Assembly (NCBI GenBank): GCA_030704615.1
Contig: CM060731.1
Span: 8,990,001-9,054,000, forward strand
Length of the DNA stretch: 64,000 nt
Origin: Takakia lepidozioides
Taxonomy: Eukaryota; Plantae; Bryophyta
Direction of reading: 5' to 3'
Of this stretch, positions 1 to 64,000 are shown in pieces. The translations under genes were made by a program, and so were the position numbers. The notes under the pieces are model-generated. The model was not told where the DNA came from, did not search any database, and was given only the letters and a program-made list of their open reading frames with translations. Numbering within the stretch: the stretch's first letter is position 1; each line of letters opens with the position of its first letter.

Positions 1-645
1 CAACATGATGTGTGGACACGGATCAACCTGCACCACAGCTTCTCTCCCAGATCTTGCAGACAATGAATCAACTACCTATCTATCTATTCTAAATTGAGCT
101 CTAGCCGTTTGGCATGCAAGGAGAAGTTACTGCAGCCATACATGTACGCATATATATAAGCTAATTAGAACCTAACTATTTTTAATCTCTTTTCAATCGA
201 ATTCAATGCACTGCACCTGTGACTATATCGTTACACTCCAAGTAGTCGCAAGGATTGTGATGAATCGCCACCAAAGTCCAGGCAGTTGACACTTTGACAG
301 GAGACTTCAGTAGTTGTCAATACATTTCCCTGCGAAATGGTTGTCTCCCCTGGAAAACAGATGGTTCTGGATCTTCAGCTCTCTATATCTCCGATCTAAG
401 TTTATGGTCTCTCGTGCCTAATCTCCTCTCTGCTATGCCCGCAAATGTTGAAAATTGTACCTTTTCTCCCTTCTCTTTCCCCCATCAATCAAACCCTTCT
501 GGGTCTTCTGCTAAAATAATATAGCAATGGGATATTTATAGGAGCTACTTTGCAATCAGAGATCTCAGGTTTTTGAAGGGTCAAGTAAGACTCCAAAGAC
601 TTCGATCAAAGGACGAGTGCTGCAACTAACATATATATGGATCAT

Positions 646-3403
646 CTATTGTCTGCGAAGGAGGGAATGAGCAAGAGCCTGCAGCTCTCCATCGTCTTGC
701 TGATCCATTGAGCCACTCCTAGACTTTTGTAACGACTCGAGAATATTATGCTGGCTAGCAGCCGACAAAGGTTCTAGGCTGTTGGTGGGCATGCCCAAGT
801 CATAATTCTGCATTTCTTGGAAGGTGCTTCCCTTTTCCTTTACCCTCGAATAAGGCCCAGCAGAGCCTGATCCAGTCGGGATGGACATGGAGATGGCTGA
901 CAGCTGAGGATGGTCAATATGCTGCATGTACGCTGATGTTGGACCTGGTGACGTGGACAATGTGCTAATATGTTGCTGTTGTTGAAGATGCACTGCAGCG
1001 TGGCGATTAGCTAGTTGGGCTTGCACCATAGCCAGCTCTGCTTGCAAACCTGCCACCTGTCATACAGAAGATGGTTTCGTAGTAGACTTTAGGCTTTTTT
1101 CTCTATATTGCCAGATCCAAAGCACATCCTTACAGTCTGGTAGCTCCAAGCAAAACGAGTTCTTTTAAGTCTATAGCAGCACGGTTTTGACAAGTCATCT
1201 AGATCCAGATGCAGTACTAGTTGTCACTGACAATTACCTCATAACTTTAAGACCATCGCAGGAATAATAGTACTACAGGATACATGAATGTTTGAGTTTG
1301 CACCAAGGAGTATTCACAAATTATATGTAGCCTTATACTATAGAAGGTAAGCATCAATATACGCATTGATTACTGACAGACAAAATGCAATTTATGGATC
1401 ATCAGCCTGGGCGCAGTACTGACTACAGATTGATTCAAGTATTTTTGCTTGCAAGTTTGTGGGTATGCCAGAGATCCTCGCATATGACTTTCTTGGAAGA
1501 AACCTCTAAGCGTAGTCTTACACGAAATACACTTGTTAGTACACAGCCTTTCTCACACACCCTGCGTGATCTGCAAGTGGAATCACATCGAATTAACTGA
1601 AGTAAAGTGCCTGTGCAAGGACTATAGAGCGGGGAAACTGGAGACTCAAGAACTCGTTCAGAATCCTAGATCATAGATCTAATTTTTATGATTATCAACA
1701 GTCCAGCAACTGTGCTGGGAATTTGAAGCTCACTTCAATTGCACAGTTGGATCTGGAGGACACAAGAATGGCCCCTGTATCGCTTGTGGAAAAGTGGAAT
1801 TTCTGGCTCATTTCTGGACCACAGGGCACTCAATGCCCATCTTCTTGAACAGAAGACGTCCAGTTTCTGCATACACAATCAAGCCCACACGCTGTCCCTA
1901 CAATGTCAAGTTCCACCTACTAACTCTAGATAGAAGGAACTTAAGAAGCTCCAGCTTGTTGATGCTGGCCACTGCATACGTGGGATACATTTCAGCTTAT
2001 TGAGAGCTGAGAGTTGCCTGGCGCATCAGAATAAAACCTCTCAAGAAGCTGCCTATACTCTTAAGTAGTATAAGAGCGATTTGCTAGCGACTTGGCGATG
2101 GGTAGTGTTCATCGAAACGCATTTATTTAGCAGCGTTAATTGGCACTCTAAGTTATTGCTACACGCACCTCTAATGATTCCTGCGACCTGGATAACTTGA
2201 GGAGAGGTGCCACCACGGGTTGAGAGACTATTTCTCGGTGCATAAAATCCCTTTTTAAGCTTTTAATCATGAATCCGTCGTCTACAAATAGTATCTAGCG
2301 ACGTGGATACCCTAGAAAATGTGCCAAAATAACCATGGGTAATAAGCCTGCTAAGATTGTACACAAGCCGTGGAGATTTTCAACTATCTAGAAAGAAAAG
2401 TCATGTCACTGATCATAAATTTACATTTGGCCTGAAAGGTTTGCACACCCAGTGCATAGATCTCAAGAGTTGAGATTGAGTCCGTCGACGTCATGTCAAG
2501 ATCCCATGATTAACGGACATCATGAAAAACCAAGATGCTTTGGAAGATAATGCTTATGTACGACGGTCCAAAGACAACTGGTCTCAAGGAGGATCGTGGA
2601 AATGGAACATTCAGGCTTAAAACCCTCATGCTGTGAAATGGTTGAATCATTCCAGATTTTCATGGCCCAATTCAACGACAACATCAATGCAGGTTCAGTG
2701 GAGCCACATCTTTTCACAGCCTATCTCGAGTTGAGGTTGAGGTAGAAAATATGGCTCCAGCTCGATAGTCACGGGAGTTAAACATCATGGTGACCAAAGT
2801 TCTAGGATCCCATTAAAGATCTTTTTGTAACCTGAAACTAGCTAAAGCCGTTGTTTTGTTGTTCTCTAACATTTGATCCCTTGAATCACCGTAGGTCGCA
2901 GTGAGCTGAGAGTGAGATGAAGTGAGAGGTCCACCTAACACAATTCCAGACGACCGTTGTATTGGATTTATCTGTCTGTGAGGTTTTGCTCACCTCTACA
3001 ATTTTCTATGATGTAAGAACTATTGTTTTATCTAATTCTTGACCGTAATGTCATGGGTACATAAATTTAGAGGTGTTAGTATGTATAAACAAGAGCCACT
3101 GTGTTTGAATGAATGAGCAGTATGAACCTGTTGCTGGAGGGCAAAGATGGTGGCCACGCAGCCATAGACGGGATCGGATAGGCGCGCTTGAGCCTCGTAA
3201 CTGATAGTGAGCACGGCATCGCACCGCCGAGGTAGGGGAATGTGCAACAACAGTTTGGCCACATTGCTTGCACCAAATATTTTATGGACTGCTGCAAATC
3301 TTGCTGCACCTTGCTCAGCCCCGAAGTATGGCGCAAATATGCAACCCCGCACACACTTCCTTCGTAGAAATTTGCAAGCCCCGCATGGTGCTCCGCTGCT
3401 CAT
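646..3403 (-). CDS. LBD: LOB-domain (LBD, class I) transcription factor; 2 exons (3403-3128, 1056-646)
   Basis: CxxCx6Cx3C motif ([15 protein letters not shown]), GAS block (HKIFGASNV...[13 protein letters not shown]) and Leu zipper (LQQQ|[15 protein letters not shown]) joined in frame across a GT-AG intron at 3127-1057. Confidence 0.95.
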
Positions 3404-4129
3404 GGAGGCCGAGTATGATCCACCACCCCCCTCCCTGCGACCTGATGACCCCACCCAAGCCCGCGCCCTAGCTGAGCTTCTAGCAGCACTCTCCAGAGCA
3501 CCTATGCCGGCGGATCGCTCCGGCTCCACGCCTCCAGGGTCTACGGAATCCTTCTCCGACCCGCTCCCCTCCTGCTCCCCTCTCCTTCCCCCGGCCCAGC
3601 TTACCAGTTGATGATCGCTATTTCGTCTCGACCCTTGCCCTAACTCCCTCTCTCGACTCGACACCCAACACGCATGTGCCTCTCTCTCTCTACCCCACCC
3701 TTCCGATTGCTCGCTCTCCCTACACTCCTCGCTCCCTCCAGGGACTCTCCTCCCTCCTCTGCTCCTGTCGGCCACGTCGAATGCATATAGGTCCCACCCT
3801 CTCTCCTCCTCCCTGTCTTCCTTCCCTGCGAGCTCCCGCAGCTCGTCCTTCTCCGGACCCGCCAGCCTGCTATCTGGGACGTCCGGACTCCTTCTTTTCT
3901 GTGCTATGTGTATCTGTCTCTGTATGCGTATGTACTTTTGTGAGTTACGCTCCAACCCTGTGAGCACGGGCCTCTCTGCAAGACTATAGACGAAAGAGGC
4001 CCTGTGAGCTCAGCGATGGTGGCCTTGAGTGTCGTGGAAGGAAGCGAGCGGGCCTGCGCGCGCGGCCGCTCGGGGCTGCAGCCCTCGCGAGTGTATTGCG
4101 CTTTGCGATTTCCCTTCTCTGTGGGCCCC

Positions 4130-4168
4130 CTCTCTTCTTCTCTTCTCTTCTCTCTCTCTCTCTCTCTC
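4130..4168. repeat. (CT)n/(CTT)n microsatellite upstream of LBD
   Basis: tctcttcttctcttctcttctctctctctctctctctc read directly. Confidence 0.8.
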
Positions 4169-5127
4169 CCAAACACACTCTCGCGCAGTCGCGGGAGAGA
4201 CGCCACCCAATCACCCCACTCTTGTACTTACCCTCTCTATATTTTCCTGCGGGGTAGGTGCACATCTTCCGTCAGGGCAGCCCTCCCTGGCTGCCCGCGC
4301 TGGATTTTATCATCTATCTAGACGAAAACCATCAACCACGGTTTTCTCCAAGGCCGACGTCATCCATTCAAAGCGTCAAAAAGCTGGTGGGTTGAATGGA
4401 GTTTGGTTAGGTTAACTGAAACTAAGTTAGGTCAGGTTTGGTTTATGTTAAGGTAACGGAAGTGGTCACAAGGGTGGTGTGATGTGCCACGTGGATCCGT
4501 TTGCAAGTGGGTCCCCCAATTTACTCTACTCACCTTCTTCTCTTCTTCCTTATTACTAAATACCTACCTCACGACGTGGATGACGTTGTTGGTTATTCAT
4601 CCATCTCTTCTTCTAAATCTCGTCAGTCACACAGTCACATCCATCGCTGGATGAGCGCAATCCAGCAGCTGGATTTAGATGGTGGGATTTGGATGAATGA
4701 GAATGGGATGATAATAATATTATACACTAAACGAGAAGTACGATGTGTGGGGCAGCGGGGGGGCAGGTGGCGGGCAGGCAAGTGGGAGCACGCAAGGGCG
4801 CGGGCCGGGTTGCCCGGCCCGCGCCGGCCCGTGCTGCTGGGCACCACGTCGAGCGTGTAGCGATGTTCACGTGCCTCTACCCCGCCCCACGCTTTTGATC
4901 TCTAAACCTGACCTAACCGCAACTGACCTGACCTGTCCTGGTTGACTGACCTGGACGACCCAATGTTTCTAAATATTTGAGTGTATCTGGATAAAGGCCC
5001 GAATGGAAAGCTCCAATAGTGTTCCAACTTCGGGAGCTGGAAGATGTAAGTCTCGAGTGTACTGGTTTGTGAATGTGAAATTGAGGCTGAGATTTTGTAT
5101 TGCAGTTACATGATCCACTAGGATGCC

Positions 5128-5290
5128 CCAATCAAATTGTTGGGCATTGCTAGGAATGATTCTGGATTTGTGAGATCTGTCTCCAATCAAATCGTAGGCA
5201 GACTGGAAGGAATGATTTTGGATTGTAGGATCCGCTTCCAATCAAATCCTTGGCGAACTGTATGGAATGATTCTGGATTGTGAGATCTTG
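5128..5290 (+). repeat. 3 x 55-bp tandem repeat, each unit starting CCAATCAAAT, followed by TATATATAAG
   Basis: Units start at 5128, 5183 and 5238 and share ccaatcaaat...ggaatgattYtggatt...gatc. Confidence 0.85.
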
Positions 5291-7884
5291 GGCTATATAT
5301 AAGATGTTCATGTACCGGGCGTCCGCTCCGTATCACCGGTATTTACAGAGGATTAGCCTTTTCCCTTTGCTCGTGACGTTGTCTTAGTCCTCTCTGACTC
5401 CCCAGGAAAAAAAGATTGTTATGTACATGAGAGTTTGGTGGCTGGGATTGTTTGAAAGGAACTGCGAGTCTGTGACCTTGTAATCCATTTAAATGCATGG
5501 CCTGGGCAGCCAGCTTCCAGTTCTCTGCCAGATTATCCATAGCCATCCACTTGGAGCCTGCAGGTGATCCTGTACCATGGGAGAATTTGTCAACTTGTCA
5601 ACCATCTCTCAGAGACACAGACACTGCATCACAAAGGACTGGTCATAATACAATTCCCACACTTCAAACTGTCCTTCGCAAAGAACTCGTTACTCAAGAG
5701 AATCAACTTTCATCGGAGCAACTTTCTCTAGAACCCAATTGAGTAATTTAGCCCTTCAATACTTCAACTGTACTAGTACAACTTCCAAGCATTCAAGAGA
5801 ATCAACCTTTGGACATGTGCAGAGCAGGCTTATCCGGATTCTGGACCATATACGAGCAGGCTATGTAGAACCCCACACTGCCTGTAGAATTTCACTTACA
5901 GAATACATGGGAAGCAATTTCAAATACAAGGAAACACAGGTGATCAGCGGATCGACACTCTTGCCGGAGTGCCTCAAAGTCAACATGAATAAGTAGCTTC
6001 TGATTCACTGACCTTAATTTCAACTTGGAGCTCTTGATGGAACTTTGCCTTACTGTCAGTACAACATACATGATACCTACGTACAGAATCGGTGAGATTT
6101 GTGATGCAAGTCCCAGTACTGCAAGTCCCAGTAGTATAAGTTGCAGTTATGCCATGGTAGTACAAGGGGCATCGTGAAGGAGCGGCTCAAAGATGAGTGG
6201 TGCTTGGAGATCAGAGGGGTGGTGGTGGAGAAATTTGCACATGCAGAGTGCGGCAAGAGTGCAGAAGGACAGCAAAAGAAGAGACAGAGAGACGACGAGC
6301 TAGGGTACGAAGCCTGCTGCAATTCCTTAACGCCCAGGGATTGTCGGGAGGTTGATTTACTGGACCTCCGCACCTCCCGCTTATTCGCACCCGGGATTCA
6401 CACACTCTTCCCCGGGGATTTTCAAAATTGTGGCCAGGAGAGGGCCAGGATTTTAGTGCGGACCGGGATTCATGAAAATCCACGCTGGAATTTACCGACC
6501 CCGTGCAGCTCCGTAGTGATGGACTTGATTCTACAGTCCCCACAACACTTCCAAGGGCCAAATTTTGATATGAGGACTCCCTGGGAAAGTGCCCACCCAA
6601 CGATATGTGGGCCCGTTCTTGTCACCTTCCACACCTATTCTGGACCTTGCACATAACCACTGCTACTTACCATTGGGTTCCAACTCAATAACCTACAACT
6701 CTACATTTCACCGGAAATTAGATTAGATTAAATCGAATTCAATTGGACTTACTATTAGATTAAACTTTGATTGAAATTGATTGAAACTTTGATTGTGCTG
6801 CACTCGAACGTTACAACTGGGGTTCAAGTGTCATACGACACAGTAGATGCGCAATATCTTGTTAACTTGGAGAGAACAAAATCACAACAGTTGAAGATCT
6901 ATAAAATCATAAAACTACAACACAAGAGCGGAAGGTGGGTGGTGACAATATCCACGCCTTGATCCAACCCATACGTACGTACCAAGGATTTTATGATAAG
7001 AATCAAACATGATCTGTGCGAGGCCCATAAATGTCCACAGAAATCAAATCACGGCAAGTACACACACCGCCCACCTCACAATCTCACTTGCACACCCTCC
7101 TCTCCTGCGCTGTGGATTGCTTACGCACTGGCCTTCCATTCAAAGTTCAAACACACGAGACTGCGAATGAGAAGAAGAATCGAAGGAGAAGGTGGGCACA
7201 AGTTAGTGTAAACTTCCTAACACGAGACTGTTTCTTCGTCCAGTGCAAGCCCCGTGATCCCAGCTTTGCTGCAGTCAGCCGCGGTCGCACGCGCGGTCGG
7301 TATCGACCGCGGCCAGGCAGACATGGCGCACTGCGCAGCCGCCAGCGACGTCGGTCGCGCGGTCGGAGCCGACCGCCGACTTGCACGGCTCTGGGCAGCC
7401 CGGGAGAAAGGACGGGCAGGTAGCGTAACGCCTCTTCCGTAACGCAGCCCTGCAGTGCCACCCAGCCGCCTTCCTTTCTCTGCTCGTCTCTCTCTCTTTT
7501 CTCTTCTCTGGTGTTGTTGTTTGCTCTTGCCTGTTTGGGTGTTGTTGGTTGCGGAAGGCAGGGGCACTTTAGTTGGGTAAACTGGTGAACATCATTCTGT
7601 CTCTGGGAAATGCATAACGGCATTCCGCAATCAAGCACACGTTGGGAATCAGCAAACTCTCCCTGTGTGGGCCCTCGAGCAGCCCATGAGTTGATGGATG
7701 ACTGGCCGCCCACTATGGACAGCTACATTCTATATATACTCGCCTCCTCATCCACCTCTCGAGTAGGGAGATAGAGAGATGACGCCAGCCGACTCAAGCA
7801 GTGTAAATAAGAGCCTCTTTACTCTTTACACCATGAAGATTTTTCAATTGCACATAGTTTTCCACTACTACCCAAATGCTCATA

Positions 7885-10800
7885 GGGTAGAAGACCCTAT
7901 CACCGCCAAGTTAACACTATCAAGGTGTAATTATAGAGGTAAATGATGTTTTTTTTGAATTTTTTTCTTCACACATGGCTATATTAGGCAATGTAGATGT
8001 GTCACCAATTTTAAAATTCAAAAATCAATCAAGATTTGAACCCTTTTAATGCATAGAATCACATAGCACTCTTTCAATGCAACAAATATCAAATTTTCCC
8101 TATGTTGGTCACCTAAGTCCCTATCTCTGGCCATCATATGCCCTATTATGGTCATACCAAGCATCCTATTGGTAGCCATACTAAACCCTATTAGAGCCAT
8201 TGATTTTATGAAATCTAACAGTTGAGAAGGGAACACTTGGAGCCTCCAAGGCCATTGCCTGAATGGATATGGTGTGACATGTGGAGATACTAAGTAATTG
8301 TGAACTTGACACTTGGAGATGAAGAGTCCCTGTGAATGTGACACATCAAAGACCCTAATAGTTGTAGGTATGACAGACGGAAGCAGGAGGTAGTTACAAA
8401 ACCTAGAATCTCATGTAAGTAAGAGAAACTCTTCGAATTGCAGCACAGTTGCTCTGAGTCCAAAATGTCGCTTCATCTTCATTAGCTAGCACAAACCCAC
8501 CATAATCTACCACTACAGAAGCGAGCATTGCACATTGCAAGCATTCTCTGTCTATTTTGTCAATGCCTCTATGACCAATCTAGTTTTTTTCAGCTAGGAT
8601 ACGAGCTTTCTTCACCTTGACTGCTTCTCTCTCAACTTTTTGCTTTGCCTTTTTTATCGCTCTTTGCTCCTTCTCAATATCTCTAGCTTTCTTAGCTTCT
8701 TCTCTTTCTATTTTTTTCTTTTCTTTCTCTTCAATCAATCGTCTTTTTCTCTCTTCTTTTTCTCTTCTCATCTCACAAAACACAGGACCTGTTACTACTT
8801 GTGGTTCTGAAAAGCTGAACCCTGGCGCTCTCATACGCGGCACGGTCGTAGGATACACAGGTAAACTTAAAATTTCTACCAGAGTTTGGTTTTGTTGAAC
8901 AACCTTTGTTTCTCGATTGTACAGGGTGATCGACAACTCTTCGCATCTTGAAAGGTCTTGGTAAGCCGCAGGTGTTACTCCAGGTGGTGCTATCATAAGA
9001 CCTGAAGCTTCTGCAGGTGGTGCTATCGTAAGATCTTGAGCCACCGCTGGAGTTTTTGCTTCTTCGACCCTAGGTGGTGCTATCGCAGGATCTTGAGCCA
9101 CCATTGGAATTTCTGCTTCTACGACCCCATGATTTTGAACCACTGCTTCTACATGCATACTCTGCAACTCTTGAAATCTCGAAATATTTTGGGCAGTCAC
9201 AGGTGCCACAAATGCTACGGGTTCTATGGGAACACTTGTCATTGGCAGCTCTGGTAGTGACCCTCTGTGAACTATAGGTATCGTAGGTGTCAAATTAGGA
9301 CACTCATCCTCAAGTTCACAATCAGACATGTGTACCCTGTATACATCACCTGGATCAGCCCATGAGAGATTGTTTTGTTCACTTTGTGGGCTTGTGGTCA
9401 TGGCAGGTTGGTCGCAGTTGGCAGCTTCTGACAAAAGCATCAAAAAACCAGTTCTTCGAGTTTCATCAGGATGTTCTTCGTTATCGTACCAACTCGCATC
9501 ATCGACGTCTTCTCCTTCACAGTTGTTTTTGTCCATACCTTCATGCTTCTGTAGCATCTCTTTCATCTTTTCCATTGTCATAGTATGGTGAAACAATGCA
9601 GCCCACAAATGCGCCTGACAGAGCAAACTTTTTGTCCATAGCATGAGCATCAAAAAGATAGATACATGTTCCCCTAAACCCTGCTTTGATGTTTGAAGGA
9701 GTGAGTGCAACTGCCGGTGATTTAGATACAAGCGTAGCTAATTCTGCTTTGCAGACATCTCCAGTAGGTCTCTTAAGCATGTAGTGATCTCTCTTTTCTG
9801 AAAGCTTTCTTAAATGGAGCAAAACAAGAAACATCTAGGGGCTCAATTTGTGGCTGGTATGAGAAGGCATCATTTCTATCAATGGCTTCACTGTTAATGT
9901 GAGATGCATGACCATCTATGACTAGCAAGTGACGGTTTGAAGGGGATATACCTCCTGGAACATTTGCTGCAAAGTGCAACAACCATTTTGCAAACAAGCT
10001 GGAGGTCATCCATGCTTTTTCTTGGAATGTTTGAGCTGCACCAGGTTCACACTTCTCCAGGTGATTTCTTGAATGTCTCTTTCCTTTGAAAATGTAGAAA
10101 GTTGGAATAGCAAAACCGGCAGCATCCACACAACACATTACTGTGAGCCACTCTCGCTTTTCAGGTATGACACCATATACTGAACGAGAGCCTCGTAGTG
10201 CAATCACTTTTCCTTTTACATTGCGACCAGCCATGACCCCTGACTCATTAGCATTCCAAATGTGAGTTGGAGCATACTTGTTGACACCATCAATGAGCCC
10301 AAGAGTCCATAAAACTTGCCAACTAGTGGAGGGCACAAGTTTTGAGCTCTTTTCTTTTCCAAACCTTGAACTTCTCTTACTGACAGTTGAGGATGACGTC
10401 GCTGAAACCAATACCACCACTTTTTGTCGGGCATCCCATCTTTGAAGCATGTTTGTCGCCCTTTAGTGATCTCTTGAACCTTAATCTTCAGCATGTACAG
10501 GGAGACTGAACATCCCAAAGTCTGCATATTCAAGCACCACTCAACAAGAGCCTTTTCCTCTTCAATGGTGAGTAGGTGGACCAGATCTTCTATGCTTGCA
10601 TTTTTCATTCTACAACCAATTTCTGATTGACCCACGTGGAATCCCATACTTCCGAGAAGCAGCTGAAAGACTAATCCAACCTCCTTTCACTTCACATATC
10701 GCTGCTTCCATTTGTTCAGTTGTCCATGACTTTGTTTTGTTTTGTTTGACCTTGTGGTGCTTCTGGATTATAGGTTCAGCCACTAGTACTTGACAACTTT

Positions 10801-11970
10801 GTCCTCCATTTCCAGATCTTTTTATCTTGGGACATAAAACGTGCACATGAAGATATGAAGGAAGCTGGTTATCTTGTGATGCTTGGACTCTATGCCTCTG
10901 TGACCTGCAAAGAGCCATGATGGCTGAAGAGATCTACCTGCAGAAAAATAAGAATTAAGTACTAAAGTAGAGTAATGGATTGATTAATTGTTCAGTTTGC
11001 CTTCTTTTTGTAGGATTTTTTTTATTTGCCTCAAGCCAAGAACTCGGTAGGAGACTGTGATACAACTAACTTTTGCCAGCTCATTGTGATTATAATAGCA
11101 GTACCTTTGAGACTCTTTAGTCAAAATACTCAACTTGTAGAATGTAAAAAAAAAATCTGCGTGGAGTGGTTTGCTTATACCCTCACTAGAAATACCATGT
11201 GGCATGTCATTTGTATACTCCACACTCTACCATTTTTCATGGAACTTAGATGCTAGATTTGCTACTACAATCTTGATAATGAGATCTAAATCATTGCTAG
11301 AATGTGAAGCATGCATAATATTCTACAGACATGAAACGCTTCCAATATAGAAATTACCATAAGCAAGATTAAAGAACAGCTTATCAATGCCAGAAAACTA
11401 GGCCAAGACTGAATTCCTCTAGAAACAAAAGACAAGTAAGGTTGGTGTCTCAAGGAAGAGAGAGATAAGGGAGGGAATGAAAAAGATGTGAGAACTACTC
11501 AACCTACCCAAAGAGATGAAGGGACCACCATTGAGCGGCAATGTTTCAAGCTCATGGAGGAGGCAACTATAGAATTTCAAATTTTAGGTTGCATTTATGC
11601 ATGGTGGCCATCTCAAATGGATTCCTTTGTATCTTTCAGGTTTAATTAATGTATGGTGGCTGTCCTAGTCCTAGAAGATCTTATCTTTATTAGAGATAAT
11701 TGCAAACCATTGGTTAAGCCAAGATTTGCATATGTCTTGGTCAGAATTGGTCTGCTAATATATCATGTAGCTTAATTGGCGTTAATTTTATAGACACAAG
11801 TTGCAGCATCATGGTAACCTTGATAGGGGTTATGAGGGTGGCTTTTATGGGTGTACTTGTGGCTATGATAGGGTCTATTCATTGATCCATAATGGGCCCC
11901 AAAATGGTCTAGATAGGGTACTCTGGCATGGCAAATATGGGGTCTGTGGCCATGATAGGGTCTTCTACCC
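7885..11970 (-). mobile_element. pogo/Tigger-like (Tc1/mariner superfamily) DNA transposon with both ends intact and TA target-site duplication
   Basis: TIR GGGTAGAAGACCCTATCA at 7885-7902 and its exact reverse complement at 11953-11970; TA at 7883-7884 and 11971-11972; internal transposase remnant. Confidence 0.92.
8580..10918 (-). pseudogene. pogo-family transposase (HTH_psq + CENP-B-type HTH + DDE domain + acidic/coiled-coil tail), frameshifted
   Basis: SWTTEQMEAAI..SLSAASRKYGIPRGSIRNWL; LTIEEEKALVEWCL..KWWYWFQRRHPQLS; IWNANESG (first catalytic D replaced by N), KREWLTVMCCVDAAG, LLVIDGHASH, spread over several frames. Confidence 0.9.
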
Positions 11971-14699
11971 TAGAAGCTGGTTTTGATGCCAGGGGTCAGT
12001 GCATGTCGCTCAGCCCTGATGTATATAGCTATAAGTTTCATCTTCTTCTGTGGTCATTAGTAATTTTTTCATCTATTGTTCCTCCATCAGTTATTCTAAG
12101 ACCAAACCCACCAAGAGGGGATCAAACTCGGAATTTTGGCAAATCGTGGTCCTCCTACAAGGAAGAGCCTAATGAAGAATGGTAATAAGGGTTAATTGTT
12201 GACTCATTCAGAGGCTCAGAGCCCATCAAATGTTTTTATTACACAACATATTCCATGGGGGTCTGGATTTTACATTCACGGACAAGTGAAAACTCAAAAC
12301 CATGTGGACAATGCAAATGAAAGTATCAAGTAGACGTTAGTAATTCAAACAAGAAATATAATTCAACATGTGTGTAGTTCGGCATCAATTACATGCCACA
12401 TACAATTGCGTCCATACGTTAAAGTATTAAGGTGAAGATAAAGATTGTTTAACATCCAACCCGGTTGAATGAACACTTCCGCATACAATGCCCCATTAGG
12501 TATGTTCATCTCATTATATTTCTCGCAATTGCTTTATTTCTAATTTTTGCACCCGAACTTCTTTGGCTGATTGGACAGGTTTCTCCATTACTCTATTCTT
12601 ACTTTTTTCACACAGGTTGGGGTGGGGCTCTTTGTAGGTGGGTTCAGTTTTTTGAGGGGGTGGTTAAAAACAAATTGTTAGAATTTTCAGAGGACTTGAA
12701 CACCAGCAGTGAGATTGTGTGAAGTGTGAACGTGCTAGAAAACAGAGCAAGTCGAGAGGTACAAAGCAGCGAGAAAGACAGGCTACTGTACTGGAATGCT
12801 CTATGAATAGCCACAGGGCCCAAGAGACAGATGGGTGTGTTGTGGAACCGGGACCTTTCTGCCAGCTCCATGCAGCCTCTTTCTGAGCGTGCTCCATCAG
12901 CTCATATGGATTGTCAGTTCGTCATCGTGTCAAACTGCGATGTCATCATGTGCAGTCCCGAATGCGGGCCAAAAACATTTTGACCTAGTGTGCCAGCGAT
13001 GTGACATCCTGTGCGCCTCGTCCCAACCTTCCAAAAAGGAAAAGGGAAAGGAAACAAACTTGACAGGGCCCGATGGCTGATCATGCATGCAGGAAATTAA
13101 TCCAGGAGGAACAAAGTTGAAAGCACACCTCAGGAATGACGTAAGATGTCCACCAGTACGAAATGCGTCGTATCCGAAAGAAGCAAGCGATGGGTGTGCC
13201 CACCCCAGCATCTTGTGCGCCAGGTGCCACAGACGGAGAAGAGACGGCAGCGTGCACGCTTTTAGCCTTTCGATGGGAGAGCCCCACCGCTGGTACCACT
13301 TGGCGGCATTTGACTTTCATCTTCAGATTATCTCCCATGTTTTCAAAACTGACAGTGTGTGCACTTTCCCTACACTGTAGATCGACTCCTGATCCAACCA
13401 CATTTTCTTCAAATATTGTAAAGAATGTTGCAGCATGCAGACCTTGCCATCGTCCATTCCGGGTCTTCGGAATCCTTTGTTTGTAGTGAACCCGAACCAC
13501 TTCGACATCCATAGAAGGCATCCATAGAAACGCTGCTCACCATTTCTGCAAGCAGATGGTTTCTTGCAATTGGGTGGACACCCACACTCATATTCAACGT
13601 GGTGGGTGCCGGAAGGGTCTGATGCGCAACTGGTTCAGCAAACTCGTCCTTGGACATGCTACAAACACTAGCAGACCATATTATAAGGCACAAGCAGCAA
13701 GACGCAATACTTACCTTCTGCATGCCAGAGCTAAGGCTTCAAATGGCAAACTGCACTAAGAAAGCAGAAGGCTCATGAATTGCTCCGCAGAACAAGCTCA
13801 GCGCGGGCCTTGTAGAAAGCAGGCTACATACAGCTATGCTGCTGCAAACAGCTAGACACTCATTCCGGTAAAGCACGGAGTCAACCCAAACTCACATAGA
13901 ATGTACCAGCCTTCTTACCAAAGAATGCATGAACAATCACCAAGAGGATGAGCTGATGACATAATTACATGGAGACTGAAATTCTAAGTTTACCCAGGTA
14001 CTGAAATCAGAACTTTCTGCAATCCTAGTCTGAGAAGACATGAAAGAATACTCAAGCTTGCTGCATTGTCTCTACTTCAAATTCATCAACAAAATTGTGT
14101 CATGGTACAAGCCTGTGCTCAAGAGATAGTTACGTATGAAATGCAGAGGCTTATAGCAATGTTGGTTTGGCTATAGTTTGTGGCAAGAGTTGCCTGCATA
14201 CACAGGTCCCATGTGATTGCTGAAATTTTGTACCGTGACTATAGGGTACTTCAAGATGCCCACATGCTCTTTCAATTGAATAAGCTCTTAAGTAGTTAGG
14301 CTTGCTTTGGCCGAGTCCTCTCTCTTTCTATCTCCGACGTCCTGGCAGCATGTAGGAATAACCCTTATCCTGAAGGGGACCGTTACTCGCTCGACCTACT
14401 TTACTGGGGCATGCTAATGCAGCCGCACGGTCACTCTTCACACTCTCATGGATCGATTTCTTCAATTTTCGATCCTTTACCTTTTGAAGAATACAAAGAA
14501 AGAGATTAAAAGGCCCTTTCACAGCTTTAAACAAGTTGAAACGATGTGTACTGTTTATAACCACCTCAAAGGCAGTCAGGTTAAGAAAACAGTTGGGAGG
14601 AGGCAGGAGCTGCTACAAAATTGATTGTCCAATTATTAAGCTTGCAACCAATGTCTTTGTTACTAGGAATGGAAGCACTTAGGCACAAGTAGGCAATCT

Positions 14700-15060
14700 T
14701 GTCAATACCCTTACATTTTGAACGAGACCATGAAGGTCACAATATGAAACCTCATGGCGCAGCAACCATGATGCACAGGCCATGAACCCTCATGGCTCAA
14801 CCTCATGGCGCAGCGACCATGAAGATTAAGTCATGGCCCCTAGACCATGAAGCATGACGGAACCATGAGAGGGAATGCGCGACCATGACGGGGAATAGCT
14901 AGGAGCATGAGCGAGAACGCGACCATGACGGGAATGCGACCATGAGCGGGAACGACGGACCATGAAGGGGAAATCGAAATCGAACCATGATCATGGCAGT
15001 TAAGCAATGAACCAAGAACAGAAGAGTGCAAGCAAGAAAGGGGTCCATGGGATGGTTGCA
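14700..15060 (+). mobile_element. 5' LTR, piece 1 (CCATGA-rich), homologous to ~35090-35430
   Basis: Colinear similarity, e.g. ccatgagcgggaacgacggaccatgaagggga vs ccatgagcgggaatgacggaccatgaagggga; begins TG at 14700. Confidence 0.75.
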
Positions 15061-15064
15061 AGTG

Positions 15065-18000
15065 CACACCAGAAGGAAAATGTAGAATAACCACTCTATC
15101 AACCACTCATTTTGAGTGGTAAAGGACAAGTAACCACTCTGAGCCCTGCAGTGATAAAGAACCAATGGATTTCGTATCCCAGTGGTAAAAGACATAACGT
15201 GTCACCAATGCTTAAAAATAATGGTTACGGCTAGTGGTTACGGCCACTGGCCTCTCGGTCCACCTGTACGCTGAATGTGCCACAGTGGTAAACTAACCAC
15301 TTTTGAAATGTGGTGGACGTAGATCAATGCAGAGACATTGATGAAAATGCAGATTTTGATGGTAGGCACCCTCTATCTTATCATATCAGCCCATACCTAG
15401 GTTATTAGAGGTGCCACAGCTCTAAATAAAGAAGAGCTGGCTATGTTGGCTATCATTCAAGCGGTATTTGTGCAGCCAACCGCTATGAATGTTTACAGGA
15501 TGTGAACAAAGTCTATTTTGAGATGAATCAATAGAAAAAAAAGAAAATACCCTTGTGCTGAGAAGTAGAAGAGAAATGGAATTACTGTCTGGTCCGGAAG
15601 CAGGGGGTGGGGGTGAAAGTGTGATCTATAACCAGATTTTCTATAACCTCCACTGGACAGTGGAGGTTTATTAGAGACATGATGAAACAATCGGGCGGAT
15701 GAATACACATGGATGAATTATGGCTACGTGATTGATATGGAAATGACGGATGAATGTGAGCATTGACGCAACTTACCCACATCTGGAGGGATGGCGAAAT
15801 ACAGAAATTGGAGAGATGGACAAATACAGGGAATGGAGACTATTGGCCTGAAATTTCTATACGTGTAGGTGAGAAATATACGGTACGGGAGAAAATGCAG
15901 TTCCCACGAGAGATTATGGAAATTCAGAGAGGTACGAGACGATGACGACAGAGGTACAGGATGTTCAGAGAGGTGCACTATGGGCAGTGAGGTGGGAGAT
16001 GACCAGAGAGGTACGGGAAACACAATCTGCAAGTGAGAGGTATGGAGGTAGAAGTGTGCACAGTGTGCCTGGACCTGATATAGAGGGTGGAACCTAGCTT
16101 ACCCGCTGGCACCCCTCCAATGGGATAGGCGATACATTGTCTTGCGGATATTGCCGTGCCGTGATATCCGAGTATCGCCACAACGAACGGTTTGGCATGG
16201 CAGGAGTGATGCCAACTTTTGAGCGATTTCGGAATTGAGTGTCCATTACTAATAACACCCTATGATGCCAGAACGATAACGGATGATAACGGTGGTTTAA
16301 TGATTTCGTACTTGTTCTCATAAAGCAGTAGGTATTTCTCGTTCAATGTTGTCCTCGTGGATCGAAGCCTGACGCCGTGGATAAGCGTTTCATGAAATCT
16401 TGCAGCCATGACACCCTGTAGAGAATGCCGGCGAGACGTAAAGGAAGCTGTTTGTTGTAACTGGAGTGATAGAAGAATTATGCCAAGCCAGAAACCGCCG
16501 AATGTACACCTTGTTCAGGATCAATAATTCCAGCCGGCTAAACGCCACAGGTGGATCTGACTTGTACATTCCATTTATCGTCATGTGTGTGGTGTGGGAA
16601 ATATCCCGCAGGGTTATAATTACGGAGGAATGATCCTCTGCAAGGGATTATTAACGTCATATTTTTTCGTTCATTCATCCGTTTTTTTATTTCATCTAAT
16701 CATTCGTCAAATGAATGGATAAAATGGAAATGATGAATTGGATGATATTTGCATGGATGTTGATGGAACAGCGCGCGACCGTTCGATTTCAAAGGACGCG
16801 ATGGTTCAGAATCCTCTGCAACAGGCACCATATAAAGACGGTGCGCTCGTTCAGCCCACCCTTTCAGCACTCCATTGTGTACGAGGAAGCGCTGCGGAAG
16901 TGTGAAGAGAGACAAGCGCTTAGAAAGAGAGAGTTTTGAGGGGGGGAGAGCGCAGAGCGTGCAAGAGCAGAGAGCGTGATGTGCAGGGTGCCGTGAGAGT
17001 AGAAAGAAGAGAACGTGCAGTGTAGTGCAGTGTGAGAGTGCAATGGAGGGAAGCGGAGCAGACAACGGATTCAAGCGAAGACATGAGGCGGGAGGGAAGA
17101 AGAGCGAAGGGGAAAGCGGAGCGGTGGAAGCTTAAGGGTCAGGCGTTTCAGGTCAGCAACAAGGGCACCAAAATGGCTCAGGCATCTAGCTAGGAGTAAT
17201 CTACTTGTTTACTCGTTTCTCTCTGAGTTGATGTGTTCGTTTGCTCGCTCTGGCTTTGTTCTTTACTGGCTCGGCTCTTGCTGATTTTGTTATGCCCATA
17301 GTTTCTGTGCTCTATGATGTTTCAGTGGTCATCTGATTTGTTGATCATTGTTTTTTTTGTTTTGTTGTTGCTTTTGTTTTACTGTTTGTTGGTCAGCATC
17401 GCCCACGTCGCTGTTGGTTGCTTCTGTTTTCTCATTCGCTTTCATTCCAGAGGTTATAAAGCACCATTTGTTTCTCGCATGTCACGTTTCGTGAGTATCA
17501 TGTCTTGTTTGATACGAAGCATCTCATTTAAATTCATTGGTTCCCTTACTGCAAGCTGTTTCAATTAGTTGATTGATAAAGTTGTTTAGTGTTCAATCAT
17601 TGATGTTTCTTGTTTCATTCATTGATGTTTCGTCGCATTCCGGTTCATGTAATCTGCAGGTGTGGTTGTATGGTGGTTTGAAGGGTGGTGGTAGCCCGGG
17701 CAGGTTGGTGGTGTTGGTTTACTGGATGTTTGGTGCTGCTAAATTATTAGGGTTATGGATTAGGCTTACGACGGGTTAGGATCATGGTTTTGTGCGATTG
17801 GTTTTTCGAATTTCTGATATTTGAAAACGGGTTTTTCTTCGGGCCTAGGCTACTCTAGTAGCCTAGTCTCCGTAGACATCTAGACCTCTAGTAGATCTCC
17901 ATGACGTCCAGCAGGACAAATCACACGAACCTCGCCTGCCTAGTGGAGGTTCATGCGTGTTCCTATGCACAACATAAGGATGTATTGAGATAGACTTATG

Positions 18001-21000
18001 TCGCTGCCTCCCCTGCATTGATTTTCTGTTCTGTCAGTATAAAAAGAAGGTGCGTAGGAGTGCACACGGTGGCCGAAGATGGTTCCATTACTGGTTGTGT
18101 CGAAAACAAAAATCTCCAAGAAGAGATCTGAAACTCAAATTTCAGATGTGGGCTTTGACGTGCGAACCTTGATAAATCCGGGCACTGACGCATCAATATA
18201 CGAGGGAGTTAGTCGACGGGAGACAACGGATGAAACCGAGGAAGAAAAAGATGAAAGTGTTGACTGCAATCTTCAGTCTGATTCAGACGATCACATTTAT
18301 GTAGGATATACTGAATAGTCCCTTGGATCCGTCCTTCCGTCCTCTCCCGGATACAGTCCTAACTCTCCGCAGTATCCAGTATCTGTCCTCATAGTTTTTA
18401 TTTGGTGGTCTGACTTTTTATCCTCTCTCATGTTTTCTTCGGATCTATTTTCTCCCATGAGAACCAGGCGTTTCCCAAAGTCGTTATATAACGTCATTTT
18501 CTTTCCAAATCTCATAGGGTGTACTTTCAGCTTTTTTTTTTTGGCTATTTAGGATTTTGGATTAACACACATTTTTTTATACCTTGTTTATTACTCCTAA
18601 ACCCTTACCATTTTTTGCAAATGGCCCATGAACTATTCATACCATAACCATAGCCATAGCCATAACCATAACCATTATGGTTATTGAAATGTCTTCTCCC
18701 TTCACTTTTACGCTAGGTTTTTCTTTTGTTTTGGATTGACATGCACTTAGGCAGGTTATAGTTTGCTTTCTATGTTACATCTTAATACCAGGTTCCAAGG
18801 ACGAGTCTTGCATTTAAATACTTGTCCATAATATTAGGTTCTTCATATTTATTTTATTTACTACCCTACTAACAACACTGACTTCTAGCGACTGGAGTCT
18901 TCCATAAGTGTTTGTCTATTTTGTAACTCAAACAAAAACCCTAAACCCCTACCCTAAACCCTTACTATAAAACCCTAAACATTTACCCTTAACCCAATAC
19001 CCCAGAACCCTTACTATAAAACCCTAAACATTTACCCTTAACCCAATACCCCAGAACCCTTACCTTTCCTTTTGCAAATGGGAATCAACTATCCATACCA
19101 TAACCATAATCATTATGGTTATCCAAATCTCTTCAATGTATCCAAATTTTCATTTTGTACCCTAACAAACACTAAGTTGTAGCGAGTGCGAGTCTTCCGG
19201 CATGTATGTTCACCATTTGTGTCTTCAACCCAAACCCTAACCCTCGTCGAAAACCCTAAACAAAACCCTAAGCCATTATTACGTCTAAACCCTTACCCTT
19301 CCCCTGCAAATGGGAATGAAGTATCCATATCATAACCATAACTATTACGGTCTTCGCCCTTCACTTTGCGCTAGGGTTTGCCTTTGGTTTGGATTGACAT
19401 GCACTTACCTTTTTTTTATCGAACTTTGCTTTCTAGATATGTATCTTAATACCACGTTCCAAGGACGAGTCTTTCATTGAAATACTTGTCCGATGCAATG
19501 ACTACACTTCCATAATATTTGGTTCTTCATTTTTATTTTGCTTACTACCCTACTAACAATATTAAGTTGTAGCGACTGGAGTCTCCCATAGGTGCTTGTC
19601 TACTTTGTACCTTAAACAAAAATCCTAAACCCCTACCCTAAACCCTTATTATAAAACCCTAAACATTTACCATTAACCCATTACCCCAGAACCCTTACCC
19701 TTCCCTTTGCAAATAGGAATCAACTATCTATACCATAACCATAACCATTATGGTTATCCAAATCTCTTCAATGTATCCAAATTTTCATTTTGCACCCTAC
19801 TAACACACACTAAGTTGTAGCGAGTGCGAGTCTTCCGGCATGTATGTTCACAATTTGTGCCTTCAACCCAAACCCTAAACCCTCGTCGAAAACCCTAAGC
19901 AAAACCCTACACCATTATTACGTCTAAACCCTTACCCTTCCCCTGCAAATTACCATAACCATAATCATTATGGTTATGTACCCTTATGGTTATGGTTATG
20001 GTTATGAAAGTACCCGTACCCCTACAATTACCCTTACAAATGAGAATCAACTATCCATACCATAACCATAACCATTATGGTTATCCAAATCCCTTCGTTA
20101 TCCAATTGTTCATTTTGTACCCTTCTAACCCACACTAAGTATAGAGCGAGTGCGAGTCTTCAATGTTTGTTCACCATTTGTATCTTAAACCCAAACCCTA
20201 AACCCTTTTCTTAATCCCTCACCTTACACCCTAAACCTTTGTCGTTAAGCCATTATTACGTCTAAACCAATACCCTTCCCATACAAATGGAAATGAACTA
20301 TCCATACCATAACCTTAACCATTATGGTTATCCAAATGTCTTTCACTCCATTTTTGCGCTAGTTTTCTCCTTTGTTATGGTTTGACATGTACTTACCTTT
20401 GCATAGTGTGCTTTTTATGTATCTTAATACCAGGTTCCAAGGACGAATCTTCAATTTAAATACTTGTCCGGCCCAATGACTCTTCCATAATATTTGTTTC
20501 TCAATTTTTATTTTTATTTTTTATCCTACTAACACACACCAAGTTCTAGTGAGTGTGAGTCTTCCATATTTGTTTGTCCATTTGTACCGAAAACCCTACC
20601 TTTACCATCAGCCCTAAACCATTAATCTTACCATAAACCAAAAACTTTAGTGTACTACCCTAGTTACACTCCAAACTTTATTGTACTACCATGTTATCTA
20701 GTCTTCTCAATGTTTTATGCTCTTTTAATATTTTCTTTTGTTGGATAAGGTATGATAGAATGATTACATGGATATCAAATTCCTCAACTATTTCTTAATT
20801 AATTCTACCGAGTGTGAGTCCATCATATTTGTTTGTTCCTTTGTACCCTAAATTCAAACCCTAAACCCTTACCTTTACTGTAAACCCAAACGTTATTGCA
20901 TTTCTCTCTAGTTACACCCCAAACCTTATTGTACTACCCTAGTACCTCTTCCCAATGTTTCATGCTATTTTAATATACATCCAAAACATGATTCATTCCA

Positions 21001-22293
21001 ATGGCGTGATATGTGAACATTATGCTTGATATGAAGATTCAATCAATAAAATTACTAGCAAGTTGTATCGAGTATGGTAGAGTACGAGTCTGCCCCATGT
21101 TCGATGCGACCCATTTGTTTATCGTGATTACATAATAGAATATTACATTATTCGACTTCCAAGTGGACGTTCAATGAATTATTCAGTACTACTACTTCAC
21201 AAGCACTTCAATGTCAAATGGATCTCTATTTTGAAACAAGTATGACATCACCTGTAATTTCACAAAGTTCAATCACACATTACACCATGATATATATTAT
21301 TAATTAATTTTAATTCAAATATATATTAATTTTAGTCCAGATATAAGCCAAAAGTCCAGAATTAATAAAATAGTGTTTATACAATATTACACGTTACTAA
21401 GTGGTTGGGGGTATTTGCAGGATTGGGTGTCTTAGTTTTTGCGTAACATGGCAGTTTCTGCAGTGACCTCCCTTCATGGTTCGTCTATCCATATTTGTCC
21501 AACAACTCAATATTTCATCTAAATTTATATGGTATGGGTTTCTAACTACAATAGGTATGTGTACCAATTGTTAGATAGCAAAAACAATTATGTACCAAAG
21601 AGCCATGGACTTTTAAAGTTGATTAATGTGGAGTGCACATAAAATCTTATGGACGGAGAAAACCTCATGTACACTCATACAATGGCACAAAGGAAAACAC
21701 ACTAGAAGTTAGGAGTGCCAATTTTAAATCCAACCCAAACCCACTTTTATATGGACTAGTTATCTTGGGAATTGAGAGCTATGGACTATTTTGCACCTAA
21801 AAACATGTTGATTTGCTCTAGTCCATAGCATCTTATGTTTTGGGTTTTTGAGGTGTCGTCTTTTACTAAAAAGGCATATAAACCTATAATCTAGAGGTGC
21901 CAGGTGGTATATGGACAAGTGGATGTAAACTCTAGATTTTGACGTCTAAATATTTTTTCAAATTAAAGATTAAAATATCTAGTAAATAATGTTTTCAATA
22001 TTTGAGGAGGGACTCTTTACTAAAAATGTTATGTATACTACTATCTTTTTTTTTATAAAATAAATTGAAAGCAATAGACTCAAAAATAATAATTTCCATG
22101 GACTTCCAATGGACTCAACATGTGCCGCTTTTGATCCACCCAATCCTGCAACTGCCCTTGGAACCACTTCCAACCATTTCATCTGATACCACCGTGACAT
22201 TTCATCGGGATTAACCACTTTTCAGTGGTTACCATTATTGATGAGTGGTTTATAGAGCGGTAAAAGATAGGAGGGATTAAAAGGGCAGTGGTA
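15065..22293. mobile_element. Segment with clusters of ACCACT/AGTGGT subterminal repeats at both ends (CACTA-like architecture, no clear terminal TIR)
   Basis: accactctatcaaccactcat (15090) vs atgagtggtttatagagcggt (22241-22261, inverted); many aaccact/agtggt motifs at 15088-15300 and 22212-22292. Confidence 0.45.
18560..21100. repeat. AT-rich higher-order tandem repeat (~300-bp subunits, ~660-bp dimer) with AAACCCT telomere-like and CCATAA runs
   Basis: Recurring gcga(c/g)tg(c)gagtct at ~18888, 19182, 19572, 19821, 20146, 20549, 20809; ccaaggacga at ~18795, 19459, 20436; exact 49-bp tandem duplication at 18957-19063; no long ORFs. Confidence 0.85.
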
Positions 22294-22306
22294 ATTAAAC
22301 AGGTGA

Positions 22307-23881
22307 TTGTCAAGTCTCTACGGGAACCGAGGAGTGAAGATGCCACGCCTTCGGACGCTACAGGCAGAAAGTAACATAATGTCCATTATCAACGGAAATA
22401 CTGACCTCATGCCCCATAAGACAAGGTGCATTGGGGAGGGAAGGAGGGATACTTTGAGAGTCTTACCACCTGAAATGAACTGGAAGCGAATACGATAAGA
22501 GTCCAACGAGGTAAGAAAACTCTCTCCTTCAAATTTCTTCCTGGAAGTTTTTTGTGATATCAATGTGAATGGTTCCCTGAGAATGCGTCTCTTTTCCACT
22601 GTTGTTCTAGTTTCATGAACCTTGACTGCCCAGTGGACGTTCATTTTCTGAACCTTCATGATTGTTTCAGACGAACAGACTTTTCAGGTTGAAAGGAGTC
22701 TCGTAGTCGGCTGTTAGCCGCATCCGGAGTCTGATATTTCCTAACGTTGAGGTTCGAAAAACTGGGAGCACATTTGCGAAGTGTACGGAGTGCGAGATAT
22801 TAAAGGACATGATCAAAAAGTCGGTCAAGAGAAGTGCGGAACATATTACATACAAACGAACGCTTGATAAACATTGAGGCACCAAGAGTCGTGTAGAAGA
22901 CTATACCATAGCTGGAGGAATGAGTCTGTTATGATTCCGGAGGAGTTTCTCTGTATTATTCACGACAAAATGGATCATAGGGAAACAGCTATTCCAAGGC
23001 TCCAGACTCCAAACAAGATGATTTCAGGATTGGGTCAGCTGCCAGTTTCACTAACTGGAATGGTCACGCACGGACACGATGATGGAGCTTACGGTCAGTT
23101 CTCTCTTGAGTTCTGGAAGGGAAATTCAAACTTTACAATTGGGTCCTTGGCACGTTGCCTACACCAGCTGGAGAAGCCAACCTGTCGCGAGTCCAGGAAC
23201 ATTTTCGATTATGGACTTCAAAACGAGTTTTTCGAATCACTCTTAAGAGGTAAATCGAGATGTTTGGATGCTCTTAAACCCTACAGGCCGGAAGACAAAC
23301 AAGGTGCTCGTCCACTTCCAAGAAGACTCTATTTGCAAATGGACAACTCCGCGAAGGACAATGGGAACATATGGATGCTTGCTTTTCTATCCCTCCTGAC
23401 CGCCAAAGATGTTTTTGAAGAGATCCAGCTAGGGTTTCTAATGGTCGGACACACCCATGAGGACATCGACGACATCTTCAGCTACATCTCAAAGAAGCTA
23501 AAGGAACGAAGCACCTACATTCTTTGGGATTTGATGAGGTCATTCATGACTTCGCAAGATCTGCAGTTCATTCCACAGATTATTCAGGAGGTTCTCGATT
23601 TCAAGAATTTTGTAAAGGACTGTATTCTGGATGGAAAAGAGGCGTTGGTCGGGATTTCGGAGATGCATGTGTTCCGATTTTTTAAGGATGCGGAGGGTTG
23701 GCCCGTCATGAAGTACAAGAAGTCAGCTACTAATTTGGATTGGCTTCCAACAAACAATAGCGTCAAGATGTGGAAGTCAAATCCTGACAGGACTCGCAAG
23801 CTCCCTGAAGGAGACCTAGACGCCATTCCGAGAAGACCGATCTGGGGAGTCGGGGACGAGAGAAGCATGGATCTCGGCTAA
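22307..23881 (+). pseudogene. DDD-type (Sola1-like) transposase, C-terminal/catalytic half
   Basis: YGNRG..DLMPH; intron 22511-22670; FAKCTEC; LCIIHDKMD (D1), LYLQMDNSAKDN (D2), FLMVGHTHEDIDDIFS (D3); in-frame stops and a frameshift near 22873. Confidence 0.8.
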
Positions 23882-24436
23882 GTAGTGCGGGGGGGCCATG
23901 TATTCAGTAGAGAGTGGTGGCATCATGGAGTGGGTGGAGACCAAGAAAATGAGATAACCCAACAGACTTTGAAAAGTACAGAGACTGTTGGTCAAAACTT
24001 TGGGAGTATAACTTGTCAGATATTGCTCAATGGATCCACGTGAACAATGTTGTGTGGACCATGCCGCCACGAAAAAATACGACAAGGAATAGCACTAAGA
24101 GAATTACAGCCACGGAAGTAGTGAAGGTGCGTGCGAATTTGGAGGAGGCCAATCGTCAGTCAGAAAGTGAGTCTTTCGAACGAGTTGCAGTCTAAGGACA
24201 AAATGTTGAGGACAACTCCGGTACTACGATTTAAGAAATAAATTTTTCTTCTCTAGATGTCCCTTCTTGTTTGCGTTGGGGGCTCTTTTTTGTTATCTTC
24301 TACTGTTGCACTGAACCTCGAGTGTCCAGTGGACATTCTCGACCTTTGTTTCTAGTGTGCCGGATTCTGGCCTGCTGTACTTCCTGTTCAACGATGAAAA
24401 ACCCTGTGGGGGAGTCTGGCCTACATAACATAAGAA

Positions 24437-24580
24437 ATTTCTCCAAAATATGTCACCGCTGATTCTCCCGAATACGTCCCTGCAGATTCTCCCGAGTACG
24501 TCCCTGCAGATTCTCCCGAGTACGTCCCTGAAGATTCTTCAGAATACATCTCTGGAGATTCTCCCACATATACCTCTAGA
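24437..24580 (+). repeat. 6 x 24-bp tandem repeat encoding (DSPEYVPA)n-like peptide
   Basis: gattctcccga(a/g)tacgtccctg(c/a)a units at 24461, 24485, 24509; degenerate units at 24437, 24533, 24557. Confidence 0.9.
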
Positions 24581-25167
24581 GAGTACTCCCCGAAAACCCT
24601 CAGGATGATTCGAGAGAGCCTCCTCTAGTTATTGTAGATATAAGGGATGAACCTCAATTTACAAGAATATATCGAATTCGTGTAGGTATTATGTATTAGG
24701 TATTTGAACAATTTTGAGACCGGATGATGTATGGAATGGCGAGACGAGCCTTATCTGAATAAATGTTTTTTTCTTCTTATGAGTGAACTGTTTTTTTCCT
24801 CCTGAATAGAATTCTTTTATCTGTCAGCTATGAGAGTGTGTAGTGGTGAACCTCCACTGGACAGTGGAGGTTAATGTCTTAGGAGTCTTGGATGATTGTT
24901 ATGGATATGTGTCTGACGTCCGAGGTGGTTTGTTCTGTCGACAACAACATTACCCCCCGAGATTGTCTTGTTGGAATGTGCAAACCTGAGTGTGGTTCAT
25001 TTGTTTCTTGAAAATCTCCGAATTTCAAGAATGATCACCTGGCAATTTTTGAGCTCAACCTGGAAATCACAGAATGGGGCATCGTCCCCGTTGGAACACC
25101 TCCGGACCATAAGTTCCGGTTCCACTACAAGGTTGGTGCAAAGGTCGCCAAGCTCAAATATGCAGAT

Positions 25168-26860
25168 GTGGTCGACGTAGAGCTGGAGATGGAGGTCGAA
25201 TTTCCGATGCTGGTTATTTTCATGATGAAGGATGGTAGATTCCCCAGAACGTTTGGCTTAAAACTGGAGGTACAACTTCTAAGGAAGGCCATGATGAGAG
25301 AGTCCATTCGGATGGGGTTCACATATTGCGACGAGGGTACACAATTTACAGATGAAGGTCTTTGCATGGCTTGGGGTATTTTCTTGGATGTGTTTTACTT
25401 AAAGGGTAAGGAAAATGCAAAGCCGCGGGAGGAGGAGGCTGCGAGAGCGCGGCCAAGGAAGAGAAAACGGAAATCCTCTGACGCCGGAGGTGATAAGAAT
25501 GAAGCCGGGACATCCAGGGGAAAGAAGAAACAAAATGAGGACATGGATCCCGCTTTCATGACAGATAACAAGAAACCCAAGGCTGCAGACATCTTTGACA
25601 AAGAGAATTGTGAGAAGTGCAGGAGAGGCTGGAGCAAGACTACAAGGACATGTTTCCTTTTGGGTTTGAGGCGACCCAGGATGTCAAAGTTTCCATGATG
25701 GAGCTTGCTCCCAGGGATATGGTGTACAGGCCCCTAAATGTCAAGCACAAAGACGAAATCAAAGCGCGTCTTTACCAGCTCCGGGTGTTCGACTCCAAGC
25801 ATCCAGTTTATTTGAGTCCCGCAAACCCCGAGAAGCCTATGGAGGTTTCAAGTTCGAAACCTCGAAACTAGAAGGAGGTGGAAAACTCCAAATTCTTCGT
25901 CATCGGTGGACAACACACGATCATTGCTGCCAAGGTAAATTTCTCCACAAAATCCAAATTTTGTAACAACATGAACCTCCACTGGACAGTGGAGATTCAT
26001 GTACTTTAAACATTATGCTTGTTAGGTCGCTAGCATTTCTAACCTTATTCAATTCTGTCCCAAGAACTTGTTGAAGACGTGGACGACGACAATCTTAAGA
26101 AGTACTACTCTGACTGGCCCTCGAAGATTATATGGTCAAAGGATCTGATGAGGCTTGTGAAGCTATCTAAGCTCCTAAACGACCCAAATAAGTCGCAAAA
26201 ATTTGACACAACATTCCCCGAGAAAGTTGCACATGCCCGGAATTTCTTCGAGCTGAGGGGGAGGCCGAAAAAGTACAACGATCACACAACGAAGTCGGAG
26301 ACTAGACAATGGAAGGTAAATGATTCACAAACAAATTGCAACGGTTTATTATCGACGATGTAATGGAAGTCTTAGGTGGCCTCGGAGAAGCAAACAAAAC
26401 CAGGAACCGTACACCAAACTGGAGTGGCGTGATGTGAAGAAAAAATACAACTTCAATAAAGCTAAGTTTGAAACTTTTCGAGATCGGCTCGGGAACGACT
26501 ACATTGTAAGCAAACAGAAGATGAACATGGAGACGCAACCCATGACTGCTGCTTTCAAAAAGTACGTCTTGTCGTGCAAGCAGACCTTTGAGGATAACCA
26601 GAATGCACTGACGATTCTATGTACGAGCTTCAAGTCCCATTACACACAGCTGGGGGAAACCTAAAATTTGTTGATGCCAGATCTCGGTTGGGACTTGCAC
26701 TGAAGAAACGGTTTGACGACATATTGACGGTGTTTGTCAATACAGTTTGTGATGATGACTCGATTAGGCTTCAAGGCAAAGGACCACTCCAATATCCTGG
26801 ATACTTTTGTGGCTTGGAAGCTCATGTCCAGTGTTTTTGTGTTTTTTTCGACACAAGAAT
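25168..26860 (+). pseudogene. ParB/Sulfiredoxin-like (GGQH motif) protein gene with basic NLS-like region; spliced and decayed
   Basis: YRPLNVKHKDEIKARL...HPVYLSP...*KEVENSKFFVIGGQHTIIAAK|ELV read through a stop at 25869 and an intron at ~25935-26063; RPRKRKRK upstream. Confidence 0.6.
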
Positions 26861-27580
26861 CATCGGGAAATCTTGTGTCATACATTCGGAATGTTCCCAA
26901 AAGGCTGCTGGCATGGGAGACATCTGTTGGTCTGGCGGAGCCTCTAGAAAGTCCTCGGGCTCCGACTTTCCAAATTCCTCCCGTTCTTGAGCGACCTCGC
27001 TTTCAAAAGCATAAATCGCCTCTTCCATTTGCCGCTTCGGTGACACATCGCCCCCACCGGGCTCACCAGGATCATCGTCTTTCAGGCCGTTCTGCTTTCG
27101 CTTTGTCTTGCCCGACCCCATGGTGAGGCCGACCTCAAGGACGATTTCCTACTGAACTCTAAGCTCTGATACTAAGTGTCGTGCACTTCACTTCGGTAAG
27201 CTCCCCTTCAAGTCATAATTACTTGTTTTGATGCGCGCGCCTAACTTCCAAATTGGCCGCCGGGCCAACTCGGAGCTTCGGCTGCTCACCAGGACATAAC
27301 GGTCCCCCTTTGCTTCTCCACAAGACCCTCGCTCACTTTGGGCCTAGTGGAAATTCCCTTTGGTTGTTGGCAGTCCGGAACAGCTCCCCACACCTTGGTC
27401 GCTTTCCGGCTCGCACGCTTACTCACTAGTTTTTGGTTACCAATGGGCTTGCACCGTTCTCGGGGTTACTACTCCCTATATATACTTTTGTGACTGTCCG
27501 CAGGGGTTTCACAAACAACACCGTCCTTTTATGGCGAACCACCACGAAGACCCTTGACTCCCGGTGATGAGTCGCATCTT
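26860..27580 (-). mobile_element. Truncated LTR retrotransposon remnant: LTR 3' end (CA at 27178-27177), tRNA-iMet PBS at 27174-27163, start of a gag-like ORF at 27121
   Basis: Minus strand reads ...gacCA-like end, ct, TAGTATCAGAGC (one mismatch to the canonical TGGTATCAGAGC), then ORF MGSGKTKRKQ; outer limits approximate. Confidence 0.65.
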
Positions 27581-27712
27581 ATTAGTCTTTTGGTCTTTGA
27601 GTCTTTGAGTCTCATCTTCGGTATTGCTCAATTCGATTATTTTGTTGGATCACTTTGCCCACTATATTTCTCATCCGTCGGATTCCAAAATATGCTGTAG
27701 AATCGTGAGACG

Positions 27713-28118
27713 ATGTCTGAGGAGATCAAACACACACGAACCGACTCCATCGAGATTGAGACGGTGAAGAGACAAGTGGATCGGACAATCACTGTCGGCC
27801 CACCTGAGCCGGTCCTACAAGTAACCTCCACTGGACAGTCGAGGTTGCCATCTGGTAACACAGGGTTGGAGGATAGTATTTTCCGGAGAGATGGAAAAAA
27901 GGAGGAGCAGCCTGCTCAAGGATCCCAGTAGCCGCCCCCGTAATCATTTCAACTCATTTTTTTCGTTTCTCTACATTGGGCTTACTGAAGTTGAAATTAA
28001 TAATGAACTCTTCTGTTATTCCACAGGACAACATGCATTACCCTCCAGTCGACTATTCCATTTCTGTCAATCCAAACGATCTGCATTACCTTCCTTGGGG
28101 ACCGAACGGATGTTGGTC
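27713..28118 (+). pseudogene. Unknown element ORF 'X1' (MSEEIKHTRTDS...), paralog of the ORF start at 32845
   Basis: HTR..TVKRQVDRTI..PEPVLQVTSTGQSRLP vs HTR..TVKRHVDLTI..PVPVLEVISTVQSTLP; probable intron at ~27940-28026. Confidence 0.45.
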
Positions 28119-28433
28119 AGGTCTCTCTACACAGTGTTGGAGTCCAAATCAGGGTTGCTTTATAACTTCATGGTATACAAAATAGACCACAATCTCTGGT
28201 CTCTAGCTACGTCAGCTTTTCTAGTCTACTCCGGAGCTCCGTTATCGGCCCATATCTCACTCCCTCTACTCTGTTCTCTATCTCACTGACGTCATTCTCC
28301 TTCGCTCCTTCGCTCGTGCCTCAGTTTTATCATCCCATGTGTACAATAAGAAATCCATTTCTTTCCTTTCACTCGCCCAAGTACCCTCATGTCAACCGCC
28401 ATAATAATATCTCCGTGAGCCAACCGCCATGAC
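28119..28433 (-). mobile_element. 5' LTR, piece 2 (inverted), homologous to 35431-35935
   Basis: Reverse complement matches, e.g. ctattttgtataccatgaagtt..ggactccaacactgtgtagagagacct and acgtcagtgaga..agagggagtg..atatgggccg. Confidence 0.85.
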
Positions 28434-28435
28434 TC

Positions 28436-29506
28436 CAACTTTTTGTACTCCATGTATGCAGACCTCCCAATTCCGTGAATTGTCCACCACGCAGTCTCAC
28501 AAACATCTACATCCTCAATCGTAACGTATGCCCTGCGAGAGGTCCCTTCAAGCATGTGAAGTCGATTTGAAACATTTAGTCCATGTTCTCTCCTCTCATC
28601 GAAAGTGGATCCCCAAAACGAAGTACGGATAGCCAAGGTTTTTCGCCTATCGAAATATTGACAGCAGTGAAGTCTGCAGCAAGGTTTGCTGCTCATGGAT
28701 CGGACTTCCTCCATAGTAAGATTTTTCATACATTTTTTGGAATGTTCCAAATCTCGATCCCTCTTCTTCCTCGTAAAATGCCTATACGCCGCTTTCTTCC
28801 CACCTGTCTCATGATCTTCGTATTCATTACTGTCAGAAGATCTTATGAAATTCTCAAGATCATTTGAGAGTAGTCTTTCCAAAAGTCGTGTTTTTATTGA
28901 AGGCCATTTTACAAGGGGCATTAGAGAGCCAGATCCAGCAATAAATATTTTGGTGACAAGAACTCCAACATCATCCTCTCCCAGTTTGTCATTGAGAATC
29001 ACCTCGTCCGGAATAAAAGCTTGAATCCTGCCCTCGAACAATGCACACCCATCATCACCCAACTGTACGCATTGCAAGTTTATCCAGTTGTTTCCTCCAC
29101 ACGAAATCTCGGAACTCTGCGATGGTCTATGGTTTGATTCATCCTCGTGGACATCGAAATTATGTGCAGTCTCCTTTGTCTCTGACGTAAAACCAGGATT
29201 CATGTCATGCCCTTGATACTCGTTATTCTGCTGATGAACTTCGCTAACATTCCACACCACCGGCGGGGTCCCAATGGCCTCCTTCAAGGTGTCAACATCC
29301 ATATGTCTATAAGGCAGAGGACATAATGCGTGTGCTTCATCACAGGAGATGAGTAGCACTGAAATGGTTGACGAAGATAATTGGTGTCCATGAAAGGTCC
29401 CAACCTTGGAGACATGTAGACCCGGGAAGAGAAAAAAAACACTCTTTGACCCGTCTCTAAGCTCATGATCAACGGAACCTCCACTGTACACGCGAGAAAT
29501 CTTCAA
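28436..29506 (-). pseudogene. N-terminal half of the Sola1-like transposase (Cys-rich region), broken at the inversion junction
   Basis: KPCCRLHCCQYF..RTSFW..VCETAWWTIHGIGRSAYMEYKK, then an abrupt switch into LTR sequence; this motif set normally precedes the (H/Y)GNxG found at ~22320. Confidence 0.65.
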
Positions 29507-30661
29507 GAAACTAAAAACCCATTCGTAACAGCCTTACTATTACAGTTGAGGAATTTTATTTTATTTTTTGGGGAAAAACCGATGGAAGGGCCGGATAATG
29601 TTAATAAATATGAGGAAAAAATAACCTTGAAATACAAGCCATGGAGGCTGAGAAAGGGGACACCACCCCGTGACCACACCAATTCAGGGTCAGGATGTGT
29701 CGATGTTGGAGATGTTTTGTCATTGAACGACGGGGGGAGTAGATGGGCAACAACAGGCAGACACAGAAAATTGTCCGTTGAGCACTTGACATCCTGGATG
29801 GAATGAAAACGCAACGAAGGAATAATTTATCTCGGAACTGCATTCCAATACAGACGTTGTTTGACATGAAGGTCATAATCTACAGATTTTCTTACCTGGA
29901 GTGACAGATGAATATCAGACCCCAAACTAAGTGAAACTAGAAGAATGAACAAGGAGCGAGAAATGAGTTTAAGTCACCTGACTCATGCGGATTTGGGCTA
30001 TCCAACCCTCGTGCTGGGGAGATATGCGAGGAAGAGACGGAACAAGGTGCATCAGAGCCCCAGACAAGTCTTCGACGGTTGCCCTTCGCGTTGGATAGAC
30101 CAGACCCTGCGTACTTAACGGGGAGAGTGAGGAATGTTGGGTAAGGTCGATAAAGTTTCCGGCATATTTTTGTTCATCATCTACACCTTGGACTTTATAC
30201 CTAGGAGGACCCAAGATGAGAAGAATGTCGCCCGCTTCCTGAGAGGAGAAGGGTCTGACTGAGGATCCACCCTCAATTTGAGCACCATCCTGAACCCTCG
30301 GAAAGCCTTCAATACTTCGACGCACTACTGATCCGGAGGGTTCCCTGAGGGGACGTGAGGAACCATTGACGTCGTCAGCATCTCCTTGAACCTGCCAAAG
30401 AGACATAATCATCAATCCGGGAGTGCAGGAATGTGAACCTCCACTGAACAATGGAGGTCACTAGATATAGTCATGTACCCGTATGAAGGCATGTATGCTC
30501 TGGTCTTGGGATTGCCCCAAATGTACGTCGAAAAATTCAACAGCAAATTAGTGAAAATGAGAGTACCATATCTAATACGTATGTGATTACAAGACAATGA
30601 AAATCAGACACCATGAAGATATTCAATAGCTCGAGTGAGAGGGGATTAATCAAAAATATAT

Positions 30662-31275
30662 TTATTTTGAAGCATCATATCTTAGGCTCTTAAAACCGCT
30701 GTCCTCAATATAATCCCAGAGTGGCCTAAACTTGGGATCACTTGAAACATTGGGAAAAAGACTCAACCCTATCATCTTTTTCCTAAGATAGCTTGAAACA
30801 GTGGGATGTTTCCTCATTCCAAGCAAATAGGTCTGAAGAACCTTGAGAAGATAGCAACCATTGGTCTCCACAGTTTGGAACGGCTTGAGAACAAGACATG
30901 AGTCGGGCGGGTTCAATACACACTTCATGGCGGTGTCGTCAATGAGCAGAGTGTTACTCTTGGTGTACTGTCCACCAAATCTCTGCCAGACTTTCATCAA
31001 TGGCTTCAAAAACAAATGACCGGTTGAAGGAGACCACGAAGCAAAAAATCCAGGATGGGCTACAAGTTCTTGTACATCATAGAGCTCCAAATCCCTAACC
31101 GGAAGTGTTTGTGCAATTCTGTCCACACTTCGCGATATTTCTCCCGTCTAAAGACAAGTTGGAATCCAACAAGAGCTAGAATTCTGTAGTCTGTTTCTGA
31201 AAACCGGGGGATATTGTAGCTCTTCTGGTGCTTCAAGATTTTGCATAAGACTCCATTCACGTTAAAAAATAATCA
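30662..31275 (-). pseudogene. FCP1/NIF-like HAD phosphatase domain, copy 2
   Basis: LFFNVNGVLCK..LGIWSSMMYKNL (frameshift) ..LFLKPLMKVWQRFGGQYTKSNTLLIDDTAMKCVLNPP. Confidence 0.8.
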
Positions 31276-31493
31276 AACGCAACCCTTGCACAGGTGGAGA
31301 AACATGTGCTCCAATCTGCTAGCGAGTCATTCATACTTCGGATGATAAAAATGGAACAGTACAATGCATTGGAAAAACCGATCCCAGGCAAGTGAACAAG
31401 AACGTCCACCGGACAGCCGAGGTTCACTAAACTCTTTTAAAATATCTTATGTCCCATTCCACCTTCCTGCTGGAAGGCAGTAGCCCTTCGAGA

Positions 31494-32456
31494 TCAAGTG
31501 ACACCATAAGTTACGCTCCCTTCGAGAGACGTCATACTTTTTTCTTTTACTTTATGTTCCAATGAATTGGCACGCAACTCGTGATTGCTAAGGAATTTCT
31601 GCCACCTATAATCAAAGTCTCTAAGAAATTTGACCGTTGGGTCGTCCTCGAAGAAATCCTTCGTAATACCGAACGGATGTAGCTCGTTGAATGACATGAT
31701 ATCCATCCCGGATAACCGCAATATGTTAAGGTAAGGCTTGAGCTCTTCCAGTAGAAACTTATCTCTGTCAGGATCCACGAGCGCTTTATATTTTGGAAGG
31801 AAGATGGTATGTCCAAACGGGTTCAAGTAGGACTTGTACATATTCTCTACAGTGTCAATGAGGAGAGTATTGGATTTGTAAGCTGTAGGGTCTTCCTCAG
31901 CGAAAATCTCGTAGAGACGTTTAAAGTAGATCAGATTTTTGGGTGCTTTAGGCCATTTTGAGTTGAATGTCGATCTATGCATGACGGAATTCTCACTGCT
32001 GTAAGTTATGACCTTGAACGGCCTTAGCGATAGTCTCGACATTCATCTCAAGTCCCGTGTTCCAAAAACAAACGACAAACTTTTTAACGGCCCATTTAAT
32101 GAATTCGTCAAGACCGTTTCGCATAGCTAACTTGAATTTCCCTGCGGAGATACAAGGCTGGATGGCAAGAAGGGATTTCTTTCCATCCTTTAGGTAAACC
32201 TCACAAAGATAACCGATGTCCAGAACCAGGACGTAGTATCGCCTTAGCGGAAGTGGCATTAGCCACTCTCATCACGTTTTTCAACTGATGTGGGAAAGGG
32301 GAAGAGAGGGCCAGGAAATTTTCGGGTTGGAGACACTTGGGAGTACTCCAAATACCCAAGAACGCGTTGCGCCAGAAAGTGTCCACAATCTGGACAGCTC
32401 TTCCTCCAGTTTTGATAACACCACGAATCAAAATCCGGCTTCTCCAGGGGGGGCAT
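31494..32456 (-). pseudogene. FCP1/NIF-like HAD phosphatase domain, copy 1, preceded by a CxxC-containing segment
   Basis: VLVLDIGYLCE..RNGLDEFIKWAVKKFVVCFWNTG (frameshift) ..YFKRLYEIF..SNTLLIDT..SYLNPF..DKFLLEELKPYL; CPDCGH upstream. Confidence 0.75.
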
Positions 32457-32844
32457 GAAGCGACATCGACAGAGTTAAGTTGAAACCTTAGGTCAATGGT
32501 TCACACCTGTGGAAGGTGACGAGCCATTGATTATGTCACCAGCTCCCGTTAACAATCCTCGCGGGGTAGTGACCCAGAATGTCACCCAGGTGGTTCTGGA
32601 TGTAGGTAACGAATGACAATTAAAAAATATTTATTCATACATACTTCAGAATATAATATGACAATATTGTAATTATACAAACTTGTGAATGGAATAATCC
32701 GAATGTTTTTTCCATTTCTTTTATTCTGGACTTTCGAATAAAACATATTTCCACCCGGAATTTTGTCCGATCGCACATCCATGAGGACAACCACTAACTG
32801 TTTCAAAACTTTTCTTGTAGATCCAAGAATCCCAATCGGAGGAA

Positions 32845-33252
32845 ATGACACACACACGACTGGGCTCAAACGAGACTCAAACGGTGAAGAGACATGTGGA
32901 TCTGACAATCAGGGCCAGGTCACCTGTGCCAGTTCTGGAAGTAATCTCCACTGTCCAGTCGACGTTGCCATTTGCAGGGAATGAGTCGGAGAATCCTCCT
33001 ACTCGCGGGGAAGGAGAAGAGATGGAGCAGCACAAGCGCGGAATCCAACAACAGACCCCGATGCGGGTATTCCTTAAGGTAAAGCCTAAGGAACCCTGCA
33101 CCTTCGAGGGCATCCGAAATCAGAAGGCACTCAACACCTGGCTCTTGGAGTTAGAGCAATACTTCCGAGCGGCCAAGTTGAGGGACGAGGATCGGGTGGA
33201 AGTGGCTCCCACCTATTTGAAGGGCTATGCTCAACAATGGTGGCAGAAACTC
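32845..33252 (+). pseudogene. ORF 'X2' running in frame into a Ty3/gypsy Gag fragment
   Basis: KPKEPCTFEG..LNTWLLELEQYF..DRVEVAPTYLKGYAQQWW is a typical retrotransposon capsid N-terminal motif; the N-terminal part is paralogous to the 27713 ORF. Confidence 0.75.
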
Positions 33253-33579
33253 GTGGAATGTCTAAATAGAAGAAGAACTTGAACTAAATAGATCACATAA
33301 GTAATCATCAACTAGGATACCAAGTTCACTGTTAGACGAGAATGATCGTGAACTTATGAATAACAAGTTCATGATAGCCCATGATACACTAGGTTTGGGT
33401 TATGTTTGAGTGTTCTGAACAACTTGAAGACATGAAGATATAAACATATTCATGGTATCCAATGATATACTCGCTCAGGTGTGGGTCATGTTGGACTGTT
33501 CTGAATGACCTAAATACTTAGAGTATTCCTGCACCTCTACCCTTGAGTATCATCCCATGATAGTTAAGGGAGGCCAACA
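33253..33579 (+). mobile_element. 5' LTR, piece 3 (ends ...CAACA), homologous to 35943-36210
   Basis: acataagtaatcatcaactaggata..ttagac.agaatgatcgtgaacttatgaa shared with the 3' copy; followed by aTGG. Confidence 0.8.
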
Positions 33580-35047
33580 ATGGTTTTTCAGCCACCACCA
33601 GAGCAAGCAACAATGATACTCAATATCCAATTTGCTCACCAATTACTTTAAGGACTATATTGTTCCCTAAAAGCAAGTGAAGGTTCTGAAGAACCAGCTC
33701 AAAGAGGAGTATGAGGAGAGGCCGATACGTAGCCTTTAGCAGGTCAAGGTTAATAAAGAGGCCACTGAGAAGCTCCAGCAGGCCTTGCACAACTCTGCTT
33801 TGGAATTGAAGTACAACGCCCAAAAAAAACCTGGTGAAGGCTGCACTGGTACAGAATGAGATAAAAACCACCTACCATCAACATTTGCTCTTATTATAAG
33901 AATCAAAGGAAAAATTCTAGGAGGACCAAACAAAAGTCCTCGATGAAGGGAAGGTCCTAAATGAGCAGTTAGCAATAGCTAACCAAACAATAAGCAGGAA
34001 GAATGACGACTTGATCAATCAACTCACAGCAGTAGATGTGGAGATTCGTGAAAAAACCAAACTATAACTATAACACAAGACAGAGGGAGAGGGATTGAGC
34101 GAGACAGTCTCACTCATGAATTAGGAGACTATTCTTCATCATAAGAAATCCTGGAATCCATGAAAGATCGAGGAATAGTCAACAGCAACACGTGCAGAAT
34201 TTGCAACAGAACTACAAGGGAAAGATCATGCAGTTCAGCCAATGTGCCACAATGGCTGTAGCCCAATAGGCAAGGAAGTAGGCTAATAATATATGATCGC
34301 CTACGCAACACAATTTGTGCAGTATTAGCAAAGAATGCCGAAAACGTAGGAAGAACTCAACGGGTGGAAACTTAGGGAGGAGCAAACCAACTGGGTAGCC
34401 ACACACGACTTGGTGGATGCGCAATTCATGCAACTCTAGATCTGGTTAAAAGAAGGACCATGAATAGTGGGCAAGAGTGCAAAGAAGTTGTCAACAACAA
34501 AAATCTTGGATCTTAGGCAATAGGCAACGGCTAGGAAAATAGATGGCCAGCTTGATGAATTGGAGACGGAAATGGATCACCTGAACTTTGAGGTGGATCA
34601 ACTAACCATGGATATGTCATGGTTTGTGCTAGAGGAGGAGCTCTTGGAAACATTCATAAGAGCCAAGGACTTCAATTTGAATTTCCAGAGGAGGAAACCC
34701 CACAAGTAAAGGCTATTTAGGCAGCCCAAATCACCTAAGTACAACAACAACAGAAGCGACAATAGGGACATGGGACACAAAAGGGGGAAACATCGACTCT
34801 AGGGGAGCACCAACAGGAGCAGGCCAAGGGTATTATGATCATTGCTAGGGACCAAGGCAAAAGGGAGTAGGAAGCAATAGACCCTTATCTTACATATGTT
34901 ATCATGCCACCCTCTTATATTCCACACATCATGGAGGATTTATGGAAACAACTGTCTCCAGTCAAGACCCTGGGCTAGTATTACCAACTCATGAGATTTT
35001 GGTTATCATATTGGGAAGGCTCAAAATGTTTGCCGTAGGGAGGTCAT
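33580..35047 (+). pseudogene. Short internal region of the LTR element with a decayed coiled-coil-like ORF; no RT or integrase seen
   Basis: A-rich, stop-interrupted Glu/Lys/Gln-rich frames between the LTR copies. Confidence 0.4.
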
Positions 35048-36224
35048 TGATGACCACTATTTTGCCCAACTATGGTAAGATGCAGGTACCTTTGAATGAG
35101 ACCATGAACGGTCACAAGAACCATGGAACCTCATGGCGCAACAACCATGGGTTGTTCTAACGCAACGGCCATGAATCCTCATGGCGTAGCAACCATGAAC
35201 TGTCGTGGTGCAACCACCATGAAGTGTCATGATGCTGCGACCATGACCTTAGATCATGAAGGACCATGAGCGGGAATGCACAACCATGACAGGAAACCAA
35301 GACCGTGAGCGGGAACGCAACCATGAGCGGGAATGACGGACCATGAAGGGGAACATGAACCATGGTCATGGCAGTTATGCCATGAATAACAGAAGAATGC
35401 AAGGCAAGAAAGTGCCCATGGACGGTCGCACTCTTGGTGGTTTGCTCCAAAAGAAATTATAGCAATTGACACAGGATGGTACTTAGGAGAGCAGAAAAAA
35501 TGAACGAGGGTTTTTTTACTATACAGGGGATGATAGAGAGCATGGACTGAGGTAGGAGCGGAGGAGAATAACGTCAGTGAGACAGAGAGCAGAATAGAGG
35601 GAGTGGGATATGGGCCGGTAACAGAGTTTTGGAATATACAAAGAAAACTGAACGTAAGACCACTTTGGATAGTAGTATCTCGCGGACTTCAGCTAGCTAC
35701 AATGACAACAATGTCATTCATTTTCTTAAAAAACTTCAATTTTTATAATCATGCAAGTCTTGCTTGATGAACATCCTAGAAACCGGGACCAATAAAATTA
35801 GGCGTCTGAATTAAGGCTCTGAGAGGAGATCTGCGCGGGGGGTCTAGAGGAGGCAGCAGCCTATTTTGTATACCATGAAGTTGTAAAGCAACCCCGACGT
35901 GGACTCCAACACTCCAACACTGTGTAGAGAGACCTAAGTGAAGCGAAATACTTAAACAGAAAAGAAGCTTGAGCTGAAGAGATTACATAAGTAATCATCC
36001 ACTAGGATACCCAAGTTTATTGTTAGACAAGAATGATTACATAAGTAATCATCAACTAGGGATACCCAAGTTCATTATTAGACAAGAATGATCGTGAACT
36101 TATGAAGATACCAAGTTCATGGTACCCCAGGTTTAAGTGTTCTAAACAACTTGAATACTTTAAAGTATTCTTGAACCTCCACCATGGGTATCCTCCCAAG
36201 AGCTAAGGGATAGGCGTGTAAACA
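35048..36224 (+). mobile_element. 3' LTR (~1.15 kb) with an internal 54-bp tandem duplication at 35981-36092
   Basis: Colinear with the three 5' LTR pieces; purine run agggagg precedes TG at 35048; ends approximate. Confidence 0.7.
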
Positions 36225-37718
36225 CTCTTACTCATTTTTAACAGATAAGGAGACATTCTTAGACATTGTGAGGCCTCCAAGCTTGGAAGGAGAGTAGAAG
36301 AGCATAGCGAGAAACAAAGGGAGAGCGGAGGACTGTGTATTTTGGGGATGGTAGTCTCAATTTCCAAGTCAGCTCCCTTTTGTAAACAAGAAGACCATAG
36401 GTTCCCAGATTTCCTAGGAAAGCCCGTTCATCACATTAATATTATTTCAACAGACTAGACTCATGAAGAGCCACAACTCAAACCATGGATATGATTCAAT
36501 TCAGCCAGAAAAGGTCCACTGTAGGTCAGACATGTCTCTTCAAACTGCAGTAATTTACTGTACATAGGAAACACCACATTTTTAGCTTGAATTCACACTC
36601 CAGCTTTATCGACCCTAATGAGGCTTGACTCAAAGATCACTGCCCTGCTGAGAATACTGCAAAGGAGATCAATGTTTAAGACATACATGCATGATGAAAC
36701 AAAGTTCTCAACAGCTTCAAAAGTTATCAATCACACCACGGAACAAACACTTCCATTTTTCCAGACAAAAAATGGAAGAGACAATACACTAGCATGATAA
36801 TGTCCAAAATGACAAAAAAGTCTGCAGCAACACATCAACCCGATCTTCAACAGCATCAACAATGATCTATGTCATTCACCGAAGGGACAAAGTCACATGA
36901 GAGGAGATCAACAGAAAGATGTATTTAAGGAAATCGTGCCACATGACATCCCACACTCTGTATTCTTCTACCCTTACCATCATATAGCCTCTCCATCCAT
37001 CCTGAACTTCACATGGAATCATAAGCAATTCTCTAGCCCATTTAGTCCTACACCTTCCATCCAATGTCCTATGCAGAACAATATAAAAAGTGGGTGTACC
37101 ACTGAACAAATGTCTTCAGGACATTCTCACTCAGCGCCACTAGGACTCCTCAATCTTTCACCTGTGTCAGCGTTCCCACCTCCCCGTCCATCCTAGACTC
37201 TCATTGCTTGCAACAGGTACTTTTTGAGGAGCCAATATTGAGGAGACTATAGTAATCAAAATTAAAAGTACAACCACAAACCCAAATAACCCTTGGCAGA
37301 GAAATGAAGAAAAGAACTTGGCAGCAAATTTATAATAGAAAAGTACCTCAAAACTTGCCATGGTCAAGAGGACCTGTCAGCACCAACATGCAAAACACTA
37401 CAACTACACCACTACAATGATGGAATCTCCGAAGTGTGCACCCATAAGTCAGTGGATTATTGGCTACCAATCACAGAGCTATAAGCAATTACAAAACCCA
37501 ACCTACACACAAAGCAAGAGTTGGGATGGCAGCAAAATTTAATACAGACATGACTGGCAGGCCATGAGGAAGGAATGAATAGCAGCCTAATTCTGTAAAT
37601 TCCCCACCCATTCTGCACCCCCGCTCTAAGATGTATACATTTGAAATGCCAACTGTGCATTCAAACCAGCCCCGACAACATGGAGCAATCTCCAGTATTT
37701 ACTCTGGAGGTGTCCACT

Positions 37719-39306
37719 TCAACACTCGCAAGCTGACGATTTTTGAGGCCTTCCCGCATTTACATCAATTGTGTCTGGAAGGTAGCTGCAACCAGAGGAA
37801 TCATGCACACTGTGATCAGATGTTTTTCAAAGTCAACTTTTCAACAGTAGTAGGTTGGATTGACAAATGACCCATGTCAAGTCAACAAATCAAGTACAAA
37901 CTCTAAAGGCTGAGGCAAAAATCAAGATACTTACATCTCCTCCTCTGTCTCATTCTTCAAGGCGTTCTTGGCTATGCATTGGAATGCTGCATCAACATTG
38001 TAATCCTCTTTTGCAGAGGTCTCAAAATAGGGTATGTTGCCTTTAGAAGCACACCAGGCCTTGGCCTTCTTTTCAGAAACCTGCAAAGTATGATCTAGGT
38101 CCTATTAATAGAACTTAACAACCATACGCACAGAGAAGCCCTCCGCAAGAAAAATTGATAAAGAATCTGTGTCGCAAGAATGTCATGAGGAAGAACATCA
38201 GTAGTCAACTGCTAAACACAAAACATTTCCAAAGAGTTGCACATACCACTCTACTATTCCCACTGTCCACATCAACTTTGTTGCCAAGTACCACAAATGG
38301 AAAATTCTCTGGATCTGAAGGGCTCGCCTGCACATAGTCAACCACCAGAAGTAACAATTGGTTAATACTACTGACATGTCGGGTGACCCATTTGAAGTGT
38401 ATTGCATGGTGGCATGAAAGCTAACCTGAATGAGAAACTCGTCGCGCCAGTTGTCCAGGTTGTCAAATGATTTCATGACGTTCACATCATACACAAGGAC
38501 ACAGCAATCTGCACCGCGGTAAAAAGCAACCCCAAGACTCTGAAACCGCTCCTGACCAGCTGTGTCCCATATCTGTCAGATGCAGAACCTCAAAAGATAA
38601 GAAAAGAATGACAGAGTCCAAGAGCTGTTTAGATCAGAGAGCATATTTCTCTCTCCCTCTCTCTCTCGATGGCCACAAGGCTACGGCAAACAACGTCTTA
38701 TGAGTACATTCTCTCTCTCTCCCTAAGTACAGTTCAAGGAACGTAGGTGCGGAACAAAGAAGACTTACCTGCATAGTTACGAGTCTGTCTTCCACTTGCA
38801 CTTCTTTCGTCAAAAAATCGGCACCAATCGTCGCCTTATACTGGTTGCTGAATTTCTTATTTACATATCTGAGAGAGTCTTGTCAAGGACGGCCCTACAA
38901 CCACAAATTGCAAGCACAAGAAACTTGCAAAACATAATACATAAAACCTAGCCTCATCTGAAAAAATTCCCACTCCAACCAGACCCCTGCAAGAGTAGAT
39001 ACTGGTTCATCAAAGATGTCTTCCCCACCCTGCCAGCACAACATCGACACACAATACGCACATCTGAGTGAAACTGATAACACAAAAACGGCCGACGCCC
39101 GTAGAACATGATCATCTTTGAACACAAATAAAACAGGACATCATTGTGGTGTGAAGAGACATTAATTTGACTGCAAAGAGAGGGAGAAAAACACCTTACA
39201 ACCAAATCAAATCTGACATATTACAAAAAAATCTTAGAAAACAAGGCCCCTACCCGCTGTCTCCAAGGATGATAACCTTCAACAAGGTGCGTTTCCGAGC
39301 AGACAT
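37719..39306 (-). CDS. RABG3: Rab7/RABG3 small GTPase, 206 aa, 7 exons (39306-39254, 39029-39003, 38868-38769, 38572-38426, 38327-38247, 38080-37935, 37785-37719)
   Basis: [51 protein letters not shown]-terminal CEC prenylation motif; all introns GT-AG; 621 nt in total. Confidence 0.97.
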
Positions 39307-40009
39307 TGTGTTGAGCTTTCCCGAGTAATCGCTTCTCCTTCTACCCTTTCTAAGCCCCGACAGTTCTCCTTCCGCCTAGACTTGACTACCCCGGAATTGC
39401 ACACACAGAGCAGACAGCGTCCAGCTCACAAAATTCCACAGCCTCTTCCGATTCTCCGCAAATACACAGCCCCGAAGCCTCCGGCAGCAAGCTCACCCTC
39501 GCTTGTTTTCGGAGGCAGACCCGAATCAGAGCACGGCCCGGCACGAGACTCCGGTACAGGATTCCCGTGAAGCGAGAGAGGTGATGGCGGTTGCAGCACA
39601 GCTGGTGGCAGCAGAGAAAGCGAGTCCAGACACACACAGCCACGCAGGGCATTCTTCCCCTCTTTTCTTCTCACGCCACCTCCTGCACGCCACATTCCAC
39701 ACTATAATACAGAATTTCGTTTTTTCTGCCTTTAAGGACAACAGATATTTATAGTAAAGAAAATCTAACTAGATTTCTCCAGCACATTCTGTTGCATAAT
39801 CTACTTACTGCCAGGTGGCACTGCCATCTGCATGCTCCGAAAGCAAATGAAAACAATACACGCGTCGGACCGCGGGCCAAAAAGCACGAAATCTCTGGCT
39901 GAATACAGAGCGTGGGATTCAGAGAATCCGACGGTTTTATCTTAGGGCTGTACATCCCACCTACGTGGGTCGATCTCCTACGTCGATGTGTCGTAAGAGA
40001 ATCTGACGA

Positions 40010-40112
40010 CTGGGGCGCCCATGTTACGGCCCGGGCCGGGCCGGACCGGGCCGGGCGCGGGCGCGACCGACCCGCTGAAATCCTGAACCCTAGACTCACA
40101 TTAGGGTTTTGG
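40010..40112. promoter_or_regulatory. GC-rich GGGCC cluster plus telo-box pair in the divergent Rab7/CCDC86 promoter
   Basis: ggcccgggccgggccggaccgggccgggcg at 40028-40057; AACCCTAG at 40086 and TAGGGTTT at 40102; telo-boxes are typical of plant ribosome-biogenesis genes. Confidence 0.6.
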
Positions 40113-40200
40113 GTTCTCTCGACGTGAACCGCATGGGCCTGAGATCTAGAGTTCTGTTGTCTTCAAAGGGAAGGAGTATCAGTATCAGGTTGCGAGGTCG

Positions 40201-40716
40201 ATGGCAAGCACGATCGACTTTCGGTGTCTTGATGAGGGCCTGGGAGGGAAGAGGAGCAAGAGGAAGCGCGCAGAACGCGATGAAGATGATGGGGAATCTA
40301 TGGACATCCAGCAGCAGCCGAGTAAAAGGGCAGCAATTGCTAAGGAAGGGGAGGACAAGCCCGTGTATGGCCGTCCAACTTACGATGGTGTGATGGCAGG
40401 TAAAGTATCGGGCAGGAAGTGGAAGGAGCCCAAGAAGACGCCTGCAGCGGCCCTGAAGAGATCGGGGAGGAAGACTACATTGGAAGAAAAGAATAGATTG
40501 AAGCAGGTGAAGAAAGCGTATCAAATGCGCATGTCGGAACTAAAGGAACAGATCAGGAGCAACAAGCAGGAGAAGCGGCGTAAAGCTGATGAGAGAAAGA
40601 GGATAAAGAAGGAGAACGAGCTGAAGGGCGTTCCTGTTCAGAGGATTACAAATCCCAAAACTCTAAAGAAGATGTCTAAAAAGCAGCGTAAGTTGCTCAG
40701 GGTTGCGCCGGACTAG
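40201..40716 (+). CDS. CCDC86/Cgr1-like Lys-rich coiled-coil nucleolar protein, 171 aa, intronless
   Basis: GKVSGRKWK motif, basic coiled coil, C-terminal VQRITNPKTLKKMSKKQRKLL. Confidence 0.85.
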   Translation: MASTIDFRCLDEGLGGKRSKRKRAERDEDDGESMDIQQQPSKRAAIAKEGEDKPVYGRPTYDGVMAGKVSGRKWKEPKKTPAAALKRSGRKTTLEEKNRLKQVKKAYQMRMSELKEQIRSNKQEKRRKADERKRIKKENELKGVPVQRITNPKTLKKMSKKQRKLLRVAPD

Positions 40717-42409
40717 GTCAACAGTATCCGCAGGTATGCCTCCGCAGGTATGCGGCTAGGATGCTCAGTGATGACCCAGCGAAGATCGGTTATCACGGGG
40801 AGAAGTGACGAGCGCTATATTGGAATCTGTTCTTGGAGATGTATTTGTCAGATGACAACATCTTTACTTGGTTTCATTGCGCTGTCTAGGTTAGAAAGTG
40901 ACCTCCTTTTCCTGGGACTGAGCACGGCTCCACTCGAAGCTTAGTTTCCAGCAAGCTATGGTGCTTCGGAAAATTGCCGTATGAAACGATATGAAATTGT
41001 GTGTGAGGGAATTGAGGGCTCAGAAGCAGGCTTGCTCCTAACTGCAGACTTTGTTTGCTTCGATCGTTGGTTGTTAGCAATCCCCAGTTATTCGATTTAC
41101 AGAAAGTGAATCTCATGGGTAGTGTTGCTTTGTTACATTTTTTAGCCAATTACGGTCAGCTGTTATGGGGGCCTGATCTTCTTACACTGTCTCAATAATG
41201 GTTTGTTACAAGTACTTGGATGCGTTGACAGACCATGTCAGTTTTGTCGATGTAAGCCATGTAACATACTGGACGATATGAGATGGAAGATGAGGGCCCA
41301 GTCCTCGTGTTTCTGGGATATGGATCGCAGATGCATTTGAATTTGTGCCATCTGAGGTGTTGGGCGAGTAATGATTTTTTGTGGTTACTAATTTGTTAGT
41401 TTCCTGAGAAGGTTCTCTTTTGTTAAGAAATAGAGAAGATAGTCCTGACTTTGGCACACAGAGAGGGGGAGAGGATCATCTTCTCCACATTTCCAAGTTG
41501 GGTCAATAGCTGTATGAGAGTAAAGGGGCCAGAGTGGGAAGGGATTTCATGAACAAAGGTTTGTAGATGTACTACTACAAGACTTTTAAGTGAAAGTAGA
41601 GCTAAATTCTCGAATGTTTGTCATTGAGGGAGTGTTCAAAGGCCATTCAACATTCTAAGAGATCCATTTGAAGAACTGAGGAGACACTGCAGTTGTGATG
41701 AGAGGTAAAGTTTAGAAGCTACTAGTAAAGAGTCAAGAGTTGGCTAACTTGGTAGCACGATCAACTACTAACTACAACCAGGATGTGACTCCCTTTCAAG
41801 ACATAATCTACATTTTCTTTCATTGTTGTTTCTTGCTTCAGGAGTGATCCCTATTAGGGTACACCTAATTTTGGAAGTGAAGGCAGATTGCATCATGTAC
41901 AACAATTTCTTGTCCATCAAATCTTGGGATGGCTTGCTGCCTGTGTCATTGGCCTTCATATATCTATTCCTGGCTCCTTTTGAGCTTCAAGATTATTGCT
42001 CCCAGTGAAGACTATAAACCAAATGGTTTGTTGTACGATCGCTACTTTGAAGAGTACAGTTTTCCAAAAATAATTCTCACCTCTGCTGCTGCAGCATATA
42101 GCTATGACAGAATCATGAAGTCACAATCCTCCTGTGCATCCCACTTGAAAAGACACATTGCTGCAAACTCTGTCACCTTTGCAATGCCATGAATTCTGCA
42201 GGCATTGTACACAAAACCCTAAACTTGTCAATAGAACACATAGCCTTGCGTGCCAATGAAAGCGCACATGGCCCTCTACCGTCCTCAATCCGGATCCGGG
42301 TAGTTTGATCCACAAGTCCGATTTTGTCAAACCACATTCTAACTGTTTCATGAACATCCACAATTGAAGATGCAATTTGACAACAAATCTATGGGCCTGG
42401 TACTTGACC

Positions 42410-42810
42410 TTGATGCAGCTATGGGACTTTGACGATGATGACGATGATGACGATTATATAGAACATAGCAGCAAATTGTACTGAAAGCAAGGCTCATGTA
42501 GTTTCCGTGTGTATGGAATTTTTCCATTTGTGAGCTCTGTGGCCACAATAACCCAGGGGGTTGCATTCTGCAGGAGATTTTGTGGGCATTTGTACATCAA
42601 GTGATTGAGAGGCTTAACCCCCATCAGGTGAAGGATTGTGTGTCCTGGAGCATTGCACATAGTGTTGTTTATGGACACCACTGAGGACACCTCTCCTCTT
42701 AGGCCCAACTGAGCTTGCTTGACAGGTCAGTCTTGCTTCCAATTGAGCGAGTCCACAATCTTCTGCTATCTTCTCTTCTCCACTTGAGCCAACTGGTGCC
42801 ATGAACTCAC
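42410..42810 (+). repeat. Dispersed decayed repeat, copy A (homologous to 59043-59330)
   Basis: Shares gttgcattctgcaggag..ttgtgggcatttgt..gaggcttaaccccc..ccactgaggaca with copy B. Confidence 0.8.
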
Positions 42811-43329
42811 CTTAGATTCATCACTTCTTGAATGATAGTTGGTACAAACTCACTATTGGGCCAAATTGTTCCAAAGCGATATGTTCCCCACTCATTTCTC
42901 CGGGAGGTCTGCATCGAGAGATTTCAGGACATCTGCTTCTTCAGCCCAACTTGCATGACAGGTCAATCTTTCTGCAAAGGGAGAATCCACATTTGAGCCC
43001 AACTGGTGCCACCCACTAACCTTCGGTTCATCTCTTCTTAAATCAATGTTGGCACAGCTCCAATCTTGCACCACCTTGCAGTTCTGGAGGAATCTGCCAT
43101 AAGACTGGAAAGAACTGCCATATGGTTTTACCCTCTGTATCACATTGGCTGATTTAGGACCTTGTGCAATAGGTCATTTTCTAGCGAGGCAATCACCTCC
43201 AACTCTTGCAATAAAGCATGTGTCATCCCATGCATGGAATTCCTCAGTTTGCGGACCTAGTTGCCCTTGACAGCTCGCATTCCAGATGCATAACAGTAGC
43301 AGCATATAAGCTACAGAATGATGTAGGTT

Positions 43330-45045
43330 TCATTTAAGAATGCTTTTTGCTGCATGTTGAGCTACCTTCAAGTCGCCATGGTTTCGGCAGGCACCAAGCA
43401 AGGCCCTCCACACTCCAGCATCTGGTTTGATAGGCATTTTGTTGACGAAGTCCTCTGCCTCATCCAGTAGCCCTGCACGACCAAGAAGATCCACCATGCA
43501 GCCAAAATGCTCCACCGTAGGTATGAAACCATAATCTCGACTCATGGAATCAAAGTAATGGCAGCCTTCCCGCAGTAGCCCAACATGGCTACATGCACAG
43601 AGAACAGATATGAAGGTGCTACCATTCGGTATTGGTCCTTCCTGTTGCATTTGTTCAAATAGTTGTATGGCCTCCCTACCACACCCGTGCTGGGCACACC
43701 CTGAAATCATGGCGTTCCATGACACCACATTTCGTTTAGCCATATGGTTGAAGACTTGACGTGCATCATTTACGCTCCCGCATTTTGCATACATGTCAAC
43801 AAGGGCAGTCTCCAGAATGATATCTAGTGTAATTCCACTTCTATTGAGTTCAGCATGGACCTCTTTGCCATCTTTTAGTGCTCCTAGGCTGGCACATGCA
43901 TTAAGAATGCAAGTAAATGTGACCCTATCAGGCTTCACTCCTTCCTGTAGCATTTCTTCATAGAGCTTGAAAGCCTCCTTACCACACCCATGCTGGGAAT
44001 ATCCTGCAATCGTGGCATTCCATGAGACAGCATCTCGTTTAGCCATATTGTCGAATACTTGACGTGCATCCTCCATGCTCCCGCATTTGGCATACATGTC
44101 AACGAGACTATTCTCCAAATTCACATACGGCACAATTCCTGCTTTGATGATGTCAGAATGGACCTCTCTGCCTTTCTCCAGCGCTCTTAGGATGGCGCAT
44201 GCATTGAGAATGGAGATGAAGGTTACCTTGTCAGGCATCACCCTTTCTTGTTGCATTTGCTCATAGATCTTGAAAGCCTCCTCAGCATGCCCATGCTTGG
44301 CATATCCTGCCATCATTATAGTCCATGTACGCAGATCTCGTTCAGGCATTTTGTCAAACACATGGCGCGCAGCTACTATGCTCCCACATTTGGCGTACAT
44401 GTTAACAACGTTGCGGAGTAGAAAGGTGCTTGGATTGAATCCACTTTGGACAATGTGGGCGTGCACCTGCTTTCCTTCTGCTAGTTTCTTCATTTTGATG
44501 CACTCCTGCAGGAGACAGAGATAAGTATCGGCGTCTGCTCTAATACCTTGTTCGTTCAAAACTTGCAGTGCCTCTTTCAGTCGTCCTGCCTTAGCTAAGA
44601 CTCTGACATCCGCACAGGTGCCAGAAGAGTCATTATTAACTCTTTCTCTTGTTCCTCGTTCAAAAGGAGTGGTTATGGTGGAGATTGTACCCCTGCTGCC
44701 AACCTGATGTCCATCCAACTGTGCCATCCTGCACAAAACAAAACATTTCAGATGACCTTTAAACTCAAACTCACATGATAAATCTAAAAGCTTCCAGATG
44801 GTTCCTATCTGTATGAAGTCCTTCTATTTGAGTTGAAAGCCTTGAAACATGAACCAGAAGAAATACCTGTTGTATTCTTGGCCTGGAGCTCCACGTTCAT
44901 CAATGTTTGAGCAATCACCCGTTTGCACTCGACATTGCATCACAGCAGCTAGCTCTGCTTTCACCCAAGGAAGGTTTGACCAACTCTCAATCCAAAGGAC
45001 CTCCTTCGAGCACCTATGTCTGAAGTCTGGTGATCTTTGACTTCT
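43330..45045 (-). CDS. PLS-class PPR protein (about 11 PLS motifs + E1), stops before E2/DYW; upstream in-frame exon at 45045-44867
   Basis: Repeating L-S-P motifs (MYAKCGS..ARQVFD, VSWNA.I.G), P2-L2-S2 (HFGCMVDLLGRAG), E1 (VWRALLGAC); intron 44866-44729 joins YNR-MAQ in frame; true start not determined. Confidence 0.9.
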
Positions 45046-47767
45046 CTGTGAAGTCAAGAGCGGCCAGCTGAAGAGCCATAGTCTCAACTACCTCCTCATA
45101 AAGACAAGGCAACAACCACCATAGCTCACAAGCATTTTCAAATAACAGGGGGAATCCTCGAAACAAACTATCTCCATTCCCTGTTAACAAGGAGGAATAA
45201 CCTACAGATACCACTTTTGCTGCATTTTCTCACAAAAAACATAGATTAATCTCATCAACTCCAGATAAAACCCACAAAGATTCAGCATGCTAGCTTCAAT
45301 AACATTCACATTTGAATGAAGATAGGTTCACCTTCTCAAACCCATAGTTCCACCGCTGTGAAGAATCTGACAAGAAATCATGCCAGAGCCATTTTTTCCT
45401 GATTGCTTGACCTACATGCCGAAAAGTCTTATAAGAACATGATAACTTTGCCAATCTCTATTGAGGAGTGTCAAAATAGTTTCAGATACCTTCTGCCAGT
45501 AACTCTGGACTGGTTCTCTGCCTCATGCATACAAGTAACATACAAACACAAAAGTTGAAGAGGACATTGAAGGCACTTGCCATGTACAAGGCCGGCCTTC
45601 AAGCTAGACCAGTTAGCATACTCACATTCCACCACACCTTGTGTTTGACTGTAGTCTGTCCTTCGACCATACGATGCCATCCCACAAGAATCTGGAATCC
45701 CATCTTCAAACTTCAATAGAGATCCAATGTTCCCACCAGAAATAGAGCCGTACCATGACATCCATCGGTCCCATTGTGCTTGACCTTGTGTCACGGTGGT
45801 AAGCTCTGCATTAACCCACGGGAGGGTTGATGGACTCAACATCCGAAGGATCTCCCTTGTGCACTTATATCTGAACAGTGTTGATCTCGGACTTCTCTGT
45901 TACAAACACCAGGGTTGAGACGCGCAGCAACAGCATTAACCACAGGCCCATGTAGATCAACCCCCAAACATCCACAGGCCCCCCTTGAAACAACATGTCA
46001 CAACGTTGGCAAACCAACTACAAAGCTATTCTGCATTAACATCCACTGATCCAACAAAAACACCCAGTACTGAGACGCCACAAACAAGGTTATCATTGAA
46101 ACCATGGTCCAGTCTACCAATTGCATAGGGGCTTCGTTCGTAAAAGGATAACTTTTTATACTAGGAACTAGAAATGATGGGTGGAGATGGCCTCGCCTTA
46201 TCAGACATGTTGTCCCACCACTGCCAAGGATCTGACCCGAACTCCTGCCAAAGTGAATGGCTGCATGCACATGGCAGTAGACCTTTAGCAGCTCTATTAT
46301 GACTAGGCTTCCCTCGAATTAATCTCTCTCTCTCTCTCCCAGAGTTTGTCTGCCAGTGCAATCACAATCACATGTACCACACATATATAACATTGTGCGA
46401 ATCACCATGTTGATCAACCTGATTGTCCTTGGCTGTGAGTGGAGCGCAATGGCGTTGTGGGGATGGTCCCCTTAGCATGATCAGTAGAAAATCTATGTGA
46501 CTCAGGGAGGATTACTATACCGTGATGACAATCCTCTCAGGGTACGTCACAGCCACCATTCCTAAGCACTCGTCAGGGAGGAATTCTTTCTCCTACCTTT
46601 TGCACCCAGTGTAACTGGCAATTGCAGTGCTAAAGGGACTCCAGCAATGTATGCAGGTACCTTTAGGGTTGGTAATTAACCCCATCAAGGATGGTGACAA
46701 TGCAGCTAAACAGCCCAGAGCCAATCCCAGGGAACATTTAAGTTATATTATTGTCCAAAGCTTCTACCCCTTTGCGGAGCCTTGTCCTAATTTCAGCTCG
46801 GAGAAAGCCCCATGGAACGCTTAGCCATACTCTCTCTGTCTCACACACACACAATGAATAGAAAGAACAAATATACCAAAAGTACAGATCCTAAAGAAGA
46901 TCAGGAGATCCTAAAGAAGCTAATGGAGGATGAAAGGGCGGTGAGTATGCGTGTAGGACAATCTCGATCGCTCCAACGAGCAGACACCAAGGGATATGCA
47001 TAGAGCTGACTATACCTTTCGTCAGATTTCGTGGAGGCTCGGGAAGCGTCAAATGAGCTCGGACCAGGCAATGCCAAAGTGGATGCCCCTTCCAACTCCA
47101 CAGCCTGGCCCGATAATCCGTTCTATAATGTGAAGCCTTCCCCCCGTTCAACGCAAAAAGATACCAGGGCCTGGGTATGGTCTCTCCCTCCTTGCGCAGG
47201 AGGCCGCCTGCCATACGTGTCTGCGAGAGGAGACAGAGGAGGTGGATTTTACAGCTGCAATAGCAAGTCCATCACAGGTCTGAAAGAAGTCATAAAGTCT
47301 GTTAGTCCAGCGAATTTGCTAAGCCAACTGCTTAACGCGCCAGTCAATGGACGAGGTCACCCTCCCAGCTGCTTGAGATAGGTTAGGGATGCTCACGTGC
47401 TACTTCTCAGGGTTTTATGCTGGAAGGTTTGTGGTTGTTGAATCTACGTAATAGTTTTCATATCCACCCATGACTCTGTTCCAGAAGGGTTAAATTGTAA
47501 TGGGATCGGTTGGAGAGAGACAGAGAGGAGAGAGAGAGAGAGAGGTGATTTTACGTACGGGAAATGAGAACGCGTCGGCGGGTCTTTGCAGGTGCAGGAT
47601 CTCGAAAACAAACACGACATCAAGGTGTTGAAGAGATTTGAATACTGCCAGTTTTGATTCGCCCCCAAGGGCTTTGTGGTCGCGTGGGAGATATTGAACA
47701 GTAGAGAGGGAGGCATAAATTATCAGAGCGACTGAGATATGCACATTGAGAGACACAAAAGCTGAGC

Positions 47768-48363
47768 ATGGATCCGAGCAAGGATAGGCTAGTGCGCAAC
47801 ATCACAGTTGTAGTGACCACCCTGGCCGCTGCTCTCATGATCACAACCGACTATGGTCCCCATCCCCACGCTTTCTCCTCGGTGTGTACTCATCCGACCC
47901 CTCCAAGTTTTGCTCATGTTGTTACGGCACATCTTCGTGCATTTCCTTCTGTTCTCCTTCTTCTCTTGCAAGTTTCATTTAATGTTGTGTTCAACTACCC
48001 TCTCTCTCTCCCTACTAACACCAGACCAAGCAGAGTATCACGGTAGCTAAAACTGCAGAAGGGGTTATAGTAGTCGGGATGTATAGGGCAAGATAGCTTA
48101 TCAGTGCTTCCCTTGGAGAGAGATGTAGCGAGTCATCATTCTGGGGTTGTCGTAAGTGCGTTTCTCTTAACAGTCAGACTGATCGATTCATATCAACTAC
48201 ATTTTATAGGGCATTGGATCCGACTGATGCAAGTGGCGTTGCAATGCAGGTGGCAAAGTCGTATGAAGAGGCTAAAAAGTGGTTCTGGACGCCAAGTAGG
48301 AAAGAGAGGGAGGAGGTGGAGCGGCGGCAGAAGCTAAAGGATTTTCAAAAGGAGGCCGATTAA
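47768..48363 (+). CDS. Small single-TM protein, 75 aa, 2 exons (47768-47881, 48250-48363)
   Basis: MDPSKDRLVRNITVVVTTLAAALMITTDYGPHPHAFSS|VAKSYEEAKKWFWTPSRKEREEVERRQKLKDFQKEAD*; phase-0 GT-AG intron. Confidence 0.75.
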
Positions 48364-49811
48364 GTATCTGGAAGGACGCTCAAAAGCACCATTTGTCAGT
48401 GGTGAGATTGTTCTGTCCAAGAAGCACATTTGGATCCATGGTTTCCCCCATGAACTTGTACTAGGGTTGGGGTAGTGCAGATCCATTGCTGCCGGCCAAC
48501 TTGCACGAAGGGCCTGCAACAGCTCCCGATCGCAATGTTGAGGCAGGAGGTAGCTGTGCACGCCGTAGATGAGATTGCAGCAAGTAGTATGTCGCTCCTT
48601 AGTGCTGCAAGCATTGTTAGTTTGCCATGTGAAAGGAAATGAAGTCTTCTACATGCTCTCACTCTCTCTTCCGTCCTCATGGTAGGCGAGTACTAACTAT
48701 TTGGTTTTCTTCAATTCGAAAAACCAGCATCTGTGCATCAAGACCAGTTGATCCAGTAGACCTCTGCTCCAACTCAACAGTGTCATTCAGGCACATCAAA
48801 CATCAATCTATATTCGCCTTAGGCTTCCGGATCATGCCATACTTTCACACGACAAGTACTCGAAACTATCAAACAGATGTGGTTATGACGGGCAGATTTT
48901 CAGAGGTAAAATTACACCTGCAGTCCAAACCTTGTCGCCACTCGATCAGTCGCTAGGCTTGCTGTGATCCGTAACTCGCTGTAGCTTTACGGGCCGTTAT
49001 GATACAAAAGCCGCAACTGCTTTATTGCAAAAGTCACTGTGAGATTAAACATGTGCTGCCGCGAACTGGGATGGTAGGCGACATGTGATGTGATGCGTTA
49101 GCTCGATTGAGGAGACAAGGAAAAGGGCTACGTATAAAAGTTTGAAGGCAAACTGCCTGCAGGTGTACTTACGCCTCCCAAGCCCATGATGAGATCTGAT
49201 GCTTCTAAATCCCTAGTCTATGAGAGCATGATAAGATCTGATGCTTCTGAATCCATACAAAGGTTTTATGAGTTTATGAGCATGAGATCTCATGCTTGAA
49301 TCCATTCGAAAATTTTAGGGACTGCACGATCCATGCATGGAAAGGCTACGAAGAATTGTTTATTTGAAGCTCCGCTTGTCAGGGACTATGCTGTGATCCC
49401 AAGCATATGGATCTGTCTATCAGCTTTACTCAATTGAACATGGATTTTGGTACTGTGGATCCGAGTCCGAGGCATCACATATCACTAAGGGAGAAGGAGG
49501 GCAATAAATTAGAATTCTAGATGCATCTATAGAGCAGCTTTTCTTACCTGACTGTGACATCATATGTTGTAATGAATTGTGACAGCCTGTTGCTCACAGT
49601 GGTTCAATTGAGACTATTTTTCACGCAAGCAAAGAAGTTATTACAACCCTGGAGTTTCGTCAGACACAAGCACGGACCAGGTGGTGAGGAGTGAGGGTGC
49701 CTCCAAATTTTGATCAGCCTCTAGTGATTCTTCAGTGAGATTACCATGACTTTGTAACGTTGGTTTTTGCTATCTAGCTGTACATCAGTAAGTATACTAC
49801 AAGCTGCTACC

Positions 49812-50337
49812 AACTAGTAGCAGCAAAGTAGCACAGGAGACCACTCGGCCCCAAAGCTCACAAGGATGGATGTCATGGTTGTGTTCCCATGGAACCCGGA
49901 CGTCAAACCTACCATCCACATCGTCCAAGAGTCGGCATCAGAAGGACCCGAGCCCAAGTTATGGAACTAGCATGGCCTATGTTCCCCTGGAATCAGGCAT
50001 CCCCCGAACTGACAATCCTGTGTCCAACATCCTCTTATTCGGACGACATGGACGACGTGGGGTGGGGCGTCAAAGCCTGCCATTTATGCAGGTCTTCGGG
50101 CCCTTGCCCCTTTTGTGAAGACGGGCCAACGCTAAGCGGCTTCCGCGGTGATGCGCAATTGGGCTTTGCTTTTGCAATGTTTGCTTGCATTAGGGGCGTT
50201 CCTACAAACGATTTGCCAAAAATGCCAAATCGTTGTCAGGGTTTGACGTCCGGTTTCCATGTCAACAGAACCATGACATCCATCCTTCAGAGCTCTGGGG
50301 ACGAGTGGTTTCCCGTGTTACTTTGCTTCTACTAGTT
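49812..50337. mobile_element. MITE / fold-back element with ~100-bp imperfect TIRs
   Basis: aactagtagcagcaaagtagcac..aaggatggatgtcatggtt..ccggacgtcaaacc (49812-49909) is inverted at 50240-50337; TSD unclear. Confidence 0.85.
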
Positions 50338-50988
50338 AGCTCTGTTTGCACTCTACTATTTATTGATGTTGAGCTAGATAGCAAAAACTAGCGTTATAAA
50401 ATTTAACAAATTTATAGAGTATAGAGTCGTGGTAATCTCTTTGAAGAGTCCGTAGAGGTTGATCAAAAATTGGAGGCGCCCTCCCTCCTTATCACCTGGT
50501 CTGCGGGTGTGTCTTGACAAAACTCCAAGGCTGTAATTAACTTCTTCGGATCTCATCATGATCATGGACTTGGGAGGCGTAGACCTGCAGGGGAGTGTGC
50601 CTTTGGCAGTGTATGGCACTCCATCTGTTGCACTCCATCTGTTGCAAGTTCCACACCGACATTTTGCAGCTTCGGTACCTTATCAAGGACCTGACAATAC
50701 AATCTGCTACAGCCTTAATGTTCACCACAAAAAAAGAGCGGCCTAATCCTTCAGATCTGACAATAATCTAGAGGGGACATCAAATATGGCACTCTGGAAA
50801 TCACCTGTCACCACCAGTGTCGAGAACAGGGAACACCGTCATCTTGATCAAACTCGATTGCATGAGGAGAGCCAAAAATCAGTGTATAAGTATACTCTTA
50901 GATAGTATAGAGATTGATTGTGCAAAGAGATCACAGTTATCATGTTTGTGTAAAGCACCAAGGTCGATGTATTTGTCAAGTGTTCTAA

Positions 50989-51710
50989 GGCCCTGCCCCA
51001 CCTGCAGGTAGGCACCCAATAGTGAGTGTCACTTAAGCTAACCATTGGGTTTAGGTGCCCCACATACAGTTATACTAACTAGCATTCCTAATAGTTAGTG
51101 CACCTCACTAACTGAGAGTTAATGGCTATGAAGTAGGTTCTTTAAGTTAACAGGTGCACACGTCCTTGCCAGGGTGGCTTACCATCTCACAGTCCGTGAG
51201 AGAGAGTGATTCAAAGGATCGTGTAGTATCGCGAGAGTGTACTGTCGCGGAGGAGCGTGGAGTGGAGATTGGCTGGATCAAGCTCCATCTAGGTGCAAGA
51301 AGGAGCAGAATGCGCCCTAATCAAAGACCGTGCAGATTTCTTCTCAAATCTGCATGTGAACCAATGAATGCTCAAGGCGATGCAGACAAGGCCGAGGTAG
51401 AAAGCTGCAACATAACATAGGGTTAAAGGGGCCTGCTGGTTGTCTCGCTGTATTGTTGGAAGTCTGCCTCTATACCGTTTGTGGCATCTGCTCAACACAA
51501 GGCTTGCGTGGAAATATTGCTCTACGTGGCTGAGAATCGCCATACAAACAAGGCACTAACTGAAATCCTGGTGGGGCACCAACACACTTAAGTTCTTCAG
51601 TTAGTGATTCTCTTATTAGTGTTAACTGTGAGTGGGGCACCAAATTCAGTTAAGACTAAATGGGCACCTAATAGTGAGATGGGTGCCTAACTGCAGGTGG
51701 GGCAGGGCCC
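50989..51710. mobile_element. PIF/Harbinger (Tourist-like) MITE
   Basis: TIR GG(G)CCCTGCCCCACCTGCAG(G/T)TAGGCACCCA at both ends, flanked by TAA (50986-50988, 51711-51713); imperfect IR extends ~130 bp. Confidence 0.88.
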
Positions 51711-53597
51711 TAACACCTTGGGGTTTGCGACTCGAGTGTGATGCAAGAATAAGACTCCGCGGTGTTTCATAGATGAGACTGACAGCAAATGCAGCCGCAT
51801 CACCTCTTTGATCACCAATTCCAATTTCACCAATTCGGATACGACAGTATGACACATAACGTCAATACATACAGATCCTTGCAGGCTCTACATGGATGCA
51901 AGCTGGACAAGGTCGAATAAGATCTTTTCCGTCATCATGTCGAAATGTCAACATCTAAACCTGCAACCACCGCTCGACACACTCTATTCACTTAGACAGC
52001 GAGGCATGACAGAAGAAAGGAGCTCTGCATACTCGGCACATTTTTTAAGAGTTTGGTTGACTGGTTTGCCAGCTCTCACATTACAAATCCATACTGTCAC
52101 CGACATCATCCACACACTGTCTCTTCGGGCGTCCAAGCAGGGTCGGATTCCAAGACGGGGCGTTGTGGTCTCTTCCTATAGTGCTCGCACTCATCAGTAG
52201 TTAGGCACAGTTTTTTGGTCAAGCATGTAGGCCTGATGAGCTACTGTGATCAACTACAAGGGACACCTTGGGTGGGATGGGGCCCGAAAGAATACAAAAC
52301 ACTGGAAGATGTGTCTTGCTGAACAACATCAGAAAGAACGCATTTGGTTTCACCTAAAAAATCCTGAGCTTCAAACGTCCATGAAGGTAGGGCATTGCAG
52401 CTTCCGACTAGACCCTCATCAGGAAACTGCGAAAAGAAACAGGGAAGTTTAGGCTTGCTAGAAAATTAATTGGCTGGTCACATCATGGGGCCCCTGCGTA
52501 TATCCAGAAGTTATGGTTACTTGCCAACTTCATGAACAGTCGGGGTCACCATAAAGTTCAAGAAACCAACAGAAAGAGTACACAAAAACAAAGTTCTACA
52601 CTTTGAGTGGAAAATACAATTGATACTGCAGAGTCATATAGTTTCTTCATCTTCAAGGAGGTGGAGGACCACTGGGATGAATTCTGACAGATAAATTGTC
52701 ATGGTACTTTGTGGTGCAATGTTTTCACAAGATTGGTGGCGTAATTTCCTTCAGGAGCACTCAATGCAGATCAAAGTCAAAAGCCTGCTCCAGCTGCATA
52801 TTCCTCACATTTCTAGCCTTATACTAACAACCCGTGATGTTATGCACAGATTATCACTCAGATGTAAGATCTGAGACAAAATAGGAGACATGCTCAAGGA
52901 AATGTAAGTAACTGAGACTGAGTTCAAGTATATACTGGCATGTAGAATTGTATAGAGATACGCAGTACCACAAATGGGTACCCATCAGCCAAAGAATAAA
53001 ACTCATACATGAGCATTTGTACAAATTGAATTTCTCTACCTGCCGTCTCTATCAATGGTATAAGTCACTTCTTCATGTGACCATGCCTCAACTCACCCTA
53101 GCACCTCTCCATGAATGTTCCTGGTTGTCAGAAGGACAAAACATTTGACAGTGCTCCTTGAAACCAATACATGGGAGTGGACAGTATGGTGAAAGAAAAG
53201 GAACCATACAAACATAAAATGCAATTCTCTGCTCGGCCAGCACCATATCCACCTGCCAAGACGGAAAAACCATCCATTAAGCTTGCCTGACTGTGGCATT
53301 CTAGATGTTGAAGTGAACTCCGTTTTGGCTCGTAATAGACTGAACATACCAGGCGAAAATTTCGCACTCTGAATGGCAGTGGATTTGAACTGAATACTCG
53401 AAGACAATCTTGAAGTCACTAGTAGCACCTACAATCCAACTTCCAACTCCAGTGCAATGAACATGATCAGGACCATAAAAAGTGAACCAGGCCCACCGCA
53501 CACTGAGCATAACAATGGTCTAAAGCAACAGTGGGGCTCGGGAACCCAGCAAAGGAACCACTCTGTGCAAAGCTTTTGGTGATGGCTGTTGAGAGAA

Positions 53598-54389
53598 TCA
53601 AGAAAAGCCTGAGGTGGACATGAACTCAAGCTCTGGAAAGCTGAAAGTATTGTCCATTGCCAAAGCCGCAGTGGGCGAGAAGTTATTGCTTCCGCCGTAC
53701 ACACTTCCAAGGCCAAATCCTGAGGCTATCCCAAGGCCTGTGGGACTCGGTAGACCAAATGGAATGGAAAACTTTGGAGAAAAGGGAGTGTAGAAGCGTG
53801 GTGATGGTGAGATTTGCAATGGTGGCGGCACTGCCCCGGTTTCCTGTCTACTACCACGTACTTCGGGCACCGACATTGTCCGTGCCAGCTGCCGCATGGC
53901 TGCGTTGCCTGGAGATTCCATAGGGTTCAAGGAATTCACCCATACTTGATCACTTGGAGACAAAGCTGGGAGCGGAGAGAACGAAAGAGGAAAAATTCTT
54001 TGCGAAGCAAGAGGAGAAAGGCTTCCAAAAGGCAACGAATTGAAATTCTGTAGACCCGTAGGCGAAGACAGGGGAGGGACGACTCCGGATTGTGACTGGA
54101 CAAGTGTGGGGTACGAGAAAGTCGGGCGCAGTGGAGGAGGGGCAATCTTCTGCAACCGTGAGCTAGCAGGTTTCGGTGCCGCTGTAGAAGGCTCCATAGG
54201 TGGTGATGTACCTGTCAACTGCTGTACGAGGGAGCGGAAGTCGCCAGGATCAGTTTTGTAGACCTGCGGTGCTGGTCGAGGTTGCGCCACTGGCCGGCGC
54301 ATCCCCTTCCCTATCTTGCTTGAAGACTTGTTCACTGCCAAAGGCCCACTCCTCCCTTTCCCCCCATCTGATGCCTCTGTCAAATCCAT
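53598..54389 (-). CDS. VQ-motif protein, 263 aa, intronless
   Basis: PQVYKTDPGDFRSLVQQLTG (FxxxVQxLTG), SSRLQKIAPPPL, many SP sites; ATG at 54389. Confidence 0.93.
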   Translation of the reverse strand: MDLTEASDGGKGRSGPLAVNKSSSKIGKGMRRPVAQPRPAPQVYKTDPGDFRSLVQQLTGTSPPMEPSTAAPKPASSRLQKIAPPPLRPTFSYPTLVQSQSGVVPPLSSPTGLQNFNSLPFGSLSPLASQRIFPLSFSPLPALSPSDQVWVNSLNPMESPGNAAMRQLARTMSVPEVRGSRQETGAVPPPLQISPSPRFYTPFSPKFSIPFGLPSPTGLGIASGFGLGSVYGGSNNFSPTAALAMDNTFSFPELEFMSTSGFS

Positions 54390-56820
54390 GTGCCACAACC
54401 CCGTCTGCCTGTCTCTATATGTCTGCTCTTACCACGCCCTCAGAAATACCCAAACCGAACTCTTCTTTGCACCAAGGGTGGTTGCGTTTTCCTGCTTCTT
54501 TATCCTTTCCCTGCCTATGTCTTCATAAGTGTGCCGTAGTGGACAGGTTCAGGTGTGTTCCTGCTCCTTCTTCCTTTGCCTTCCTTCGTCTGCTGTGGTG
54601 GACAGGTTCAGGTATAGCTCTTACACACTTTGAATCACGGACGGAAACAAGCTCGCACCATCACAATGTAGACCCTCACTACAGCAGGCCAAAGCTCCTC
54701 CTATTGCTGTGGAAGGCGGCCCCAAGGCTGTCCTTCCCAAACAGATTACAGCTTCCTTCCATAACCCCACTCCTGCGCGCTGCAGTTTGACGCCAACCAA
54801 TACACGACCCAACGCAAGTCTCACGTCTCCCTCTCTCTCTCGATGTGTCTGACTCTCTCCCTCGCACTGTGACAACGTGCGGCAAGATGAAACAGAGCAG
54901 CAATAGCGGAGTCTGGTACTGTGCTGTCCCCCGCAAACAGGAAAGGGTTTGGACGGCTGCAGCGGGCTGGGCGGGCAGCACGCCGCCCCCTCTGCCCTCT
55001 GTCCGGATCCCAAATATGCGGCTTCCACGCGTTGGAAAACAGATTGTTTTGGCGTTGGGCAACCGATAGATCCTTCCAGATCTGCCCGAAATGCCCGGAC
55101 GGCGCTGCCCGCTGGACGGGTCAAACACTGTGAACGGGAGAGCCTTGACTGGAAGCAACGCCCCGCGCTACGAGGCACGCCGCGAGCGAGCCACGCCCGC
55201 ACCAAATCTCCGCTTGTTTGTGGGCCCTGTCTCTGACGGCACAATGATCGCTCACCCACTACCCTCAGTTTCTGAATGATGCAGGTGTGCTGCCGAATCT
55301 CCTCTCATCAAGCTTGAGGTTGGGATTCGGCGAGGCTTTTCAGAAACTTCTCCTGTGATGCAAGGCTCTTGTGCTTTGTTTGGCTATGGATCGCCTGAAT
55401 CCAACAAAAACAAGAGTAACCAAGCTGGTGAGGTACCCACACAAGACTAGGGAAGACTGTCGAGTAGGCAAACATTGCAGAATGTGGGTGGGGGTGTTGC
55501 TTTCTTTCCATGGAAGTGTTTTTTCTCCTTTGGTTCTCCTGTGTAACTCGTCTTGCATAATCCAGGGCCTGTTGTGAGATAACTACAGAGGACAATTTGC
55601 AGTGGGAGGCCGTTGATTTTTTTCTATGCCATATGGGAAAAGCTTATCCTTCCAGGAAAACTTGAAGAAGCACTGGGCCTGCAGAAGCACTGGGCCTGCA
55701 CTTTGAGCTGACTTTCAGCAGCAGGTTGTGAAGACCTTCAATCAAAGTGGCATACTGAAGTGATGTCAAAGGAAGAAACAGTTTGCAACCCAGAGAAGGA
55801 ACCAGATAGATCAAAATGAAGGAAAATAGTGGAGGACACCAGGTAGTAGTTCCTGGGGTCTTCTGCCAGCAACTGCACCTCTACTACTGAAGCTGGGAGC
55901 GTGAGGAGCTTGATTTATAAGCAACACAATGGAACCCAAAGGCTTGTCAAGGGCATGGGGATATTATAACACGAAAGGGAAATGTGTCAAGCAATATCCA
56001 GACCAACATTGGTCACGAATTGCGAAAGCTCCTATTTTGTCAAGAGATGCAGCGCTTTTTTGGCTTTCTATGAACAAAGATACAATACACGGGCAGATTC
56101 CAGGTCTGCAATCATAACTTATCCACTGAGTGGGAACAGCGTAGTCCCTTCCCTAGAGACGGGCCATATGAAGTCCTACTTGACCATTAGTTGCTGGGGG
56201 ATGCCTTAAAACTTCTAAGCTATACTCCATAACAGATCAAGTCCATCCTGAATTTCTTCCTCAAGAAAAGCTATATCACATAGCACAATTTCCCAGCCAA
56301 AAGCTACTAATGTTTTCCTTTTCATTGACTTTTTGTGTGATATACAAGCCAGTTTAGGCCATCAAATTATGTACATAAGAACATCTGGAGGGTGCCTCCT
56401 TGCATCCTTCGTGATGAAGAGACACATCTCTGACCAAATAGAATACACCCAACTCTGGATGCAGAAATTGCTTAAGCATCAATTGAACTTGAGTGATTCC
56501 CCTAACTAACAGTATGATGGGCGCAGTGGCAGGTTAACACACAGGACATGCTCACAAACCCCCGCATTATTTGAACCCTCTTGAGGAAAGGGGAAGGCCG
56601 TGTCTAGGACGACCTTTGTGCAAAGACTTGGCTCTACGAACAGGTTTGCACTGCATCAGACAGTAGATATTTGGGCTGGATTAATCTGGCAGCTCATGGA
56701 GACTAAGCACAATGAAGAAACACAGCTGCACAGGCAACCCTAAGTAGCAATAAGACAATAGAAGAAAATATGAGTTGCAAGACTGGACAACACAAGCTGT
56801 CTCTCTCTTTTTCTGATTGA

Positions 56821-58125
56821 CTAAAGAGGTGGAGCTCCACCAGAAGGCACCTCATACACAGAGAGAAATGACTTAGGAGATATCTTGTCCAAAGCAAGCC
56901 GAGTTGTGGCAGCCTGCTGCACTGCGACCCCTTCCCTCTCCACAAGAACTGCATGCTCAATTTCATCGTAATGCCCTCCCCCTTGCGATACAAAGGCTAC
57001 AATGGCTGCCTGCAGAGGAGGAAGGCCTGGATTATAGGCTGCTGACTCCATATATGAGCCATTATAAATCCCACCCGTGCTGGTCAACAATGACAAGCCT
57101 GAGGGGCAGCCGCTGTATGGAGCATACGAAGAATTTGCAGCTTGGAGAGCTGTGATTTGAAGTTGAGAAAGTAGGTGAGTAGAGAACGTTTCACCTTCAC
57201 ATAAGGTGTTGACATGAGGAGGACGTGATCTCGAATATAATCTTGCAGAATTTTGCTCTGCCCTTGACAATTTGGAAGTAGCGCCTTCCCCATTTGCAGG
57301 ACGGAGGGAAGATGAAGCCGAAGTTTCCTGGTTTGTATCCTTCTGCCAGGATAAATGACCTTCGGGGATTTCTGGTGATCCACAGTCCAAAGAGGGTCTG
57401 CTTCTAAAGGAATTTTCAATCAAGTAATCCCCATTGACCCCCTCACTTGTAAAACAGTCCGAAGGGATCTCTCCATTTAGGATCCTGCCCGGGATGGTAA
57501 CAGCGGAGGTGATAGAGAGACTTTGAAATCCATGAGAACCGTCGTCCGAAATTCCAGACGAAGCAACCAAATGGTCGCTAGAACATCGAAAGCTTGAAAT
57601 GTCAGGACAAGAGAAAGTACCCAAAGCCAAACCGTTTTCCCGGGGTTCGAGGAGGAGAGGAAAAGCCCTATCCAAGAGATCTTCTGGCCCAAATCTGTGC
57701 GGGAGGAAGTGCGAGAGAGATTGTGCCTCTTTCTGCTTTGCATCCGCAATTAGCACTGTAATCTCCCCTGCTCCACGCAACTCTTGCAGGAATTGCCTGC
57801 AATGCCCACACGGTGCTGCCGACACGGCAATGAATACCAATCGCTTCTCCCCGTTTTGCGCAGCATTGGCAACCATAAACTGCTCAGCGTGTACTGAATG
57901 ATTCAGCGGGAGACCCTTGAACTCCAAATTCACCCCGCGAAAGATGCGACCACTTGCTCCCAGCCCCACAGCTCCCACATGAAATTTGGATATGGGTGGC
58001 CTAGCCAATGCCGCAGTGGACGGCACAAGGCTGGCAATGTACTCTTCCAGGGACAGCCCCGATGCTTTATGCAGACGTTCCACTTCATCTGCCTCCATTA
58101 CGAAGGCTGCATTTCCTTCCTTCAT
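56821..58125 (-). CDS. CDA: Cytidine deaminase (two-domain homodimeric type), ~434 aa with a long linker insert
   Basis: ARPPISKFHVGAVG, GVNLEF, SVHAEQF, APCGHCRQFLQE, SYAPYS, ESAAYNPGLPPLQAA; ATG at 58125 follows a likely 5'UTR intron acceptor. Confidence 0.93.
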   Translation of the reverse strand: MKEGNAAFVMEADEVERLHKASGLSLEEYIASLVPSTAALARPPISKFHVGAVGLGASGRIFRGVNLEFKGLPLNHSVHAEQFMVANAAQNGEKRLVFIAVSAAPCGHCRQFLQELRGAGEITVLIADAKQKEAQSLSHFLPHRFGPEDLLDRAFPLLLEPRENGLALGTFSCPDISSFRCSSDHLVASSGISDDGSHGFQSLSITSAVTIPGRILNGEIPSDCFTSEGVNGDYLIENSFRSRPSLDCGSPEIPEGHLSWQKDTNQETSASSSLRPANGEGATSKLSRAEQNSARLYSRSRPPHVNTLCEGETFSTHLLSQLQITALQAANSSYAPYSGCPSGLSLLTSTGGIYNGSYMESAAYNPGLPPLQAAIVAFVSQGGGHYDEIEHAVLVEREGVAVQQAATTRLALDKISPKSFLSVYEVPSGGAPPL

Positions 58126-59042
58126 TGCATCAACCTGCTGAAGCAAAAATGAAGAGCGAAGATCAACCCACAGACTTAAGTTTGCTAATACATGTAGCCC
58201 ATCTTCGGAAAGATCAGATGCAGAGACACAGACTGCACCGTGGAAACTAGAAACCTTCCAGGTGCGTGTGAATGAAAGAGAAGGAGAAGGAGAGAATGAT
58301 GAGTTAACTTCAGTGCTCCATCCTCTCTGTCTATGACTTTCATTCACTCTCCCGAGGGCTCTTTCCATGTGGGCTTGGACGACATGGGACTCGGTCTCCT
58401 TGGGTCTTTCCCTGTGAACCCCTCCGAGAGAATCGCGCAGGTTTGATCGGTCTCGGTTTGTCTCCACGTTAATCCCGTCACACTATAGCGGCCATGGGCC
58501 TGAAATCTGGAATCGTGTTGCTAATTTGTTGGTTTCCTGAGAAGATTCTCTACTGTTTAGAAACAATTCTCTCAGTACAACCACGATGTGACTACCTCTC
58601 ATCACATAGTTCTACATTTTCTTTCAGGAGTGTTGTTTGCAGATCGAATCATGTGTAGCAATGGCTCGCCCATCAATTCTTGGAATGGACTTGCTGCCTG
58701 TGCAGACAGCTGTTGTTGGCCTTCACACAACTATGCCCTGGCATCTTTTCAGTCATGATTTTTCTCACCTCTGCAATACCATCCCACCTGCTGCAGCATG
58801 TAGCTGTGCCGGAGCCAGTAAGTCGCGAATCACAACCATCCTGTGTTAACACTGCCTCCTCCTCTACAGTGCAATGCTGCAGGCACAGTCTGCAATAACA
58901 ATAGCCTTTCTTGCATGCCCCCTTTTCCTGTCAGGTCCAATTTTGACAAACCACATTCTATATGCCTCACTTGTTCTTATTCATTGACACTCAATTTGAA
59001 GATGCAAAATGACCTTTACAACATACATAATGGTTTTTGACA

Positions 59043-59330
59043 TTGGTGCAGCTATTTGACCTCGCCGATGATAGAAGGAAGTTGAGCTGAGAGCAAGGCT
59101 CATATACCACTTGAGTGGATGGGATCTGTATGGGAACTTTTCCTCTGGCTCCAATGACCCAGAAAGTTGCATTCTGCAGGAGGGTTTGTGGGCATTTGTC
59201 CACAAAGTCATTGGGAGGCTTAACCCCCCACCAGATGAAGGTTGTGTCCCAGCACATTGCACAGTGTTGTTTCCGGACGCCACTGAGGACATTGACTACC
59301 CAAGATCCTAGATCAACTGGCATGAACTGA
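59043..59330 (+). repeat. Dispersed decayed repeat, copy B (homologous to 42410-42810)
   Basis: Same shared blocks as copy A. Confidence 0.8.
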
Positions 59331-59538
59331 TTTCGGTCCCCATACGGCTCTAAATAAAGTAACCCGAGGGCCTACCAAGAATCGTTTACTGTGTAAAAAC
59401 ATTTAGCCCTGTTGAAGCACTGCGATCCAGAGCAGCGCTATTGTGTCCATATGCTTTATGAAAATTTTGCAGTTATATAACACATTGACTTGGTACACAT
59501 TACAACGGCTTCTTTCAACCACAACGGAGAGTAATACT

Positions 59539-62500
59539 CTAATTTGAGAGGGACCGCAGAAATCGATTAAACGAAGCAAATGCCCCCATGGCTTTCACCA
59601 AAGTTGACGGTTGCTCAGCAGCCTCACTGTCTCCACCACTCAGCAACAACATCTGCAAAATCCATCCACAACATTCCAACATTAGCACCATAGCTTCATC
59701 CAATATGAAACCATCAAAAAGCTATCAAAGAAGCTAGCAAACGTGCCACCGTTCATCCCAACCAATACCCTCATGGAGGAGAGTGCATCATGTACATCAA
59801 GGTCTTCAGGGCTGGGTCGACGTGGCTGCTCTGTAGCCAATACAAGGCGACCAGGCCGTGTCTTGTCATCCAGAAATACCTGCCAAAGCCTGCACACAGT
59901 GGGAGCGAAAGCAATCAGGGCCAATATAAGACATTGACTTCAGGGAAAAGCATGTCGAAGTACTCTTCAACCTTTGTGTTCCGTCTCTCATCACCAGCAC
60001 TAATCTTCACGCTCACACTGGCCTTGTGCCCACAACAATAGAGGACGACAGAGAGAGACTTTTGCATTATGGCATTTCTCACTATGGAATTCCTTTTACA
60101 TTTGGCTATGCTGAGATGTTTTGTGGGAGGTTTTCTGATTAAGGTAGACCTGCGACCACACCTCCTAATGTTCCTATCAAGAATTAGGAAGAAGTATGAA
60201 GCAGTGGATGGGCAAGAGAGATGTACCCTGGGTATTGCCTGAAGATTGTTCCATTTGATAAGGAGCGAACTGAGTAGACAGTAGTGAATGTACTGCAATC
60301 CATCAACACACATCAACTGTAAGGACTCCAAAATTGTTGATGACAAAGTAGATTGCCTTCCAACAGGAAAGGTGCCAGGATTACCTAAGGAGACGTTCAC
60401 GCATTCGCCGCACATTCAGACCAACACCCACATCACCACTCACTAAGCGAGGATTCCACATCACCAAAGGCCTAGCCTGTTCTCCCACCATAATGTCCAG
60501 CCACGTATCCACATGCTGTTAGGAGTCATCAGTGTACCCAATTGCAGATTCTATATAATTTATCTACCCTGTAGCTTGAACAATAAACTTCTTTTTACCA
60601 ATAAACACATGAGACCATAAGAGCCAACTCCCAAACAGTGCACACAAACAGACCATTCAGTGCTACGGAGTGAGCATCGAACCTAGCACCGACTTGCCTT
60701 TAAAAAATATAGGAATAAGACAGACAACTGGCCAGTTGGACAGCAACAGATGAAGGGTGGGCTCATCATGTATGACCCACTGGGTTTTTGCAAAGACGAA
60801 CATAATCCAAGTACCACGAACAGCAAGGGAGGATATGCCGGCAAAACACAAAGTGTGGGAGCAAAACTCACGAAAATTAGGGAGGTGAAAACATCATAAA
60901 TCACTGGCTAAAGACTGGCCATACAGTGAAACACACTGATATGTCAAAAAAAATCACAAAGCAAAGAAAGCCAACTGAAATTCATCAGTAAGAGGACCAT
61001 ACAGGGGTGTCATCATCCCCAGAGAGAAGGGATGCAATTCTTTCAACATCGGCTAGCATTTGATAGTCAGGAGCGACTAACACCACCACTTCATCTTCCT
61101 TCGTTACTGGCCTCCTATCATTCAGACTGCAACACCCCAGCAACTGATTATATTGAAGCAAGAACAGTAGTCTGATTGCAATTGTCCCAAGATGAGGAAG
61201 ACAGAACCACAGCCAGGCAGTACATTCAAAGGCTTCTTCTGATTGCTGAACCTACTTCAAACAAGGGGCCCCAACAGACATCCTTCCAGGTTGCTACTTA
61301 CCAGTGGAACATTACCTTGACATTGTTTCTTTGGATAGACTTGTGGACAAAAATTTGACCATTACTGCAAGAATACCATGGGCTTCCCACACAAACATCA
61401 ATGGCAATAAAGAGCTTCTTATGCCAACACCCCCTCCAAATGTAACAGAAGAACACGAGAAAGGGCTGAAAACCTGCCAAAGCTGAAAACTGCATCTTTC
61501 CACTGATACTTAACCAGAGCTTCTGACCCAGCATCAGGAAAAATTGCTTTCAGCCGCTGCACACCCGCTGCACAGGGTCAACTCTCATCATTCTCTGATC
61601 CAAAACCACATCTCCTGTTTGCTAAGTGCATGCATTTCAGTTTCTATGAACCACCATTAGATGTGCAACCAATAGCATAGCTAATAGGAAGGTAAGTTAA
61701 CATAATGCAGATATGAGGGACAAGCATCCCTCGCATTCTGCCTCCATTTAATATGTCAATGCTAGGAAGCCCTTTGCCATAAATCTACGCAGCTTTTTGA
61801 GCAATTCCAGTAACTTCTAACTCGGAGTTGGACATAACTGTAGTATAACAGGTGACTTGATACAAACACAAGTGCTCTTACCAGTAGCAATGAAGGTCCT
61901 ATGGTGACATAACACTCATAAGAGGTCGTGGGGAAAGGTAACCTGATTTCCCAAAAGTTCTTGCAATGTGTCAAGAAACAATCTGGAGAGATCCCACAGT
62001 CGCTGCTGTGCACCCTCTTCGTTCAAGTTATCCAACTCAGGCAACAATAGCTCTGCCTGCCCTAGTTTGTCCCCGCATCACCACACACGGTTTCAGCCAC
62101 CCTTAAGCCTTTCCTAAAAACTAGAATTCGGCTCTGGGAATTCCCCCGCACTAAAGAACCCAGCTCACATGAAAATAACCTAGAACCCTTAGTAGTCAGC
62201 TCTCCCACAAATTACAGCTGTCTTGAAAAATGCTCGTAAACACCCATCTGATGCCAGAAACTGTAAAAATTACAAATGATGCAGCAAATTTGCAACAAAG
62301 GAAAGTGAGAGGCAGTGGTCAGAAATCTCCTGTGACAATTATTTGTGGATTCATGGCAATGCTATCCATCTGTCTTTATCTCTTCCCTTTCATACTCTGT
62401 CCCATTCCCTCACACTCTGACCCTCCCTTCCTCCTTCCCTCCCCAACTTCTGTAACCTTGCAGCAGTGCACAAATTCTCTCTTACATAAATGAGAAGAAA

Positions 62501-63999
62501 TTCAAGGATATCAAACTACACATCGATCCTTTCTCCTCATCTTTCCTGCTCTGATCAGTTTCCCCTGCCCATATAGGTGATAGAAAGAAAGCACATAACT
62601 TAACACGTGTAGGGCCTAATCAACCTCCACTACAACATTCCAGCAGTGAAGGGCTGGTAAAGGCCCACAGGTTTGCTTTGGGCAGCTGTTCTTCTTGCCG
62701 TATGCCACAACTCTGGCACACAGTTCGGCCAGCTGCCATCGATGTCTCCCTTTGTTCAAAAATAATCCTTTGTAGCACACACTAACATTTACAGCAGACG
62801 TTTATGCAGTCACCCTCATCTACTCAATATACCCAGAAGCAGTTTTCCCAATTACGACGAGACAAAACAATGTAACTTTGCAGTAGCTTGTGTAAAACTT
62901 CACATGAGTGAAATTGGGGCATGATACTGCTCTTACTTTTCCGCACTACTTACAGACAAAACCCTGTGTACAACAAATGCTCCCATAGAAAGGGTTCTTA
63001 CTATGGCTCGTGTGCCTCCAGAAGACACAAACGTTGCAGTGGCTCCACTGGACTGTAGAACAGCATCCTCCAGATTGTCAGGCAGCACACTGCATGCATT
63101 TCGCCCTTGTAAGCACTCACACTACGGGACAGACCTGGATAAACTCATCGGAGTGTGGCCAACCAACACAAAAGAGCGACTAGAGCTTAACACACAGCTG
63201 TCCCTGGCAACTTAACCCTGTTTGAGATTACAGTTGCATGCTTACATCAAACAGGAAAGACAACACCCACCAATAACAACAAAGAAAAGCTACCAAAACA
63301 GTTTCCGTAAACCTTACCACGTAGCTACTGGCCGACTTTGAACACTCACTCTACCACTACAAATAAAGGAATCATGAGAAAAGAGGAGGAATTCAAAAGA
63401 AGGTGAAAGAAGCGACCGAAAAATGCGTGAGTTCCTCTCACTATAAATCATCTAGAGCTGTCAAAGCACCGCATTCATAGGTTTGTCGTTGCCTAACCCA
63501 GTTTGAACATAAATGTGGTCTGTCTGTGAAACAATGCATGGTTCTTCCCCTTCCCAAAAGAGGGAAGAACCACTTCTCATCCCTAACCTCTTCTTGTTAC
63601 AAACACTACAAACACGTGTATCGTCTGTATGGCTGACCGGTTGTTGTAAAAGTCGACATACCCTTCATCTTGAGTAACTTGCTCCTCCCCATCCTCACTC
63701 TCCTCTTCCCCTAAAGAAGAAGCGGCATCGCCATTTGCTGTCTCAACACCTTGCTTGAACTGTTGGAACTTGGCGAGTCTCCTGAGATAAGTTCCACGGA
63801 CCTCCCCCCCACGCCATTGCCCTCTCCCTGCAAGCACTGGATGGCAGCCGGGGATCTGAGCTTGAAACGATGTGGACTGGAAACCCCTGGCTACGACCAA
63901 GGAGCCAACAGCGGAATGAGAAGGTGCATGTGGGCAGTGTGCAGCAGAGCAAGAGAGCAGGCGGCGCTGGAAGACATGCGTTGTTGAGAGGAGCGCCAT
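59539..63999 (-). CDS. Plastid-targeted DUF1995 (LPA3-related family) protein, ~370 aa, 9 exons (63999-63662, 63089-63002, 62056-61943, 61556-61474, 61126-61003, 60476-60385, 60292-60227, 59889-59796, 59652-59539)
   Basis: Transit-peptide-like N-terminus; LPDNLEDAV..FVSSGGTRAI, AIFPDAG, RPLVMWNPRLVSGDVGVGLNVRR, FRQYPGLWQVF; GT-AG introns; 1113 nt in frame. Confidence 0.9.
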
Positions 64000-64000
64000 A

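Follow-up and report, generated by a model that had tools for sequence, protein, structure and literature searches.

The window, a 64-kb stretch of the Takakia lepidozioides genome (GCA_030704615.1, contig CM060731.1, positions 8,990,001 to 9,054,000), holds between about 15 and 33 kb a dead, rearranged copy of a multi-copy DNA transposon family of the Sola1 type (DUF7869). Positions are counted from the first letter of the window, and loci with L numbers are relatives found elsewhere. The C-terminal half of the transposase is encoded on the plus strand at 22293-24200 and contains the motifs CxxC, HDKMD, QMDN and GHTHEDID; it is colinear with moss loci and is interrupted by stops and by a frameshift at 22873, which is private to this copy, other family copies having an extra T at that place. 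The DDD transposase of the original prediction was confirmed, as the ORF at 22874-23878 was identified as a DUF7869 transposase (Pfam PF25273, E 2.7e-42). The N-terminal half, with an SH3-like repeat and a CC..CC cluster, is located on the minus strand at 28445-29506 and has been severed from the C-terminal half by an inversion, whereas the two halves are contiguous in L001-L006, L009 and L097. By eye, the motifs CC..C, MP, CxxC, D1, Q.DN...NKN and GHTH..ID match those of the published Sola1-1_Ec32 transposase. At L009:4-4151 a near-intact transposase (~1300 aa) was observed, in which the Cys cluster is preceded by three SH3-like repeats in tandem and the tail is Tudor-like. No transposase relatives were found in prokaryotic genomes.

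The unit to which these halves belong is 10.6 kb long and reads NIF1, NIF2, transposase and accessory gene. NIF/FCP1-like domain 1 (31494-32260, minus strand) matched moss NIF domains with E 1e-8, and domain 2 (30662-31330, minus strand) also matched moss NIF domains, its Pfam NIF hit (E 0.008) falling below the cutoff. The catalytic motif DxDx(T/V) is not intact, reading LVLDIG in the window and DxNG-type or worse in moss copies. A 24-bp tandem repeat encoding SPEYVPAD, which is CTD-like, is present at 24439-24600 on the plus strand. The unit adjoins a separate 7.2-kb insertion, here called segment A (15061-22292), and the same palindrome occurs in both. Segment A is characterized by ACCACT-rich inverted subterminal motifs (8 and 5 per 300 bp at its ends vs a background of 0.25), a 33-bp inverted pair at 15090/22229, two palindromes, degenerate tandem repeats with units of ~250-400 bp and telomere-like CCCTAAA (18580-20900), and a short SPSSPGYSPNSPQYP-like peptide in a decayed ORF (18320-18385, plus strand), which resembles the Pol II CTD by eye.

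Element boundaries and rearrangement history

Because the two transposase halves lie on opposite strands here and are contiguous in relatives, the stretch 22293-28440 was recognized as inverted. A host repeat is present in three pieces (14717-15060, 28440-28119 and 33263-33570), with an intact version at 35091-36210. Segment A separates the first two pieces, which form one unbroken stretch at 35091-35935. The piece borne by the inversion (28119-28440, minus strand) is of low copy number (depth 31-93) and does not belong to the family. This repeat (14717-15060, 35091-36210) is ACCATGA-rich and possibly an LTR, and ~1.5 kb of decayed coding sequence separates its copies. Both insertions target it. 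The simplest history, two insertions into the host repeat and one inversion of 22293-28440, fits better than the one giant element of ~15-20 kb that had been proposed; a single 18-kb element would need about three inversions and is less parsimonious. The junction at 28440 is unlikely to be an assembly artefact, since a contig covering 28077-28492, from a run that may represent the source sample itself, bridges it with 0 differences. The depth of the copy-specific contig bridging the inversion junction is ~45, depth being a rough guide.

Once the inversion is undone, the ~260-bp subterminal repeat at 27683-27941 (plus strand), with a palindrome at 27823, becomes the inverted partner of 32802-33061. 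The two repeats are identical at 174 of 259 positions (67%) and lie 180-200 bp inside each edge; their palindromes are symmetric, ~270-300 bp from the respective element edges, and the outermost bases of the two edges have only GAC in common. At 32802-33262 (plus strand) the second repeat, with its palindrome at 32943, is followed by a stub that is gag-like by eye and is cut at the element edge; the stub, near 33262, had no Pfam match. Sola1 elements make a 4-bp target site duplication of the AWWT type (PMC3845634). No target site duplication was found at 28118/33263, where ~17 bp of the host repeat are missing instead; in a rearranged copy this is weak counter-evidence. An LTR retrotransposon of very high copy number has left a nested fragment at 26890-27617 on the minus strand, comprising an LTR, a Met PBS at 27163 and a gag stub; the depth of this fragment in same-species contigs is ~100 times that of the transposon family. 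Within the 10.6-kb element, the inversion cuts the transposase and the LTR fragment the accessory gene.

The dispersed palindrome and its versions in relatives

The palindrome has the form AACCTCCACTG-NN-CAGTGGAGGTT, with 11-bp arms and a 2-bp spacer in a total of 24 bp. Ten full copies, each with 0-4 mismatches, span 15645-32966. Those of segment A are located at 15645-15668 (perfect) and 17928-17951 (three mismatches). The others lie inside the transposase intron 22511-22670 (22618-22641), at 24314-24337 (four mismatches), immediately 5' of the accessory gene (24849-24872, perfect), in the intron after its GGQH exon (25974-25997), at 30436-30459 (two mismatches), between both NIF domains (31401-31424) and in the two subterminal repeats. 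A perfect half-site is present at the transposase 5' end (29476-29486) and a weak relic at 21148. Of the predicted ~11-12 copies at intervals of ~0.5-3.5 kb, the dispersed array was recovered, as ten full copies and one half-site, and the spacing has to be widened, the largest gap being 4.7 kb (17928 to 22618). The prediction that no full copy lies elsewhere in the window held, as none was found outside 15.6-33.0 kb, flanking host DNA included. The array is far above chance: 0.05 hits per window were expected at <=5 mismatches from Markov controls, and 0.00 at <=3 mismatches from shuffles.

The sites stand in unique, mostly non-coding contexts, and their flanks are mutually unrelated except for the pair 27823/32943, which derives from segment duplication. 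Among the 20 half-sites there are 21 changes, 0 of which are symmetric or pair-keeping. Recurrent C-to-G changes were seen at arm positions 4 and 7, and their concentration at both positions was not significant (p 0.08). As the changes are asymmetric and none is compensatory, a tolerant protein site fits better than a hairpin. In diverged family members the palindrome is retained ~40 nt into the post-GGQH intron although the intron letters differ. No exact match was found in viral contigs.

Each of L001-L006 and L097, together with many moss loci, has its own dispersed palindrome, with 5-40 copies vs 2-4 in shuffled or host controls. The sequence varies by lineage, and every well-preserved relative, moss or liverwort, has its own version. 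The homologous transposase intron houses the family's own palindrome in the window, L001, L002, L003 and L097; no clear palindrome was found in that intron in most decayed Sphagnum-type loci. Two convergent DUF7869 transposases occur at L002:7500-15200 and at L004:8300-14700, and in L002 a different palindrome family lies 5' of each transposase, the two elements being 4 kb apart in one genome. The Riccia element L005, of ~5.6 kb, has 13-15 sites and no accessory gene was seen in it. The closest transposase (58% identity) was found at L097:1-8500 (ENA ERZ25039595 contig_2366), where ~40 copies of an 18-bp palindrome of its own are present. The locus abuts a bacterial dcw cluster (mraZ, rsmH, ftsI, mur genes). 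An intron in the gene and a jump in GC content suggest a chimeric long-read contig, which is the probable explanation, rather than a transfer.

The accessory gene

The accessory gene (24900-26891, plus strand) is composed of an N-terminal domain, a K-rich linker, a core of ParB-like motifs and a downstream domain, with colinear pieces in moss loci. One exon extends to 25935 and ends in GGQHT, and the next covers 26064-26315; the spliced gene holds YRPLNVKHKDEIK and FVIGGQHTIIAAK continued by EL. Its reading frame is disrupted near 25612 by a frameshift, at 25869 by a TAG, and elsewhere by further shifts and the nested LTR fragment. The stop at 25869 is private to this copy, 25870 being G in all other family contigs. 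Four pieces of the gene matched moss loci colinearly (E 6e-10, 5e-4, 2e-5 and 6e-8), and the intron after the GGQH exon has the same position in moss homologs, in which two or three NIF domains follow. Judged from these colinear matches, the common intron position and the NIF domains downstream in moss, the accessory gene is old and real. At L012:5834-6880, the moss palindrome is repeated in tandem ~25 times in place of the ParB-like part, upstream of three NIF domains.

The homologs were reached only via the neighbours of related transposases in moss-associated metagenomes; direct searches with the window pieces (phmmer with exon 2, word search, Atlas features, metagenome patterns and phage tblastn) returned nothing. 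In the first homologs, L018/L020 and L050, the accessory gene is divergent from the transposase. A search with one homolog ORF added 49 further fragments and the loci L089-L095 and L099-L101. In a profile sweep of 93 transposase-positive sequences, a set with many short or redundant members, the gene was detected in three distinct loci besides the window (L018/L020, L050 and L089/L090), with profiles that were made from few sequences and could miss distant paralogs. Same-species contigs cover the whole stretch of transposase and accessory gene at depths of thousands, and the accessory gene tracks the transposase in depth. For 25637-25771 there is an 85% match in one contig of a run that is possibly RNA, a weak indication that a relative is expressed.

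The original prediction described a spliced gene with a ParB/Srx-type core. The gene is present and conserved in moss, but it is decayed and had no significant ParB/Srx match. The motif order of the core is a strand, a YRPL..H...I helix, a P-hydrophobic strand and an F.I.G.QH helix. In HHalign comparisons with nine bacterial and phage ParB domains the motifs were in register, and the scores were no better than those of column shuffles for either exon. Stop-free single-exon pieces gave no significant ParB match in Pfam, NCBIfam, PHROGs, PDB, HHalign or AlphaFold, and all profile searches with this gene were run exon by exon, which limits their power. The AlphaFold pLDDT was 48 on the half-domain, and the quality of the 85-aa model was too low for its fold to be searched. 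It is the motif order that points to a possible ParB identity of the protein. At the position of the GxxRxxA box, the window and four moss loci read GGQHT, GRQHI, GRQHT, GQQHT and SGQHI, without the CTP-binding arginines; the GxxR box with which bacterial ParB binds nucleotides was not confirmed, the window motif, GGQHT, containing no arginine. No ParA-like ORF was found in the window or in related loci and element translations, by inspection and by Pfam on the main ORFs. As a candidate for the DPPY-like motif of a methyltransferase, LLDxHY is plausibly placed in the moss homologs, and the downstream domain had no methyltransferase match by Pfam, PDB, Foldseek, VIA or Atlas (pLDDT-50 model). 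In the window the LTR fragment interrupts the gene.

The expected co-occurrence of palindrome and GGQH gene was found in part. In L050, L092 and L093 the two are paired, the moss array lying directly upstream of the accessory gene and in its introns, but in most related transposase loci only arrays were detected. Arrays without a detectable accessory gene within 10 kb (L001-L006, L012, L039, L066 and L097) are evidence against the ParB-like protein as the sole binder; conversely, in L092, L093 and L099 the accessory gene is present and the surrounding 10 kb contain no transposase. The binder is therefore not identified by co-occurrence in cis, and arrays lacking the gene might be served in trans by protein from sister copies.

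Candidate binders and related systems

The explanation that we favour, and to which we give about an even chance, is that the palindromes are family-specific operators for an element-encoded dimer and that this dimer is the accessory protein, serving self-recognition and anti-silencing or transcription control. The protein would bind DNA as a degenerate ParB-like type that lacks the chemistry of a CTP clamp. By marking the promoters and introns of its own family it may keep transcription on or shield the elements from host silencing, a role that parallels VANC on VANDAL by analogy only, and it could act in trans on deleted copies. The NIF pseudo-phosphatase and the CTD-like cargo hint at a link to RNA polymerase II, and the site sequence would change among lineages jointly with the binder. 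Operator sites are suggested by the asymmetric variation, the palindrome kept in a diverging intron and the private palindrome of each well-preserved relative. The accessory protein is a candidate binder because its ParB motifs are in register, the array lies upstream of and within introns of a conserved gene, and red-algal ParB-like genes beside arrays have been published; counting against it, no ParB match is significant and most related transposase loci have no accessory gene nearby. From the original proposal of a self-encoded binder with cognate sites, the element-restricted sites, the conserved gene travelling with the transposase family and the published precedent remain, and a ParB/parS CTP clamp is not supported.

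Other roles for the palindromes were weighed against this one. That they are DNA or RNA hairpins, neutral relics or host-factor binding sites is unlikely: they are inverted repeats by nature and two copies came from segment duplication, but a loop of 0-2 nt does not suffice for a hairpin and, with no compensatory changes, that role was rejected, and a host factor would be at odds with a sequence that differs even between the two neighbouring elements of L002 and is missing from the flanking host DNA. In bacterial ParB/parS and the IncP KorB/OB system, about a dozen dispersed palindromic sites accompany a mobile element encoding a ParB-type protein. The Takakia element is alike in its number of dispersed palindromes, which are of parS-like size, and in a self-encoded protein with ParB-like motif order; it differs in having a spliced eukaryotic gene, no significant profile match, GxxR arginines replaced in 5/5 homologs examined and no ParA in the window or related loci. 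A true analogue, in which a CTP-dependent sliding clamp would load at the palindromes and condense the element or partition an extrachromosomal form, as originally proposed, is accordingly very improbable.

The transposase is a more serious competitor, possible although we consider it clearly less probable than the accessory protein. Either the SH3-like repeats at its N-terminus or the Cys-cluster/HTH region would contact the palindromes, so that the transposase autoregulates or distant ends are helped to pair, and the accessory gene would have another function. The arrays flank the transposase and share one of its introns in five loci including the window, two transposases go with two palindrome families in L002, the Riccia element has its sites and no visible accessory gene, and two window copies are symmetric about the element. 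However, internal palindromes are not the usual targets of DDD transposases, which mostly bind asymmetric motifs at the termini, and arrays also surround accessory genes that have no nearby transposase. Moreover, pairs of ParB-like gene and array have been reported on Plavaka elements, whose transposases are unrelated (bioRxiv 10.1101/2025.02.11.637652).

The system cannot be called new as such, as ParB-like accessory genes on giant algal transposons were published in 2025. In Ectocarpus, the 21.5-kb Sola1-1_Ec32 contains a ParB-methyltransferase gene, and proteins of this kind were proposed to act on the transposon that encodes them, by binding and modifying it (PMC12477816); a green-algal precedent is given there by reference (Iyer et al., 2011, as cited in PMC12477816). 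What the Takakia element has in common with it is the giant Sola1 type, an accessory gene that is ParB-like, the same transposase motif series and imperfect terminal repeats, of ~280 bp in Sola1-1_Ec32 and putative in Takakia. In the latter element of Ectocarpus, a recognisable N4/N6 methyltransferase forms one protein with the ParB-like domain, whereas the downstream domain examined here has no methyltransferase match; in addition, the Takakia element has NIF domains, CTD-like peptides and dispersed palindromes, and palindromes are not mentioned in the text of PMC12477816. In Bostrychia, Plavaka elements (PAG3) have a ParB-like accessory protein (weak HHpred, E 0.29) beside inverted-repeat arrays, and self-binding was proposed (bioRxiv 10.1101/2025.02.11.637652). 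The accompanying arrays are the likeness; the EnSpm/Plavaka transposase, the 2OG-oxygenase fusion and a tandem array next to the gene are the differences, the Takakia element having single palindromes spread through introns and spacers. The targets of the VANC protein of Arabidopsis VANDAL are family-specific motifs that lie in introns and non-coding regions, and the motifs turn over between families (PMC5735166), as do the palindromes described here. VANDAL is a Mutator-type element with short non-palindromic motifs and an unrelated protein, whose function was shown experimentally. According to the Bostrychia preprint (bioRxiv 10.1101/2025.02.11.637652), VANDAL/VANC is the one system for which binding and modification of the encoding transposon have been demonstrated.

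In the open-access literature, no paper was found on land-plant DUF7869 elements, family-specific dispersed palindromes or NIF cargo, so the land-plant Sola1 version, its NIF and CTD-like cargo and the dispersed palindromes turning over by family are apparently unpublished. The ParB-like accessory proteins of algal transposons are candidate binders, and the Takakia family supplies means for testing, with a defined 24-bp candidate site, many lineages with differing sites and two candidate binders; the window copy itself is a pseudogene. More speculatively, a Sola1 lineage widespread in seed-free land plants might use a bacterial-derived ParB-like protein, CTD-phosphatase-like domains and Pol II CTD mimics to read a family-private palindrome and to shield or activate its own family only, a scenario that we hold to be possible but rather doubtful. 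If true, this would be a second, independently evolved sequence-specific anti-silencing system and a natural set of orthogonal protein-operator pairs.

The remainder of the window contains a probable pogo/Tc1-like transposon (7878-11977) with 31-bp inverted ends and a frameshifted HTH and DDE ORF on the minus strand, and a long imperfect inverted repeat with arms of ~300 bp (49632-50546), which is a MITE or hairpin RNA candidate. Host genes were recognized by eye for a LOB-domain factor (3032-3967), a Rab7-like GTPase (37900-39300), a PPR protein (43330-44736), a VQ protein (53598-54398) and a cytidine deaminase (56821-58467).
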